Shown piece after piece: positions 1-64,000 of a stretch of DNA of 64,000 nucleotides (position 1 is its first letter; the number at the start of each line of letters is the position of its first letter). The translations under genes and the position numbers were made by a program. Source of the DNA: Chloroflexota bacterium (lineage in GTDB: Bacteria; Chloroflexota; Dehalococcoidia; Lucifugimonadales; Lucifugimonadaceae). The stretch spans positions 9,411-73,410 of the forward strand of contig PBLC01000008.1 in the NCBI GenBank assembly GCA_002721675.1, given 5' to 3'. The notes beneath the pieces were generated by a model. The model was not told the origin of the DNA. It was given only the letters and a program-made list of their open reading frames with translations, and did no database searches.

Positions 1-354
1 GCTTTCGCTCAAACCATCCCAAATGAAGGATTGGTGGCTATATGTTTTAACTTATTTTTAATGGGCATCTCATTCGGCATGATATCTATATTTATTGGAA
101 CTTTAAGTGGCAACGCATCTCAAGCAGTTGGTATTGGTGGAGCACTGGCATTGATATCATATTTAATTGCAAATATTGCCCCATTAGTTGACTCCCTTAA
201 TAACACAAAATACTTCTCTTTATTTTATTACTACAAAGGCTCCGATCCTCTTAAGACTGGCTTTCATACTTGGCACTGGGCACCATTTTTAGCCATAACC
301 CTTATATTCTTCATATTATCAATTTATCAATTTAGAAAGAGAAACTTACTTTAA
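1..354 (+). CDS. ABC-2-type transporter permease, C-terminal fragment (5' end outside window)
   Basis: The frame is open from nt 1, with no stop before the TTG at 31. The translated tail is multi-TM hydrophobic (GISFGMISIFIGTLSG, APFLAITLIFFILSIY). The family call is by eye only. Confidence 0.4.
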   Translation, partial: AFAQTIPNEGLVAICFNLFLMGISFGMISIFIGTLSGNASQAVGIGGALALISYLIANIAPLVDSLNNTKYFSLFYYYKGSDPLKTGFHTWHWAPFLAITLIFFILSIYQFRKRNLL

Positions 355-356
355 AG

Positions 357-1616
357 TTACTCATTTCTCAATGCCATTATAGGATCCAATCTCGATGCTC
401 TAAATGCAGGATAAACTCCACTTACTAAACCTATTGCAAATGAAACAGCAAAAGCAACAAAGATGCTCCAAGGTTGAATTACAGTTCTCAAAGTAAACTC
501 ATCAAAAGTAAATTGTCCATCTAAAATAAATGAAATGATTACCCCTATAATAATTCCAATGATTCCGCCTAAAGAACTAAGGGTCAATGCTTCCCAAACA
601 AACTGTTTTATTATATCGCTTTTGGTTGCTCCCACCGCCCTTCTAATTCCTATTTCTCTGGTCCTTTCTGTTACTGATACCAACATTATATTCATTACCC
701 CTATTCCCCCTACAGCTAGAGAAATACCAGCAATGCCTCCAAGTAATAGAGATAAAATATTAGCTATTCCAGAAAAAGCTTGTAACAAATCTTTCTGACT
801 TTCTATAATAAAATCTGGAGAATTTACCTTATGTCTATCCATCAAAATTTGAGAAATTAATTCTTTTATTCTTGATTCATCAGCGTCTTCTGAGGTTTGT
901 ATAATTATATTATTAACATTCGTCTCTCCGGTAGGATTTTTTATAAAACTTATCCTCGCTTGCAAAGTAGATACCGGGATGAATACTGCATTATCCTCAT
1001 CTACTCCAACTGAAGCGCCTTTTTCAGAAATTACCCCAATTACCCTAAAATTAAAAAGGATTCTTCCTCCAGCTATAGAAATTCTTACATTCTTACCAAT
1101 TGGGGAATCTTCAGGAAATAACTGCTCTGAAATTGTATGCCCAAGAACGATATTTAAAGATTTTTTTTCAACATCATTCTCATCTATAAAGCGGCCCTCT
1201 CTCATATTTAATCTTCTTATTTCTGAATACGATAATTCAGTTCCTACAACTTGAACTCCTACATTATTTGATGAGGTTATGGCTTGAGCTCCAAAATCAA
1301 TCATTGAGGTCACTTTTTCAACTTCAGAAATTTGAGAGTCTATTATAGCTTGGCCATCCTCACGAGTTAGCGTGATTGCAGATCCTGCAGCACCTTTTTG
1401 TCCACCCTCCTCAGATGATCCTGGCTCAATAAAGATTAGGTTTGTTCCGAGTTGATTTATCTCATCTAAAACACCCTTAACAGCGCCTTGCCCAATAGCC
1501 ATTAAAACAATAACAGAACTTACACCTATTATTATCCCGAGTGTTGTAAGAAGGCTCCTTAAACCATTTGAAGCAATAGCTCTTAATGAAATTAATATCA
1601 GATCTTTTAAGCTCAT
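357..1616 (-). CDS. MacB/FtsX-family ABC transporter permease
   Basis: 419 aa with an N-terminal TM, a large extracytoplasmic domain and a C-terminal FtsX-type bundle (GGIGVMNIMLVSVTERTREIGIRRAVGAT). It overlaps the upstream ATPase gene by 4 nt. Confidence 0.85.
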   Translation of the reverse strand: MSLKDLILISLRAIASNGLRSLLTTLGIIIGVSSVIVLMAIGQGAVKGVLDEINQLGTNLIFIEPGSSEEGGQKGAAGSAITLTREDGQAIIDSQISEVEKVTSMIDFGAQAITSSNNVGVQVVGTELSYSEIRRLNMREGRFIDENDVEKKSLNIVLGHTISEQLFPEDSPIGKNVRISIAGGRILFNFRVIGVISEKGASVGVDEDNAVFIPVSTLQARISFIKNPTGETNVNNIIIQTSEDADESRIKELISQILMDRHKVNSPDFIIESQKDLLQAFSGIANILSLLLGGIAGISLAVGGIGVMNIMLVSVTERTREIGIRRAVGATKSDIIKQFVWEALTLSSLGGIIGIIIGVIISFILDGQFTFDEFTLRTVIQPWSIFVAFAVSFAIGLVSGVYPAFRASRLDPIMALRNE

Positions 1617-2287
1617 TTATTTAACTTATCTTTGATTATTTTTCCATCACTAATAAGTATTGTCCTATCAGTGAAGTCTGCCACTTCAGATTCATGAGTA
1701 ACTATAATTACTGTTATTTTTTCTTTTCTGACTAAATTTTTTAGGATGCTCATTATTTCTTTGCCAGTTTTTATATCAAGTGCTCCTGTGGGTTCATCGG
1801 CTAAAACAACCCTAGGGTCCACAACCAATGATCTTGCAATTGAAACTCTTTGTTGCTGCCCACCACTTAATTGATTTGGTTTGAAGTCAATCCTGTCTAT
1901 AAGACCAACCATATCTAGTGCTTTTGCAGCTTTCAATCTTCTATCTTCAATATTCTGATAGATTAAGGGTAACTCCACTTGCTCAAGAGCGTTTAATCTT
2001 GGAAGCAAATTATAACTCTGAAAAACAAATCCAAATAATAGACCTCTAAGTAAAGATCTTTGATCATCATTAAGTTCAGACACATTACTATCTTGTATAA
2101 AATAATCTCCTGAAGTTGGATTATCAAGACAGCCTAAAATATTCATTAGTGTTGTTTTGCCTGAACCAGATTGGCCCATTATAGATATAAATTCACCTTG
2201 ATCAATTTCTAAATTCACAGACTTTAATGCGTGAACATTTTCAGCCTCAGTTTCGTAAATTTTATCAATGTTTTTTAAATCGATCAT
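1613..2287 (-). CDS. ABC transporter ATP-binding protein (MacB/LolD type)
   Basis: Walker A GQSGSGKTT, signature LSGGQQQRVSIAR, Walker B VVLADEPTGALD. Confidence 0.9.
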   Translation of the reverse strand: MIDLKNIDKIYETEAENVHALKSVNLEIDQGEFISIMGQSGSGKTTLMNILGCLDNPTSGDYFIQDSNVSELNDDQRSLLRGLLFGFVFQSYNLLPRLNALEQVELPLIYQNIEDRRLKAAKALDMVGLIDRIDFKPNQLSGGQQQRVSIARSLVVDPRVVLADEPTGALDIKTGKEIMSILKNLVRKEKITVIIVTHESEVADFTDRTILISDGKIIKDKLNK

Positions 2288-4453
2288 CTATTGACCCGCA
2301 CCACCTTTAAATCCTGAGGATCTACCTGGTGGACCTCCACGTGAACGAGGTGGCTCTTTATCTTCAATTACTGATTCTTTTATATCCGTTTTTGAATCTT
2401 TTTCACTAACTTTGTACTCTATGATAATTAAATCACCTTCGGTTACCCCTTCGGTTATAGAAGTTCTAATTCCGTCTGATTCTCCTGTTGTCACTTTAAC
2501 TTCTATTTCTTCATCTAATAATGATTTCTTTACATAACTTTCTTTGCTTTTTCTTGTAATTGCTTTTGAAGGAATCATTATTAAATCTTCCTTAAGATCT
2601 TTAAGGAGAATCACATTGGCTCCCATTCCTGCAGAAGGCATTTTGGAAGGAGCAAATTGTTCTACCAAGGCCATAATAGGATTAGATCCAAGCCCTGCCA
2701 TAGTTGACCTAGGCATACAACCTGATTTCATAACTTTCTCAACAACATCAGGAGATATATTACTTACATCAAAATCATTCCCTAATTGCTTCCTAATACA
2801 TTCTAAATCTAGATTGGATGGATCTATTCTCTGAGGACTAAAAGAATTATTCTGAGGAGAAATAAAACTTGCTAATTCAGAGGATCCAGATATTCCTGAT
2901 GCATATTTAGCTAATTCAGGTAGAGCGACAGCAATTTCTCTTGTTTTTAAAATTTCCGCTTCTACAGGATAAGATACAATGCCTTGAGTTATATTTGGAA
3001 TTATGCTGACATTTGAAATTTTCACAACATATGGCTGATCAGGCAAAGAGTCAAATAATGCTATTCCATATAAACCTTCATCAATTCCTTCAACATCTGA
3101 TTCAGATATTGCCAAGTCAACCGATATAGAAGTAATGTCACTAATTACACCAAGCAGAGTATTCGCTCCTACTTTATCCCCTACAGAAACATTAATTGAG
3201 CCTATAACTCCATCTCTCGGAGATTTAATCTCAAGAGAATCTAAGATATTTTGATTTTCTTGAACAGATAATTCAGCAGAATATACAACTTGTTTCTGCT
3301 TATTTATTTGGAATTCTGAAACTCCTGCAAGTATATCTTTTTCTGACTGAACAGCAGAATCTAAAGAAGCCTGGGATGAGAGGATAGACACATTAGCAGT
3401 ATCTATTGATAATTGAGCTTGCAATATATCCCTTTCAGAAGGGTTAAGTAATGAATTTAAGTTAGATTTGGCAGTTTCTAAATTACTCTTAGCAGTTAAA
3501 ACTGAGGATTCAGAAGTTTCTAAATTACTCTTAGCAGTATCTAGACTACTCAAAGCATTGGTATAAGTAGAATTAGCTAATAATATAGCTTTAGTAGTGG
3601 TTATTCTTGCGGTGGTTGGATCATTTTCACTTTTTATATCATCCAATAATCTAGATCTATTAGTTTCCGTCAGGGGTAAGTCGGCCGTTGAACAAACTGG
3701 GGCCTTCTCGTCAGCAAAAGGAGGGTCAGTCAATAAAGTTTCACAATAAGAATTTTGAGAGTTTAATAACTCAACGTAAGCATTATCAATAGAATTTTGA
3801 GCTGATACTATAGAACTTTGTGCGGAAACTATAGAACTTTGTGCAGAAACTACATTTGCTTCTGCGGAAACTACATTTGCTTCTGCGGAATTAACTTGAG
3901 ATAAATCTGGTTCTACTAATTTATCTAAAGCGATTTCAGCATTTTTAAGTTGCTGTTTAGATGATTCTAACTGTTGCTGGGCACTTATTTTAGACTGACT
4001 TGCATTCAGTTTTTCAGAATCAGTTGGGCTATCTAATAACTCATCTAGAGTAATTTTTGCTTGATTTAAGTTAGATCTAGAAATTTCCAAATTTCTCAAG
4101 GCGGTATCTTTATCAAAAGTAATAATAACTTCACCTTCTTTAATTTCGTCTCCTGCTGAAAACTTAACTTCATATACTTCACCTGTTGAATCAGAATATA
4201 AATTTGATTGTGCTCCAGCTTTTGCTGTTCCTGATGAAGTTAATGTAGTTGCCATATTTCCTTTTTCTGCAACTACTACTTCTTGTTCAAATAGGACTTC
4301 ATCTTCAGAGGAATTAAATAAAGCAAAAATATCAAAGTAGAAAGCGGTTATTAATATTACTACTCCAAATACTATTCCTGAAGTTATAAAAGGAAATCTT
4401 CTCTTTTTTGAAGCTAAAAGTTCTTCTATTTTTGTCTCTGACTTACTTGGCAT
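2288..4453 (-). CDS. HlyD/membrane-fusion-protein family adaptor, unusually long (721 aa)
   Basis: N-terminal TM anchor. Lipoyl/barrel-like segments (GEVIITFD, SPRDGVIGSINVSVGDKV) are split by a very long heptad-repeat region. It abuts the ATPase gene, giving the order adaptor-ATPase-permease. Confidence 0.7.
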   Translation of the reverse strand: MPSKSETKIEELLASKKRRFPFITSGIVFGVVILITAFYFDIFALFNSSEDEVLFEQEVVVAEKGNMATTLTSSGTAKAGAQSNLYSDSTGEVYEVKFSAGDEIKEGEVIITFDKDTALRNLEISRSNLNQAKITLDELLDSPTDSEKLNASQSKISAQQQLESSKQQLKNAEIALDKLVEPDLSQVNSAEANVVSAEANVVSAQSSIVSAQSSIVSAQNSIDNAYVELLNSQNSYCETLLTDPPFADEKAPVCSTADLPLTETNRSRLLDDIKSENDPTTARITTTKAILLANSTYTNALSSLDTAKSNLETSESSVLTAKSNLETAKSNLNSLLNPSERDILQAQLSIDTANVSILSSQASLDSAVQSEKDILAGVSEFQINKQKQVVYSAELSVQENQNILDSLEIKSPRDGVIGSINVSVGDKVGANTLLGVISDITSISVDLAISESDVEGIDEGLYGIALFDSLPDQPYVVKISNVSIIPNITQGIVSYPVEAEILKTREIAVALPELAKYASGISGSSELASFISPQNNSFSPQRIDPSNLDLECIRKQLGNDFDVSNISPDVVEKVMKSGCMPRSTMAGLGSNPIMALVEQFAPSKMPSAGMGANVILLKDLKEDLIMIPSKAITRKSKESYVKKSLLDEEIEVKVTTGESDGIRTSITEGVTEGDLIIIEYKVSEKDSKTDIKESVIEDKEPPRSRGGPPGRSSGFKGGAGQ
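3807..3890 (-). repeat. Four tandem 21-bp units (2+2) inside the adaptor coiled coil
   Basis: actatagaactttgtgcggaa and actatagaactttgtgcagaa (1 mismatch), then actacatttgcttctgcggaa x2 (identical). They encode VSAQSSI x2 and VSAEANV x2. A related 42-bp-period repeat (gtttctaaattactcttagcagt) lies at about 3474 and 3516. Confidence 0.9.
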
Positions 4454-4547
4454 ATATTTATCCCTTTACTATAAGAATTATTTGAGGCATTAAATTTGTT
4501 TAAATTCTATTAATATCTAATAGTATTTTATCATTCAATTAATCTAA

Positions 4548-4565
4548 AATGTAACTTGTTACATT
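4548..4565. promoter_or_regulatory. 8-2-8 inverted repeat AATGTAAC-TT-GTTACATT in a divergent promoter region
   Basis: The arms are perfect and were read directly. The site lies 7 nt upstream of the GTG at 4572 (16 nt upstream of the ATG at 4581) of the YihY-like gene, and between it and the divergent MacAB-like operon. Its function is unknown. Confidence 0.3.
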
Positions 4566-4571
4566 AATTTT

Positions 4572-5534
4572 GTGTTATTTATGAGTACTTGGAATTCCAT
4601 AAGAAAAACTATACATGAAATGAATGCTCCACCTATCATGAGGAGCATCTATGATCTTTTTATTGGGTCTTTGAAGAAGTTTGCGATAGATGATGGAACT
4701 TATCTTGCCGCTGGAATGTCATATTACATTTTCTTCTCTGTATTTCCTTTTTTATTAGGTCTATTAGCTTTCTTAGGCATGTTTTTTAACCCAGAAAAAG
4801 CTGTAGATTTAGTAAAAGATGTTCTCGAAAGGCATTTACCAGGAATAGCAGACAGTCCATTAGTGTATGACAATTTGAAATTCGTTGATTTTAATAGAGG
4901 TTTAATTGGTGCAATTGCGGTTATTGGATTGCTTTGGACTGGAAGTGCAGTGTTTGGGGCACTATCTAGGATGATGAACAGGATTTGGAATATTCAGGAT
5001 AAGCGTTCCTTATTTAGAAGGAAGTTTACCGATATGCTTTTCACAATAACTATAGGTCTTGTTCTTTCTACAAATATTCTTATTGAGGCAATATATGCAA
5101 TAGTAGGAAGTTCAGTAGGCATAGAATCTGCTGGTGCGGATCAAACAAATCTTATAGAAAATTTATGGACTTTTACTACAATTCACATACTTCCACCTCT
5201 ATTAAGTATTGGGGTATTTGCTTTCATCTATAACGTGATACCACAAAGAAAAATGAAATTTAAAGAAAGTCTTTTAGCTGTAATATTGGGAGCAATGGTA
5301 TTTGAATATAATAAATCTCTTTTCGTTGCATATATAGCTAATTTTGGTAATTTTGATATGGTTTATGGAACTATCTCAGCAGTAATTATACTACTATTAT
5401 TCGCGTATATATCATCTATAATTGTAGTCTATTTTGCAGAAGTCAGTAATGTTTTCTCTACTATGAGGAGCAAGGGTAGGTTTAAATTAAGAAAAGAGAT
5501 TCTTTTTTCTAAGGGTGGGTTAAAGCGAATATAA
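4572..5534 (+). CDS. YihY/BrkB-family integral membrane protein
   Basis: 320 aa with about 6 TM segments and the family-typical N-terminal part (FAIDDGTYLAAGMSYYIFFSVFPFLLGL). The start could instead be the ATG at 4581. Confidence 0.7.
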   Translation: MLFMSTWNSIRKTIHEMNAPPIMRSIYDLFIGSLKKFAIDDGTYLAAGMSYYIFFSVFPFLLGLLAFLGMFFNPEKAVDLVKDVLERHLPGIADSPLVYDNLKFVDFNRGLIGAIAVIGLLWTGSAVFGALSRMMNRIWNIQDKRSLFRRKFTDMLFTITIGLVLSTNILIEAIYAIVGSSVGIESAGADQTNLIENLWTFTTIHILPPLLSIGVFAFIYNVIPQRKMKFKESLLAVILGAMVFEYNKSLFVAYIANFGNFDMVYGTISAVIILLLFAYISSIIVVYFAEVSNVFSTMRSKGRFKLRKEILFSKGGLKRI

Positions 5535-5567
5535 TAGTAATTCTAAATATTGATATGCAAAAAAAAG

Positions 5568-6464
5568 TTACCTCTTAGATAAAAAATACTTAAGGTCTAA
5601 TAAAAAAGCGATCCTGTGCTTCCATAAAAAAACAGAAGCAAAATAGACAGAGTAGGTAAATCTAAAAACATTTAAGAAATTATTTTTAATTCCCAAATGA
5701 TAAATTATTTTGAAAAAAATTATTAAATTAGGAATATACATCTCAAAAGTTATATTTTTTTTTGCGCGACTTCTTAATCGATTAGTCCTAAAAAAATATT
5801 TTTCTTTCCAATCAGAAAAAGGCTTTTCTTTAAAAACTCTTCTTTTTCTAAGAGGCTGATCAATTCTAATAATTTTTCCATATTGAAAAATCTCGTATAT
5901 TAATAAAACATCAGGCCAAAGAACATTTGAAAAAATACCTGTTTTAGATAAGTATTTTTTATTAAATACTCCATACACCATATCTCCGCTTCCTATAATT
6001 TTCCAAGGAAGGTCTAAATAATATTTTATATTGACATCTTTTCTTTCAATTCCAACTTTTTTATGGTCAGTAGTAGTATTTCCATCTTCATTAATATGCC
6101 CTACAGATGTAAAAATTAGTGAGAAATCTTGATTATATTCTTTAATTTTTTCATGAATGGTTTCAAGATAATTTTCTTCCAATATATCGTGTGATCCAGC
6201 CCACATAAAATAATTAGATTTTGAATATTTAAAAGCTAAATTAAAATTCACATACATTCCTAGATTTTCAGAATTTCTATAAACTTTAACTCTTTTATCT
6301 GATTCAAATTTTTTCAAAATTTCATATGTGCCATCTTCAGAATGATTATCAACAATTATTAATTCAAAATACTTAAAAGATTGGCTTAATATGGAATTTA
6401 CTGTTTCAGAAATAAATTCTTCATCATTGTAAACTGGCAAACCTATTGATATTACTGGATCCAT
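5568..6464 (-). CDS. Family-2 glycosyltransferase
   Basis: The N-terminus ISIGLPVYNDEEFISETVNSILSQSF...ELIIVDNHSEDGT is the classic GT2 fold signature. The C-terminal part is hydrophobic. Confidence 0.8.
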   Translation of the reverse strand: MDPVISIGLPVYNDEEFISETVNSILSQSFKYFELIIVDNHSEDGTYEILKKFESDKRVKVYRNSENLGMYVNFNLAFKYSKSNYFMWAGSHDILEENYLETIHEKIKEYNQDFSLIFTSVGHINEDGNTTTDHKKVGIERKDVNIKYYLDLPWKIIGSGDMVYGVFNKKYLSKTGIFSNVLWPDVLLIYEIFQYGKIIRIDQPLRKRRVFKEKPFSDWKEKYFFRTNRLRSRAKKNITFEMYIPNLIIFFKIIYHLGIKNNFLNVFRFTYSVYFASVFLWKHRIAFLLDLKYFLSKR

Positions 6465-7682
6465 TTATCTAACTATTTTTACTTCTGGCAGAGGTATAAT
6501 AAATTCCCCACTATACTTATATTTATTTTTTATTTCAGAAATTATTTCTTCAACAAAATTCCATGAAAAAATAAAAATTGCGTCTGGATTGTCTTCTATA
6601 ATGTCTTCTGGATTTTTTATAACTATATTTGTACCAGGAATATACTTGCCTTGTTTTAAAGTAGATTTATCATAAGTTTTGTCAATCAAATCTAAATCTA
6701 AAAAATTAACCATTGTTGTTGCTTTTGCAGGAGCTCCATACCCAATAACCTTCTTATTATTATTGTTTAATTCGGACAGTAAGTTGGTTATTTCTAATTT
6801 CATATCTTGAACTCTAAAGCAAAATTTATCTAGATAATCTGAGTGAATTTTTATTTTTTTCTCTTCTTGGAGGATTTTATTTACTGATTCTTTTATTCTT
6901 CTATATCCATAATGAGAAGCCTTTATATTTAATTGGCCGTGGTGGACATCAACAATTTCAGCATCAAAAATATCTAACTCATACTCATTAAAAATTCTCA
7001 CCATGTTAGTCAAAGACCAATATGAAAAATGTTCATGGTAAATTGTGTCAAAAGCATTGCCATCTATTAAAGATCCTAAATAATGAACCTCAATTACAAT
7101 AGTTCCTTCTTCTTTTAATAATAATTTTAAGCCTTTAACAAATTCACGGATTTCTGGTGTGTGGGCAAAAGTATTAGTTGATATAATAAAATCTGCTTTT
7201 CCATATTCCATTTCAATATCTTTTGCTGTATTAGAATTAAAATATTTATTTATAGTTTTAATCCCCTTTTTATTTGCACAATCTGCAAGATTTTCTGCTG
7301 GATCTACTCCTAAAATATTAGGTGTATACTTTATTGCATTCTCCAAAAAAGTCCCATCATTTGAGCCAATATCAATTAAAAAACTTGATTGTCCTAAAGA
7401 ATAATTTTTTCTGAGTCCAGAAATTATATTCTTAAAATGGGCAACCAATGTAGTTGAGTTAGATGGTGTATATAAATAATTTTCAAAAATCTGATTCTCA
7501 TCTACTCGATCTATGATTTGAATATGACCGCACTGACCTTTGCATCTACCTAGCACTAAAGGGATCCTAGAGGAACTTAAAGAATTCTTTTGTTCATTTT
7601 CAAGATTATTAGCTACTGAAGACAATCCAAGATCAAGGATAGATTCAACATCATTATTTTCACATAAAATACATCTAGTCAT
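6465..7682 (-). CDS. NDP-hexose C-methyltransferase-like class I SAM methyltransferase
   Basis: N-terminal Cys cluster (CILCENN...CKGQCGH), SAM motif LIDIGSNDGTF, and a C-terminal C-methyltransferase-type domain. The architecture matches TylCIII-like enzymes. Confidence 0.65.
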   Translation of the reverse strand: MTRCILCENNDVESILDLGLSSVANNLENEQKNSLSSSRIPLVLGRCKGQCGHIQIIDRVDENQIFENYLYTPSNSTTLVAHFKNIISGLRKNYSLGQSSFLIDIGSNDGTFLENAIKYTPNILGVDPAENLADCANKKGIKTINKYFNSNTAKDIEMEYGKADFIISTNTFAHTPEIREFVKGLKLLLKEEGTIVIEVHYLGSLIDGNAFDTIYHEHFSYWSLTNMVRIFNEYELDIFDAEIVDVHHGQLNIKASHYGYRRIKESVNKILQEEKKIKIHSDYLDKFCFRVQDMKLEITNLLSELNNNNKKVIGYGAPAKATTMVNFLDLDLIDKTYDKSTLKQGKYIPGTNIVIKNPEDIIEDNPDAIFIFSWNFVEEIISEIKNKYKYSGEFIIPLPEVKIVR

Positions 7683-8577
7683 AGTAATTCTTATTTTTTA
7701 TAATCCAATTTACTGTCTGATCTATCCCTTTGTTAAGTTCTATCTTCGGGGACCAATCTAACTGTTTGATTGAATTATTTATATCTGCTCTCATATAAGA
7801 AATTTCTTCGTCATTATCGTAATGATATTTAATATCAATTTTATACTCTAGTATTTTTGCTAATTTATTAACAATAAACTCAATAGATGTAGCATTACCA
7901 GAACCAATTTCTAAAAAATTAGCCTCTACTTTATTTGAAAATATTGATTTAATAATTGCATCTACCACATCATCAATATGAATAAAATCTCTTTTCGAAT
8001 TGGGTGATTTAATTTCAATTTCTTCATTTCTAATCATTTTTAAAGCTATTGATTGAATAAGTCTAAATTTGTAGTCGTATTGACCATAAGGAGTGAAAAG
8101 TCTTAACTCAGTACCATTAAAATTTAACCTTTCCTTATTTTCATTAAATATACGAGAAGCCTCCACTTTGCTCTGCTGATAATTTAGATTATCTTTGCTG
8201 TCATTTCTTAGGCTCGCTGCTCCAGAATTAATAAAAATTATTCGACTGTTAATTAATGAATCTTTTATTATTTCAATAAAATTTTCCAAGCCTAGGCAAT
8301 TTATATTCCTATGATCAGAAATGTCTTTTGGTGGAGGATAATACCTTGTTGAAATCATATAAACAATCACGTCTGGTTTAGTTATATGGATAACATCTTT
8401 TAAGGAATTTTTATTAGAAATATCTAACTTATAAAGATTAGAATCTTTAATCAATTTTGGTTTACTAGAGTGATAAGTAGAAAAAACTTCATATTCTGAA
8501 ATTAAATTTAACTTAGAATGTAAATTAATTCCTACAAATCCAGAACCTCCTAGCAATAATAATTTCATTAATCCCAA
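7675..8577 (-). CDS. NAD(P)-dependent sugar epimerase/reductase (SDR)
   Basis: Rossmann motif LLLGGSGFVGINL and catalytic YQQSK. It overlaps both neighbours. Confidence 0.75.
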   Translation of the reverse strand: MGLMKLLLLGGSGFVGINLHSKLNLISEYEVFSTYHSSKPKLIKDSNLYKLDISNKNSLKDVIHITKPDVIVYMISTRYYPPPKDISDHRNINCLGLENFIEIIKDSLINSRIIFINSGAASLRNDSKDNLNYQQSKVEASRIFNENKERLNFNGTELRLFTPYGQYDYKFRLIQSIALKMIRNEEIEIKSPNSKRDFIHIDDVVDAIIKSIFSNKVEANFLEIGSGNATSIEFIVNKLAKILEYKIDIKYHYDNDEEISYMRADINNSIKQLDWSPKIELNKGIDQTVNWIIKNKNYYD

Positions 8578-8993
8578 CTGAACTCTATTTTATCTATATC
8601 AATTGAATCACTTTCGGAATCATCGTGTTCAAGGTCAGTAATATTGACCAATAAATTATTATTTTCAATTCCTTTAAAGGCAAACCAGTTGCCAGGCGGC
8701 ACTGTAATGATTTGATGATTTGATTTAGATAATTCCATAATTATTGGGTCATTATCAAAATCATCTTCAAAAATTACCAATTTAATCTTCCCGATTGGCA
8801 CAATAAAATTGCAAGTTTGAACATTATGCTTAATCCAGCCTTTAATAAAATTATTTTTTACTTCGGAAAAATAGACTTCTTTTACATCAAAATCATTCAT
8901 TTCAGATTTTAAGAAGCCTTTAATTAAGTCCCCATTATTACTCTCTATAATAGAAATCTTCCTGAAATGAACATTTTTGCCTAACTTGCCCAA
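8568..8993 (-). CDS. RmlC-like cupin (sugar 3,5-epimerase family, short form)
   Basis: 141 aa with a cupin pattern (KGWIKHNVQ...IITVPPGNWFAF), sitting between the dehydratase and the reductase. Confidence 0.5.
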   Translation of the reverse strand: MGKLGKNVHFRKISIIESNNGDLIKGFLKSEMNDFDVKEVYFSEVKNNFIKGWIKHNVQTCNFIVPIGKIKLVIFEDDFDNDPIIMELSKSNHQIITVPPGNWFAFKGIENNNLLVNITDLEHDDSESDSIDIDKIEFSWD

Positions 8994-10084
8994 TTCATAC
9001 CTCTTTTTAATGCTAATTTTTCATAACTATTAATTTGGTTAATCGAATAGTCAAGCATTTCATCTTTATCTGAATAAAATTTTTTATACCAACCTATGGT
9101 TAAATCTATCATTTCTTCATAATTTAAAAGTGGCCCCCAACCTAATTCTTTTTTTGCTTTACTGCAATCCAATTGCAAAAGAGATGCTTCGTGAAAATTT
9201 GAAACTTCACTGATTTGAAAAGATTCCTCAGGATTCTTAAAACCCCATACTTTTGACATATCTAAAATTAACTCAGATACATTTTTCTTATTTTCTTCAT
9301 TAGGTCCAAAATTTAAATTTACTCCATTATTAACTTCATCTTTTAATAGTTTCTGAGCAAGCATTAAATATCCGCTTAATGGCTCGAGAACATGTTGCCA
9401 TGGCCTTGTAGATCTTGGACTTCTTATAGAAATGAGTGAATCATTGCTCCAGGATCTAATTGCATCTGGAACTATTCTATCTTTGCCCCAATCACCACCA
9501 CCTATAACATTTCCTGCTCTAGTAGTAGAAATTTTAGAACCTAGGGAGTTGCCTTTAAAGAAAGAGTGAAAATAGGCCTTGAATACTAATTCTGCAGCAC
9601 CTTTAGATCCACTATAAATATCCTTGCCCCCTAATAAGTCTTCTTCATTATATCCGCGTTCAAGTTCAAGATTGTCATAACATTTATCACTAGTAATAAT
9701 TACACCAGTAGTTTTTTTATTATTATTTCTTATTAAATCTAATACATTTGCGGTGCCTATTATGTTAGTTTGTAAAGTATTTAGAGGATCTTCATAGGAT
9801 TCAGATACTAATGGTTGAGCAGCCAAGTGGAACACTATATCAGGATTATACTCAAAAGCTTTACTCAAACCATCTATACCTAAAGAGATATCATATTCAA
9901 AATAATCTTCCATATATTCTCTAATATTTAACTCATTAAACATTGAAGGGTTAGAAGGATGATTATTAGATATTCCAATAACCCTAGCCCCAAGTTTGAT
10001 TAACCACAATGTCAACCAACTTCCCTTAAAGCCAGAATTTCCAGTAACTAAAACAGTTTTGCCTTCAAATAGATTATTAAACAT
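8981..10084 (-). CDS. rfbG: CDP-glucose 4,6-dehydratase
   Basis: N-terminus GKTVLVTGNSGFKGSWLTLWL and YSGSK catalytic motif, 367 aa, immediately downstream of the cytidylyltransferase. Confidence 0.85.
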   Translation of the reverse strand: MFNNLFEGKTVLVTGNSGFKGSWLTLWLIKLGARVIGISNNHPSNPSMFNELNIREYMEDYFEYDISLGIDGLSKAFEYNPDIVFHLAAQPLVSESYEDPLNTLQTNIIGTANVLDLIRNNNKKTTGVIITSDKCYDNLELERGYNEEDLLGGKDIYSGSKGAAELVFKAYFHSFFKGNSLGSKISTTRAGNVIGGGDWGKDRIVPDAIRSWSNDSLISIRSPRSTRPWQHVLEPLSGYLMLAQKLLKDEVNNGVNLNFGPNEENKKNVSELILDMSKVWGFKNPEESFQISEVSNFHEASLLQLDCSKAKKELGWGPLLNYEEMIDLTIGWYKKFYSDKDEMLDYSINQINSYEKLALKRGMNWAS

Positions 10085-10787
10085 TATCGCCTAACCATAT
10101 AAATTTTTTTTCAACACATAATTTTTCTAAATATTCTTTCTCTCTTATGCCATCCATACATTGCCAAAAACCATGATGCTTATATGCAAATAATTTTTTT
10201 TCCTTAGAAATGTCACTTAATGGTCCATATTCTAAGTCACAATTCTCACTAGAATTAATATATTTAAATATTTCTTTAGAAAATATAAAGAAGCCTCCAT
10301 TTATATAACCTCTTTGCATTTGTGATTTTTCTTGAAATTCTCTGACAAGATTTCCTGATATTTCCAAAGCCCCAAATCTTGATGGAGGTCGTACTGCTGT
10401 TACGGTAGCAATTCCTGCATTTTCACGATGAAATTTTATTAAATCAGTCAAATTAATATCTGAAACTCCATCACCATATGTAAGATGAAATTCATTAGTG
10501 TTCACATATTTTTCTACTCTTTTTAATCTTCCCCCTTTAAGGGTTTCTAGGCCGGTATCTATAAATTCAATATCCCAATCCTGAGGGTTATCTTTAAACC
10601 ATTTTTCTATTATCTCGCCCTTATAACCTAAAGGTAATATGAATCTATTAAAATTGTATTGAGAATAAATCTTCATGATATGCCACAATATTGGCTTTCC
10701 ACCTATTTCTATCATTGGCTTGGGTTTTTCAGTGGTTTCTTGACCCATTCTAGTCCCCTTGCCACCGCAAAAAATTATAACGTCCAT
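10077..10787 (-). CDS. rfbF: Glucose-1-phosphate cytidylyltransferase
   Basis: IIFCGGKGTRMGQETTEKPKPMIEIGGKPILWHIMKIY is the characteristic RfbF N-terminus. Confidence 0.85.
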   Translation of the reverse strand: MDVIIFCGGKGTRMGQETTEKPKPMIEIGGKPILWHIMKIYSQYNFNRFILPLGYKGEIIEKWFKDNPQDWDIEFIDTGLETLKGGRLKRVEKYVNTNEFHLTYGDGVSDINLTDLIKFHRENAGIATVTAVRPPSRFGALEISGNLVREFQEKSQMQRGYINGGFFIFSKEIFKYINSSENCDLEYGPLSDISKEKKLFAYKHHGFWQCMDGIREKEYLEKLCVEKKFIWLGDNV

Positions 10788-10789
10788 GG

Positions 10790-11770
10790 TCAGATAATCT
10801 CGCTTTCGATTTTTTTCATTTGTGGTTCAATATTAATTATTTTTGAGTTAGGTCCAATTATACAGTTAACAATATTAACATTCTTAAGAACTGAGCCTTC
10901 CATTACCACTGAATTATTTATTGAAGAATTTTCAATAATCGAATTTGATCCAATTGAAGAAAAATCATTAATTTTAGATTGTTTTATATTTACGTTTGCT
11001 CCAATGAATACTGTTTTATCTAATCCTGACCCGGAAAAGTTGGATCGATTTGATGAAGTATTGGTGTATATTTCTCTGTTGGCTTTCAAAAAATCATTTA
11101 AATTTCCTGTATCAATCCACCATCCATCAATAATTTTAGAATAAACTTTCTTTCCTTCTAAAATTAAACTTTGTATTGCGTCGGTTATTTCGTACTCTCC
11201 CCTTTGAGATAAATTTATTTTTTCAATGCTCTTGAAAATTTCATTAGTAAAGCAATAAATTCCGGTTACAGCATATTTTGATGGAGGATTTTTTGGCTTT
11301 TCAACAATTTTCATAACTAAATTGCCCCCATTAATTATCGCTACCCCAAATCTTGATGCATCTTTAACTTGTTTTAGCGCAATAGTTGTTGCATTATTTT
11401 TTTTGAATTCTTGATAAACTTGACTCAGGCCAAATTCAAATAGGTTGTCTCCTAAGTAAAGTAAAAAATTATCTTTTCCAATAAATGATTGGGCAGACTG
11501 AACTGCATGCGCTACTCCAAGTTGTTCCTTTTGAATAATTAAATGAAATTTAAAATTATTCTTAAATTCATTACGCATAAAATTTAAAATTTCATCATGA
11601 TTTTCTTGAGAAACTACTATTCCAACTTCCTTTATGTTTATTTTTTCTAATTCGTTCAAAATATAAAGTATGGTTGGCTTGCCTCTTAGTGGAAGTAGTG
11701 GTTTACATATTTTGTCAGTAACTGGCTTTAGTCTAGTACCTTTACCCGCAGCAAGTATCAAAGCTTTCAT
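10790..11770 (-). CDS. Sugar-1-phosphate nucleotidyltransferase with C-terminal left-handed beta-helix (long G1P thymidylyl/uridylyltransferase type)
   Basis: MKALILAAGKGTRLKPVTDKICKPLLPL, plus a hexapeptide-repeat-like C-terminus (IGANVNI..IGSNSII..). Confidence 0.7.
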   Translation of the reverse strand: MKALILAAGKGTRLKPVTDKICKPLLPLRGKPTILYILNELEKINIKEVGIVVSQENHDEILNFMRNEFKNNFKFHLIIQKEQLGVAHAVQSAQSFIGKDNFLLYLGDNLFEFGLSQVYQEFKKNNATTIALKQVKDASRFGVAIINGGNLVMKIVEKPKNPPSKYAVTGIYCFTNEIFKSIEKINLSQRGEYEITDAIQSLILEGKKVYSKIIDGWWIDTGNLNDFLKANREIYTNTSSNRSNFSGSGLDKTVFIGANVNIKQSKINDFSSIGSNSIIENSSINNSVVMEGSVLKNVNIVNCIIGPNSKIINIEPQMKKIESEII

Positions 11771-11840
11771 AATATTAAGAATAGGTCTAATTTATATTTC
11801 ATTGTAATATATCCCTAGATATATAAAGAAATATAACTTC

Positions 11841-13601
11841 ATGCGTCAAAAAGAATATATATTAGTCAATTTAAGAAAATATAAAGGGCAAACTTTTTTT
11901 TCATCATTCTTAATGATCACTTCAGGATTATTAGATGCTGCAGGACTTGCATTAGTTGTTCCAACTATAAATATCCTTCTAGGATTTGAAACAAATAAAG
12001 ACGAAAATATAGTTACATCAACATTCAAAAATGTCTTTGAATCTATAGGTATAAATTACTCCTTAAGGTATGTATTGGGTTTTACTGCAATAATAATGCT
12101 TGCCAGGAGTATGTTTATCTTTTTTCAAGGAGCTTATGTTGGAAGGTTAAGATATAGATATATTGCAAATATTCAAAAGAGATTCTTTAATAAATTACAA
12201 AAAAGTGATTGGGAGAGTTTTAAATCCATATCTCAGGCAAATTTAATTAATGTAATTACGCTGCAATCTTCAAGGTCTGGAGGTGCATTTACAAACTATT
12301 TGCAATTTGTATCTAATCTAGGAATAGTATTTTTTTATTTAATTACTTCCTTTGTAATTTCGTGGAAAATAACTCTATTTGCTTTGAGTTGCGGAATACT
12401 GGTTTCATTTATTTTTTCTTTCTTGACATCCATATCTAGAAAATTAGGATTTAAGCAAAATGAGATAGGTTTGGACCTTTTAAAAAATTTAAATAATTCA
12501 TTCATGTTATCAAAATATATAAGAATTCATGGAAAAGTTAAGGAAACAAGTGAGAATGTTGAAGAAGGTATAGAGAATTCTAGTGAGAATCATTATAAGA
12601 TGTCAGTTATTGATTCTATTTTCCTTTCTACTTATGAATATGCATTTATTGGATTTTTACTTCTTGGGCTTCTAGTTTCTACAAGATATTTTGACATTGA
12701 TCAAAATGCTCTAGCTTTATTGACACTTATATTTTTTAGACTATTCCAAAAAACAAAGTTAACCCAACAATCTCTGCAATTTATGAATAAAAATCTTCCT
12801 GCTCTAGAAGCAGTCAACAAAGAGTTTTCAAATATAAAGGAATCTAAAATCAAATGGGGAACTAATGAGTATGATGGAATCAAATCCGGAATAGAATTAA
12901 AAAACATATCTTTTAAAAGAGGTAAAGAATTTATTATTAAGGACTCTTCTATAAAAATTGAGTCAAACAAAACCACTTTGCTAGTAGGACCTTCTGGGTC
13001 GGGTAAAACCACTTTAGTAGATATTATTTCTGGCTTAATAGAAATTGATGATGGCCAAATCCTATATGACGGGGAAAACTTATTCAGCTACAAAGAAGAT
13101 GAGTTTAAATCAAAAATATCTTATGTAGATCAAAATCCACCTTTATTTAATACGACTATATTAAATAATTTTCTAATATCTAATCCAAGTATAAATATGA
13201 AAGAAATTGCTGCCATTTGTGAGAAATTAAAGATTGATGAAAAAATTAAATCTTTGCCCCAAAAATATAATACCGAGGTAGGTGATTTAGGAAATAAATT
13301 GTCTGGAGGAGAAAAGCAAAGAATCTGCTTAGCTAGAGCATTAATTAACTATCCTGACTTATTAATTTTAGATGAGGCGTTTAGTCAACTTGACTCAAAA
13401 TCTAAAGAGCCTTTAATAGAAACAATTAAAGAACTGAAAGAGAGTACAACAATATTGATTGTAAGCCATAATATTGACGCTCTAAGACTTGCAGATAAGG
13501 TAATTGAATTGAAAGACGCTAAATTAAAAATCAAACCAAAGAATACAGATTTCGTAAAATATTTTGGTGCCGAGGGCGAGAGTCGAACTCGCACGCCCTA
13601 A
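11841..13601 (+). CDS. Fused TMD-NBD ABC exporter (MsbA/PglK-like half transporter)
   Basis: About 6 N-terminal TM segments, Walker A GPSGSGKTT, signature LSGGEKQRICLARA, Walker B LLILDEAFSQLD. The last 37 nt run antisense into tRNA-Leu(UAA). Confidence 0.8.
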   Translation: MRQKEYILVNLRKYKGQTFFSSFLMITSGLLDAAGLALVVPTINILLGFETNKDENIVTSTFKNVFESIGINYSLRYVLGFTAIIMLARSMFIFFQGAYVGRLRYRYIANIQKRFFNKLQKSDWESFKSISQANLINVITLQSSRSGGAFTNYLQFVSNLGIVFFYLITSFVISWKITLFALSCGILVSFIFSFLTSISRKLGFKQNEIGLDLLKNLNNSFMLSKYIRIHGKVKETSENVEEGIENSSENHYKMSVIDSIFLSTYEYAFIGFLLLGLLVSTRYFDIDQNALALLTLIFFRLFQKTKLTQQSLQFMNKNLPALEAVNKEFSNIKESKIKWGTNEYDGIKSGIELKNISFKRGKEFIIKDSSIKIESNKTTLLVGPSGSGKTTLVDIISGLIEIDDGQILYDGENLFSYKEDEFKSKISYVDQNPPLFNTTILNNFLISNPSINMKEIAAICEKLKIDEKIKSLPQKYNTEVGDLGNKLSGGEKQRICLARALINYPDLLILDEAFSQLDSKSKEPLIETIKELKESTTILIVSHNIDALRLADKVIELKDAKLKIKPKNTDFVKYFGAEGESRTRTP

Positions 13602-13648
13602 GGCAAAGGATTTTAAGTCCTTCGTGTCTACCATTCCACCACCTCGGC
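13565..13648 (-). tRNA. tRNA-Leu (anticodon UAA)
   Basis: The reverse complement folds as GCCGAGG acceptor, anticodon arm AAGGA-CUUAAAA-UCCUU, a long variable arm, T-arm GCGAG-UUCGACU-CUCGC, discriminator A and encoded CCA. Confidence 0.9.
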
Positions 13649-13654
13649 TAGATG

Positions 13655-13731
13655 TGGAGGCGACGGGCGGATTCGAACCGCCGAATAGAGGTTTTGCAGA
13701 CCTCGGCCTTAGACCACTTGGCTACGTCGCC
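13655..13731 (-). tRNA. tRNA-Cys (anticodon GCA)
   Basis: The reverse complement is GGCGACG...GAGGU-CUGCAAA-ACCUC...GGCGG-UUCGAAU-CCGCC-CGUCGCC-U-CCA. The U73 discriminator is typical of Cys. Confidence 0.9.
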
Positions 13732-13781
13732 ATAAAAGATAATTAGTTTAATTTATTGAAAAGAAAACGTAAAATAAATTT

Positions 13782-14831
13782 ATGATATCTGTTGATAAAT
13801 CAGGCAAGGATACAGAGGTATATAAAAACTATTTAAGAATACTTCCATTTTTTAAAGATCTAGTCTATGAAAATAAGGCTTCAATAAGCGAATATTGGGC
13901 CGAGGAAGTATCTGGGTTTGAGTATATTTTTGATTCTTCACATTTAATCATTAATAAACTAAGGCACCATTGTTATCATTTAACCGGTGAATTTCCCTAT
14001 CCTTATAGAAGTCATCACAAGTTTAGGTCAAAGCAATTTTTTGAGAAACTTAAATTACTGGAATCAACATCATTAGTAGTAGATAAAAATTTAGATTTAT
14101 TAGTTTCTGAGCCAGAAATATTAGGTGGATTTGGATTCAAAATAGAAAATAAATATGTAAATAAAGATACATTAAAATTTTATGAGTGCATGATAGCCTT
14201 GCAAAAATCTAATTTAATTGATGCTAACAATAATAATAAAGAGTCTGTAATTTGCGAGATCGGCGGAGGTTGGGGTGGATTCGCACACTGTTTTTGTACT
14301 ATTTTTCCAAATACTAAATATGTAATTGTAGACTTACCTAATACGTTAATTTTTTCTTACTTATTCCTTTCAGAATTATTTCCTGCCAAAAAGGTAAAAT
14401 TATTTAATTATGAGGCTGAATCAACTGAAGAATGCGATTTCTTATTAATACCTAATACAGAGTTTGATAAGTATGAAGGAAGTATAGATGGGGCTATTAA
14501 CATATGTTCATTTCAAGAAATGACATCTACCCAGGTATCAGATTATGTAAATAAACTTCACGATATGGGGTCTAAGTTTATATATTCATTAAACAGAAAT
14601 TTGAATAAAAATAATCTTTCATTAAAAAATACAATTAATGATCATATTTCTGAAAAATTTATTGTAGAAAAAATAGACATTCTCAATATTCCATATACAG
14701 AATTAAATGTAAATCAAATGAAAACTTCAAAAATTAATTTTATAAAAAATATTCTCAAATTAATTACAGGAAAGAAGAAGAATAAATTTACTTCAGAAAA
14801 CGATTATCAACATTTAGTGGGAAAATTATAG
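13782..14831 (+). CDS. Class I SAM-dependent methyltransferase (putative sugar O-methyltransferase)
   Basis: Motif I VICEIGGGWGGFAHCF followed by VIVDLPNT, 349 aa, wedged between two tRNA pairs on the opposite strand. Confidence 0.5.
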   Translation: MISVDKSGKDTEVYKNYLRILPFFKDLVYENKASISEYWAEEVSGFEYIFDSSHLIINKLRHHCYHLTGEFPYPYRSHHKFRSKQFFEKLKLLESTSLVVDKNLDLLVSEPEILGGFGFKIENKYVNKDTLKFYECMIALQKSNLIDANNNNKESVICEIGGGWGGFAHCFCTIFPNTKYVIVDLPNTLIFSYLFLSELFPAKKVKLFNYEAESTEECDFLLIPNTEFDKYEGSIDGAINICSFQEMTSTQVSDYVNKLHDMGSKFIYSLNRNLNKNNLSLKNTINDHISEKFIVEKIDILNIPYTELNVNQMKTSKINFIKNILKLITGKKKNKFTSENDYQHLVGKL

Positions 14832-14835
14832 TGGT

Positions 14836-14922
14836 TGGTGCCGAGGGCGAGGCTCGAACTCGCACGCCTTTGAAGGCACAGCGCCCTCAACGCTGCTTGT
14901 CTACCAATTCCAACACCTCGGC
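14836..14922 (-). tRNA. tRNA-Leu (anticodon GAG)
   Basis: The reverse complement is GCCGAGG...CAGCG-UUGAGGG-CGCUG, with a long variable arm and ...CCUCGGC-A-CCA. Confidence 0.9.
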
Positions 14923-14931
14923 GAATTTAGG

Positions 14932-15007
14932 TGGCAGGAGCGGGAGGATTCGAACCCCCGACCTAAGGTTTTGGAGACCTTCGCTCTACCAACTGAGCTA
15001 CGCTCCT
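14932..15007 (-). tRNA. tRNA-Trp (anticodon CCA)
   Basis: The reverse complement is AGGAGCG-UAGCUCAGUUGGUAGAGC...AAGGU-CUCCAAA-ACCUU...GGGGG-UUCGAAU-CCUCC-CGCUCCU-G-CCA. Confidence 0.9.
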
Positions 15008-15028
15008 AAATAATTCGGTGTTAACAAA

Positions 15029-15057
15029 ACTTTAAATAGAAAAGAACATTCTATCAA
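15029..15057 (-). promoter_or_regulatory. Candidate sigma70-type promoter for the tRNA-Trp/tRNA-Leu(GAG) pair
   Basis: Minus strand reads TTGATA-17 nt-TAAAGT, about 20 nt upstream of the tRNA-Trp 5' end. This is a pattern match in AT-rich DNA only. Confidence 0.25.
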
Positions 15058-15075
15058 CTTGATCAAAAAATAATC

Positions 15076-15108
15076 AATAAAAAAAGGAGTGGCTGCAAAC
15101 CACTCCTT
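15076..15108 (-). terminator. Rho-independent terminator after glnK
   Basis: Minus-strand RNA AAGGAGUGG-UUUGCAG-CCACUCCUU followed by UUUUUAUUGA, about 25 nt downstream of the glnK stop. Confidence 0.7.
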
Positions 15109-15133
15109 CTAAAATTGTATTAAATTTTTAAAA

Positions 15134-15484
15134 TTATAAAGCCTTTTTTCCTTTTTCATTGGTTCTTATTCTTATAGCATCATCAACTTTTGATATAAAA
15201 ATTTTACCATCCCCTATAGACTCCTTTTCAGATTTAGCGCCACTAATCAGAATATCAATAACTTTATTTTTTAGATCGTCAGAAACCACTGTAGTGATTA
15301 AAGTCTTAGGTATAGCTGACCTCGTAATTGTTGATGTCCCTCTACCTGTCAATACTTCAACGCCTTTCTGGTTTCCTTTACCAGTTACATTAAGCATGAA
15401 ATAGCCGCCAACCCCTGCTTCCTCAAGCGCCAACCCAATTGAACTAGCCATTTCCGGTCTAATAATTGCCTCTATTTTAATCAT
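15134..15484 (-). CDS. glnK: P-II nitrogen regulatory protein (amt-linked, divergent T-loop)
   Basis: MIKIEAIIRP..., GDGKIFISKVDDAIRIRTNEKG, 116 aa, directly downstream of amt. Confidence 0.85.
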   Translation of the reverse strand: MIKIEAIIRPEMASSIGLALEEAGVGGYFMLNVTGKGNQKGVEVLTGRGTSTITRSAIPKTLITTVVSDDLKNKVIDILISGAKSEKESIGDGKIFISKVDDAIRIRTNEKGKKAL

Positions 15485-15534
15485 ATATTCCTTCTGTTTT
15501 GTTTATTTTTTCTTTAATTATAGTATTTATATGT

Positions 15535-15560
15535 CTGGGGAGCGAAAACTCGCCCCCCAG
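15535..15560 (-). other. GC-rich intercistronic stem-loop between amt and glnK
   Basis: Minus-strand RNA CUGGGGGGCG-AGUUUU-CGCUCCCCAG forms a 10-bp stem including one G.U. No U-tract follows it. Confidence 0.5.
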
Positions 15561-15632
15561 AACACTAAGAATGAAAAGAGTCAAACAAGATGGATATTAT
15601 TATCAAACTTATTTCATTTCTTAATTAATTTC

Positions 15633-16871
15633 TTAGTCAGCACCATCGGCTATATATCCGCGTTCACCATGGATATTTACGTCTAGCCCAGCCAATTCAG
15701 TTTCTTCCGGTTCTTGTAAGCCCAAGCCAGGTATTACATCTAATACTTTAAGTATAATAAATGTCACAACTGCTGAGTATGCAAATGTAGCCAATATTGT
15801 AACTAATTGCTCTAAAACAATTGCTCCATTTCCTTCAATTAAACCTTTTACGCCACCTATTGCTTCAGCAGCGAATACTCCAGTCATTAATGCTCCCCAT
15901 GCTCCACCTACTCCATGAACACCAAATACAACTAAGGCATCATCAATTCCTGATTTTTCCATCCCCATTGCAGCTAAGTAGCAGACAATACTTACAGTCA
16001 AGCCAATCATTAGCGCTCCTCCAACATCTACCCATCCACAAGCGGGTGTAATAGCTACTAGACCAGCTACTGCACCTGTTGCAGCACCTACTGCACTCAT
16101 TTTTCCAGTATGAAGTCCACTAATTACAAGCCAGGTTAACGCTGCCATTGCAGCAGCAGTATTAGTAGTTAAAAATGCGTTTGCAGCTACTCCATCTGCA
16201 GCCAATTCACTACCTGCGTTAAATCCAAACCATCCAAACCACAGCAAAGATGCTCCTAAAATAACATAAGGTACATTATGAGCAACAATAGTTCCTGCTG
16301 CTCCACCTCTTCTTTTTCCTACCATCCATGCTGCAACTAATGCAGCAGCTCCTGCGTTAAGATGTACTACTGTTCCACCAGCAAAATCTAGGGCTCCTTG
16401 GTCCCCAAATACTCCTTGGCTTATCCAGCCTCCACCCCACACCCAATGACATACTGGAGCGTAAACTAAAGTTACCCACAAAGTTATAAAGATCAAATAA
16501 GTAGAAAATTTAAATCTTTCTACAAATGCACCCGTAATTAGAGCGGGAGTAATTATTGCAAACATCCCCTGAAAAATCACAAACATTATATCTGCAGCAG
16601 GATCAGTTGAGGTCATATTTATACCATTTAGTAAAAAGTGACTAAAATCTCCAATAAAAGCGTTGCCTTCTCCGAATGCAAGACTATAACCCCATAATAC
16701 CCATATAACAGGCATAAGGGCCATTGCAGCAAAAGAGTACATCATAGTGCTAACAACATTTTTAGCTCTTACAAGACCTCCATAAAAAAAAGCAAGGCCC
16801 GGCGTCATAAGTAACACCAAAGCGGAAGCGACCATCATCCAGGCCATACCTCCAGAATCAAATTCAGGCAT
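15633..16871 (-). CDS. amt: Ammonium transporter
   Basis: 412 aa with about 11 TM segments. Signature stretches LMTPGLAFFYGGLVRAKN, DFAGGTVVHLNAGAAALV, FGVHGVGGAWGALMTG. Confidence 0.92.
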   Translation of the reverse strand: MPEFDSGGMAWMMVASALVLLMTPGLAFFYGGLVRAKNVVSTMMYSFAAMALMPVIWVLWGYSLAFGEGNAFIGDFSHFLLNGINMTSTDPAADIMFVIFQGMFAIITPALITGAFVERFKFSTYLIFITLWVTLVYAPVCHWVWGGGWISQGVFGDQGALDFAGGTVVHLNAGAAALVAAWMVGKRRGGAAGTIVAHNVPYVILGASLLWFGWFGFNAGSELAADGVAANAFLTTNTAAAMAALTWLVISGLHTGKMSAVGAATGAVAGLVAITPACGWVDVGGALMIGLTVSIVCYLAAMGMEKSGIDDALVVFGVHGVGGAWGALMTGVFAAEAIGGVKGLIEGNGAIVLEQLVTILATFAYSAVVTFIILKVLDVIPGLGLQEPEETELAGLDVNIHGERGYIADGAD

Positions 16872-16967
16872 AATAATATCCTTTCTATTAATTTATCTTA
16901 AGTGCTTAATTTATTGTTTTTGGAGGGAGAAAATGTTTCTTGAAATTAAATAAATGTTACTATTATG

Positions 16968-18233
16968 TTACAGAAACCTTATTTTTTGACGTAATTTGGA
17001 AATATTCATAACTTTTTTGACGAAATAAGCAAAGATAAGTAATAACAAGCTACTAACTTCGAACCTCATAGCTCCACCACTACAACTTCCTTTTGATTCC
17101 TTGTTTATATTTGAAGAACCAGATAAATCATCTTTATTGTCAAAAATTGATATCCCAAGTTCTTCTTTCCATTGAGCTTCCAAGTCTTTCAAAGAAAACC
17201 CAAAGGAAGAAATAAAGCTATCATCTATAGATTTTTTATCAGAAATCTCATCCATTAACTTAATCATAGAGCCTTCAGGAAAATTATTTATTAAAAATTC
17301 AACAAAAGACTTTGATTGTCCATAGGCAACTAAAGTTAAATTTGGATTCCCAGGAAATCTGTTTAAAGAACTAAATGGAAATAATCTACCTGTATCAATA
17401 GCCCATTCTAAATACCTTTCATAACCCTGATCCTGCTCTATATTTCCATATTCAGCTAGACCTTCATTCAGCCATAGCGGGACTCCTAAATAAGAAGATT
17501 TAGAAGCTCTTGCTACAATCACATGAGTAATTTCGTGGGTCGATACTCCTAACGCAGATCTTGATCCTCCATCAACTAACACTACATTTTCAGTCGCAAA
17601 TGCTTGACCTTCAGTGATTAATGAACTTGCTTGAGTTTCGCTCTTCTTTACCACTACATCAAACATCTCAGAATAATTGTTGTACATCATTACTGATATC
17701 TTTTCGTTTTCTTCTACACCTAGTAGTCTTGAAATTTTATTTACAGACTCTTCGCATGCTTCTAACATCTTTTTTGCTCTTCTAGAAACTGGACCATGAT
17801 AGTAAATCGTGACTATATCCCCTTCAACTTTTTCCCATTTAAATCTTGAATCTAAAAATGTCTGTTCCTTTTTTTCTGTTTTATAAGAAGAGCCGTCTTT
17901 AAAAAAAACTTCAAAGAAATAAGTCAATTTACTGCCTGGAGGTATATATCTAGATGATTGCTCAGTTGAAAAAAAATATTTAAGAGATTCGCCATTTGAA
18001 TAATTGTCTAAATCCAAATATTCATACTGAAAAGACTTCCTACCTTGGACCTTAAACTTAACCTGAATATCTTCAATATTTTCTCTGTTTAAAACATCAA
18101 TATTAAATTCAATTCCCATAGGTATAAGAGATTTTGCTGAATCATTGTTAACTATAGTTTGATCCGCACTTAAATAGTTTATATTAACGAAAAACACTAT
18201 CAAAAAAATAAATAAATAATTTGATTTCCTCAT
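16968..18233 (-). CDS. Secreted HExxH metallopeptidase-like protein (peptidase MA-type) with C-terminal CSGG + TM + basic tail
   Basis: Signal peptide MRKSNYLFIFLIVFFVNINYLSA, HEITHV...WLNEGLAEYG, and C-terminus GSCSGGAMRFEVSSLLLLIFAYFVKKVMNISKLRQKIRFL. Confidence 0.6.
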   Translation of the reverse strand: MRKSNYLFIFLIVFFVNINYLSADQTIVNNDSAKSLIPMGIEFNIDVLNRENIEDIQVKFKVQGRKSFQYEYLDLDNYSNGESLKYFFSTEQSSRYIPPGSKLTYFFEVFFKDGSSYKTEKKEQTFLDSRFKWEKVEGDIVTIYYHGPVSRRAKKMLEACEESVNKISRLLGVEENEKISVMMYNNYSEMFDVVVKKSETQASSLITEGQAFATENVVLVDGGSRSALGVSTHEITHVIVARASKSSYLGVPLWLNEGLAEYGNIEQDQGYERYLEWAIDTGRLFPFSSLNRFPGNPNLTLVAYGQSKSFVEFLINNFPEGSMIKLMDEISDKKSIDDSFISSFGFSLKDLEAQWKEELGISIFDNKDDLSGSSNINKESKGSCSGGAMRFEVSSLLLLIFAYFVKKVMNISKLRQKIRFL

Positions 18234-18833
18234 CTATTTCCTCAGAAGTTTCCAAAATATGAAAAATCTATGAACTAATCCTATAGATACAGCTATTGTC
18301 AAAACAAAAATCATGGATACTGGACTAAAAAATATTAAACCTAATCCTACAATTAATATTCTTTCTGGTCTTGTAAAGATTCCGCTCTTGGAGTTATATC
18401 CTAAACCCTCTATTCTTGCCCTCAAATAACTTATCATTAAAGAAAAAACTATTGAAATGCTTGCCATTACTACAATATTTGCATCACTTCTAAGGGAATA
18501 ATAATAAATAATTCCAACCAGTATTACTGCTTCTCCAAGGCGATCTAGAGTGGAGTCTAAAAAAGCCCCTCTTTCAGAATCCTGTTTTAATTTTCTAGCT
18601 AAAGCACCATCATATACATCCATAAGCCCTGATGCCATAACAAGTATCCCTGCTGTCTTAAAATTTCCTTGGGTGGCAAAGAAAGCTGCAATAGAAACTA
18701 CAAAAAAACCTAATACGGTTACTAAATTGGGGGTGCACCTTATTTTTACAAGAATACTTACTACAGGATCTATTATGACACTTTCTACCCTTAACCTTAG
18801 ATTCTCTCTGGATCTTTCAAAATAATCAGCCAA
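18234..18833 (-). CDS. CDP-alcohol phosphatidyltransferase
   Basis: Family motif DGALARKLKQDSERGAFLDSTLDRLGE (D-G-x2-A-R-x8-G-x3-D-x3-D), in a multi-TM 199-aa protein. Confidence 0.85.
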   Translation of the reverse strand: MADYFERSRENLRLRVESVIIDPVVSILVKIRCTPNLVTVLGFFVVSIAAFFATQGNFKTAGILVMASGLMDVYDGALARKLKQDSERGAFLDSTLDRLGEAVILVGIIYYYSLRSDANIVVMASISIVFSLMISYLRARIEGLGYNSKSGIFTRPERILIVGLGLIFFSPVSMIFVLTIAVSIGLVHRFFIFWKLLRK

Positions 18834-19920
18834 TTTTTACTCTCTTTTCATAATTTAAAATTATCTCTTGAGAAACTTCTTTCCAAGAATATCTTTTTGA
18901 AAAATGCATTCCATTTAATGATAACTTATTTATCAAGTATCTGTTTTCAATTAGTTCACAAAAAATTCTAGCGAGCCCCTCATAATCTCTATTCTTAAAT
19001 AAAATACCATTTTCGTAATTATTAACTAAACCTCTATAACCTTCAATATCTGAGGCCACGACAACTAATCCGGAAGCCATTGCTTCTAAAAGCACTATTC
19101 CAAAACTTTCATTTTCAATAGCCGGAGAGCAGAAAATCTGAGACCTGTGATACATGCCTACTAATTCATCGCCTTCCATATGATCATAAAATTTACAATT
19201 AGATATATTTGCATACTTATTTGATAAACTACTAACACCCTCTCCTACTAAATTCAAGGTAACATTACTGTGTTTTCTGATAACGATCTTAAAAGCCTCC
19301 AAAAGAATTTTTATTCCTTTTCTATCTTCATTTCTACCAACGAATAATATTCTTAACTCTTGATTTAAATTGCTTTTACTGATCTTAAATCTTTCTATAT
19401 CTACTCCGTTAGGAATTATTTCATAATTAATATCATATCCATAATTTTTTAGGGCATACCCAGCTGTTTTAGAAACACATATTCTTAATGCAGCCTTCGA
19501 TATCCAATCTTTGAATAAAAATCCCCAAAACTTAAATTTCCAATTTGAATTAAATGTAGCATGAAAAGTTAATATGACTGGCACCTTTGAAAAAATTAAA
19601 GAACACAAAGAAACAAAAGGGACTAATGGTTCATGAATATGGATAAGATCAAACGAGTTTTGTAATAAAAATTTTCTTGTATTTAATATTGAGGTAAATT
19701 TAACAGCTATTGCTGCCTTTGTTGACCCAAATTTAACTAAAGTTGGGTTTCCGACATTCAAAAAATTTATGTTTTCTAAGTTAAACGATTCATCAGATGA
19801 AGGCGCAATAATTGAAACTTTATTCCCTTTACCTGAGAGTTCATTGGCTAAATTAAGTACATGATTGGTTACTCCCCCAGTTTTAGATATATCATATGGA
19901 GAAACTATTCCGATTTTCAT
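18826..19920 (-). CDS. GT4-family (PimA-like) glycosyltransferase
   Basis: KIGIVSPYDISKTGGVTNHVLNLANEL N-terminus and a C-terminal E-x7-E region (ENESFGIVLLEAMASG). Confidence 0.8.
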   Translation of the reverse strand: MKIGIVSPYDISKTGGVTNHVLNLANELSGKGNKVSIIAPSSDESFNLENINFLNVGNPTLVKFGSTKAAIAVKFTSILNTRKFLLQNSFDLIHIHEPLVPFVSLCSLIFSKVPVILTFHATFNSNWKFKFWGFLFKDWISKAALRICVSKTAGYALKNYGYDINYEIIPNGVDIERFKISKSNLNQELRILFVGRNEDRKGIKILLEAFKIVIRKHSNVTLNLVGEGVSSLSNKYANISNCKFYDHMEGDELVGMYHRSQIFCSPAIENESFGIVLLEAMASGLVVVASDIEGYRGLVNNYENGILFKNRDYEGLARIFCELIENRYLINKLSLNGMHFSKRYSWKEVSQEIILNYEKRVKIG

Positions 19921-19921
19921 C

Positions 19922-21541
19922 TTAATAGCTTACAGCTTGGCCGTCTTTTCTAGGATCTGATCCTCCAATTAATATTCCATTTTCATTCCTATTTATAATT
20001 TGTCCTCCTCCAAACAACCCTCTTTCATATCCATCCTTTAAATCTATGTTATGAACTTTATTTTTTAACTCTAATATCACTTGTTCAGGGAAAGAATTTT
20101 CTAAATAAACTAGATCTTCTTCTATGCTAACACTAAACCTATGACTATCCAGTGCAGATTGAGGACTCATTCGATAATCAATCATATTAGAAATTACTTG
20201 AAGATGGCCTTGGGCTTGCTGAAATCCTCCCATAACTCCCATAGAACTAACTAACTGATCATGTTTAGTTATCATAGCTGGTATTATGGTATTAAATGGT
20301 CTTTTTAAAGGTTCAAAAATATTTGGATGATCTATGTTTAATGAAAATAAAGCTCCTCTATTTTGTAATGCTATGCCTGTTTCTGGAACCACTAAACCTG
20401 TGCCAAAACCCTGATACAGGCTATTGATTAAAGAGCAAGCATTTCCGTCTCCGTCAATTACTGAAATATAGACTGTGTCTCCCTGATGTTTAAAATTCCC
20501 TTTTTTATAATGATAATTTGACCTAGAATCATCAATCTCTTTGAATCTTTCTTTTGCATATTCCTTAGAAAGTAATTGCTCTACAGGAACTTTCACCTTA
20601 GCAGGATCAGCAACATACCAAAGAGCGTCTTCGAATGCTATTTTCATCGATTCAATTTGATAATGGAGTTTATCTGATTCAGAATCAAATTGATCAAAAT
20701 TTTCAAAAATATTGAGTGCAATTAAAGCGGCAATTCCTTGGCCATTGGGAGGGCATTCCCAAATATCATATCCTCTATAATTTGAAGTTATAGGTTCTAT
20801 CCACTCGCTTTCATGGCCTGCAAAGTCTTCTTCGGAAAGCCATCCATGGAAACGTTTTACATAATCTGAAATTCTATTTGAAATATCTCCTTGATAAAAA
20901 TAAGATTTTCCATTTTCTGAAATACCCTTTAATACATTAGCAAGGTTAGGGTTTGCAAAAAAATCTCCAAATTTTGGAGATTTGTTATTAATTAAAAAAT
21001 CACAATTATCATTAATTGATAATTTACTCTGACTTGAGTTCCATAGATTAGCAGTAATTTCTGATACTCCAAAGCCTTTATTAGCGATATCAATTGCAGG
21101 CAATAAAACTGAATCAAGAGAAAAATTACCAAATTTATCTAGTAATTCTTGCCATGCATCTACAGCACCAGGAACACTAACAGACATACCAGAAAATTTA
21201 CCTTCAGTAGGGATTTCCTTAAACCCAAATTCAGTAAAATCTTCAATCTTAGAATTCTTTCCTGACCTCCCGCTTCCATTTAATGCTTTTACAGAAGATG
21301 AATCTTTATCGTAAATAAGGGCGAATACATCACCTCCTATTCCTGTAGACATTGGTTCTACGACATTTAAAACAGATGCAGCACATACTGCTGCATCAAC
21401 GCAATTTCCGCCTTTTTTTAAGATATCAAGGCCTGCATTAGCAGCAATGGGATTACTTGTAGCTACAATCCCATTCAAACCCAAAACATCAGAACGACGA
21501 GATGTAAATTCATTTCTTGAAAACATTTCCATAAAACTCAT
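19922..21541 (-). CDS. ggt: Gamma-glutamyltransferase family protein, no signal peptide
   Basis: GGNCVDAAVCAASVLNVVEPMSTGIGGD and the autoprocessing region HQGDTVYISVIDGDGNACSLINSLYQGFGTG. The N-terminus is not hydrophobic. Confidence 0.85.
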   Translation of the reverse strand: MSFMEMFSRNEFTSRRSDVLGLNGIVATSNPIAANAGLDILKKGGNCVDAAVCAASVLNVVEPMSTGIGGDVFALIYDKDSSSVKALNGSGRSGKNSKIEDFTEFGFKEIPTEGKFSGMSVSVPGAVDAWQELLDKFGNFSLDSVLLPAIDIANKGFGVSEITANLWNSSQSKLSINDNCDFLINNKSPKFGDFFANPNLANVLKGISENGKSYFYQGDISNRISDYVKRFHGWLSEEDFAGHESEWIEPITSNYRGYDIWECPPNGQGIAALIALNIFENFDQFDSESDKLHYQIESMKIAFEDALWYVADPAKVKVPVEQLLSKEYAKERFKEIDDSRSNYHYKKGNFKHQGDTVYISVIDGDGNACSLINSLYQGFGTGLVVPETGIALQNRGALFSLNIDHPNIFEPLKRPFNTIIPAMITKHDQLVSSMGVMGGFQQAQGHLQVISNMIDYRMSPQSALDSHRFSVSIEEDLVYLENSFPEQVILELKNKVHNIDLKDGYERGLFGGGQIINRNENGILIGGSDPRKDGQAVSY

Positions 21542-21570
21542 AAATAATAAGAAAAATTAATTAACTAAAC

Positions 21571-22536
21571 TTATTTTGATCTAGGATTGAATATATCAGT
21601 TAAAGCATCTCCAAGTAAATTCCAACAAAAGATTAAAATCCAAACAATCGCTATAGGGGCCAAAATTTGTTCAGGATGGTTTGTTAATACAGAAACACTA
21701 GATGAACCCCGACCTGTAACATCTGCAATCATTATCCCTAGGCTTGGATGAGGAGGTTGAACACCTAGGCCTAAAAAACTAAGAAAAACTTCAGTGCCTG
21801 CTACAGCTCCTAATCCAAAACTTGCTGATACGATAATAGGCCCAATTACATTGGGAAGTATATGCCGAAAAAGAATTCTTAAATTTGATGCTCCAGCTAT
21901 TCTTGCTGCCTGGACATATTCTCTCTGTCCAACTGACAAAACTTGCCCTCTAACTAATCTCATCATTCCAAACCAACTAAGAGGCAATAACGCAATACCT
22001 ATTACAGCAAAATCGACTATACCTGAAGATACGATTCCATTTATTCCTGAGGAATCTTCTATACTTCTTGCAAAATCGACTATCCTAGGCCTAAGAGTAG
22101 CTGCTAAAATAATAATCAATAAAATGTCAGGAAATGCGGCTAATACTTCTCCTGTTCTTGTAATGAATGCATCTGCTTTTCCTCTAAAATAACCTGCAAC
22201 TAAACCTAAACTAACTCCTAGTATTAAACTCCCTGTTATCAATCCAACTATAGTTATAATTACAGTAGTCTGGATACCCCAAATTATCCTAGTAAATATA
22301 TCCCTACCTAATCTATCAGTCCCAAATATATGATCCCAAGTTGGTCCACTTTGTGTATTCATTAGATCGGTTTCTGAATAAGAATAAGGAGCGATTAAAG
22401 GAGCAAAAAGCCCTACAACATAAACTATAAGTAATACAATAATCACTGACATAGCCACCCTCTTCCTAAGCAAACTATTTAAGCCATGCCTAAAAGGACT
22501 AATTGAAGTGCTTTTTTGATCCTTATTAATTGTCAT
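21571..22536 (-). CDS. Peptide/nickel-type ABC importer permease (DppC/OppC-like)
   Basis: EAA-region REYVQAARIAGASNLRILFRHILPN. I prefer the ATG at 22536 (MTINK...), which overlaps the upstream stop by 11 nt, over the track start at 22569. Confidence 0.85.
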   Translation of the reverse strand: MTINKDQKSTSISPFRHGLNSLLRKRVAMSVIIVLLIVYVVGLFAPLIAPYSYSETDLMNTQSGPTWDHIFGTDRLGRDIFTRIIWGIQTTVIITIVGLITGSLILGVSLGLVAGYFRGKADAFITRTGEVLAAFPDILLIIILAATLRPRIVDFARSIEDSSGINGIVSSGIVDFAVIGIALLPLSWFGMMRLVRGQVLSVGQREYVQAARIAGASNLRILFRHILPNVIGPIIVSASFGLGAVAGTEVFLSFLGLGVQPPHPSLGIMIADVTGRGSSSVSVLTNHPEQILAPIAIVWILIFCWNLLGDALTDIFNPRSK

Positions 22537-23464
22537 TGCTATACCTAATCCTTGGGTCAAGAAGCACATATAAAAGATCTACAATTAGATTTGCAATAAC
22601 TAAAGTAGCAGTACCTATCAAAGTTATGGCCATAATTATTGGGTAATCCCTAGAAAAAATTGCATCTAATGCAAACCTTGCAACACCTGGTATTCCAAAT
22701 ATAAGTTCTACAATCAGAGCTCCTCCCAGCATTCCAGAAAAAGATAATCCTAATACAGTAACAACAGGTAATATTGCATTTTTCCCAACGTGTTTATAAA
22801 TTACATCTCTTCTACTAACACCTTTTGCTTTTGCAAAAGTAATAAATTCTTGGCCTAAAACATCTAAAGTGCTTGCTCTCATTAACCTAGCAATCACAGC
22901 AATTCCGGGCATCCCTACGGTTATCGCAGGAAGTATAGATCTTGAGTCAAAAATTCCTCCCCATCCTGAAACTGGAACCCAGCCTAACTCTAAAGCAAAA
23001 ATAATAATTAAAAATGGAGCAGTAAGGAAAACTGGCATAGCATAAATTATCAAAGTCAGAGACACAACCAAAGGGTCGATTGGGGTTCCTTGTTTTATTG
23101 CCGCATAAAACCCTAAAGGAATTCCAAATAAAGTAGATATTAAGATAGATACAATAAATAATTTTGCAGATACTACTAATTTGGGTGCAAGAAGTTCTGA
23201 TACTGTTTTTCCGGGATATTTATAACTCTCGCCAAAATCACCTTTAATAGAATCACCTAAATATCTAAAATATTGAACATATACAGGATCATTTAGGCCT
23301 TTCTTTTCTCTTAGCGAATCTGCAAGTTCCTCAGTATAATTATTGCCAAGAATGACCTCCACTGGATCTCCAGGGCCATATATTCCAAGAACAAAAACCA
23401 TTAGTGCTATCACTAACATTACTAGTGGAACCCAGAGTATTCGTTTAATTGCGTATATAAGCAA
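22526..23464 (-). CDS. Peptide/nickel-type ABC importer permease (DppB/OppB-like)
   Basis: The N-terminus YAIKRILWVPLVMLVIALMVF and FITFAKAKGVSRRDVIYKHVGKNA are typical of the family. TTG start. Confidence 0.85.
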   Translation of the reverse strand: MLIYAIKRILWVPLVMLVIALMVFVLGIYGPGDPVEVILGNNYTEELADSLREKKGLNDPVYVQYFRYLGDSIKGDFGESYKYPGKTVSELLAPKLVVSAKLFIVSILISTLFGIPLGFYAAIKQGTPIDPLVVSLTLIIYAMPVFLTAPFLIIIFALELGWVPVSGWGGIFDSRSILPAITVGMPGIAVIARLMRASTLDVLGQEFITFAKAKGVSRRDVIYKHVGKNAILPVVTVLGLSFSGMLGGALIVELIFGIPGVARFALDAIFSRDYPIIMAITLIGTATLVIANLIVDLLYVLLDPRIRYSNDN

Positions 23465-23482
23465 AACTTATTTTTAGTTTAT

Positions 23483-25159
23483 TTAGTTTTGAATATAAAC
23501 GTTTTTTAACTTAGGAACAATTAAAGGTGTAAACTCAAAGCCTCTCACTTTAGGTTTAATTAAGGCTAGGCCTTCCTGATCAAACCACATTGGAAGCCAA
23601 GGAGCATCATCAATTATCATTTGTTCAGCCTTGTTATACTTACTTATCCTAGTTAAAGGATCTTGATCAACCCTAGCTTCTTCCAGTATTTCATCTACCT
23701 GTGGATTACTATAGTTTCCATGATTCCCTTTACTTTCAGAATGAAAAAGAATATCAACAAAGTCTTGAGGGTCAGGATAATCTGCTTGCCATCCAGATCC
23801 TCCCCAAACTTGGAGTCTTTCTCTATGAAGGTCTTGCAGATAAGTTGCCCACTCGACCTGTTGAATTTCAATCTGAATACCTAACACCCTGTCCCACATA
23901 TCTGCTACAACTTCCATATCTAGACTTGGTGATCCACCAGTACCAGGTATAGTAACAACTATTAATGGTCTCGTTTCAGGGTCTGCATATTTAGACTCAC
24001 CCAATAATTTAACTGCCAGGTCAGGATCATATTCTAATCCTTTAACATCACTTGAGAATCCGGGAAAATTAGGAGGAAGGATACCATAAGCAGGCTTTAC
24101 CAAGTCAGAGTAGACTTGAGTTGCGATTAATTGTTTGTCGACAGCATAATTTAATGCCTGTCTAAACTTCGGATCATCAAATGGGGGTTGCTTTACATTA
24201 AAGCCAATATAATTAATAGTAAATGATGGTGGCACAGAAACTAGATCACTGCTCAATGGGTCGTTCTGGTCTTGAACTCTTTCTAAATCAGCAAGTCCAA
24301 CCCCAGTAATATCTATTTCTCCATTTTCATACATCGCCATGGGAACACCACCTGCAAGATTAAATTCAACCCTATCAAGTTTAGCTTTATCTCCCCAATA
24401 TAATTCGTTCCTCTTCAAAATAAGAACTTGACCCAAATCGTATCTTTCTAAAGTAAATGGGCCTGTAACAACCGGAGAATCAGTCCAATTATCACCTCCC
24501 TCACTTACATTAGATTCTTTTAAAACATATGCTGTGGGATATGTAAGTTTTTTTAGAAAATATGCTTTTGGAGAATCGATTTTTATCTGCAAATTTCTAT
24601 CATCTATAACTTTTATTCCCGAGATCTCAGTTGATTCTCCATCCAATACTTCTTGGACTCCAATTATGTCTCCTAAATATAATTCAGCCACTGGTGATTC
24701 AGTGTCTGGATTTGCTGCCCTATTAAATGAATACATAAAGTCATTGGCAGTTACTGGAGACCCATCAGAAAATTTTATATTTTCTCTTAATGTAAAAGTG
24801 TAAAGAGTGCCATTTTCACTTACATCCCAACTTTTGGCCAAATCAGGTATTGTTTCTAAATTAGAATCTATACTGACTAGACCTGAGAACATTTCAACTA
24901 CTAAACCTGCTGAAGTAGTATCAGTTACTAAATGTGGGTCAAGAGTAGGAGGATCTGACCACAGTCTTTTTAGAGTTCCACCCTTCTCGCTTCCAGTTTC
25001 TCCAGAATTACTAGAGCCTTTCAAAGAAGGTGCGATAGATTTTTGACTTTCACCTGAATCTAGTAAGGGTTCATTCTCAATACCTCTAGCCGAACAAGCA
25101 AACAAAGATATTGTTGCAATAATTAATAATAATGTAGATATTTTTTTCATTTTTTTCAT
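23483..25159 (-). CDS. Family-5 solute-binding lipoprotein (peptide/glutathione type)
   Basis: Lipobox LFAC, a Ser/Gly-rich linker, then a family-5 SBP body (GGTLKRLWSDPPTLDPH...). Confidence 0.85.
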   Translation of the reverse strand: MKKMKKISTLLLIIATISLFACSARGIENEPLLDSGESQKSIAPSLKGSSNSGETGSEKGGTLKRLWSDPPTLDPHLVTDTTSAGLVVEMFSGLVSIDSNLETIPDLAKSWDVSENGTLYTFTLRENIKFSDGSPVTANDFMYSFNRAANPDTESPVAELYLGDIIGVQEVLDGESTEISGIKVIDDRNLQIKIDSPKAYFLKKLTYPTAYVLKESNVSEGGDNWTDSPVVTGPFTLERYDLGQVLILKRNELYWGDKAKLDRVEFNLAGGVPMAMYENGEIDITGVGLADLERVQDQNDPLSSDLVSVPPSFTINYIGFNVKQPPFDDPKFRQALNYAVDKQLIATQVYSDLVKPAYGILPPNFPGFSSDVKGLEYDPDLAVKLLGESKYADPETRPLIVVTIPGTGGSPSLDMEVVADMWDRVLGIQIEIQQVEWATYLQDLHRERLQVWGGSGWQADYPDPQDFVDILFHSESKGNHGNYSNPQVDEILEEARVDQDPLTRISKYNKAEQMIIDDAPWLPMWFDQEGLALIKPKVRGFEFTPLIVPKLKNVYIQN

Positions 25160-25184
25160 TTTTTATTTTTAATTATATATTTAA

Positions 25185-26294
25185 TTATCCAATTTGGGAT
25201 TTTCTTGCAAATTTAACGAATTCCAACAAGATTTGATCTAAGTCGCCATCTAAAACACTGTTTACATCTGCAATTTCATATCCAGACCTAATATCTTTTA
25301 CGAGCGTATATGGATGCAAAACATAACTTCTTACTTGATTACCCCATTCTGCAGAAACAAATTCACCTTTTAATTCATCCTCTTTTTCTTTATTTTTCTG
25401 TATTTCCAAATCTACTAACTTAGATTTAAGAATCTGCATGGCTATATTCTTATTTTGAGATTGAGATCTTTCATTTTGAACTGAAACAACAATTCCTGAT
25501 GGTCTGTGAGTTAATCTGATTGCAGAGGAATTCTTTTGGACGCTCTGACCTCCTGCGCCACTAGCCTTAAAAGCTTCTACCTTAAGATCATCATTATTTA
25601 TTTCAACGTCTACTGACTCTTGAAAATCTGGTATTACTTCAACTAAAGCAAAACTTGTATGTCGAAGATTAGCCGAATTAAATGGAGAAAGTCTAACCAA
25701 TCTATGAACACCTTTTTCTCCTTTTAGTAAACCAAATGCCCTATCCCCCTTTATTCTTATTAAGGCACTTTTTATTCCAGCCTCTTCGCCGGGCGATGTA
25801 GTCAAAAGGTCTGCATGAAACTTTCTTTTATCGGCCCATCTTAAATACATTCTAAGAATCATAGAAGCCCAGTCTTGAGCGTCCACTCCACCAGCCCCCC
25901 CACTTATCGTAATTAACGCATCAAAATTATCGTATTCTCCAGAAAACTGAAGTTCTGTCTTTAAATCTTCAATTCCCTTTTCAATTGATTCTATGTCTTC
26001 ATTAGAATCTTTTTCTAGAATAGCGATATCTTCTTTATTTGCCTCTTGAGAAAGTTGAAAATAACTCTCCAATGAAGAATTTATTTGATCAATATTTTTA
26101 TAAAAAGATTTTTTAGAAGCAAGGGTTGTCATTAATTTAGAACCCTTCTTTCCGTCTTTCCATAACTCGGGAGATTGGGATTTCTCCTCAAGTAAATTTA
26201 TCTCACTTTTCAATTCTTCCATGTCTATCATAGAAATAATTTCAGACATAGAAATTCTTAAATCTTGAATTTTTCTTTTAAAATCAAACATCAT
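25185..26294 (-). CDS. prfB: Peptide chain release factor 2, uninterrupted ORF
   Basis: SPF tripeptide (RLSPFNS) and GGQ (SGAGGQSVQK). It is 369 aa in one frame. Confidence 0.9.
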   Translation of the reverse strand: MMFDFKRKIQDLRISMSEIISMIDMEELKSEINLLEEKSQSPELWKDGKKGSKLMTTLASKKSFYKNIDQINSSLESYFQLSQEANKEDIAILEKDSNEDIESIEKGIEDLKTELQFSGEYDNFDALITISGGAGGVDAQDWASMILRMYLRWADKRKFHADLLTTSPGEEAGIKSALIRIKGDRAFGLLKGEKGVHRLVRLSPFNSANLRHTSFALVEVIPDFQESVDVEINNDDLKVEAFKASGAGGQSVQKNSSAIRLTHRPSGIVVSVQNERSQSQNKNIAMQILKSKLVDLEIQKNKEKEDELKGEFVSAEWGNQVRSYVLHPYTLVKDIRSGYEIADVNSVLDGDLDQILLEFVKFARKSQIG

Positions 26295-26301
26295 AAAATA
26301 A

Positions 26302-27207
26302 TTACTCTACTTTTGAGATCCCGGCTCTTTTTAAGGCCATTTCTATTTCACTTTTTGCCTTATTGCTTAATGTATTTAGCGGGCTCCTGGGATCTCCTCC
26401 TGCATATCCTAATAAGTCCATAGCATACTTTAAACCAGCCGCGCCTCTAGATAAGATACTCCAATCAGCATCAATCAATGACTCATTTAATTTCTTAGAA
26501 TCAATATAATTTTGCTCCAACCCTAACTTCATAATTTTTCTGCAAAGTTTAGGTGCTATGTTACCTAACATAAAACAAGCCCCATTTGCACCTTCTAATA
26601 TTTGAGCAGCCATCAACATAGCATTAGGAACCCAAAATTGTTTGTCTTTTGGAACAAATTTTCTTGTCATCATTTCAAACCTAACAAGATGACTAGCTAT
26701 ATATCCAAATACAATATCATTGGAACAAAATCTTCCAATTTGATCAGGGTCAGCTCCTTCAGTAGTCATTGAATTAGAAAAACCTCCTGGAGCCATTTGG
26801 TGAATTATTAATACAGGCGCAGAAATCTTTTCAAGAACTTCATCAAAATATGTATCAATAGTATCCCTTCTTCTGGGGATCCTTATTCTAAGTACATCTA
26901 CCCCCAATTTAATATAATTTTCAGCATCCTCAAGTGTTCCTTTAACAGAGGGATTATCAATTCCTGCGATTATTATTTTCTTATCTTTTGCTACTGAAAT
27001 AACGCTTTTGCAAATATCTTTTTTTTCTTGAAAACTTAATAACTGTTCTTCACCATTCTCTGTTCCAAGAACAAAACCTGAAAGTTCAGTTGTTAGCCAT
27101 TTTTCAGCATTATTTTCTATACCTTTATAATCAACACTGCCTTCTATAGTAAAAGGCGTAGGACTTGGGGCAACCAAAATTGGAGATTCTATTTTATGAA
27201 TATTCAT
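26302..27207 (-). CDS. DapA/N-acetylneuraminate-lyase-family TIM-barrel protein (divergent)
   Basis: Overall DapA-like pattern (VAPSPTPFT..., GTENGEEQLLS, IIAGI, GVDVLRIRIP). The positions of the canonical Tyr and Schiff-base Lys appear substituted. Confidence 0.55.
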   Translation of the reverse strand: MNIHKIESPILVAPSPTPFTIEGSVDYKGIENNAEKWLTTELSGFVLGTENGEEQLLSFQEKKDICKSVISVAKDKKIIIAGIDNPSVKGTLEDAENYIKLGVDVLRIRIPRRRDTIDTYFDEVLEKISAPVLIIHQMAPGGFSNSMTTEGADPDQIGRFCSNDIVFGYIASHLVRFEMMTRKFVPKDKQFWVPNAMLMAAQILEGANGACFMLGNIAPKLCRKIMKLGLEQNYIDSKKLNESLIDADWSILSRGAAGLKYAMDLLGYAGGDPRSPLNTLSNKAKSEIEMALKRAGISKVE

Positions 27208-27257
27208 TATTCCCTGCTTTTAACTTAATATTACTCTGATTATTAAATTATTATTCT

Positions 27258-27815
27258 ATGGAAAAAACTAATACAAATAAAATTAAAAGAGCAATTGGAT
27301 ATATAAGAAGATCATCTAGGAATCCTTCAAATCTACAAATACTTTTTATATCTATATTTATTGCTGTGGTTTTTTCATTAACATTGGGTCCGTTAATTTA
27401 TGACAGGGGTAAATCCGGAGTTGAAGAAGTATTTAGAGTAAAAAATAGTCGTGAATTTGGTGGAGATATAGATGTAGAAGCATGGGTTTATAGTTGGATA
27501 AGGACTGGCGCTATAAATATGATAAATTCTCAAGGGCCCAGTCAATGGAGAGCAGTAAAGTGGGATCAAGGGTGCTATTCAAGACGTTTTACAGAGTGGA
27601 ACAGCAAATACCAAGAAGCTATACAGAAAGCTTGTTATGATTTGTCAGAAATACAAAAAGAATTTGAGAAGTATTGTATGTCGGTAAATAATTGCGAACT
27701 CCCAAAAGAAGCTATCAGTGAATTAAATAATGTACTAAATGAAATGAAAAAAGCATTTTCTGATGCTAATTTTGTTTTACCTTACAGGACAAATGAAGAG
27801 AATTCGATTGATTAA
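27258..27815 (+). CDS. Hypothetical single-pass membrane protein with Cys-containing extracytoplasmic domain
   Basis: One TM (LQILFISIFIAVVFSLTLGPLIY) and four Cys in the C-terminal domain. I do not recognise a family. Confidence 0.4.
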   Translation: MEKTNTNKIKRAIGYIRRSSRNPSNLQILFISIFIAVVFSLTLGPLIYDRGKSGVEEVFRVKNSREFGGDIDVEAWVYSWIRTGAINMINSQGPSQWRAVKWDQGCYSRRFTEWNSKYQEAIQKACYDLSEIQKEFEKYCMSVNNCELPKEAISELNNVLNEMKKAFSDANFVLPYRTNEENSID

Positions 27816-28659
27816 ACTAATTAAACACAATCTTAAAAATATAAGTATAGGTATAGTTGTTGGTTTCGCTGATTTATTTCCCGGGGTGAGTGGAGGCACA
27901 ATTCTCTTTCTTTCTGGAAAGTACAATAATGTGATTTATTCGCTTAATTCAATAGTAAGAAAGGTAACTTTAAGGAAAGAAATTTCTCCTAGAAAAATTG
28001 AATACAATCTAATTATTACACTACTAATAGGGATACTTTTGTCAGTATTTATTTTTACTAAATTGGCTTCTTTTCTTTTTGAAAATTATGGCAATGAATC
28101 AAGGGTATTTTTAATAGCCTTAATGATTTTCTGTAGCATCAATTTGCTAATTAAATTGAGAAAAAATAGAAAATTATTAGTGAATATATTTCTTGGATTA
28201 ATTATTGGATTGACTTCGATATTTATCCCTAATATAGGTAAATCAGATCCGGTTTTTTATATTATTATTATTTCTGGACTTTTATCTTTTGGGTTCATGA
28301 TATTACCAGGCATTAGCGGATCATCAATACTTTTAATCTTGGGTACATATGAAAGCACAGTAAATTCAGTAAATGAAATGGACTTATCGTATTTACTTTT
28401 GTTTTTATCAGGAGGTATAGCCGGGTTCTTAACAGCCATAATGTTAATAAAAAAAATATTAGATCAATACAAAGATGAATTTAGAATAATTATCTCAGGT
28501 TTAATTGTGGGTGCGAGTATTGGACTATTATATGACCTACCTAAAAATTCATACTTAGACCTATCTTTGTATCTATTCTTTATTTCTGGAATCATATTGG
28601 CTCTAATTTTAATTACACTAACAAACTATTTCACAAGAAATGAAAGTAACCAAGATTAA
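27793..28659 (+). CDS. DUF368-family membrane protein (PopT-type polyprenyl-phosphate transporter family)
   Basis: FADLFPGVSGGTILFLSG and a second PGISGSSILLILG repeat, multi-TM. The internal ATG at 27793 is preferred to 27763. Confidence 0.65.
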   Translation: MKRIRLIKLIKHNLKNISIGIVVGFADLFPGVSGGTILFLSGKYNNVIYSLNSIVRKVTLRKEISPRKIEYNLIITLLIGILLSVFIFTKLASFLFENYGNESRVFLIALMIFCSINLLIKLRKNRKLLVNIFLGLIIGLTSIFIPNIGKSDPVFYIIIISGLLSFGFMILPGISGSSILLILGTYESTVNSVNEMDLSYLLLFLSGGIAGFLTAIMLIKKILDQYKDEFRIIISGLIVGASIGLLYDLPKNSYLDLSLYLFFISGIILALILITLTNYFTRNESNQD

Positions 28660-29167
28660 ATATTTTTTATTCTTCTTGATAGTCATTATTGGTTGCAATA
28701 ATGAAGATACAAATTTCATTGAAATTGAGCAATTCAGCAATAATGAAAGTTATTTAAATATTGATAATTTTAAAAATATAGGATTTAAGGTACTAAAAGA
28801 ATATGATGTTTCAGGACTAAAAAATGCTAATGGTGCTTTTTTTGGCTGGATGAAAGATGAATTAAATAACACTTATGATTATGAATTAAGATTTTATGAC
28901 ACTCACGATAACGCAAAAAATTCTATAGAAATAATAGAGGAAATTATAGGAGAAGATGCAATACTAGCATCAAGAGATGTAACTTGGAAAGAAGGCAATT
29001 CGGATAGAAGGGTAAATAGGAGAGGTGCCGGATCAGGGCCTGGGTCCGCAAAGGCAAAATATCTACACTACATTATATACGGAAATACTGTAATCCTATG
29101 CGAAGGGCTAAGCGTCGAAGAATCAAAAAAAATATGCACAAATTTTATAAATCAAATTATTCAATAA
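28640..29167 (+). CDS. Hypothetical lipoprotein
   Basis: Signal peptide plus lipobox FLIVIIGC. I do not recognise a domain. Confidence 0.45.
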   Translation: MKVTKIKYFLFFLIVIIGCNNEDTNFIEIEQFSNNESYLNIDNFKNIGFKVLKEYDVSGLKNANGAFFGWMKDELNNTYDYELRFYDTHDNAKNSIEIIEEIIGEDAILASRDVTWKEGNSDRRVNRRGAGSGPGSAKAKYLHYIIYGNTVILCEGLSVEESKKICTNFINQIIQ

Positions 29168-30575
29168 AAGGTTTATTACCCCTATTATGTTGATTTATCT
29201 TTTCAAACCAATTGCCGACTTGTAACACACCAAAGTCCCTATTAAATCTTCCAGTAAACATCAACCCAACAGGCATCCCTGTACTTGAAAATCCGGCTAA
29301 AGTGCTCAATGAAGGCTGCCTAGTGACATTAAATACGCTTGTAAAACTAGGAATTCTACCTCCAACAACTTTTTTTGAACTTGATAAATTCTCCTTTGAA
29401 TATTCTTCTATCAATCCAGGTAACTCAGGAGTCGTAGGACAAGCAAGAACATCAAAATTATTGAATTCCTCATGAATTTTTCCTTGGATATTATTCATAA
29501 CTCTAAGAGAACTAAAGTAATCATTCATTGTTAACCCTTCTCCAGATACCAATCTGCTAACTACTTCATAAGTATAATCATCATAATTGGATATTAAATA
29601 ATCCTTATGAACATTCATGGCTTCAGCTAAAGTAATAACAACATTTACTGGTCTTGATATGGATAACCATGATAAATCAATATTAACGATTTCAGCCCCA
29701 TTAGATTCCATAAGATCAATAGAGTTAGTAAAAACTTTTTTAATTTCATCATCCATTTCTGAGAAATAACTATCCGTTGGAACTCCGACTCTTAATCTCA
29801 CAGGCAGCAAACTATCAAAATTATCTAGCATAGATGAGTTAAATTCTCCGAACGGATTTTGATCTTTAGGATTTTGTTTTTTGCATACTTCTTCAACAAA
29901 TATTGAACAATCCTTTGTGCTTTTCCCTATAGGGCCTACTGTATCTAATGTCCAAGAAAGAGGAAAAACTCCTTTAGTAGAAAGTTTATTGTAAGATGGC
30001 TTAAATCCAGTTACTCCACAAAATGAAGCGGGCATTCTAATTGAGCCTCCAGTATCACTACCTATTGCAATAGGTACCATATCTGCAGAAACTGCAGCAG
30101 CAGATCCACTACTTGAGCCGCCTGGTATTTTATCAAGATCCCAAGGATTCTTAGTTTGATTAGAATTTGAATTTATACCATGAGGACCAAAAGCAAATTC
30201 AACTAACTCTGTCTTACCAACAATAATAGCTCCTGCTGATTCAAGCGCATTAACAATTTCGGCAGAACTTCCAGCAACATTTGAAGATAAAATTTTAGAC
30301 CCTGCGGTAGTAATTTTTCCTTTTACATCAACCAAATCCTTTACAGCAATTGGAATACCATGAAGCGGACCTCTGTACTCTCCTCTAGATATTTCCTGCT
30401 CAGAAATCTTTGCTTTTTCTCCCCAATCATCAAAAATATCTATAAATGAATTTATCTTTGAGTCTAGTTTATTAATACGATCATGATAATAAGAAAATAG
30501 ATCTACCGGGGATAATTTCTTCTTATATACATGATCAGATATTTCTGACAAAGTGAGATTTGAGATATCACTCAT
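29157..30575 (-). CDS. Amidase-signature enzyme (GatA paralog)
   Basis: GIPIAVKDL, GGSSSGSAAAV, GSDTGGSIRMPASFCG. It is distinct from the canonical gatA at 48854. Confidence 0.85.
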   Translation of the reverse strand: MSDISNLTLSEISDHVYKKKLSPVDLFSYYHDRINKLDSKINSFIDIFDDWGEKAKISEQEISRGEYRGPLHGIPIAVKDLVDVKGKITTAGSKILSSNVAGSSAEIVNALESAGAIIVGKTELVEFAFGPHGINSNSNQTKNPWDLDKIPGGSSSGSAAAVSADMVPIAIGSDTGGSIRMPASFCGVTGFKPSYNKLSTKGVFPLSWTLDTVGPIGKSTKDCSIFVEEVCKKQNPKDQNPFGEFNSSMLDNFDSLLPVRLRVGVPTDSYFSEMDDEIKKVFTNSIDLMESNGAEIVNIDLSWLSISRPVNVVITLAEAMNVHKDYLISNYDDYTYEVVSRLVSGEGLTMNDYFSSLRVMNNIQGKIHEEFNNFDVLACPTTPELPGLIEEYSKENLSSSKKVVGGRIPSFTSVFNVTRQPSLSTLAGFSSTGMPVGLMFTGRFNRDFGVLQVGNWFEKINQHNRGNKPFIE

Positions 30576-30741
30576 TTTGGAATATAAAAGGGTTTAATTG
30601 CGTTAAATCCTCTATTATTTCAACGCCTCTAATTTTTTTCACAGCCTCTTCAAGTTCATTTATTCTACTTATAACAATTTCTAGATCATTATTATCCAGA
30701 TTGTATTTATTCTTTAATAAATTAACTATTTCACTATTCAT
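30568..30741 (-). CDS. Unlisted 57-codon ORF, GatC/AtzG-like small partner of the amidase
   Basis: Hand translation gives MNSEIVNLLKNKYNLDNNDLEIVISRINELEEAVKKIRGVEIIEDLTQLNPFIFQNE. Its stop overlaps the amidase ATG by 8 nt (AAUGAGUGA). It is below the ORF-track length cut-off. Confidence 0.45.
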   Translation of the reverse strand: MNSEIVNLLKNKYNLDNNDLEIVISRINELEEAVKKIRGVEIIEDLTQLNPFIFQNE

Positions 30742-30763
30742 TGTTTCTTTATTCAGTCAAAGC

Positions 30764-30793
30764 TTGTAAGTCAACATAATATAAATCTATACT
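30764..30793 (+). promoter_or_regulatory. Candidate promoter giving a leaderless argS mRNA
   Basis: TTGTAA-18 nt-TATACT, then 7 nt to the ATG at 30801. There is no Shine-Dalgarno. Confidence 0.35.
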
Positions 30794-30800
30794 AATCTTA

Positions 30801-32474
30801 ATGCTTATTTCAGAATTTTTACATAACTTAACAACGCAAGCCTTAGAAGATCTTCTAAAAGGTGAAGAAATTGACATATATGAGGCTCCAGATTTCATTA
30901 TAGAAAGACCAAAAAATCCTAACTTTGGGGATTTTGCCACGAGTTTGCCACTACAGATATCAAAATTGTTATCTAAAAATCCTTTAGATATAGCAAAAAA
31001 TTTAGTTGAGTTATTACCTGATTGCGAAGAAATTGAGAAGTTCTCCGTAGAAAAGCCTGGGTTCATTAATTTTTCTATAAGTAAAAATTGGATAAAACAT
31101 GAAATTAAAGCAATTATTTCTCAAGAAAAAAATTATGGAAGGCCACCTAATCCTAGGGATTCTAAAGTTCAGGTTGAATTTGTAAGTGTAAATCCAACTG
31201 GAAGACTTCATCTAGGGCATATTAGAGGAGCTGTAATAGGCAGTACCATTGCAAACTTACTAGAGAATCAAAGATTCCAAGTAGAAAAAGAATACTATGT
31301 AAACGATGCCGGGAACCAAATGGAAATTTTTGGCAGATCAGTTATTGAAAGGATTAAAGAGATTAATGGGACAGATTTTAATATCTTGGAAGATCATTAT
31401 AGAGGAGATGATATTGTTGAAATTGCTAGAGAATTAGCTCCTAAATACAAGAATCATGATCTAAAAAACACTAAAGAAACTATTTTTGATGAGATAAAAA
31501 ATAACTCTAAAGATGTGTGTATAAAAAATATAAAAGAGGATCTAAAGTTAATCAAAATAGAACATGACACTTGGTTTTATGAATCTTCTTTAATTGCTTC
31601 AAACTACTTTAGTAACACTCTTGATAATCTAGGTAACCTAGATCTGACATATGAGAAGGATGGTGCTATATGGGTAAAAACGGAAGAACTTGGAGATGAA
31701 AGAGATAATGTATTAATAAAAAGTAACGATAATAAACCAACATATTTTGCTACTGATATCGCATACCACAGAGACAAATTTGAAGTAAGAAATTTTGATA
31801 AAGTTATTGATCTATGGGGAGCTGATCATCATGGTCATATAAAAAGAATGGAATTAATTCTAGAAAAACTAGGAATAGATTCAAAAAAATTAAAGGTATT
31901 ACTCAATCAAATTGTTTCCTTAAAAAGTTCATCCGGGATATCAAAATTTAGTAAAAGAGCAGGTACGAGTATTTTTTTAAAAGACCTAGTAGAAGAGATA
32001 GGAAGCGACGCTTGTAGGTTTAGTTTTATCAGTAGGTCACCCGAAAGCCAGATGGAAATAGATATAGATATTTTTAAAAAGCAATCTTCTGAAAACCCTG
32101 TATTTTATGTTCAATATGCTCATGCAAGAGTCAGCTCAATATTAAGATCATCTGAACATTTTGATATAGATTATAGTGATGCTGATACAAATTTATTGGT
32201 TTCTGCAGATGAGGTTAACTTATTAAAAAAACTCATAGAATACCCCGAATTACTTAATAGGGTCACCAAAACTTTAAATGTTCACGAACTTTCATCATAT
32301 GCACTAGAACTTGCTCAGGTAATTCACAAGTTCTACGAGAAAAATAGAGTAATAGATGAGGACTTAACAAATATTGAGCAGACTAAAAGTAGATTATTAA
32401 TAATAAAAGCATCTAAAATAATCTTGAGTAACCTCTTGAATATAATGGGGATGGATTCTCCGGAGAATATGTAA
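30801..32474 (+). CDS. argS: Arginine--tRNA ligase
   Basis: 557 aa, with the class I HIGH-type motif PTGRLHLGHIRG and a DALR-type C-terminus. Confidence 0.9.
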   Translation: MLISEFLHNLTTQALEDLLKGEEIDIYEAPDFIIERPKNPNFGDFATSLPLQISKLLSKNPLDIAKNLVELLPDCEEIEKFSVEKPGFINFSISKNWIKHEIKAIISQEKNYGRPPNPRDSKVQVEFVSVNPTGRLHLGHIRGAVIGSTIANLLENQRFQVEKEYYVNDAGNQMEIFGRSVIERIKEINGTDFNILEDHYRGDDIVEIARELAPKYKNHDLKNTKETIFDEIKNNSKDVCIKNIKEDLKLIKIEHDTWFYESSLIASNYFSNTLDNLGNLDLTYEKDGAIWVKTEELGDERDNVLIKSNDNKPTYFATDIAYHRDKFEVRNFDKVIDLWGADHHGHIKRMELILEKLGIDSKKLKVLLNQIVSLKSSSGISKFSKRAGTSIFLKDLVEEIGSDACRFSFISRSPESQMEIDIDIFKKQSSENPVFYVQYAHARVSSILRSSEHFDIDYSDADTNLLVSADEVNLLKKLIEYPELLNRVTKTLNVHELSSYALELAQVIHKFYEKNRVIDEDLTNIEQTKSRLLIIKASKIILSNLLNIMGMDSPENM

Positions 32475-33400
32475 TGAAAAAAGATTTTATAAATTTAGAT
32501 AATGTTAATAAAAAAGATTTAGAACAAATATTAAATTTGGGAAAATCTTCTAAGAAAAATTATTTAGAAAATATTGATAAAAAACTGAACTCAACAAACA
32601 AAACCGGGGTATTGCTTTTTGAAAAGCCTTCATTAAGAACAAAGCTTAGTTTTTTTAAAGCTTTAAATTACCTCGGAATAAATCCAATATATTTTGATCC
32701 CAAAGAAGTTGGTATGGGGGGAAGAGAAAAAATATCTGACATTGCTAAAGTGCTATCAAAAATGAGTGACTTGGTTATTCTAAGAACATTCAAGCAAGAT
32801 ACAATCGAAGAATTCTCTCTTAATTCTGATGTGCCTGTAATTAATGCTTTGAGTGATGAAGAACATCCATGCCAAGCAATAGGAGATATAATTTCTATTT
32901 CAGAGAAATGTGAACCTAGTATTAATGAAATTAAGTTAACATTTATTGGTGACGGGAATAACGTGGCAACAAGTTTAGCAAAAGTCTTTTCTATATTAGG
33001 AGGCACATTTATCCATTCATGCCCTAAAGGATTTGAAATTCCTGATAAGCACCTTGATAAAATTAATGATTTTAATAAATTGAGCAAAGGTAACTTTATA
33101 CTAGAAAGAGACCCTGAAATAGCTTCAAAAAATTCAGATGTTATATACACAGATGTTTGGACTAGCATGGGACAGGAATCAGAGAAGGAAGATAGAAAAG
33201 AAAAATTTAAAGGATATCAAGTTAATGCGAGTCTTTTGGAAAACTCCAAAGCAATATTCATGCATGATTTACCAGCACATCATGGAGAAGAAATATCTGA
33301 GGGGCTTGTTGATCATAATAAATCAATAGTATTTGATCAGGCAGAAAATAGAATTTGGGGTCAAGTAGGTTTAATTAGATACCTAATGAATTTGAAGTGA
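32474..33400 (+). CDS. argF: Ornithine carbamoyltransferase-like transcarbamylase (non-canonical motifs)
   Basis: HPCQAIGD and DVWTSMGQE are OTCase-like, but SLRTK replaces STRTR and HDLP replaces HCLP. It overlaps the argS stop by 1 nt. Confidence 0.7.
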   Translation: MKKDFINLDNVNKKDLEQILNLGKSSKKNYLENIDKKLNSTNKTGVLLFEKPSLRTKLSFFKALNYLGINPIYFDPKEVGMGGREKISDIAKVLSKMSDLVILRTFKQDTIEEFSLNSDVPVINALSDEEHPCQAIGDIISISEKCEPSINEIKLTFIGDGNNVATSLAKVFSILGGTFIHSCPKGFEIPDKHLDKINDFNKLSKGNFILERDPEIASKNSDVIYTDVWTSMGQESEKEDRKEKFKGYQVNASLLENSKAIFMHDLPAHHGEEISEGLVDHNKSIVFDQAENRIWGQVGLIRYLMNLK

Positions 33401-34686
33401 GCACTCCAATAATAACAATTTGCGGAAGACCTAATGTAGGTAAATCTACACTTTTCAATAGGCTAACTGGAAAAAGAAAATCTATTGTAAGTGAGATACC
33501 AGGGACAACAAGAGATTCTATACAAACTAATTGTTTATGGAATGATAAATCTTTTATTCTTGTTGATTCTGGAGGCATTGAAACCTATTCTGATAACCAA
33601 ATAACAAAAAAGGTAACAGATAAAAGTTATGAATCCATAAATGAAGCGGACCACATACTATTCGTTGTCGATGCTACTTCAGGAATTACTAATGAAGATA
33701 CAGAAATATTAAGGATTATTAGAAAAATTGATAAAGAAATAACTTTAGTTATAAATAAAGTAGATAATTCATCTAGAGAAGAAAATATTAATGATTTTTT
33801 TGTCCTAGGTCTTGGAGAGGGAATTAATATTAGCGCATATCATGGAAATGGCATATTTGATTTGATGAATTCATTAGAGCACCTTTTTTCCATAGAGGAA
33901 GCTGATGACGAATCAATCAAATTTTCAATTATAGGAAGACCTAATGTAGGCAAATCTACACTTTTTAATAGCATGATAGGGCAAGCTAAATCTATCGTAA
34001 GTGAGATGCCAGGGACAACAAGAGATTCTGTAGATTCAAAATTTGAATACAAAAATAATGATTACACAATTGTAGATACCGCAGGAATAAGGAGGAAGGG
34101 TAAAATCGGAAAGGAGATCGAGTATTTCAGTGTCCTAAGAACTATAAAAGCAATATCTGAAAGTCATATATCTCTTTTAGTTATAGATTCTACAGAAAAT
34201 CTAACACTACAAGATCAGCACATAGCTGGACTTATAAGAGAAAGTGGAAATGGTTGCGTATTAGTAATGAACAAATTAGACCTAATCGATAAAGAGAAAA
34301 TTAAAGAAACAGAAATAATAGAAAAATTGAAATTCTTTCCTGGAATACCTTTAGTCTACACATCAGCAAAATTGAAATCAGGAATGAGCGAAATGTTAAA
34401 AGAGTTAATTAGTGTTAATAGAAGGTATAGGCAAAATTTTAATGATGATGAAATTTGGAAAAATATCTTAAATATAATAAGTTCAAACATGCCTCCATCT
34501 AAAGGAAAAAGGAGGGTATACCCCACTTCGGCCAGACAAATTGGTTCCAATCCCCCTAAAATACAAATAAAATTTCATAATGCTGAGTTAGTACATTTTT
34601 CATATAAGAGGTACATTGAAAATAAACTAAGAAATATTTTTGACTTAAGAGGTGTTCCTCTTCAACTAGAAATTTCAGAAAAATGA
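33397..34686 (+). CDS. der: Ribosome-associated GTPase Der/EngA
   Basis: Two G domains, each with GRPNVGKSTLFN and PGTTRDS, plus a KH-like C-terminus. GTG start overlapping the argF stop. Confidence 0.9.
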   Translation: MSTPIITICGRPNVGKSTLFNRLTGKRKSIVSEIPGTTRDSIQTNCLWNDKSFILVDSGGIETYSDNQITKKVTDKSYESINEADHILFVVDATSGITNEDTEILRIIRKIDKEITLVINKVDNSSREENINDFFVLGLGEGINISAYHGNGIFDLMNSLEHLFSIEEADDESIKFSIIGRPNVGKSTLFNSMIGQAKSIVSEMPGTTRDSVDSKFEYKNNDYTIVDTAGIRRKGKIGKEIEYFSVLRTIKAISESHISLLVIDSTENLTLQDQHIAGLIRESGNGCVLVMNKLDLIDKEKIKETEIIEKLKFFPGIPLVYTSAKLKSGMSEMLKELISVNRRYRQNFNDDEIWKNILNIISSNMPPSKGKRRVYPTSARQIGSNPPKIQIKFHNAELVHFSYKRYIENKLRNIFDLRGVPLQLEISEK

Positions 34687-35318
34687 ACGATTATTTTTTA
34701 TTTATATTAACGATTTTATCTTGCTATCTAATTGGCTCAATTTCATTTGGAAGAATCATAAGCAAATTATCCAAAAATATAGACATAACCTCTAAAGGTA
34801 GCGGAAATACAGGAGCAACAAATGTTTTAAGGAACGTAGGTATCTCTTATGGATTTTTAGTGCTATTTTTGGATATGATAAAGTCAATAATTCCAGTTTT
34901 AATTATAGAAAATTATCAATTTACTTCGATAAATTACGCTACACAAGTTGCTGCTCTTTCTGCAATAGTAGGTCACTGTTATCCTGTATTCTATAAATTC
35001 AGAGGAGGTAAGGGAGTAGCAACAGGGATAGGCCCTCTATTTGTTATTTTTACACCCTCTGCACTATCGGCTTTAATAGTGTTCGCAATATCTGTCATCG
35101 CATCAAGAATGGTATCTGTAGGCTCGATATTAGGGTGTTTAGTGGCGTTAATTTCTATGCTTATATTCAACTCTATGAATTTATTTGATAATTCATGGAT
35201 TGACATGATATATCTAGTTCCGGCAGTATCAATAATCATATACAAGCATGATGAAAATATAAAACGTATAATTTCTGGGACAGAAAATAAATTAAACTTT
35301 AAAAAAAATGAGAGTTAA
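34683..35318 (+). CDS. plsY: Glycerol-3-phosphate acyltransferase PlsY
   Basis: GSGNTGATNVLR and FRGGKGVATG motifs, 211 aa, multi-TM. Confidence 0.9.
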   Translation: MNDYFLFILTILSCYLIGSISFGRIISKLSKNIDITSKGSGNTGATNVLRNVGISYGFLVLFLDMIKSIIPVLIIENYQFTSINYATQVAALSAIVGHCYPVFYKFRGGKGVATGIGPLFVIFTPSALSALIVFAISVIASRMVSVGSILGCLVALISMLIFNSMNLFDNSWIDMIYLVPAVSIIIYKHDENIKRIISGTENKLNFKKNES

Positions 35319-36303
35319 GATTTTAGGAAACACAATATGGGGATCAACATTAGGAGTTCTTCTATCTAATGCTGGAAACGAAGTGGATTTGATCTTTAGA
35401 AATAATGATAAATTTATTGAAGCAAAAAAATCTTCAAAATTTTTAATTGGCAATAAAAAATTAGATAGGTCAGATAAAATTAAATTCGTAAACTTTGAAG
35501 GGTTGTCCCTAGAACGTGATGACTTGTTGTTAATTGCGTTGCCAAGTTCAGAAATTAAAGAAAATCTTCAAAATATACAAAATAAATTAAATGATAAAAT
35601 CACAATAATATCTGCCTCAAAAGGATTATCAGAAGATGGCAAAACCTTGACTAGAATGATTTCTTCAGAGACTAATATCAATCGCTCTCAAATAGGAGTA
35701 ATGACTGGTCCAAATCTAGCTACTGAAATAATAGAAGGCAAGCCTGCAACAACACTTTTGTCATTTTCCAATTTAGATAAAGCAAATTCTTTCAGAAATG
35801 ATTTTTCAAGTGATAATTTTAGGGTCTATAGTGGGGATGATGTAATAGGAGCTGAAATTGGAGGGGCATTAAAAAATATAATTGCTATAGGCTCAGGAAT
35901 AATAGATAAACTAAAACTTGGTAATAATGCGAAATCTGCATTCATTACAAGAGGTTTGAGAGAGATTACAAGATTTGGAATTTACCATGGAGCAAAGGAA
36001 TATACTTTCTATGGTTTATCAGGTATAGGAGATTTGTTTACTACATGCTCCAGTGATCTTAGTAGAAACTGGCAACTCGGATATAATCTGGCTTCTGGTA
36101 TTACTTATCGAGAATTCAAAACTAAGACAAAATTAACTATTGAGGGAGCAAATACAACTAAAATAGTAAATATGATTTCTAAAAAAGAAGGTATCGACAT
36201 GCCAATAACTAACATGACATATAAAGTTTTAGAAGAAAACTATGATCCAGAAATTGCTATAAAAGAATTCATGAATAGAGACCTTTCACAAGAAAGAAAT
36301 TAA
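35308..36303 (+). CDS. gpsA: NAD(P)H-dependent glycerol-3-phosphate dehydrogenase
   Basis: GGALKNIIAIGSGI, GLSGIGDLFTTCSS and SRNWQLG are typical GpsA blocks. It is downstream of plsY. Confidence 0.85.
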   Translation: MRVKILGNTIWGSTLGVLLSNAGNEVDLIFRNNDKFIEAKKSSKFLIGNKKLDRSDKIKFVNFEGLSLERDDLLLIALPSSEIKENLQNIQNKLNDKITIISASKGLSEDGKTLTRMISSETNINRSQIGVMTGPNLATEIIEGKPATTLLSFSNLDKANSFRNDFSSDNFRVYSGDDVIGAEIGGALKNIIAIGSGIIDKLKLGNNAKSAFITRGLREITRFGIYHGAKEYTFYGLSGIGDLFTTCSSDLSRNWQLGYNLASGITYREFKTKTKLTIEGANTTKIVNMISKKEGIDMPITNMTYKVLEENYDPEIAIKEFMNRDLSQERN

Positions 36304-37043
36304 CTTAATTTATTTTCAATTAAATATCTTAACAAAGTGCAAGAAACTATTGCTGCGGTATCAGACTTTAACACCGAATCACCTAAATTTACTATTCTAG
36401 ACCCTGAGTCTCTTGATAAATTAATCTCATCTTCAGAAAATCCACCGACCGGGCCTATAAAGATAGACAAACTAGAATCTTTGTATTCGTTTAAATTGAT
36501 ATCACTAAGAGGCTCTGAACCCTTAATATTTTCATAAAACAAAAAAGGGTTACTTAAATTCTTATCCTTTAATAGGTTTACAAATTTTTCTATATTTCTA
36601 ATATCTGGAACAAAATTCTTTCCTGACTGCTCTGCAGATTCTTTGGATATATTTCTAAGCCTATTAATCTTATTGTCACTTAAAGAGATTACATCTTTTT
36701 TTTGAGATCTCTCTGTAATTATGGGGGTAAAAGATGATATTCCTAATTCTGTTAATTTTTCGACAGTTAACTCCAATTTAGAACTTTTAATTACCGATTG
36801 ATATACGTCGATTTTTAGATTGCTCTCTAAAACATTTTTCTGAGAAATCACTTTTGCATTTAACCTGATATTACTGTTTTCAACATTAATTTTGGCAATT
36901 GCATTCAAACCCTTCCCATTAAAAACTTCTACCAAATCACTACTTTTCATTCTTAAAACATTAATAATCTGATGAGAAATTTCTTCACTAAATTCTATAA
37001 ATTCTGAATCCTTATTTAATTCTTTCAAAAAAAATCTATTCAT
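36300..37043 (-). CDS. rsmE: 16S rRNA (uracil1498-N3)-methyltransferase RsmE
   Basis: The MNRFFLKE start is typical and is preferred to the track start at 37094. C-terminus IFIGPVGGFSEDE. Position is after prmA. Confidence 0.75.
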   Translation of the reverse strand: MNRFFLKELNKDSEFIEFSEEISHQIINVLRMKSSDLVEVFNGKGLNAIAKINVENSNIRLNAKVISQKNVLESNLKIDVYQSVIKSSKLELTVEKLTELGISSFTPIITERSQKKDVISLSDNKINRLRNISKESAEQSGKNFVPDIRNIEKFVNLLKDKNLSNPFLFYENIKGSEPLSDINLNEYKDSSLSIFIGPVGGFSEDEINLSRDSGSRIVNLGDSVLKSDTAAIVSCTLLRYLIENKLS

Positions 37044-37929
37044 TATTTTTTTGAGCCACAATTGCAGCCCAATCTCCAGATTTAACACGTTCAATAATTT
37101 TAAAATTAAACGAGCTAAATATTGACTCTATTTCTTCTAAATTTTCAACTAGAATCCCAGAAGCTATAATCTTTTTTTTAGGCAAAACAATATTGCTGAT
37201 ATTAACTAAACCTTCTCTAAATAAGAACGAATTTAAATTAGCGATTACTAGATCTGGAGAAAAATTAATATCTAAATTCTTTATCAAATCTTGCTTTTCT
37301 ATTTCAATTCCTTTGCTTAATTCAGAGTCTTTAGCATTTTTCTTTGAGGCTAATACTGACTCTTCTTCAACGTCTATACTGAAACAATGGTAAGCTCCGA
37401 TTTTCAGTGCTACTAACCCAAGTATTCCAGACCCACATCCTAAATCAACTACTTTATTGTCTTTAATTACATGTTTTTTCAACAAGGAGATACACATTTT
37501 CGTAGTTGGATGATGCCCTGTTCCAAATGCCATAGAGGGTTCAATAATTACCCATTGATAATCTCTGAATTTATTTATTTGGTCCTTAAATGGAAGTATT
37601 ACAATGTCATCTATAATTATTGGATCAAATTTTTGTTTTTCCCAAATTTCCGAACTAATTTCAGTAATATTAATATTAGATAAATTAAAAACTCCACTAA
37701 ACAAGGAAAGTCCAGAATTTAAATTATTCTCTAGTTCTTTAGAATTCTTTTCTTTAGGGACATACCCTGAAACTATACTTTCTTTATTAATACCTTCTTC
37801 TGGGTCTCCTTCTTTTTCAACAACCACACTTCCATGCAAAAACCTTGAAAACATTTGCACGACGGGCTCTACAAACTCTTCAGATACTACAACGCTATAT
37901 TTAATCCAGTTATTTTTATTTGAACTCAA
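37036..37929 (-). CDS. prmA: Ribosomal protein L11 methyltransferase
   Basis: FGTGHHPTTKMC and VVDLGCGSGILG motifs, in the gene order dnaJ-prmA-rsmE. Confidence 0.8.
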   Translation of the reverse strand: MSSNKNNWIKYSVVVSEEFVEPVVQMFSRFLHGSVVVEKEGDPEEGINKESIVSGYVPKEKNSKELENNLNSGLSLFSGVFNLSNINITEISSEIWEKQKFDPIIIDDIVILPFKDQINKFRDYQWVIIEPSMAFGTGHHPTTKMCISLLKKHVIKDNKVVDLGCGSGILGLVALKIGAYHCFSIDVEEESVLASKKNAKDSELSKGIEIEKQDLIKNLDINFSPDLVIANLNSFLFREGLVNISNIVLPKKKIIASGILVENLEEIESIFSSFNFKIIERVKSGDWAAIVAQKNNE

Positions 37930-37942
37930 TTAAAACCTTAAA

Positions 37943-39049
37943 TTAATTTCCGCTTATAAATTTTCTGAATATTCCTTTTGATTTTTTCTTATCACTGTTT
38001 TCAGATAAATTTTTAAATTCTATAATCTTGTCTTTTTCTTCACTTGAGAGATCCTTAGGAATTGCCACTTTTATGACATTAATTTGGTTTCCTCTTGAAG
38101 ATCCTCCTATATCCGTAAAGCCTTTACCTTTAATTTGTATTATATCTCCATTCTGTGTTCCAGAAGGTATAGATACTTTCTGAAAACCATCTAAAGTAGG
38201 AACCTCTAAGTTATCACCTAGGATAGCTTGCGTTACATCTAATTCTAGTGTCAATAATACATCCTTTCCTCTTCTAGAAAAATATTCGTGATCTGGCACA
38301 TTTACTTTAATAAATATGTCTCCTTTCGCGGACCCAATGCCACCAAACTCTCCTTCTCCAGACAACTTTATAGTGTCTCCAGGAGATACTCCTCTAGGAA
38401 TTTGGACAGAAATATCTTTCTTTTCTAGTTCTGCACCTTTTCCAGAACAAATTGAACATTTTTCCTTAACTGTTTTTCCCATCCCTGAACAATCTGAACA
38501 TATACCAGATTGAGCAAACTGCCCAAAAATTGTTTTTTGAACCCTTTTAACTTGACCAGAACCCCTACAGGTATTACACGTAATTATATTTGATTGATCT
38601 TTAGCCCCAGAACCTGAACAACTCTTGCACTCTCCAATACGTTCCACATGTATATTTTTCTCTACTCCAAATGCAGACTCTTGAAATGTTATAGACACCT
38701 CTTTATGTAAATCTCTTCCTTTTCTTCTTGAAGAAGATTTAGATGATTGACTGCCTCCGAAAAAAGCGTCAAAAATATCACCAAATCCTCCAAAATTACT
38801 AAAATCAAAATCTTGGAAATTTGCTTTAACTCCATCATGTCCAAATTGATCATAAGATTGCCTTTTCTCAGGATCACTAAGAACTTGATAAGCTTCATTG
38901 ATTTCTTTAAATCTAGCCTCAGCACCCTTATCTTTATTTCTATCCGGGTGAAATTCTAACGCCAACTTTCTAAAAGCCTTCTTTATTTCTTCTGGTGTTG
39001 CATTTTTCCCAACACCCAATATGTCATAATAATCTCTTTTGGAACTCAT
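37943..39049 (-). CDS. dnaJ: Molecular chaperone DnaJ
   Basis: J domain with HPD (EFHPDRN), a G/F region, and four CxxCxGxG zinc motifs. Confidence 0.92.
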
Positions 39050-39150
39050 TATTTTTAGGAATTATTCATATTAGATTAACTAGTATAGATTAAGTATTAT
39101 TATAAAGTACAAAAGTAAAAAAAATAACTTAATTACATATAAGGAGATAA

Positions 39151-39783
39151 ATGAGAATATCTTGGATTTCAGATTCGGGCTTGAGAATAGAAACCTCCCA
39201 AGGTTTAATCCTTTATAATCATACCTCAGACTCACTATCTAAAGATTCCCAAAAGGATGAAAACACTATAGCTATATTCCGTAATGAAGAAAGTAAAAAT
39301 GTTTCTAAAAATAAAATATCTGACTCAACAGATATAATTTTTGAGCCTGGTGAATATGAAATTAATGGAATACCTATACAAGGTCAAGCTGTAAAACTAA
39401 ATACTGAGAATCTTGATGAAAGTACTACAATTTATTCTGCGATTAGTGAAAATTTATGTATTTGCTTTGTGCAAGATATTAATAAAATTACAATTCCGGC
39501 TTCTGTTTCAGAGGCTATAGGAAAGGTAGATATTCTAGCGTTGATTTGTAATCCGACTTCTGAAAACACAACAGAATCAATTAATTCATTAGTAAGTTCA
39601 CTCGATCCTCAGGTATTAATACCAATAGAAAATAATTCCAAAGGTGAAAATTCAGAAATATACCAAAAATTGATTAAAGAACTAGGTCATCAGGCCGAAG
39701 AAGCAATAGCTAAGGTAAACATAACAAAATCAGGGCTCCAAGAGACTCTAAAGGTATTGAACCTTAGAAAAACGTCTTTATAG
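39151..39783 (+). CDS. Hypothetical protein, possibly a degenerate MBL-fold (UPF0173-like) protein
   Basis: There is an AAGGAG SD 7 nt upstream. The N-terminus MRISWISDSGLRIETSQGLILYNH resembles small metal-dependent hydrolases, but no HxHxDH motif is present. Confidence 0.35.
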   Translation: MRISWISDSGLRIETSQGLILYNHTSDSLSKDSQKDENTIAIFRNEESKNVSKNKISDSTDIIFEPGEYEINGIPIQGQAVKLNTENLDESTTIYSAISENLCICFVQDINKITIPASVSEAIGKVDILALICNPTSENTTESINSLVSSLDPQVLIPIENNSKGENSEIYQKLIKELGHQAEEAIAKVNITKSGLQETLKVLNLRKTSL

Positions 39784-40875
39784 CCTTATACGGGCTAATA
39801 TAGGCTTTCTGAACCTACTTGATAGAGATATTAACAGCCCTAGAACAAATATAGAGAATAGAGATATAGATGATGCTCCTCCGCCTCCAGAACATCCTCC
39901 GCCTTCAGCAACAGGTGGAGCAGGTGCATCTTCAACTTTATTTGCAGATAACGACTCAACCTCAGAAGGTGTTGGCGTAGCAACAACTATAATAGTTTCT
40001 GGCTTAGGAGTAGGTAAAGGTTCAGGTGTAGGCGGAACAGGTGTTGGAACTGTAGTTTCTTTTATTTCAAAATCAGGAAAAAGGAAATTTGCATCACTTA
40101 CAAATTGATTTGGCTGAAATGGAACTGTAGTAATACTGTCATTTCCTTGTATAACAAGCCTCATAGGTTGATCAACATAGTTTATAGTAATAGGGTTTAT
40201 TGAAATAGAATATTTACCGTCCTTTGTTTCGACAGTATCAGAAATATAATCTTGGATCTGCGCATAAACCTTTACTCCATCTGGAACAACATCAGAACCT
40301 ATTACGATTTGGCCAGAATATAAACTTGGATTAATAGTAGGCATAGGGGTTGGAGTTGGCGGAACAGGTGTTGGAGTAGGCCTAGGTATAGTATTCACTA
40401 CTAAATTAAACGTCACATTCATACAGTTGCTTAACCTGCATCCATCAGCAGCAGTAGGTAAAAATGCTAAAGATTCAGTGGCCTTAATTCCACCTACATA
40501 AATATCAAAGATAACTTTTCCAGGAACACCTGGACCAATATCTATATGATATTTACCAGGAATATCAGCGCCAAATACAGTTGAAAACTTAAAATGCCCT
40601 TCTTCTAAAGCAGCATTCTTACCATCTATATTCAAAGATTGTGCCTGACTAATAAATTCTACTTCTAAATTACTAATGCCAGTATCAATATTTTCTAGTT
40701 TCTGACCTATTACAGTAACGCTACCTTGATAATGCACAAACTCAGGCAAGAAATTAAAATCCATACTTGGAGGTGTCGTATGATTATCTGCGCTAATGTT
40801 AATAGCAAATATACTAAAGATAACTATTGAAATTAATGTAGAGAGGTATCTAAATTTATATGTTTTTATATTCAT
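39778..40875 (-). CDS. Secreted two-module Pro/Thr-linker protein with C-terminal CSGG + TM + basic tail (candidate envelope stalk/anchor)
   Basis: Signal peptide ...FAINISA, linkers PRPTPTPVPPTPTPMPT and VPTPVPPTPEPLPTPKP, and C-terminus GGGCSGGGGASSISLFSIFVLGLLISLSSRFRKPILARIRL. The ATG at 40875 is preferred to the TTG at 40884. Confidence 0.6.
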   Translation of the reverse strand: MNIKTYKFRYLSTLISIVIFSIFAINISADNHTTPPSMDFNFLPEFVHYQGSVTVIGQKLENIDTGISNLEVEFISQAQSLNIDGKNAALEEGHFKFSTVFGADIPGKYHIDIGPGVPGKVIFDIYVGGIKATESLAFLPTAADGCRLSNCMNVTFNLVVNTIPRPTPTPVPPTPTPMPTINPSLYSGQIVIGSDVVPDGVKVYAQIQDYISDTVETKDGKYSISINPITINYVDQPMRLVIQGNDSITTVPFQPNQFVSDANFLFPDFEIKETTVPTPVPPTPEPLPTPKPETIIVVATPTPSEVESLSANKVEDAPAPPVAEGGGCSGGGGASSISLFSIFVLGLLISLSSRFRKPILARIRL

Positions 40876-40883
40876 TAGTATCA

Positions 40884-40914
40884 ATTATAGCAAATGAATA
40901 AATTATCCCGTCAA
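40884..40914 (-). promoter_or_regulatory. Candidate promoter with extended -10, giving a leaderless transcript of the 39778-40875 gene
   Basis: Minus strand reads TTGACG-19 nt (ending TGC)-TATAAT-8 nt-ATG. There is no SD. Confidence 0.4.
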
Positions 40915-40921
40915 ATTTATA

Positions 40922-40953
40922 CAAAAAAGAAAGAGCCCTCACAAGAGGGCTCT
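40922..40953 (-). terminator. Rho-independent terminator of the 1277-aa gene
   Basis: Minus-strand RNA AGAGCCCUC-UUGU-GAGGGCUCU followed by UUCUUUUUUG, about 30 nt after the stop. Confidence 0.8.
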
Positions 40954-40983
40954 TTCTATAAAGTCTATCTAATTAATAGATCC

Positions 40984-43900
40984 TTACGGAGAAGGTGGTA
41001 CGATCGGTAAGATCGATCCATCTGTCCTAGGAACTACATAGATCCACAATCCTTGACCAGTGGTTACGTTAGTACCAGAGGCCACTTCTGTGAACTTAAG
41101 GTTAGTAGTATCGTAACTGTACACGATATCGTGTCCACCTGCGCTACCATCAGTTAAGTCACCGAAGTATAAGGTTTGAGTTGTAATCGCTGTACCATCG
41201 CTACCTTCAGTATTAGCTCTAGATACATCTGAAACTCCTACGAAGTTCCAGCCAGCCACTGTAGGGATAGTTACCACTGCTGGAGGGGAACCTGCAGATG
41301 GTTCAACCGGACCTACCAATGCAACTGATTGGCTTTCGAAGTTGTTGTTGTGTACCCAATAACCATGACCTGAATGTATCGCAGCCAATGATCCAACGAA
41401 TTTACCAGAACCTGAGTCCTTAGTAGCACTTGACCATGTGTGATCAGAGTACGAAAGAACCATATCTACACCAGTGTTCGAGAACACTGAGTCGATAGCA
41501 GGATCCACTGGATCCGACGGTACTGATTTAGCGTTCCAACCAGCGAGTAGACTCATCTTGAAGTCTTTTCTAGCTGCAACACTGAATGATTTACTTGCTT
41601 CACTACTTGCGTTTCCAGCAAAGTCAGTGGCTTTTGCAACAATCTTGTGCGTGCCAGCTGTTAATGCTGTAGACGGTACGTAGTAGAATTTCTTGTTATC
41701 TGTAGTAGATAACGAAGCGCTAATGTCTACTCCATCCAAAGTAGCTGTATTAATAGTTACCTTGTTATCTTCACCAGTGCTGTAGTCAAGTACAATGTAC
41801 GGCTTAGTTTGCGTAGTTGTAGATGCTTCAGCTGGAGTAATTGACAATGCAGGAGCAGTATCGTCTAAGTTGAATACTAAGTAACTCGCAGTAGACGAAA
41901 TTGATCCGTGAATTGTTATGTTAGCTGCTGTTGCCTTATCTTTAGCAGTTACTACAACAGTCTTATCACCGTCTGTTCCTGGCGTACCAGATGCAGAAGT
42001 AATAGTGTACTTGAATGTCTTAGTGCCTTGAGCAGTCATAGAAGCATCCAAGATTACACCTGCAGAAGTTGCATCAACTGTAGAAGTTGAAGCAGGAGTA
42101 TGAGCATCACCATTTCCGTCAACAGTGAATGAATCCACTGGAGGATCTGCTGATTTGTTCAAAGTCCTAATGTTGTAGTCATCGATTTCAAGCATCGAAG
42201 ATCCAAATCCACAAGTACTTACAGCGCCACAAGCACCAGCATAACCAGTTGTGGTTGCACCAGAGTTGTCTGCACCAGCCTTGGCCATACCAAGGTCATA
42301 GACGTCCACCTTAGGGTTAGACACTAGTTCCTCATCTGTCGTAACTGTAAGAACCATAGTGGTCTTAGTTAAGTCAGCTGTAGTTTCTAATGCACCTGTA
42401 CCTGTACCTGAACCACCACTCAATGTAGCAGTAACAGTAGGGTGAATCTTGTCAGTTGCGTTTGCTAGAGAACCTGTAGACGTAGAGTTTCCTGCTATGT
42501 CTGATACAGATCCAACAAGCGCCACTTTAGGAGTGTTGTCAGCTGACATTGAAGCACCTAGTGTTAAGAACACTTGAGTAGGCAAAGCTGTTTGTATAAC
42601 AGCTTCAGTAGGTGTATGTGTAGTTCCGTCATCAAATGTGATTTGGAAGTCAGTAGCATCGATGTCTGTGATATTACCATCAAACTCTACAACTAGAGCG
42701 TTAGCTTTTGTTGAAGTGTGTTTGTGAGTCTTATTAGCAGAATCGATACTAGTATCCCACCACCAGCCAGTGTATGCAGCTGAAAGTGATGGAAGTTTTT
42801 GGTCAATCTTAATGTGGTGTGCACCATATTTCTCTAACACACCAGCGTTAGCAGAAGATGATGAGTCTGAGTAACCTACGTTACCAGCCAAGTCAGTAGC
42901 TACCGCCTGGAAGTCAATCCAGTGGTTCACAGGAGTATTAGCTCCTAGTGGAAGCGCTGTGCTTGGAGTGTAAGTGTAAGTCAAACTTGATACACCATCA
43001 CTTGAAGTACCTCTGTTAACAGTAACAGAAGATGCAGTTCTTGAAGTAGTGTCATCACCAGTAGACGAACTAAGGGTAATGTCACCGCCAGTAAGAGTGA
43101 AGATTGCAGCTGTTAGCCAATCACCACCAGCACCTTCGTCATTACCAGTAGCATCATGTAATGCACTAGTAACCATAACGTCGATACCGTTAGTAGCACC
43201 AACCGATCCATCCTCACCAGTACCATTATCAGTCTCTGAACCTTCCTGAACAATTAGTAGAGCTCCACTTACATCTAGTCCACTGGCAGCTTCAGTAGCT
43301 GTCACGCTAAATGCAGGAGTCCTTGTCTGATTCTCAGAACTGTGTGCAGGAGAGTTAATAGCAACTGATGGTACAGTCGCGTCAATTTTCGCTGTTACTT
43401 GTCTCTTTTGAGAAGTGTTAGAGTCGGCGTCAACTGCGTCTACGTATTCAGCGTAAACAGTTCCACCGTCTTTAACTGCCAAAGTAGAAGTTACTGAGTG
43501 AGCTGCTCGACCAGCACCAGTAGCACATTCTGCCGCACAAGGCGTTAGAGCATTTGTGTTACCGTAGCTGCCCATATATACAGTATCAGCATCATTAGTA
43601 GTAGCGTTGTTAGCAGCCATACCTAGAGGCATAGCAGTGTTTTCGTTATCAAACACGTTAACTAGACCATTGAATACACCAGTGTTTCTACCAGTCTCTG
43701 TCAATAGAATGCTTATAGCGTTTGAAGACGAAACAACACCACTCCATACTTTAGCGGTAGTTGTGTTAATTCTTGAAGTCTTCCACTGTACTAGTCCAGC
43801 AACGACAGCAGTGTTATCAGATTCACCTGTTAAGCTCTCGTCAGCATCGTTACCATTTCCTGGTTGCCAGTTCATCGCCTCAGCTTCCGCTAAGTCACCA

Positions 43901-44817
43901 GTACCAGTTTGTACAGTAATAATTGCAGGAACTCCATTAGCAGGATCACCAGAGTTTCCAACTGAAAGTGCAATTAATGAACTTGTAGTTGAAGAACATT
44001 TTGGTGACTTGTTGAAGTTACCCATGTTAGCGTCTGGAGCTAGAGCCTTGTCTGACAATGTCATGTCAGCTTTGTGACCGTCTCTACCTAGAGCAACTGT
44101 ACCAGCTGTTGCATCAGTAATAACGTTAGCTGATGTAGCACCAGTTGGACCATTTGCTATTGTAGTTCCGTCTAGAAGAGAGTCTGCAGTTGCTCTGGCA
44201 GTCGGTGAGTATGTTCCATCATAGAATGGAGTTGGTATACCATCGTTGTCAGTTGCAGCTCCTTCAGAATAACCTGATCCTAACCACCTACATGCAAATG
44301 TAAGGTCGGAACCAGTTATAACTCCGTCGCTGTTTGTGTCAATAATTGGGATAGCGTACTCATTTATAGCATCATTAGCTTCCTGATAATTGGTAATTAA
44401 TGTACTAGATGAAGAGTGTCCACCCTTTAGGATGACGATCGTACTCTTAACAACAGCGCTGTTAAGGTCAGAATCGACAACCTCGATTACAAGTTGGTTA
44501 GACCCAGTCATGACGTGCCTACCAGTAGAAGTGTAAGTAGCATAAAGGCTCTTACCCGCTCCTACATAAGTAGGTGTAGTTCCACCATAAGTTGAGGCCA
44601 ACTTGCTTGGGCTCGAAGCAGTTGACAGTTTAGACCAATTGTTTACCAAGTTGATCTTTCCTGTTGCTGCCGCTTGAGCCGTATCGGTTTGTTGATTGAA
44701 TCCTATGATAGACGCAACTACCAACATCATGGCAGCTAATCCACCCAGGACTCTTGCAGAGATGATATTTTTCACTCTGTTTTCCCCCTTTACCTTTTTC
44801 CGGATTACTCTGGACAT
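40984..44817 (-). CDS. Giant secreted Thr/Ser/Ala/Gly-rich surface protein with Ig-like repeats (S-layer-like), no recognisable anchor
   Basis: Signal peptide ...TDTAQA|AA. Three [AV][ST]D[ILF]AGN motifs (ATDLAGN, VSDIAGN, ATDFAGN) of the kind that end bacterial Ig-like domains. Many N-x-S/T sites. AAGGAG SD 12 nt upstream. GC is visibly far above its neighbours. Confidence 0.7.
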   Translation of the reverse strand: MSRVIRKKVKGENRVKNIISARVLGGLAAMMLVVASIIGFNQQTDTAQAAATGKINLVNNWSKLSTASSPSKLASTYGGTTPTYVGAGKSLYATYTSTGRHVMTGSNQLVIEVVDSDLNSAVVKSTIVILKGGHSSSSTLITNYQEANDAINEYAIPIIDTNSDGVITGSDLTFACRWLGSGYSEGAATDNDGIPTPFYDGTYSPTARATADSLLDGTTIANGPTGATSANVITDATAGTVALGRDGHKADMTLSDKALAPDANMGNFNKSPKCSSTTSSLIALSVGNSGDPANGVPAIITVQTGTGDLAEAEAMNWQPGNGNDADESLTGESDNTAVVAGLVQWKTSRINTTTAKVWSGVVSSSNAISILLTETGRNTGVFNGLVNVFDNENTAMPLGMAANNATTNDADTVYMGSYGNTNALTPCAAECATGAGRAAHSVTSTLAVKDGGTVYAEYVDAVDADSNTSQKRQVTAKIDATVPSVAINSPAHSSENQTRTPAFSVTATEAASGLDVSGALLIVQEGSETDNGTGEDGSVGATNGIDVMVTSALHDATGNDEGAGGDWLTAAIFTLTGGDITLSSSTGDDTTSRTASSVTVNRGTSSDGVSSLTYTYTPSTALPLGANTPVNHWIDFQAVATDLAGNVGYSDSSSSANAGVLEKYGAHHIKIDQKLPSLSAAYTGWWWDTSIDSANKTHKHTSTKANALVVEFDGNITDIDATDFQITFDDGTTHTPTEAVIQTALPTQVFLTLGASMSADNTPKVALVGSVSDIAGNSTSTGSLANATDKIHPTVTATLSGGSGTGTGALETTADLTKTTMVLTVTTDEELVSNPKVDVYDLGMAKAGADNSGATTTGYAGACGAVSTCGFGSSMLEIDDYNIRTLNKSADPPVDSFTVDGNGDAHTPASTSTVDATSAGVILDASMTAQGTKTFKYTITSASGTPGTDGDKTVVVTAKDKATAANITIHGSISSTASYLVFNLDDTAPALSITPAEASTTTQTKPYIVLDYSTGEDNKVTINTATLDGVDISASLSTTDNKKFYYVPSTALTAGTHKIVAKATDFAGNASSEASKSFSVAARKDFKMSLLAGWNAKSVPSDPVDPAIDSVFSNTGVDMVLSYSDHTWSSATKDSGSGKFVGSLAAIHSGHGYWVHNNNFESQSVALVGPVEPSAGSPPAVVTIPTVAGWNFVGVSDVSRANTEGSDGTAITTQTLYFGDLTDGSAGGHDIVYSYDTTNLKFTEVASGTNVTTGQGLWIYVVPRTDGSILPIVPPSP

Positions 44818-45130
44818 AAAGTCTAAAGTCTCCTTTTTAATCCCTACGTGCCAGTTAAAAATCCGGACACGATACGGTTTTGTTTATAAAGCTTATTTAA
44901 TTTTTGCGACTATTTCAGTTAGTTTTACTTAAAGAGGCTTCTGATTAATCCTAGTCGCAACTAGAAAAACCAGACAAATCGCCTGCTTATCGTTCAGATA
45001 ATTTCATAACATACAGTGTATGTCAAGTAATCCTCACTAACATTTTAAATTATTTTTTGATTATGATTATCGAAGTAGTTCCAAAGCTAGCTATTCTTTG
45101 AGATGCTTCTTTAATCAAAATTAGGTTAAG

Positions 45131-45158
45131 AATATAAGTTATCCAGACTAATTGTCAA
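45131..45158 (-). promoter_or_regulatory. Candidate promoter for the giant surface-protein gene (long 5' UTR)
   Basis: Minus strand reads TTGACA-16 nt-TATATT, about 310 nt upstream of the ATG. A weaker second match, TTGACA-17-AATTAT, lies at 45026-44998. Confidence 0.3.
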
Positions 45159-45256
45159 CGATAAAACTTAAAAAAATTTGAAAAAAACAACAAAAAACGG
45201 TTTTTTTTGTGATTTTTGTTAATTTTTTTACAAATTAAGGGCTTTTGAAGAGAAAT

Positions 45257-46648
45257 TTAGTCTTTTATCCAACTCTCGACTTTTAAGAATTCTTTATTAG
45301 ATGGTGTTTTCCCCATTGCATTAAGGATCTTCTGCGTCAAAGCAGTTGGGTCAGAAGATGCATCTGAATGAGAATTGGAAAGAGCAATCATTCTTCTGAG
45401 TAGAGTGACTTGCTTCATTGTAAACTCATCAAGCAAATTAGCTTCATTTCTTGTTCCGCTCTTTGAAATTTCTATTGCTGGCCATACTCTTTGTTCAGAT
45501 AACCTTCTATCCAAATGAAGTTCCATGTTACCTGTGCCTTTAAATTCTTCATATATCAAATCATCAAGTCTGCTGCCTGTATCAACAAGGCATGTTGCAA
45601 TAATTGTTAAACTCCCTAGTTCTTCAAAATTTCTAGCAGCACCAAAAAATTGTTTAGGAGGGTATAGCGCTAGAGGATCCATACCTCCTGATAAAGTTCT
45701 TCCGCTGCTCTGAGTATTGAGATTATGGGCTCTTGCAAGCCTAGTTAAACTGTCAAGGAGCACAACTACATCTTTTCCTGATTCAACTGCCCTCTTTGCT
45801 TCAACCATAGATCTTTCTGCGGTTTTACAATGATCTTCAACAGGCTCGTCAAATGTAGAACTGAAAACTTTACCAGATACTGACCTTACCATGTCAGTAA
45901 CCTCTTCAGGTCTTTCACCTATTAATGCAACAAATAATTCTACTTCAGGATGATTTTCACTTATACCCCTGGCGATTTCTTTTAACAAAATTGTTTTCCC
46001 TGCTTTAGGAGGGGCCACAATCAAAGCTCTTTGCCCTTTCCCTATAGGAGAAAATATATCTATTAATCTTGAAGAAAAAGGTTTATTGCCGGTTTCTAAT
46101 GTAAGTCTTTCATTTGGATAAATAGGAGTCAGTTTTTCAAAATTAGGTCTTTGCTTCATTTGAGACGACTCTGGGTCATAGCCATTTACCATTTCTACTT
46201 TTGTTAGGCCATAATATCGTTCTTTCTCTTTTGGTTGCCTTACTTGACCTGCTACCTTATCGCCTTTCCTTAAACTAAATCTTCTGACTTGAGACTGAGA
46301 GACATATATGTCATCTTTGTTATCTTCTGTGTCAGGGTTTCTCAAAAAGCCATACCCATCGCTTAATATATCTAGTATTCCGAAGCCAAGGAGTAGATCT
46401 TCTTCTTGTGCAAAATGAGATAAAACGGGAAGGACTACGTTAACTCTATCGCCCATATCTGCGTCAGGCAAATAACTAACTCCCGACTTTTCGGCAAATT
46501 TGACGACTTCATCAACCGACATATCATCAACGCCATGCCTTTTTAAAATTCCGACATCTGAAGTTGATACAGATGATAATTTAGTATCTGCGTCTTTCTT
46601 AGTTTTAGTTGTTGTTTTTTTTGTACTTTTTGGTTTAGGTGTTGCCAA
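45257..46648 (-). CDS. rho: Transcription termination factor Rho
   Basis: Walker A APPKAGKT, the RNA-binding OB region and the C-terminal ATPase domain, with a Lys/Thr-rich N-terminal extension. TTG start preceded by AGGAAA. Confidence 0.9.
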
Positions 46649-46808
46649 TTTATTATTTCCTGTATTGAAAAATTATTTATTGAAAAAAATTTCTTTTGTT
46701 GAGTTTCATGATTTAAGAAAATTGGAACCAAATAAAAAAGAAATTTCGTAATTGGTAGTATTATCTTCACATAATTTTATTTGGGTTGCAAATTTTACAA
46801 TTCTTAGA

Positions 46809-48437
46809 CTATTTAATTAATCTGATCTGGTCACCAGTTATTACAGCATTAATTGCAGCAGATATAAATCCATTAAATAAAGGATGAGGCTGATCTGGCC
46901 TAGATAAAAATTCTGGATGAAATTGACTCCCAATCATAAAAGGGTGATCGCTGACTTCCATTATCTCAACTAATTTTGCATCGGGCGAAATTCCGCTAGG
47001 TACTAATCCTTTATCTTCGAGTCTTTCTTTATAGTCGTTATTTACTTCATATCTATGCCTATGCCTCTCGACAATTTCAGGAGAATCATATAATTCAGAT
47101 ACTTTAGAACCTTCTCTTATAATACAAGGATAATTTCCTAACCTCATGCTTGCTCCGGTTTCCTTAAGATCTTCCTGGCCAGGAATAAAATTTATGACCG
47201 GATTCTGAGACTTATCATTAAATTCTGATGAATTAGCATCTTTGAGTTTTAATACATTCCTAGAAAACTCTATAACCATGATTTGCATTCCAAGGCAAAG
47301 TCCAAGATAAGGAATTTTATTGACTCTAGCAAAATTAGCACATTCCACCATTCCATCAATTCCTCTAGGCCCAAAACCTCCTGGCACAATAATTCCAGAT
47401 AATCCGCTTAACTTATTAATCACATCCCCTTCTTCAAGTTCTTCAGATAATATCCATTCAAATTGAACGTTAACTTGATGTTTAATCCCCGAATGCATTA
47501 TTGCCTCTTTGACAGAAAGGTAAGAATCTTCCAAAGATGTGTATTTGCCGATAATACCAATTTGTAATGATTTCTTTTCAGACCTAATAACATTTACCAT
47601 ATCTTTCCAGTTATCCAAATCAGACTTATTATTATTTAGCCCTAAGAATTCAGATAACTTGTCCCCTAATTGTTGAGATTCAAGTGCTAAAGGAACTGCA
47701 TATATAGTATCCAAAGTTTCTAAAGAAAAGATTCTCTCTAATTTTACGTCGCAGTGCAGAGAAAGCTTATCTTTTATACTGCTGTCTATTTCATCATCAC
47801 TTCTACAAACCAAAAAATCGGGTTGGATGCCCATGCCTCTTAATGAATTAATACTGTGTTGAGTAGGTTTTGTCTTAACTTCTCCAGTAGCACCTAGTTT
47901 AGGCAAAAGGGTTAGATGCAAAAATAAAGAATTTTGCTGTCCAAATTCACTTCTTATTTGCCTGATAGCCTCTATAAAAGGTTGTCCTTCAATGTCACCA
48001 ATTGTCCCTCCAACTTCAACAATCATTACTTCGCAATTACTTTTTTCAGCGGCTAAAAATATTTTCTCCTTGATGAGATTTGTAACATGAGGGATAGTCT
48101 GAATTGTCCCTCCTAAATATTTTCCATCTCTTTCATTTTCAATGATCTCTCTATATATAGCTCCAGCAGTTGTACTTGAATGTTTATTTAATTCTTCGTT
48201 TATGAATCTTTCATAATGGCCCAAATCTAAATCGGTTTCTGATCCATCAGAGGTTACAAATACTTCTCCATGCTGAAAAGGGGACATAGTTCCAGGATCA
48301 ACATTAAGGTAGGGATCTAATTTCATTATAGAGACGTTAATTTTTTTATTCTTTAGAATTCTTCCAATAGATGCGGATACAATCCCTTTTCCAAGGGAAC
48401 TAACAACTCCTCCTGTCACAAAGATATACTTTGTCAT
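46809..48437 (-). CDS. pyrG: CTP synthase
   Basis: MTKYIFVTGGVVSSLGKGI N-terminus and glutamine amidotransferase GLCLGMQ. Confidence 0.95.
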   Translation of the reverse strand: MTKYIFVTGGVVSSLGKGIVSASIGRILKNKKINVSIMKLDPYLNVDPGTMSPFQHGEVFVTSDGSETDLDLGHYERFINEELNKHSSTTAGAIYREIIENERDGKYLGGTIQTIPHVTNLIKEKIFLAAEKSNCEVMIVEVGGTIGDIEGQPFIEAIRQIRSEFGQQNSLFLHLTLLPKLGATGEVKTKPTQHSINSLRGMGIQPDFLVCRSDDEIDSSIKDKLSLHCDVKLERIFSLETLDTIYAVPLALESQQLGDKLSEFLGLNNNKSDLDNWKDMVNVIRSEKKSLQIGIIGKYTSLEDSYLSVKEAIMHSGIKHQVNVQFEWILSEELEEGDVINKLSGLSGIIVPGGFGPRGIDGMVECANFARVNKIPYLGLCLGMQIMVIEFSRNVLKLKDANSSEFNDKSQNPVINFIPGQEDLKETGASMRLGNYPCIIREGSKVSELYDSPEIVERHRHRYEVNNDYKERLEDKGLVPSGISPDAKLVEIMEVSDHPFMIGSQFHPEFLSRPDQPHPLFNGFISAAINAVITGDQIRLIK

Positions 48438-48520
48438 TACCTTGCTTGTCCTCTTAATCCCTAGAATCTAAACATCAACATTAAGCATTCTAAGAACATA
48501 AGGTATTCTCTGTCAATTAT

Positions 48521-48529
48521 TGTTATAAT
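48521..48529 (+). promoter_or_regulatory. Extended -10 element (TGtTATAAT) upstream of gatC
   Basis: Only 11 nt separate the TATAAT at 48524-48529 from the gatC ATG at 48541, and there is no SD, implying a near-leaderless mRNA. Confidence 0.35.
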
Positions 48530-48540
48530 TACACTTTGTC

Positions 48541-48852
48541 ATGAATTCAGAAAATAAACATTTTGATATAAATAAAATTGCCGAACTAGCAAAGTTAAAT
48601 TTAGACCCTAAAGAGGTCGATAAATTTGAGAGCCAAATGGTAGATATCATTTCTTACTTCTCTTCATTGCAGAAAATTGACACATCAAATTTTAATTTAA
48701 AATATTGGGAGATTGACGAGAATAAAATCACAGACGCTTCGGAATTAAGAAGCGACAATGAGTCTAATGGTTTTAGTGAAGAAGAAATATTTAATAATGC
48801 TCCATCAAAGGAAAATAAATTTATTAAGATCAAGAAAATACTGGAAAGATAG
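48541..48852 (+). CDS. gatC: Glu/Asp-tRNA amidotransferase subunit C
   Basis: 103 aa with a GatC-like N-terminus (INKIAELAKLNLDPKEVDKFESQM), immediately upstream of gatA. Confidence 0.8.
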   Translation: MNSENKHFDINKIAELAKLNLDPKEVDKFESQMVDIISYFSSLQKIDTSNFNLKYWEIDENKITDASELRSDNESNGFSEEEIFNNAPSKENKFIKIKKILER

Positions 48853-48853
48853 A

Positions 48854-50305
48854 ATGATAAATCCTTCAAAACTCACAGCTATTGAATGTGCTGAATTGAT
48901 TCAAAAAAAGGAAGTATCTGCCACTGAGATAACTAAGATATTTTTAGAGAGATCCAAAGAAGTAAATTCAAGCATTAATTCTCTGATTACGATAAGTGAA
49001 GATTATGCATTAAAGCAAGCAAATAAAATTGATAGCAACTTTGAGGATTTTAAAAATAAACCTTTATTAGGGGTTCCAATATCAGTTAAAGATGTTATAT
49101 CTACAAAAAATATAAAAACTACTGCAGGCTCAAAAATACTAAGTAATTATATTCCTCCATATGATGCTTTTGTAATAAAAAAACTAATAGATTCAGGGGC
49201 AATAATTATAAGCAAATCAAATTGCGATGAATTTGCAATGGGATCTTCAAATGAAACATCTTATTTTGGAGCATGCCGCAATCCTTGGGATTTGGAAACC
49301 GTGCCGGGCGGTAGTAGCGGAGGATCAGCAGCCTCAGTTGCCTCGTCTCAAAATTTAATCAGTATAGGATCTGATACAGGAGGGAGCATAAGGCAACCAG
49401 CCTCATTATGTGGGATAGTAGGAATGAAGCCAACATATGGTTCAGTAAGTAGGGCTGGACTTATAGCTTTTGGTAGTTCATTAGACCAAATAGGACCATT
49501 CGCAAAAAATGTTCAAGATTGTGAAAAATTATTTTACTCAATTGCAGGACATGACCCTAAAGACTTAACTTCATCAAAAAATAAATTAAAAAATTCTAAA
49601 AATTTAAATAATTTAAATAATTTAAAAATTGGAATATGTACTGATATTAGTGATCAAGGAATTTCTGAAGGGGTGAAAAAAGTCTTCAAAAATTCTGCAA
49701 ATGCCATGAATAAATTAGGGGCTGAAATAGATGAAATTTCAATTGATTATATCAAGGAGTCGCTTCCTGTATATTACTTAACAGCACCTTCAGAAGCTTC
49801 TTCTAACCTTAATAGATATGACGGAATAAAATATGGCTACTCTAACCAAGATGGTAAAACTTCATGGGACACGATAGATCTGACAAGATCAAATTTTGGA
49901 GATGAAGTAAAAAGGAGAATTTTACTTGGAACTTTTGCTCTTTCTTCTGGTTACTATGATGAATATTACGGAAAAGCACAAAAAATTAGAGGGTTAATAA
50001 TCAACTCTTTCAATAATGCTTTTAAAAAATTTGACTTGATAATTTCACCAACTTCACCAATAACAGCTTTCAAAATAGACTCACAAATAGATGACCCTTT
50101 ATTGATGTATCAAAATGATATATGTACTATGCCGGCTAATATTGCGGGGATTCCAGCAATTTCAATTCCCTGTGGGTTATCGAATGGGCTTCCTGTTGGT
50201 TTACAAATTATGGGTCCAAACTTTTCTGAGGGGATGATATTTTCTGTGGCAAAATTGATGGAAAGTAATATGAATCTTAATTTATTGGAAGAGGTAAATA
50301 TATGA
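48854..50305 (+). CDS. gatA: Glu/Asp-tRNA amidotransferase subunit A
   Basis: Start MINPSKLTAIE at the ATG at 48854, 1 nt after the gatC stop. GVPISVKD, GGSSGGSAASV, GSDTGGSIRQPASLCG. Confidence 0.9.
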   Translation: MINPSKLTAIECAELIQKKEVSATEITKIFLERSKEVNSSINSLITISEDYALKQANKIDSNFEDFKNKPLLGVPISVKDVISTKNIKTTAGSKILSNYIPPYDAFVIKKLIDSGAIIISKSNCDEFAMGSSNETSYFGACRNPWDLETVPGGSSGGSAASVASSQNLISIGSDTGGSIRQPASLCGIVGMKPTYGSVSRAGLIAFGSSLDQIGPFAKNVQDCEKLFYSIAGHDPKDLTSSKNKLKNSKNLNNLNNLKIGICTDISDQGISEGVKKVFKNSANAMNKLGAEIDEISIDYIKESLPVYYLTAPSEASSNLNRYDGIKYGYSNQDGKTSWDTIDLTRSNFGDEVKRRILLGTFALSSGYYDEYYGKAQKIRGLIINSFNNAFKKFDLIISPTSPITAFKIDSQIDDPLLMYQNDICTMPANIAGIPAISIPCGLSNGLPVGLQIMGPNFSEGMIFSVAKLMESNMNLNLLEEVNI

Positions 50306-50694
50306 TCAAAAGAATAATATTTAGCTTAACTATATTGATTTCAATTATTGCCTGTTCTGAGGAAGTGCAAAAGCCGATAGATCCTGGATTGCCTCCGGAG
50401 TTTCCTCATGTATTCATGGGTAATGCTTATGTTAACGGAGACCCCATTAAACAAGGTATAACAATCTATGCAAAATTTGGGGCATCATACTCACAAGAAG
50501 GCGAAACAATAAGCGGAGGGAGGTATGTGAATGTTCTTGTCGCTCCAAAAAATTCAAAAGAGACTAAAGAAACTGTCACATTCCACATGAAGACTGAAAA
50601 TGGAGAAGAAAAAGCAAAAGAAACTTTCAAATTAAAAAAAGTACCCGAGCCAGAAATTGTTAATTTTGAACTAAATTTTAATTCTTATCCTTGA
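50302..50694 (+). CDS. Small lipoprotein carrying one copy of the module found twice in the 39778-40875 protein
   Basis: Lipobox ISIIAC. PHVFMGNAYVNGDPIKQGITIYAKF...GGRYVNVLVAP aligns by eye with PSLYSGQIVIGSDVVPDGVKVYAQI...DGKYSISINP. Confidence 0.5.
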   Translation: MIKRIIFSLTILISIIACSEEVQKPIDPGLPPEFPHVFMGNAYVNGDPIKQGITIYAKFGASYSQEGETISGGRYVNVLVAPKNSKETKETVTFHMKTENGEEKAKETFKLKKVPEPEIVNFELNFNSYP

Positions 50695-50695
50695 A

Positions 50696-51208
50696 ATGTT
50701 AATTAAAGTAAACAATAAATTCCCTACAATAAGTGAAGACTGCTATGTGGCACCTTCTTCTACCCTTATTGGTGATGTAGAACTATCAACTTTATCAAGT
50801 GTTTGGTTTGGAGCCGTAATAAGGGCAGATAATGGGAAAATTGAGATAGGTGAAAGAACTAATATCCAAGATAACTGCGTTGTACATTCAGACCAAGGTT
50901 CTAAAATAGGAAATAATGTCACTCTCGGCCACGGGGTCGTTTGTCATGCAAAAAGTGTTGGGGATAACTGTTTATTAGGAAATGGATCAGTACTAAATGA
51001 AGGCGTGGAGGTAGGAGAGTTTTCTTTAATTGCTGCAGGTTCAGTAGTGATAGAAAACATGAAGATTCCGCCAAGATCACTTGTTATGGGCAGCCCAGCA
51101 AGAATAAGGGGAGAGATAACCGAAAGACATATGGAACTCATTAAATTAAGTTTTGCTACATATGTTGAAAAAGTAAAGTTATATAAAGATTCCGAAAAAT
51201 TCGATTAA
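50696..51208 (+). CDS. Gamma-carbonic-anhydrase-like left-handed beta-helix protein
   Basis: Hexapeptide repeats and the VWFGAVIRAD...IGERTNIQDNCVVH pattern, 170 aa. Confidence 0.8.
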   Translation: MLIKVNNKFPTISEDCYVAPSSTLIGDVELSTLSSVWFGAVIRADNGKIEIGERTNIQDNCVVHSDQGSKIGNNVTLGHGVVCHAKSVGDNCLLGNGSVLNEGVEVGEFSLIAAGSVVIENMKIPPRSLVMGSPARIRGEITERHMELIKLSFATYVEKVKLYKDSEKFD

Positions 51209-52095
51209 TATTTATTAGAATTAATTATTATATTGTCTATTAATCTTACTCCTTCAATATAACCAGCGATCATAATAACTTTGTGATTTAAATCTGCTTC
51301 TCTAAATAAATCTGAAAAGTCATTTTCAGGTTCTGTTAGGTCAGATAAAGACTTTGCCTTAATATATTGCAACTTAAAATCAGGTTCTGTGTTTAATACT
51401 GCACCAACCTTTTCTTCTACACTTGAAAGGTTGCGACTTTCTTTCCAGTATTCTTTTCCTGCTTTGAGAGCCTTAAATATAATTGAAGCTTTTTGTTTGC
51501 CATCTTCAGTTATCAGTGAATTACGACTACTGTATGCAAGCCCTGAAGAGTTCCTTTGAGTTTCAACTGGAATAATTTCAACGTTATGAACAGATGATAA
51601 TTTTTTATGTATTAAGCATATTTGCTGTATATCTTTCATGCCAAAAATGGCTTTACTAGGCCTTATTAATTCAAAGAATTTATTGACAATTGTTAAGACT
51701 CCGTCAAAATGACCAGGCCTGAAACTCCCTTCCCAAATATCACCTGCTGGCCCTGCATCAATCGCTTTAATGTGTTTCTTATTTAGAATAGCCTCTTTAC
51801 TAGGTTTAAATAACACATCTACTCCATTTTTATCAAAAATATTAATATCCTCTTCAAATTCTTGAGGATAAGAATTAAGATCATTTAAATTATTAAACTG
51901 AAGAGGATTAACAAATAAAGTTGCGAAAACTTGATCAAATTCTCGTGCCTTATCTAATAACGCTATGTGCCCATGATGCAAAGCACCCATAGTAGGAACT
52001 ACAACCCTGCTATCATGTGATGATTTGCATATTTTTTTTATTTCTTCTATTGACTCAACAATTATCATTTTTGTTATTTTATTCTCCAAATTCAT
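51205..52095 (-). CDS. panC: Pantoate--beta-alanine ligase
   Basis: VPTMGALHHGHIALL (HxGH) and FGMKDIQQ blocks. Confidence 0.9.
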   Translation of the reverse strand: MNLENKITKMIIVESIEEIKKICKSSHDSRVVVPTMGALHHGHIALLDKAREFDQVFATLFVNPLQFNNLNDLNSYPQEFEEDINIFDKNGVDVLFKPSKEAILNKKHIKAIDAGPAGDIWEGSFRPGHFDGVLTIVNKFFELIRPSKAIFGMKDIQQICLIHKKLSSVHNVEIIPVETQRNSSGLAYSSRNSLITEDGKQKASIIFKALKAGKEYWKESRNLSSVEEKVGAVLNTEPDFKLQYIKAKSLSDLTEPENDFSDLFREADLNHKVIMIAGYIEGVRLIDNIIINSNKY

Positions 52096-52159
52096 ATGTA
52101 AGTTTAATCTGAATTACTATATCCTAAAAACTTAAATTAAATCTAAATAAAAAACTTTA

Positions 52160-53437
52160 ATGAATTTCAAGGCAATAAGAGGAACTTATGACCATACTCC
52201 AGAAGATATGGAGGTGTGGAATTTTGTAGAGAGTGCTGCCAGAAGAACTGCTTCCATATTTGGATATAAAGAAATTTCTACTCCTATTTTTGAACAGACT
52301 GGTCTTTTTAAAAGAGCAGTTGGAGAAGGTACCGATGTGGTACAAAAAGAAATGTACAATTTTACTGATCTTGGTGGCAATGAATTGACCTTAAGGCCTG
52401 AAGGTACGGCTTCTGTATGCAGAGCTTTTATTGAACACGGAATGCATAATAAACCATACCCCGTAAGATTATTCTATATAGCCCCAATGTTCAGACATGA
52501 AAGGCCTCAAAGTGGCAGATTAAGGCAACATCATCAATTTGGTGTAGAAATTTTTGGAGACAGTTCTTCTGAAACTGACTTGGAAATTATTTTATTAGGT
52601 CTTACTTACTTAGAAAGTCTAGGCATCAAAGGCCTTAAATTAAAGGTGAATTCTATAGGGACAAGTAAATCTAGGGTTGAATTTAAGAAATCATTTGAAC
52701 ATTATATGAATCCTTTGAAAAATAAACTATCTGAAAAGGATCAGAAAAAATATGAACTGAATCCAATTAGAATCTTGGATTCAAAAGAAAAGTCAACTCA
52801 AGATTTGCTTCTTGATTCACCTAAGCCTATTGATTTCTTAGATAAAGATTCCAAAGAGCATTGGGAAAAATTTATAAATCTATTAGATCAGTCAATAAAA
52901 ATGTTTGAAGGGGTAGAATTTGAAATAGATAAGGGGCTAGTTAGAGGACTTGATTATTATTCCAAGACTGTATTTGAAATACAACCGAAAGATTCGAATA
53001 AAGCACAATCTAGCATTCTTTCAGGCGGAAGATATGACAATCTTGTAGAAAATATAGGAGGGCCTGATACACCTGCTGCGGGGTTTGGAAGTGGAATAGA
53101 AAGGGTAATACTTAATATAAAAGAAAATAAGGAAGAAGATCTTGATTCTCTGCAATTATTAATTATTCCTGCATCTAATGAAGGGCTAGTTGTTTCAATT
53201 AAAATTGCCCAACAACTTAGAAATAAAAACGTATCTACAAGTATTTGCTCTTCGGATAGGAGTTTTAAAGCCCAAATGAGATATGCTAACCAAATAAATG
53301 CTAATAATATAATTGTTATAGGAGAAAAAGAGATAAGCACAAATAAAATTACTATCAAAAATTTATCATCAAAAATCGAGAAAACAGTTGACCTAACATC
53401 GGAAGATATTTTATCAGTATTAGATTCAAATGGATGA
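52160..53437 (+). CDS. hisS: Histidine--tRNA ligase
   Basis: Class II motifs (LTLRPEGTASVCR, FRHERPQSGRLRQHHQFGVE, GGRYDNL) plus an anticodon-binding C-terminus. Confidence 0.9.
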   Translation: MNFKAIRGTYDHTPEDMEVWNFVESAARRTASIFGYKEISTPIFEQTGLFKRAVGEGTDVVQKEMYNFTDLGGNELTLRPEGTASVCRAFIEHGMHNKPYPVRLFYIAPMFRHERPQSGRLRQHHQFGVEIFGDSSSETDLEIILLGLTYLESLGIKGLKLKVNSIGTSKSRVEFKKSFEHYMNPLKNKLSEKDQKKYELNPIRILDSKEKSTQDLLLDSPKPIDFLDKDSKEHWEKFINLLDQSIKMFEGVEFEIDKGLVRGLDYYSKTVFEIQPKDSNKAQSSILSGGRYDNLVENIGGPDTPAAGFGSGIERVILNIKENKEEDLDSLQLLIIPASNEGLVVSIKIAQQLRNKNVSTSICSSDRSFKAQMRYANQINANNIIVIGEKEISTNKITIKNLSSKIEKTVDLTSEDILSVLDSNG

Positions 53438-54515
53438 AGCGACTTTAGAAAAATTAAATAATATTGAGAAAAGATATAACGAAGTAGAAGAATTGATGGC
53501 CAATCCTGAAAATGCTTTGAATGTCCCAAAGATCACTAAACTTGCTAAAGAACATAGTGAACTTAAAAAAGTAGTTTCTCTATATAAGAGTATTAGTTCA
53601 AAAAATAGTGAGTTAGATGAGATAAAAAATATGCTAGATGATGAAAATGATCCAGAAATCGTTGAAATGGCTAAAATTGATTATGAGAAAATCAAGTCTG
53701 AGATTACTGAATTAACATCTAATTTAGAAGAACAACTAATTCCAAAAGATATTAGAGACAAAGCAGATGCGATAATTGAGATTAGGGCAGGTACAGGCGG
53801 AGACGAAGCCAGTTTATTTGCTGGAGAAATATACAGAATGTATCAGAGATATGCCGAGTTACAAGATTGGTCCTTTAGTTTAGTAGATATAAATGATAAT
53901 GGGTTAGGAGGAGTAAAAGAAGTTACTTTTGAAATCAATGGTAGTGGGGTATATAGAAAAATGAAACATGAAGCAGGCACTCATAGAGTACAAAGAGTTC
54001 CCTCTACAGAATCCCAAGGAAGAATACACACATCTGCAATAACTGTTGCTGTGCTGCCAAAACTTGAAGATGTAGACGTAACTATAAATCCTGAAGATAT
54101 CCGAACAGATATATTTCATTCCGGGGGAGCAGGTGGACAAAACGTGAATAAAGTAGCTACAGCAGTAAGATTAACTCACAACCCTTCTGGCATTGTGGTT
54201 ACATGCCAAAGGGAAAGATCTCAATCGCAAAATAGAATTATAGCCATGGAATTACTAAAAGTAAGATTATGGGATATAGAATATGAAAAACAACAAAGAG
54301 AACATAGTAAAAATAGAAAAGAGCAAGTAGGTTCAGGTGATAGATCAGAAAAAATTAGAACTTATAATTTTCCGCAAGGAAGAGTAACAGATCACAGAAT
54401 TAATGTTTCGATACATAATTTAGATGAATTCTTAAATGGATCAATTGATGAAATGTTGGATCAATTAATTAGAAATGAACAAATTCAAAAACTAGCAGAA
54501 GATGAAAATAATTGA
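53430..54515 (+). CDS. prfA: Peptide chain release factor 1
   Basis: PST tripeptide (RVPSTESQGR) and GGQ (SGGAGGQNVNK). Confidence 0.9.
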   Translation: MDEATLEKLNNIEKRYNEVEELMANPENALNVPKITKLAKEHSELKKVVSLYKSISSKNSELDEIKNMLDDENDPEIVEMAKIDYEKIKSEITELTSNLEEQLIPKDIRDKADAIIEIRAGTGGDEASLFAGEIYRMYQRYAELQDWSFSLVDINDNGLGGVKEVTFEINGSGVYRKMKHEAGTHRVQRVPSTESQGRIHTSAITVAVLPKLEDVDVTINPEDIRTDIFHSGGAGGQNVNKVATAVRLTHNPSGIVVTCQRERSQSQNRIIAMELLKVRLWDIEYEKQQREHSKNRKEQVGSGDRSEKIRTYNFPQGRVTDHRINVSIHNLDEFLNGSIDEMLDQLIRNEQIQKLAEDENN

Positions 54516-55377
54516 TCTATATCGCTATTTATGTTCTGAACTAAAATTAGCAAGTAATAACAAAATAGAGGCAGAGGCAGAGGCATATCTAGTCTTTATT
54601 TCAGAGAAATTCTCTACGTTGAACGGATTTAATTTATCAAAAGAATCATTATATGGAACCAAAAGAGATATTGAAGTTAAGAATGAGTCCTATAATTTTA
54701 TCTTAGAGATCATTAAATCCAGAAAATCTGGGATGCCTATTCAATACATAATTAATGAATCATGGTTCAGTAATCTGAAATTCGAAGTATTTTTAGATGA
54801 ATGTAGAAAAACGCTTATACCCAGAAATGAAACTGAACTTATAGTTAATAAATCGATCGATTTTATTTCAAAAAATGACGTAATTAACGCCCTGGATGTT
54901 GGTACAGGATCTGGGTGTATACCAATTTCAATACTTAATAAAATAGAAAAAGATATAAACTGGATAGCAATAGATCCTTATTTGAATGAGATAGCATCAA
55001 ATAACGCAAAAAAATACAATATGTCAGAATCTATAGAATTCAAGAAAATTTCAATTCAAGAACTCCAAAAATTTAAATCAGGTAAATACGATTTAATTAC
55101 TGCCAATCTACCATATGTACCAGATACATCTAGAATAGAAACCATTGTCAGGCAGGAACCTCATGAGGCAATTTTTGGAGGCAGAGATGGTCTAAAATTT
55201 ATTAAAAACTTAGTTAATGCTCTCCCTAAAATACTAATGGACAATAATAGCATTGCTATATTTGAAATAGATCCTTCTCAGGTAGAATATTTTTACAGTC
55301 TAAGAGATAAATTCAAAGTAGAAATAATGAAAGATATTCAGAGTCTAAATAGGGTGGCTACTCTAAGTTTTAAATAA
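54502..55377 (+). CDS. prmC: Release-factor glutamine methyltransferase
   Basis: Follows prfA with overlap. SAM motif ALDVGTGSGCI. Motif IV reads NLPY instead of NPPY. Confidence 0.8.
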   Translation: MKIIDLYRYLCSELKLASNNKIEAEAEAYLVFISEKFSTLNGFNLSKESLYGTKRDIEVKNESYNFILEIIKSRKSGMPIQYIINESWFSNLKFEVFLDECRKTLIPRNETELIVNKSIDFISKNDVINALDVGTGSGCIPISILNKIEKDINWIAIDPYLNEIASNNAKKYNMSESIEFKKISIQELQKFKSGKYDLITANLPYVPDTSRIETIVRQEPHEAIFGGRDGLKFIKNLVNALPKILMDNNSIAIFEIDPSQVEYFYSLRDKFKVEIMKDIQSLNRVATLSFK

Positions 55378-55773
55378 TTATCGCTTAGTAAATTGCTGAG
55401 CTTTCCTTGCTCTCTTAAGACCATATTTCTTGCTCTCTTTGATCCTAGAGTCTCTAGTAAGGAGACCTTTAGATTTCAATTTTGGCCTTAAGTTAGAATC
55501 CATCTCAATTAACGCTCTTGAAATACCTAATGACAAAGCATCTGCCTGGCCTGATATTCCACCACCGTGAGTCTTAGCAACTACAGTAACAGAACTCTTT
55601 AAATCTAATAAATCTAATGGCCTTGTAACTGATTTCTGCCAAATCTCAACTGGAATAGCTTCCTCTAATGCTTTTCCGTTCACAGTAATTTCGCCAGGAG
55701 TATTAAAAACCCTAACCCTTGCTATCGCACTTTTTCTCTTTCCGGTACCGTAATAATATTTTTTAGAAGACAA
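55378..55773 (-). CDS. rpsI: 30S ribosomal protein S9
   Basis: GTGKRKSAIARV..., C-terminus ARKAQQFTKR. Confidence 0.95.
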   Translation of the reverse strand: MSSKKYYYGTGKRKSAIARVRVFNTPGEITVNGKALEEAIPVEIWQKSVTRPLDLLDLKSSVTVVAKTHGGGISGQADALSLGISRALIEMDSNLRPKLKSKGLLTRDSRIKESKKYGLKRARKAQQFTKR

Positions 55774-55783
55774 TCAATAACTC

Positions 55784-56218
55784 CTATTCAGCTGAAAATT
55801 GTTGATGATGAGTATGTTCCTCAGCAGGAAAAACCTTCAACCTCTTCAGCATTACATCTCTTAATTTATTTTTTGGCAGCATTCCTTTTACTGCATTAAA
55901 TATAACTCTCTGGGGATTTAACTTTAGCATATCCTCATATGAAGTCATCTTCTCTCCTCCTGGATATCCTGAGTGAGAAAAATATTCTTTTTGCTCACTC
56001 TTTCTGCCAGTAACTTTTATAAAAGAAGCATTAATTACAACTACAAAGTCACCTCCAGCAAGATTGGGAGCATAATTCACCTTTCCCTTACCCATTAGGA
56101 GCGTAGATACATCAGATGCTAATCTACCTAGAACTTTTCCTTTTGCATCAACTAAATGCCATGAATTATCTAATTCCTTAGAACTTACAGATATTCTATT
56201 TATATCTTTTTCTTGCAT
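55784..56218 (-). CDS. rplM: 50S ribosomal protein L13
   Basis: WHLVDAKGKVLGRLAS... is typical L13. Confidence 0.95.
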   Translation of the reverse strand: MQEKDINRISVSSKELDNSWHLVDAKGKVLGRLASDVSTLLMGKGKVNYAPNLAGGDFVVVINASFIKVTGRKSEQKEYFSHSGYPGGEKMTSYEDMLKLNPQRVIFNAVKGMLPKNKLRDVMLKRLKVFPAEEHTHHQQFSAE

Positions 56219-56219
56219 T

Positions 56220-56972
56220 TTAAATTCTCACTCCATCATACTTTATGTTAGATAAATATAAACCCTTTGAAGATGGCAAAAGGTTGATTGCGCCTTTCTT
56301 AGGGTTATCAATCATATCTGATAACTGATTAATAGTTATCTTTCCTTTCATCAAAAGAAGAAAAGACCCTATCATCCTTCTAACTTGCTGATACAAGAAT
56401 GATTTGCCAATTATTCTAAATTCTAGACTTTTTTCATTTTCAACGTGAGATATATGCCTGATTTCTCTATTGGTACTAATATCCCTGGGAGCTAATCTGC
56501 CAGTAAATGATAAGAAATCATGGACTCCAATAAATAATTTGTAAACTTTAGCCAAATTCTCTGTTTCAATATGGTAGTCGATATGTTCATAATATCTATT
56601 TTCCATAGGGGAAATATTTCTATCAAAATTTATCTTATAAACATATTCTCTTTCAAGTGCATCTTTTCTGACATTTAAATCTTTATCTACCCTTATGCAT
56701 TTTAATATTTTTGCATCTTTTGGCATATAATGATTTATAGAAGAAACCCATAGATCAGAACTTAATTCTTTACTAGATCTAAAACTAGCTACCTGATTAG
56801 TAGCATGTACTCCAGAGTCAGTTCTACTAGCAAATTCAGTTGAAATAAATTCTTTATGAATACTCATTAAAGCACTTTCAAAAGAACCTTGAACTGTCCT
56901 TGAATTAACTTGTTTCTGGGATCCTTTAAAGTCTGTCCCGTCGTATGTTAATACAGCAAGATACTTATTCAT
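56220..56972 (-). CDS. truA: tRNA pseudouridine(38-40) synthase
   Basis: YDGTDFKGSQKQ and RTDSGVHA catalytic Asp motif. Confidence 0.85.
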   Translation of the reverse strand: MNKYLAVLTYDGTDFKGSQKQVNSRTVQGSFESALMSIHKEFISTEFASRTDSGVHATNQVASFRSSKELSSDLWVSSINHYMPKDAKILKCIRVDKDLNVRKDALEREYVYKINFDRNISPMENRYYEHIDYHIETENLAKVYKLFIGVHDFLSFTGRLAPRDISTNREIRHISHVENEKSLEFRIIGKSFLYQQVRRMIGSFLLLMKGKITINQLSDMIDNPKKGAINLLPSSKGLYLSNIKYDGVRI

Positions 56973-57363
56973 CTGATCCCTCAGGCTGCTCTTCTGATTG
57001 CAAATTTAAATCATCTAAAATGCTCAACTCTACAAGATGTGTCGAGTCCCCTTTTCTATAACCTAACTTGGTTATTCTAGTAAACCCACTACTTCTTTGT
57101 TCAAATTTTTTACTAATTACTGAAAATAATTCATCGAGTACCATGTCATCATTTAAAAATGCATAGGCCTTTCTTCTATCATTCAATGTCCCTTTTCTGC
57201 CAAGGGTGATAATTTTCTCCAATTTAGGTTGAATTGCTTTTGCTTTAGCATAAGTAGTTCTAATCTTTCCCCTTTTTATGCATTCTGCAACCAAATTCCT
57301 GTACAGAGCCTTCCTACTGCCAGTTTTTCTACTTAACTTATATCCAGATACTCGATGTCTCAC
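56965..57363 (-). CDS. rplQ: 50S ribosomal protein L17
   Basis: MRHRVSGYKLSRKTGSRKALYRNL is typical L17. Confidence 0.92.
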   Translation of the reverse strand: MRHRVSGYKLSRKTGSRKALYRNLVAECIKRGKIRTTYAKAKAIQPKLEKIITLGRKGTLNDRRKAYAFLNDDMVLDELFSVISKKFEQRSSGFTRITKLGYRKGDSTHLVELSILDDLNLQSEEQPEGSDE

Positions 57364-57370
57364 AGATCAC

Positions 57371-58384
57371 CTATGCTTTACTTTCTTCTTGAACTTTTTT
57401 AATAAAAGGTTCGAGTTTTTCTTGCAATTCATCTAGAGATTTTTGACCGAAATTTTTTAACTTTAGCATTTCTGGTCCTATAGGGAATTCAATAATATCA
57501 CCTACTCGGTTTAATCCGCTCCTTTTTAAACAGTTAAAAGTTCGACTTGAAAGATCTAAGCTTTCTACTAAGGTATTATAAACCTCCGCAGAAACACCTT
57601 TTGTCTCAATGCTTTCTGCTACAGTAGAAACTTCTTCTAAATTAACAAACTGAAAAAATTTCTTCATTAATTGATCTGCCCCATTTTTTACAGCATCTGA
57701 AGGAAGAATAGATCCGTCTGTCCAAACTTCAAGGGTTAGTTTCTCAAGATTTGTTTCATTACCAATTCTCAAATCTTCAACTTCATAATTCACTTTCCTA
57801 ACAGGACTAAATATAGAATCTACAGGCAAAAAGCCAATTCCAAGACTTTCTTGGGCAAACCTATCTGACGGAATATAGCCTACTCCTTGCTCAACATTGA
57901 ATTCAACAGAAAGTTTTCCAGAACTTTTATCAATAGTAGCCAAATATAATTCAGGATTAACTATTTCAAATTCAGCACTTGTCATAATATCTCCAGCCAC
58001 GACTTGGCCTTCACCTTTTACATCTAGCCTCATTCTTCCAGCCCTATCAGACATAGCTTTAAGTCTAATTTTTTTAAAATTAAGCAGCAATTCTATTACT
58101 CCCTCTGACATACCATCTATAGAGGAATATTCATGCTGGACTCCATCTATTCTAACCCATGTTATAGCTGCTCCTGGCAGAGAATTTAACAATGTCCTTC
58201 TCATAGAATTACCTATAGTGTCTCCCATTCCCTTTGGAAGAGGACTTGCAACTATTTCTGCGTACTTATCTCCATCTTCATTGATAACAAATGCCATCTC
58301 AGGGAGCTTTCTTTCACTTATTTGGTCTTCAAATTCAGAGGTACTAGTTACTCCAAATTGTTTTTCTATTTCTTCCATTCCCAT
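57371..58384 (-). CDS. rpoA: DNA-directed RNA polymerase subunit alpha
   Basis: GNSMRRTLLNSLPGAA and the C-terminal domain LSSRTFNCLKRSGLNRVGD. Confidence 0.95.
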   Translation of the reverse strand: MGMEEIEKQFGVTSTSEFEDQISERKLPEMAFVINEDGDKYAEIVASPLPKGMGDTIGNSMRRTLLNSLPGAAITWVRIDGVQHEYSSIDGMSEGVIELLLNFKKIRLKAMSDRAGRMRLDVKGEGQVVAGDIMTSAEFEIVNPELYLATIDKSSGKLSVEFNVEQGVGYIPSDRFAQESLGIGFLPVDSIFSPVRKVNYEVEDLRIGNETNLEKLTLEVWTDGSILPSDAVKNGADQLMKKFFQFVNLEEVSTVAESIETKGVSAEVYNTLVESLDLSSRTFNCLKRSGLNRVGDIIEFPIGPEMLKLKNFGQKSLDELQEKLEPFIKKVQEESKA

Positions 58385-58386
58385 TA

Positions 58387-59007
58387 TTATCTCCTTGAAT
58401 AATATTCAATAATTAATCTAGTCTGAATGCCTATTTCCATATCATCTGTCTCAGGCCTTGCTATTATGTCAGCAGACCCTTCGCCTTTATCTGACTTGAT
58501 CCAGTCTGGCACTACCCTTTCAGCAAGTTCCTCATCAGCCTCTATAAGTTTATACATTTCGCTTTTCTTAGATTTTGTTGATATCTCTACTTTATCCCCC
58601 TGCCTAACTTTAAAACTAGGCACATCAACTTTAACGCCATTTACAAGAAAGTGACCATGACTAACCATCTGCCTAGAGTGAGCTCTTGATCTCCCAAAAC
58701 CTAATCTAAAAACTACATTATCCAATCTGCTTTCAAGAATAGAGAGTAAGTTTTCACCTGCGACTCCATCCATTTTTGATGCTTTGTTAACGTAATTTCT
58801 GAATTGCCTTTCCATTATCCCATATATTAATCTCGCTTTTTGCTTTTCCTTAAGCTGGGTCCCATAATCAGATAATCTTCTAGATGGCACAAAAGCGTTT
58901 CTTCTAAGCCTTCTCCTTTCAACACCACACTTTCCTGCTGGCTTAGAGCACAACTTCTCGCCCATCCTTACACAATCTTTACAACTTATACTTGTTCGTA
59001 GTTTCAT
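58387..59007 (-). CDS. rpsD: 30S ribosomal protein S4 (Cys-rich N-terminus)
   Basis: An S4 domain (LESRLDNVVFRLGF..SRAHSRQMVSHGHFLVNG). Four Cys lie in the first about 27 aa. Confidence 0.9.
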   Translation of the reverse strand: MKLRTSISCKDCVRMGEKLCSKPAGKCGVERRRLRRNAFVPSRRLSDYGTQLKEKQKARLIYGIMERQFRNYVNKASKMDGVAGENLLSILESRLDNVVFRLGFGRSRAHSRQMVSHGHFLVNGVKVDVPSFKVRQGDKVEISTKSKKSEMYKLIEADEELAERVVPDWIKSDKGEGSADIIARPETDDMEIGIQTRLIIEYYSRR

Positions 59008-59013
59008 AAAAAA

Positions 59014-59400
59014 TTAAACCCTTCTTCTTTTTGGAGGCCTACATCCATTGTGCGGAATAGGAGTAACGTCTTTTATACTTTGAACATTTAACCCTGATGC
59101 TTGCAAAGCTCTAATTGCTGCTTCTCTACCTGACCCCGGGCCTTTAACAATCACATCAATCTTTTTTAATCCGATTTCTTCAGCTTTTTTCGCTAGATTT
59201 TCAGCTGTTCTTTGGGCAGCAAATGATGTTGACTTTCTAGAACCTTTAAAACCAACTGTTCCAGCCCCACTTGACAATAAAACATTACCTCCATCATCAG
59301 TTAATGTAATAATAGTATTGTTAAAAGTTGCAGCTATATAAGCTTTCCCACTTTGTACAAACTTTTTCTCTTTTTTTCTCTGTCTTGTTTTTCTTGCCAT
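59014..59400 (-). CDS. rpsK: 30S ribosomal protein S11
   Basis: [37 protein letters not shown]. Confidence 0.95.
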
Positions 59401-59401
59401 T

Positions 59402-59785
59402 TTAATGTTTAGTCACTTGTTTTTTTCCAGCTATAGCTATCTTTTTGCCTCTTTTAGTTCTTGCATTTGTCTTAGTTCTTTGTCCTCTCACAGGCAAACT
59501 TCTTCTATGCCTATCTCCGCGATATGTTTTTATATCTCCTAACCTCTTAATATCATCTCGTATTGATCTTCTTAAATCTCCTTCTAAAGGATCCTCAAAA
59601 GAATCAACTAAACTTCTTATTAAGTTTAATTTATCTTCAGGTATTTCATGAACTTTAGGATTATCTGTTATACCAGCCTGAACTACGATTTTTTTCGCTC
59701 TACTCAAACCAATGCCAAAAATACTCGTTAAAGCAACTTCAAGTCTCTTATTATCTGGTATATTTACACCTTTAACTACAGCCAT
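59402..59785 (-). CDS. rpsM: 30S ribosomal protein S13
   Basis: [21 protein letters not shown]...[13 protein letters not shown]. Confidence 0.95.
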
Positions 59786-59788
59786 ATA

Positions 59789-59902
59789 TCATCCTTGCTT
59801 TTGTTTGCATTTAGGATTAGAGCATATAACCATTAATACTCTCCTCCGTCTTATTATGCGACAATTGTCGCATCTTTTTTTTACTGAAGATCTTACTTTC
59901 AT
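59789..59902 (-). CDS. rpmJ: 50S ribosomal protein L36 (not in ORF track)
   Basis: Hand translation gives [37 protein letters not shown]. It lies between infA and rpsM. Confidence 0.9.
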
Positions 59903-59904
59903 TT

Positions 59905-60123
59905 TTATTTAAACCTATAAGTTATTCTTCCTCTAGTTAAATCATATGGTGAAAGTTCCACCAGAACCCTATCTCCAGGGATCACTCTAATGAAATTCAT
60001 CCTTATTTTTCCTGAAACATGAGCCAAAACCTCATGTCCATTTGCTAATTCAATTTTAAAATTTGCATTTGGCAAAGCTTCTCTTACTGTACCTTCTACT
60101 TCTATAGAATCCTTCTTAGCCAT
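59905..60123 (-). CDS. infA: Translation initiation factor IF-1
   Basis: 72 aa, [26 protein letters not shown]..., S1-like. Confidence 0.95.
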
Positions 60124-60124
60124 A

Positions 60125-60883
60125 TCACACCGTTAAAACCTCTGGTTTTCCTTCAGTAATCAGCACAGTATTTTCAAAATGAGCAGATTTTGCACCATCA
60201 GATGTTACTACAGTCCACCCATCATCGCATAGTTTTGTTCCATCTGAGCCTAAATTAACCATAGGTTCAATAGCTAAAGTCATTCCTGATCTTAATTTTG
60301 CACCGTATCCTGGTTTGCCAAAATTAGGAACCTGAGGAGGTTCATGCAATGCTTTGCCTATACCATGGCCAGTATAATTGCGAACCAAGCCATAACCTTT
60401 ATCAATAACATAATCTTCTACAGCATTACCTATGTCCCCAACTGTACAATCTTGTATACATTTGTCTATTGCCAAATCTAATGATTTAGCAGTGTCATAT
60501 ATTAGGCCTAGATCCTTTTTACTGCAGTCACCTACAGGAAAGGTTTTAGCATGATCACTATTGAATCCTGAAACAATTACACCAGCATCAATACTAATTA
60601 TATCTCCATTATTTAGTTTTCTACTTGAAGGTATGCCATGCACTATTTCTTCATTAATTGATACGCATATAGTGTCTGGAAAGCCATATAAACCTAAAAA
60701 TGCAGATTTCACTTTATTAGATTTAATTTCTTTCCTGCAAATATTATCTAACTCTCTAGTGGTAATACCAGGTTCAATAGCTTCTCCTAGTTTATTCATT
60801 ATGGCAGCAATAATATGGCCTGCTTCCCTCATATAATTAATTTCTTTATCAGACTTGATTGTTATTGATGATAATCGATTCAT
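60125..60883 (-). CDS. map: Type I methionine aminopeptidase
   Basis: Metal-ligand pattern D..D..H..E..E, with [12 protein letters not shown]. Confidence 0.9.
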
Positions 60884-60887
60884 GCTA

Positions 60888-61457
60888 CTAAGCCTCTACC
60901 TTAATCAACTCTGAAATTTCTGAAAAAACGAGGTCTGGAGACTTATTGCCATCAATTTCTTTTAAAACGCCTTGATTATTGTAATATTTAAGTAAAGGCT
61001 CTGTTTGATCTCTGTAAACATTTAACCTATTGATGACTAATTGAGGTTCATCATCTTTGCGACCTCTTTCAGATAGCCTAGAAATTACTTCTTTATCATC
61101 TACATCAAGATATAAAACTGAAGAAAGATTTATTCGCAATTCTCTAATAATTTTCTCTAATGCAAGTGCTTGAGGCTCAGTTCTTGGAAACCCATCCAAT
61201 ATAACCTTGCCTTCTATATTAGAAACAAAGTCTTCAAAAAATGAACTCACCACCTTTATTATAAGATCATCAGGAACTAATCTGCCAGAATCGATATATT
61301 CAGAAGCCTTTAAGCCTAAATCAGATTTTTCTTCAACATTTTTTCTTAACATATCTCCTATAGAAATATGTTCATACCCAAATGCATCTGAAAGTTTAGA
61401 TGCTTGAGTGCCTTTGCCAGAACCAGGAGATCCTAAAAAAATAATTACACTTACCAT
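60888..61457 (-). CDS. adk: Adenylate kinase (short LID form)
   Basis: P-loop GSPGSGKGTQ, 189 aa, no Zn-finger LID. Confidence 0.9.
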   Translation of the reverse strand: MVSVIIFLGSPGSGKGTQASKLSDAFGYEHISIGDMLRKNVEEKSDLGLKASEYIDSGRLVPDDLIIKVVSSFFEDFVSNIEGKVILDGFPRTEPQALALEKIIRELRINLSSVLYLDVDDKEVISRLSERGRKDDEPQLVINRLNVYRDQTEPLLKYYNNQGVLKEIDGNKSPDLVFSEISELIKVEA

Positions 61458-61458
61458 C

Positions 61459-62814
61459 CTATTCCTTTAAAAATCCATCATAGTTTCTCATTAATAATTG
61501 GGACTCTAATTGCCTCATGGTATCAAGAGCAACACCCACCATAATTAACAAGCTAGTACTACTCATAATGGTTGAGGCAGTACCTACATTTGTTATTACT
61601 CCAGCAATGAAAGGCATCACTGCTACCATGCCTAGAAATATCGCCCCTCCCCATGTAATCCTTACCATGACCTGACTTAAATATGATTGCGTAGGAGCCC
61701 CTGGTCTTATGCCAGGTATAAATCCCCCATTTCGTTGAAGATTCTCAGAAATATTCTGTTGATTAAAAGTTACAAGTGCATAAAAAAATGTGAACAACAT
61801 AACCATAATGAAAACAAGTATCCAATAGGTTACATTAGCAGGACTAAGGAAATTCGTAATTGCTTCAGCTACTTGAGAGCCGGTAGAGTTAGTAGCAGGA
61901 TCAACAAAGTAACCACTTATACTTGCAGGAAGTATTAATAAAGAAAATGCAAAAATTAAAGGAATCATACCAGCGGAATTTACCCTCAAAGGTATAAAGG
62001 AACCTCCTGTTTGTCTATACATTCTGCCACCCCTAAAAACACTTCTACCGTATTGAACTGGTATTCTTCTTTGAGCTTCAGTAAAAACTACAATCAAATA
62101 AACTATCAATAAAGCAATTGCAATCAGTAAACCTAGTTGGAACCTTTGATCGCTAATTAAAGAACCTTGTCCAATTATTTGAGGAAGGGAAGAAACTATG
62201 CCAGCAAAAATAATTAAAGATATACCATTGCCTATACCTTTCTCAGTTACCAATTCTCCTAACCAAACCAATAAGGCTGTTCCAGCAGTCATAGTAATCA
62301 ATATAGAAGTGAAAGCAACATAGTTACCTCCTCCAAAGCCTGAATTGGCTATAACTTGTCCTCCAGCTGAACTTTGTAAGATACTAATTTGGCCCCATCC
62401 TTGCAAAAAGGCAATAGGAATCATCAGATAATGTGTATACTGATTAATTTTTTGTCTGCCAAACTGACCTTCCTGGGATAATTCTTTTAACGATGGTATT
62501 ACAGGGGTAATAACTTGCATTATGATTGAGGCCGTAATATATGGATATACCCCAAGCGCAGCTATACTAAGATTACGCAAAGCTCCACCAGAAAATAGGT
62601 CTAAAAATCCTAATATAGGAGCACTATCAAAAGCAGCAGCCAAAGCATCTTTATCTACTCCAGGGACAGGGACATGCGCAAGAAATCTAAATAGAACTAA
62701 AATTCCAAAAGTAAACAATATTTTAAATCTTAAGTCTGGAATTTTTAAAGCATCAATTACAGCTCTTATTAATGCTGGAGTATTAGAATTTTTTTCTTCA
62801 GTTCTTGTAGTCAT
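61459..62814 (-). CDS. secY: Preprotein translocase subunit SecY
   Basis: 451 aa, 10 TM, LFSGGALRNLSIAALGVYPYITASII. Confidence 0.95.
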   Translation of the reverse strand: MTTRTEEKNSNTPALIRAVIDALKIPDLRFKILFTFGILVLFRFLAHVPVPGVDKDALAAAFDSAPILGFLDLFSGGALRNLSIAALGVYPYITASIIMQVITPVIPSLKELSQEGQFGRQKINQYTHYLMIPIAFLQGWGQISILQSSAGGQVIANSGFGGGNYVAFTSILITMTAGTALLVWLGELVTEKGIGNGISLIIFAGIVSSLPQIIGQGSLISDQRFQLGLLIAIALLIVYLIVVFTEAQRRIPVQYGRSVFRGGRMYRQTGGSFIPLRVNSAGMIPLIFAFSLLILPASISGYFVDPATNSTGSQVAEAITNFLSPANVTYWILVFIMVMLFTFFYALVTFNQQNISENLQRNGGFIPGIRPGAPTQSYLSQVMVRITWGGAIFLGMVAVMPFIAGVITNVGTASTIMSSTSLLIMVGVALDTMRQLESQLLMRNYDGFLKE

Positions 62815-63317
62815 GAATTATTATCTGATTGTTGATCTTTTTTAGAGTCCTCTTGATTTTCTACAATTTCATCTTGAGAAATAAAAGTAATTTGACTCCC
62901 AGATTTTTTAATTTTATCTTGTGCGGACTTGCTTGCTGCATGAACAGAAAAATCTAACTTTTTAGTTAGATCTCCACCACCTAATATCTTAACATTGTCA
63001 GTCTTTTTTCGAATAATACCTTTATCATTTAATGAATTAGGATCTACCAAATCTCCATCTTTAAAATTAGATTCTACAGAATCCAAATTCACTAAACTAA
63101 ATTGTATTTTAAACCTATTTTTAAAGCCTCTTAGAAAAGGAAGTCTTTTAACTAAAGGCAATTGTCCCCCTTCAAAAAAAACTGGAACACCTCCGCCAGA
63201 TCTAGATTTTTGACCTTTTAGGCCTCTTCCAGAATAAGTTCCTTTGCTCCCATTACCCCTTCCAACTCTGGTCCTAGACTTACGATTATTTGATTTAAAG
63301 GTATTTAATTTTGGCAT
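62811..63317 (-). CDS. rplO: 50S ribosomal protein L15 (acidic C-terminal extension)
   Basis: RVGRGNGSKGTYSGRGLKGQKSRSGG is typical L15. The roughly 20-aa tail is Asp/Glu/Ser/Gln-rich. Confidence 0.9.
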   Translation of the reverse strand: MPKLNTFKSNNRKSRTRVGRGNGSKGTYSGRGLKGQKSRSGGGVPVFFEGGQLPLVKRLPFLRGFKNRFKIQFSLVNLDSVESNFKDGDLVDPNSLNDKGIIRKKTDNVKILGGGDLTKKLDFSVHAASKSAQDKIKKSGSQITFISQDEIVENQEDSKKDQQSDNNS

Positions 63318-63318
63318 A

Positions 63319-63498
63319 TTACTTTATCTCCGATACTTCAATTAAATGACTTACAGTTTTTATCATTCCATCAATCATCTCATTAGTATCTTTCTCAACT
63401 GACTTTCCGATCTTATTTAAGCCAAGTGCTTTTATGGTTTCTTTTTGATTTTTTTTTGAACCTATAACGCTCTTTACTTGTGTTATCTTAACTCTCAT
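63319..63498 (-). CDS. rpmD: 50S ribosomal protein L30 (not in ORF track)
   Basis: Hand translation gives [59 protein letters not shown]. Its start overlaps the rpsE stop by 11 nt. Confidence 0.85.
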
Positions 63499-64000
63499 TT
63501 AATTTTCTTTCCTCATTAAGATCAGTAATATTTTTCATGCTTTTCAAAGCTTTAACAGTGGCTTTTACCACGTTAGCAACATTAGCAGAACCATGTGATT
63601 TAGATATGACATCCTTAATTCCTACTACTTCCATTACTGCCCTAACTCCGCCACCTGCAATGACTCCAGTTCCTTGAGAAGCTGGCCTTATCATTACCTT
63701 TGATGCCCCGTATTTTGCAATTGCCTCATGAGGAACAGAAGTACCTTTTAATATGATTGTTTCAAGATCCTTTTTAGCAGAAGTTACGGCTTTCCTTACA
63801 GCGTCTGGAACAGCTGCGGCTTTACCAGAAGCAAAGCCAACTTTTCCCTTTTCATCTCCTACAACTACGAAAGCAGCAAAAGAAAGATTACGACCTCCTT
63901 TAACTACTTTAGATACTCTTCTTACACTCACAACTTTTTCAATATAAGGATCTTTTTCTTCATTCTTATCTCTAGGATTTCTTCTCCTAGAATTATTATT
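63488..64000 (-). CDS. rpsE: 30S ribosomal protein S5, 5' end beyond window
   Basis: [22 protein letters not shown] is typical S5. The frame stays open upstream of the GTG at 63931 to nt 64000 ([23 protein letters not shown]...), so the true start is outside the window. Confidence 0.9.

Follow-up and report, generated by a model that had tools for sequence, protein, structure and literature searches.

Do two secreted proteins of a small-genome marine SAR202/Dehalococcoidia bacterium (Chloroflexota), encoded on one stretch of DNA of 64,000 nucleotides (hereafter the window), end in a C-terminal sorting signal or in a plain membrane anchor? The initial annotation had described N-terminal signal peptides on both and a three-part tail shared by their C-termini. 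Both tails could be located, one on the protein of gene A (39778-40875, minus strand) and one on that of gene B (16968-18233, minus strand), and the coordinates given for their parts refer to that strand.

Gene A encodes a secreted surface protein with a length of 365 aa from the conserved Met4 onwards; in the ORF as called the start is a TTG at 40884, and Met4 was used instead, being nearly invariant in the alignments. The protein is laid out as a signal peptide, two beta-sandwich domains with Pro/Thr linkers and a Cys-containing C-terminal tail. Its AlphaFold2 model (mean pLDDT 81) has a helix at residues 4-29, then the beta domains (about 45-165 and 185-275) and a disordered part (305-340), and lastly a helix at 342-366. 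Protein A had no match in Pfam or NCBIfam and none in the PDB by sequence, and Foldseek returned only generic pilin/adhesin-like Ig folds with TM-scores of 0.13-0.19. The signal peptide, read directly from the sequence as MNIKTYKFRYLSTLISIVIFSIFAINISA followed by Asp (40789-40875), corresponds to the modelled helix 4-29, and Ala32 at its end, just before the Asp, is invariant among 48 homologues. The C-terminus reads EGGGCSGGGGASS-ISLFSIFVLGLLISLSS-RFRKPILARIRL up to the stop codon at 39778-39780. In it, the motif G-G-C-S-G-G (39883-39900, with Cys331 at 39892-39894) lies in a disordered Gly/Ser-rich segment with pLDDT <50, the hydrophobic transmembrane segment ISLFSIFVLGLLISLSS (39817-39867, mean Kyte-Doolittle value 2.55) corresponds to the helix 342-366, and the basic tail RFRKPILARIRL (39781-39816), predicted to be cytoplasmic, ends the protein.

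Gene B encodes a secreted HExxH metallopeptidase of 421 aa (Peptidase_MA_2, PF13485, E = 1.4e-27), which is 100% identical to a protein from a marine 'Chloroflexi bacterium' MAG. Genes for a GT4 and a PIP-synthase are found directly upstream of it. In the AlphaFold2 model a helix (3-18) is followed by a beta domain (28-145), the peptidase domain (150-358), a disordered part with pLDDT <50 (364-392) and a C-terminal helix (393-420). The signal peptide, again by direct reading, is MRKSNYLFIFLIVFFVNINYLSA followed by Asp (18165-18233) and corresponds to the helix 3-18. Like that of protein A, it is made up of a basic n-region and a hydrophobic core and ends with Ala in front of Asp, in keeping with the signal peptides described for both proteins. 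The C-terminus reads KGSCSGGAMRFE-VSSLLLLIFAYFV-KKVMNISKLRQKIRFL up to the stop codon at 16968-16970. Its motif, G-S-C-S-G-G (17073-17090, with Cys384 at 17082-17084), lies in the disordered linker. The hydrophobic segment VSSLLLLIFAYFV (17019-17057, hydrophobicity 2.08), part of the helix 393-420, is short; its purely hydrophobic run has only 13 residues and is preceded by a family-specific [KR]-M-[SG]-F-E stretch. The basic and predicted cytoplasmic tail KKVMNISKLRQKIRFL (16971-17018) follows.

The module of Cys motif, helix and basic cluster is indeed common to A and B, which are otherwise without similarity, and A and B are the one pair found of carriers with no similarity outside the signal, which occurs twice in the 64 kb. 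In both proteins the motif starts 40 residues before the stop codon. When the window is translated in all six frames, the pattern G[GSA]C[SGN]GG turns up exactly 2 times, once in each of the two tails, where the amino-acid composition of the long ORFs would lead one to expect about 0.003 occurrences. Among the ORFs of the window with at least 80 codons, A and B alone combine a Cys, a hydrophobic stretch and at least 2 Lys/Arg in their last 60 residues. The likeness could nonetheless be a matter of chance or composition, with unrelated C-terminal helices following a low-complexity Gly/Ser stretch that happens to hold a Cys. A direct BLASTP of one tail against the other, not significant when taken alone (18.5 bits, E = 0.34), fits such a view, as does the unconserved IR(F)L ending. 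On the other side stand the 2 motifs seen against about 0.003 expected, both at the same position relative to the C-terminal helix, and the independent conservation of each motif in more than 95 homologues. Given this conservation, chance is a very unlikely reading of the likeness, and we give it next to no weight.

One part of the tail as first described did not survive the comparison. The ending '(K/R)IR(F)L', which had been listed as shared, is kept only in the A homologues P0001-P0010 and the B homologues P0111-P0112, so that the final 'ILARIRL' of A and the 'KIRFL' of B are confined to their closest relatives. As it is missing from all other homologues, it was rejected as a component of the signal.

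The rest of the tail is conserved in homologues of both proteins, and so the lack of conservation that the initial annotation had associated with a plain anchor was not what we found. All 105 full-length A homologues, from genomes of 33% to about 60% GC, have the Cys, as do 100 of the 112 full-length B homologues. The A homologues that keep it include some from 3-4 Mb genomes with 54-59% GC that share only a repeated domain of about 110 residues. Across 48 diverse A homologues Cys331 is invariant and Gly329 nearly so; across 13 closer ones G329, G330, C331, G334-G336, S338 and S341 are invariant while the linker before them is variable, and the motif thus forms an island of invariant columns within a variable, disordered linker. 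Its richness in Gly (GGN codons) in a genome with 33% GC runs counter to mutational bias. Gly occupies position -2 relative to the Cys in 83 of the 87 A homologues scored, and position +1 is Ser, Gly or Asn. For B, the 97 Cys-bearing homologues in which both helix and Cys were located have Gly at -2 (85), Ser at -1 (82) and Gly at +3 (80), and nearly always Gly, Ser or Asn at +1. What the two families have in common at the motif is therefore G-x-C-[SGN] and nothing more. Behind the helix the homologues carry on average 4.4-4.8 Lys/Arg (range 2-8), in a cluster that favours Lys in the low-GC lineage and Arg in the high-GC one. Homologues from higher-GC genomes have lost the Gly run after the Cys and retained the Cys itself, and they have a Pro in the middle of the helix (APLGL, MPFAAW). 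Pro within transmembrane helices is common among the substrates of intramembrane proteases.

Not all homologues of B carry the Cys, and it is here that a permanent anchor has to be weighed. According to this explanation, A and B are ordinary type I membrane proteins that never lose their C-terminal helix; the Cys might form a disulfide with another molecule, bind a metal or be acylated with no cleavage to follow, and the Gly/Ser segment is a hinge. In 12 SAR202 homologues of B (P0209-P0212, P0214, P0216-P0219, P0222, P0224 and P0225) a Cys-less helix takes the place of the tail, which suggests that a plain anchor is functionally sufficient for enzyme B. A hinge leaves unexplained, however, why the Cys is invariant, with Gly at -2, a small residue at +1 and a fixed short distance to the helix, on two unrelated proteins, and why the Cys is retained from 33% to about 60% GC amid a linker that varies freely. 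Furthermore, a lone unpaired extracytoplasmic Cys in a disordered segment would be unusual for a structural role. Such homologues lacking the signal are also what criterion 8 of Haft for tripartite signals describes; criteria 1, 4, 5 and 6 likewise hold for the tails, and criterion 3 holds within each family (bioRxiv 10.1101/2023.06.07.544157). We regard the permanent anchor as a serious rival, though less likely than a sorting signal.

The initial annotation had assigned the tail to no named CTERM family. This stood for the window tails of A and B, which matched none of the NCBIfam CTERM models at E values up to 10, and it had to be qualified for the tails of the homologues. Compared with 18,950 NCBIfam models, the latter gave mostly matches of the MYXO-CTERM type, besides a few scattered weaker ones to other families. 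TIGR03901 was matched by 8 of 28 homologue tails, the best of them touching the cutoff of 20 with 20.2 bits and the others scoring 6.7-18 bits; further weak matches were to TIGR03382, to several myxosortase-dependent families and to JDVT-CTERM (4 of 28 tails). Substitution of the Cys by Ala abolishes every TIGR03901 match, and naturally Cys-less tails give none at the motif. The silence of the CTERM models on the window tails speaks for a permanent anchor, under which these Cys-dependent matches would nevertheless have to be a coincidence. Judged by sequence, the tail may be a divergent relative of the named class MYXO-CTERM, and the outcome in which it falls into an already-named family is thereby partly realised. 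Since the NCBIfam models miss the tails of A and B, a lineage-specific CTERM model would be justified.

With MYXO-CTERM (TIGR03901/TIGR03382) the tails share an invariant, Gly-flanked Cys, which a short spacer separates from the helix, and the basic cluster at the end, and they are likewise found on signal-peptide proteins that include metallopeptidases and adhesin-like proteins. [quoted passage not shown] Its class has a known enzyme, the CPBP protease myxosortase, and the proposed course is lipidation of the Cys followed by removal of the helix by MrtX, where the cleavage and the need for the Cys are experimental and the lipidation is proposed (PMC11980579). The myxosortases MrtX, MrtC and MrtP are CPBP glutamic intramembrane proteases of Myxococcota and Bradymonadales. 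The tails of A and B differ from this class in several ways. The window proteins and their tails do not reach 20 bits with TIGR03901.2, the window tails falling below detection and those of the homologues ranging over 6.7-20.2 bits against the cutoff of 20, and the basic cluster, unlike that of MYXO-CTERM, is Lys-rich. No myxosortase was found in the loci searched. Rather than dozens of carriers in Myxococcota or Bradymonadales with type II secretion, there is a marine Dehalococcoidia/SAR202 host in which two carriers were found, compared with 6-43 per myxobacterial genome (bioRxiv 10.1101/2023.06.07.544157). Moreover, as the host is a monoderm, wall-less member of the Chloroflexota and not a diderm, there is no place in it for the type II secretion step of myxobacteria. 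A further point against a signal of this kind is that in 2022, when more than 14,000 representative proteomes were covered, the myxosortase core model NF040914 had no match except in Myxococcota and Bradymonadales (bioRxiv 10.1101/2023.06.07.544157).

Other named signals were compared in the same way. The LPXTG motif is missing from the tails of A and B, and no LPXTG model matched the Cys-bearing tails; neither the signature motif nor an HMM match was found in the tails for PEP-CTERM/exosortase or PGF-CTERM/archaeosortase. CGP-CTERM operates in single-membrane, S-layered cells. Both CGP-CTERM and JDVT-CTERM are Cys-containing tripartite signals with predicted CPBP processing (bioRxiv 10.1101/2023.06.07.544157), from which the tails of A and B are set apart by the missing GP after the Cys and by the lack of an above-threshold match; JDVT also comes as a two-gene pair, whereas A and B have no adjacent enzyme gene. 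PGF-CTERM/ArtA, as on the Haloferax S-layer glycoprotein, is a functional analogue, with a Thr/Pro-rich linker and a helix that is swapped for a lipid anchor in a wall-less, S-layered cell. Anchoring there needs the phospholipid head-group enzymes PssA/PssD (PMC7157517), and a parallel may be seen in gene B, which directly follows a CDP-alcohol phosphatidyltransferase gene in a tight operon. The tails of A and B nevertheless have no Pro-Gly-Phe and no match to the model, and their Cys is invariant, while ArtA belongs to a Cys transpeptidase family unrelated to CPBP.

The same operon bears on a signal of the GlyGly-CTERM type, in which rhombosortase, a protease of the rhomboid family, would recognise the Gly run and cut the protein, whose new end would then be linked to the head group of a phospholipid. 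GlyGly-CTERM signals also consist of a Gly-rich motif with a helix and a basic tail behind it, and their carriers are secreted hydrolases. The motif of A is Gly-rich directly before the helix (GGGCSGGGG), the phosphatidyltransferase is a phospholipid head-group enzyme, and such enzymes are tied to C-terminal anchoring in the case of ArtA with PssA/PssD (PMC7157517). Nevertheless, TIGR03501 matched none of about 40 tails at E values up to 10, no rhomboid gene was found in any fetched locus, and it is the Cys and not a Gly pair that is invariant, the Gly run after it being lost in higher-GC genomes. The GlyGly-CTERM systems known so far, besides, are those of diderm Proteobacteria using type II secretion. 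We consider a signal of this type improbable.

The claim that no sorting enzyme is visible in the window held when its multi-pass membrane proteins were examined with Pfam, and genes for CPBP, rhomboid, sortase or exosortase proteins were found neither in the window, nor in the 10 kb beyond each of its ends, nor in any related locus fetched, where the search was through the Pfam tables of these loci, some of them from genomes of 1.2-3.6 Mb, and had no CPBP query from the SAR202/Dehalococcoidia lineage. An ORF scan for CPBP-like proteins (EExxxR, FxxxH, HxxxN/D and at least 4 helices) gave a single match, which was false and turned out to be an FtsX protein. Peptidase B itself was rejected as the sorting enzyme, as its catalytic domain is extracytoplasmic and soluble and B itself bears the tail. 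In the literature we found no paper that ties Chloroflexota, SAR202 or Dehalococcoidia to a CTERM signal or a CPBP protease. The missing enzyme in the window, flanks and fetched loci favours a permanent anchor, and so does the occurrence of the tail in only two families across all searches run. Both count against a sorting signal, together with the unmatched window tails and the 12 Cys-less homologues of B.

The setting of gene A sheds more light on its role. Directly upstream of A, on the same strand, lies a gene (40984-44817) for a secreted protein of 1277 aa with a Big_13 domain and without a C-terminal anchor, which had no match in the PDB by sequence. It is a candidate S-layer or large surface protein and conserved partner of A: in loci L008, L009, L010 and L023, from 33% to 59% GC, the gene ahead of the A homologue likewise encodes 1000-1277 aa, and in the loci compared there is one copy of A, invariably next to a large surface protein. 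Protein A probably serves this large protein as its stalk or anchor close to the membrane. The arrangement resembles SlaA/SlaB, in that behind the large secreted protein (1000-1277 aa) comes one of about 360 aa with beta-sandwich domains, linkers and a membrane helix, as a pair conserved across the class. It differs from it in that A and the 1277-aa protein have no sequence match to solved structures, and to our knowledge SlaB has no conserved juxtamembrane Cys motif. The stalk of the Sulfolobales S-layer retains its helix. A single-copy A next to a large surface protein matches the layout of an S-layer lattice protein with its membrane stalk, and this adds to the case for a permanent anchor; should A be a stalk of the archaeal SlaB type, one would expect it to keep its helix, which counts against a sorting signal. 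In SAR202 genomes slaA/slaB-type S-layer genes have been reported, which are not equated here with the two genes (PMC11994032).

SAR202 cells are monoderm, synthesise no peptidoglycan and have an S-layer-like coat (PMC10444878; PMC11994032). In a cell of this kind cell-wall anchoring by sortase is unavailable, and lipid or membrane anchoring is needed. With moderate confidence, we take the tails of A and B to be copies of a C-terminal anchoring or sorting signal of marine SAR202/Dehalococcoidia (Chloroflexota), of the Cys-containing tripartite class. This draws on what is directly observed, namely the architecture of the tails, their conservation, their presence on two unrelated proteins of one genome and their weak, Cys-dependent likeness to MYXO-CTERM. 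There is about an even chance, in our view, that the signal is a lineage-specific one resembling MYXO-CTERM in a monoderm, wall-less, S-layered bacterium, with the Cys probably lipidated and the helix probably cut off by a membrane protease; lipidation, cleavage and the kind of enzyme are what we infer.

Under this MYXO-CTERM-like reading, A and the surface metallopeptidase B would be exported through Sec by their N-terminal signal peptides. The C-terminal helix and the Lys/Arg tail would then, following the positive-inside rule, keep each protein fixed in the cell's only membrane, the cytoplasmic one, while its body is exposed on the outside. The invariant Cys, which lies 7-15 residues from the helix on the outer side, in a flexible stretch rich in Gly and Ser, would receive a lipid, and the helix would be cut off by an endopeptidase embedded in the membrane, for which a glutamic protease of the CPBP/Rce1 type, like myxosortase, is the most plausible candidate. 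The protein would end up lipid-tethered on the outer face of the membrane, beneath the S-layer. Lipidation of Cys as such exists in this organism, as the window encodes classical lipobox lipoproteins with the lipoboxes LFAC (23483-25159), IIGC (28640-29167) and IIAC (50302-50694).

If the tail is merely a permanent anchor, the finding is ordinary. If it is MYXO-CTERM-like, it would extend the MYXO-CTERM/myxosortase class, whose signals so far are those of diderm Myxococcota, of Synergistota, of some Proteobacteria and of Thermococcales, to the Chloroflexota and to a single-membrane bacterial cell. A bolder version, which we put forward tentatively and think rather unlikely, is an undescribed Cys-based C-terminal lipid-anchoring pathway of SAR202/Dehalococcoidia that would tether an S-layer stalk and a surface protease to the one membrane of a wall-less cell, with an enzyme that is no recognisable myxosortase; the GT4 and PIP-synthase encoded upstream of B might supply an inositol phospholipid or glycolipid as the lipid acceptor or donor. 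Such a pathway would be a bacterial counterpart of archaeal anchoring by ArtA/PssA or of a GPI-like anchor. SAR202 bacteria, which are hard to grow, are among the most abundant bacteria of the sea, both in deep water and at the surface; a conserved Cys signal on a probable S-layer stalk would be a concrete handle on the assembly of their envelope.

We also searched for further carriers of the tail. A profile built from 25 low-GC tails, used in an exhaustive HMM search of 1.84 billion representatives, gave 18 matches, all of them fragments of A or B or chimeras on short contigs; as a profile of 44 positions is too short to reach significance at the divergence of A from B among 1.8 billion proteins, this null result is not evidence of absence. 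A word-indexed search with a high-GC tail profile gave 4 matches, all fragments of A, and no third family, and a scan for tails with a Cys, a helix and a basic cluster across about 400 kb of related loci found homologues of A and B only. A and B may therefore be the sole carriers of the tail. Odd N-termini were seen in 4 of the 18 matches (P0234, P0235, P0236 and P0240), which are singletons on contigs shorter than 1.4 kb and probably chimeras. The search for related loci with the closer A alignment yielded 6 loci, all of them syntenic.

Both C-terminal tails, encoded on the minus strand, are as the initial annotation had described them, except that the IR(F)L ending is not a conserved feature; they lie in a window of 33% GC with bacterial content (a ribosomal-protein operon, Rho, DnaJ, and Amt with PII). 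Gene A (39778-40875, minus strand; start taken at the conserved Met4) encodes the secreted protein with Pro/Thr linkers, and gene B (16968-18233, minus strand) encodes the HExxH metallopeptidase (Peptidase_MA_2, E 1.4e-27). The N-termini of both are signal-peptide-like, each closing with Ala before Asp. In A, the motif GGCSGG (39883-39900, minus strand; Cys331) is followed by the spacer GGASS, the hydrophobic segment ISLFSIFVLGLLISLSS (39817-39867, minus strand) and the basic tail RFRKPILARIRL. In B, the motif GSCSGG (17073-17090, minus strand; Cys384) is followed by AMRFE, VSSLLLLIFAYFV (17019-17057, minus strand) and the basic tail KKVMNISKLRQKIRFL. AlphaFold2 models, built from family alignments, predicted a common plan in which a helix at the N-terminus leads into well-folded extracytoplasmic domains, then a disordered Cys stretch (pLDDT <50) and finally a C-terminal helix. 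The folded part consists of two beta-sandwich domains in A; in B, a beta domain precedes the HExxH peptidase domain. The hydrophobic run of B has only 13 residues, an unusually short helix (17019-17072, minus strand), and is preceded by [KR]-M-[SG]-F-E, a charged helix entrance conserved across B homologues.

The resemblance of the two tails exceeds chance. Translated in all six frames, the window contained G[GSA]C[SGN]GG exactly twice, once in each of the tails of A and B, against an expected count of about 0.003 calculated from long-ORF composition. A scan of the C-terminal 60 residues of ORFs for a Cys, then a hydrophobic stretch and two or more Lys/Arg also picked out A and B alone. When the two proteins were compared by BLASTP, the highest-scoring segment was the tail (18.5 bits, E 0.34, not significant alone), with no similarity detected outside it.

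The Cys was kept in all 105 full-length proteins among the 110 database homologues of A, for 18 of them as read directly from the tail sequences, with Gly at -2 and Ser, Gly or Asn at +1, and was followed by a helix and then 2-8 basic residues. In the alignment of close homologues, G329, G330, C331, G334-G336, S338 and S341 form an invariant island, around which the linker is variable and, in the AlphaFold2 model, disordered. The Cys tail persists in proteins sharing with A only a repeated domain of ~110 residues; these proteins come from genomes of 3-4 Mb and 54-59% GC, and their tails follow the pattern GGGC[GS]..(10-13 residues)..AAANMLLLxAPLGLIAGxRxxRRRR. B has more than 600 homologues, and G-S-C-[GSN]-[GN]-G was kept in 100 of the 112 full-length ones listed, while the other 12, from SAR202, have a Cys-less helix instead. 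The ending (K/R)IR(F)L, taken in the initial annotation as part of the signal, was found in the nearest relatives alone and thus is not a conserved element. In the genome collection, A-encoding loci came from marine Dehalococcoidia, Chloroflexota or SAR202 MAGs, and one relative lies on a contig of 1.2 Mb. A marine 'Chloroflexi bacterium' MAG encodes a protein with 100% identity to B, which was also found on Tara Oceans scaffolds.

NCBIfam CTERM models showed no match to A, B or their tails at E values up to 10. When 28 homologue tails were scanned against NCBIfam, the commonest match was the MYXO-CTERM model TIGR03901 (8 tails, best E 5.7e-4), followed by myxosortase-dependent protein families, JDVT-CTERM and the other MYXO-CTERM model, TIGR03382. 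Individual tails scored 6.7-18 bits, apart from that of a low-GC A homologue (...GGGCSSSGGGNSSISIFS...), which reached 20.2 bits at a cutoff of 20. All TIGR03901 matches were lost when the Cys was replaced by Ala in the five best-scoring tails, and natural Cys-less tails gave no such match except for one of 9.6 bits, which covered the helix only. Since the MYXO-CTERM matches depend on the Cys and are mostly below cutoff, the tails appear to belong to the MYXO-CTERM-like class of Cys signals but to escape the current models.

MYXO-CTERM matches outside Myxococcota have been reported as singletons and judged false positives, and the myxosortase core model had matches outside Myxococcota in Bradymonadales only; Chloroflexota are not mentioned in that analysis (Haft, bioRxiv 10.1101/2023.06.07.544157). 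Our literature search found no paper tying Chloroflexota to such signals. In the MYXO-CTERM system, cleavage of the tail by the CPBP protease MrtX was shown experimentally, needs the Cys residues and works also in E. coli, while a lipid on the Cys, perhaps attached by Lgt, was only proposed (PMC11980579).

We consider it about an even call that SAR202/Dehalococcoidia have in these tails a Cys-containing C-terminal signal for anchoring or sorting that resembles MYXO-CTERM and is specific to the lineage. By analogy with that system, the carrier protein would be exported by Sec and held in the membrane by its C-terminal helix, with the orientation set by the positive-inside rule. The exposed Cys would then receive a lipid and a membrane protease would cut off the helix, as proposed and shown, respectively, for MYXO-CTERM proteins, which would leave a surface protein tethered by lipid beneath the S-layer. 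SAR202 cells were described as monoderm, with no peptidoglycan synthesis encoded and with an S-layer-like coat (PMC10444878), so a step of outer-membrane transport would be unnecessary. The source genome fits the 'genome-streamlined SAR202', with genomes <2 Mb and GC <40% (PMC11994032).

Three points support, without proving, such a processing mechanism: the position of the Cys, 7-15 residues from the helix in a flexible segment; a mid-helix Pro in homologues from higher-GC genomes; and the lipobox lipoproteins encoded in the window, which indicate that Cys lipidation chemistry exists in the organism. The latter are an SBP_bac_5 binding protein (23483-25159, minus strand; LFAC), a DUF6810 protein (28640-29167, plus strand; IIGC) and a small protein of unknown family (50302-50694, plus strand; IIAC). 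With three classical lipoprotein signal peptides, the Lgt/Lsp pathway is very probably present, which bears on any model of Cys lipidation of the tails.

On the other hand, the tail could be a permanent transmembrane anchor with a conserved Cys, the main rival reading, which we regard as less probable than even. No third carrier family was found: an exhaustive tail-profile search (1.84 billion representatives) returned fragments of A and B only, a second one returned A fragments only, and related loci showed no further Cys-helix-basic tail. In four short proteins from the exhaustive search (P0234, P0235, P0236 and P0240), a tail of the A or B type follows an N-terminus of unrelated sequence, which in one case has a lipoprotein-like signal and in another a partial polyprenyl synthase. 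All four are singletons on contigs of <1.4 kb and hence probably assembly chimeras, not new carrier families. Genes for a CPBP protease, rhomboid, sortase or exosortase were absent from the window, its 10 kb flanks and the loci read, leaving no candidate sorting enzyme there, and a plain helix serves in some B homologues.

The surroundings of A also bear on the permanent anchor. A occurs in a single copy, and the gene before it always encodes a secreted protein of 1000-1277 aa; in the window this is a large Big_13 protein without an anchor of its own (40984-44817, minus strand). This two-gene cassette, with the Cys-tailed A of ~360 aa second, is present in the window and in four related loci (L008, L009, L010 and L023), and looks like archaeal SlaA/SlaB, in which an S-layer lattice protein is paired with a membrane stalk that retains its helix. 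Taken together, the few carriers, the lack of an enzyme, the Cys-less B proteins and the SlaA/SlaB-like pair make the permanent anchor a real alternative. The earlier interpretation of the tails as a sorting signal stands in part, with a conserved, MYXO-CTERM-like Cys tail and no third carrier family found; the interest of the signal would grow if many carriers emerge or if the enzyme proves new.

Genomes from 33% to 59% GC share a block consisting of the large protein, A, Lactamase_B_3 and HrcA, while the outer neighbours of the large protein/A pair vary. The Lactamase_B_3 gene (PF13483; 39151-39783, plus strand) converges on A, with a 6-nt overlap across the last two codons of A, and adjoins A in every related locus read; its protein had no NCBIfam match, and inspection by eye showed no obvious HxHxDH motif.

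B closes a tight operon (16968-21541, minus strand; also in the related loci L007 and L024) encoding a gamma-glutamyltransferase, a GT4 glycosyltransferase, a CDP-alcohol phosphatidyltransferase and B, whose start adjoins the transferase stop (18233/18234). The phosphatidyltransferase scored best as (archaetidyl)inositol-phosphate synthase, at 135.6 and 124.8 bits, under the cutoffs of 180 and 170. The GT4-transferase-peptidase order is retained in a SAR202 genome of 62% GC, and the operon may link inositol lipid synthesis to a C-terminally anchored surface protease. A sugar-nucleotide/glycan cluster (5568-11770, minus strand), with two NTP transferases, two epimerase/dehydratases, a methyltransferase and a GT2 glycosyltransferase, could serve the glycosylation of Pro/Thr-rich linkers such as those of A. 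Between these regions, four tRNA genes (13565-15007), Leu-TAA with Cys-GCA and Leu-GAG with Trp-CCA, flank a gene of 349 aa with a weak O-methyltransferase match; the long ORFs at 11841-13601 and 14831-15013 extend into these tRNA genes, which makes the ends of both ORFs probably non-coding.
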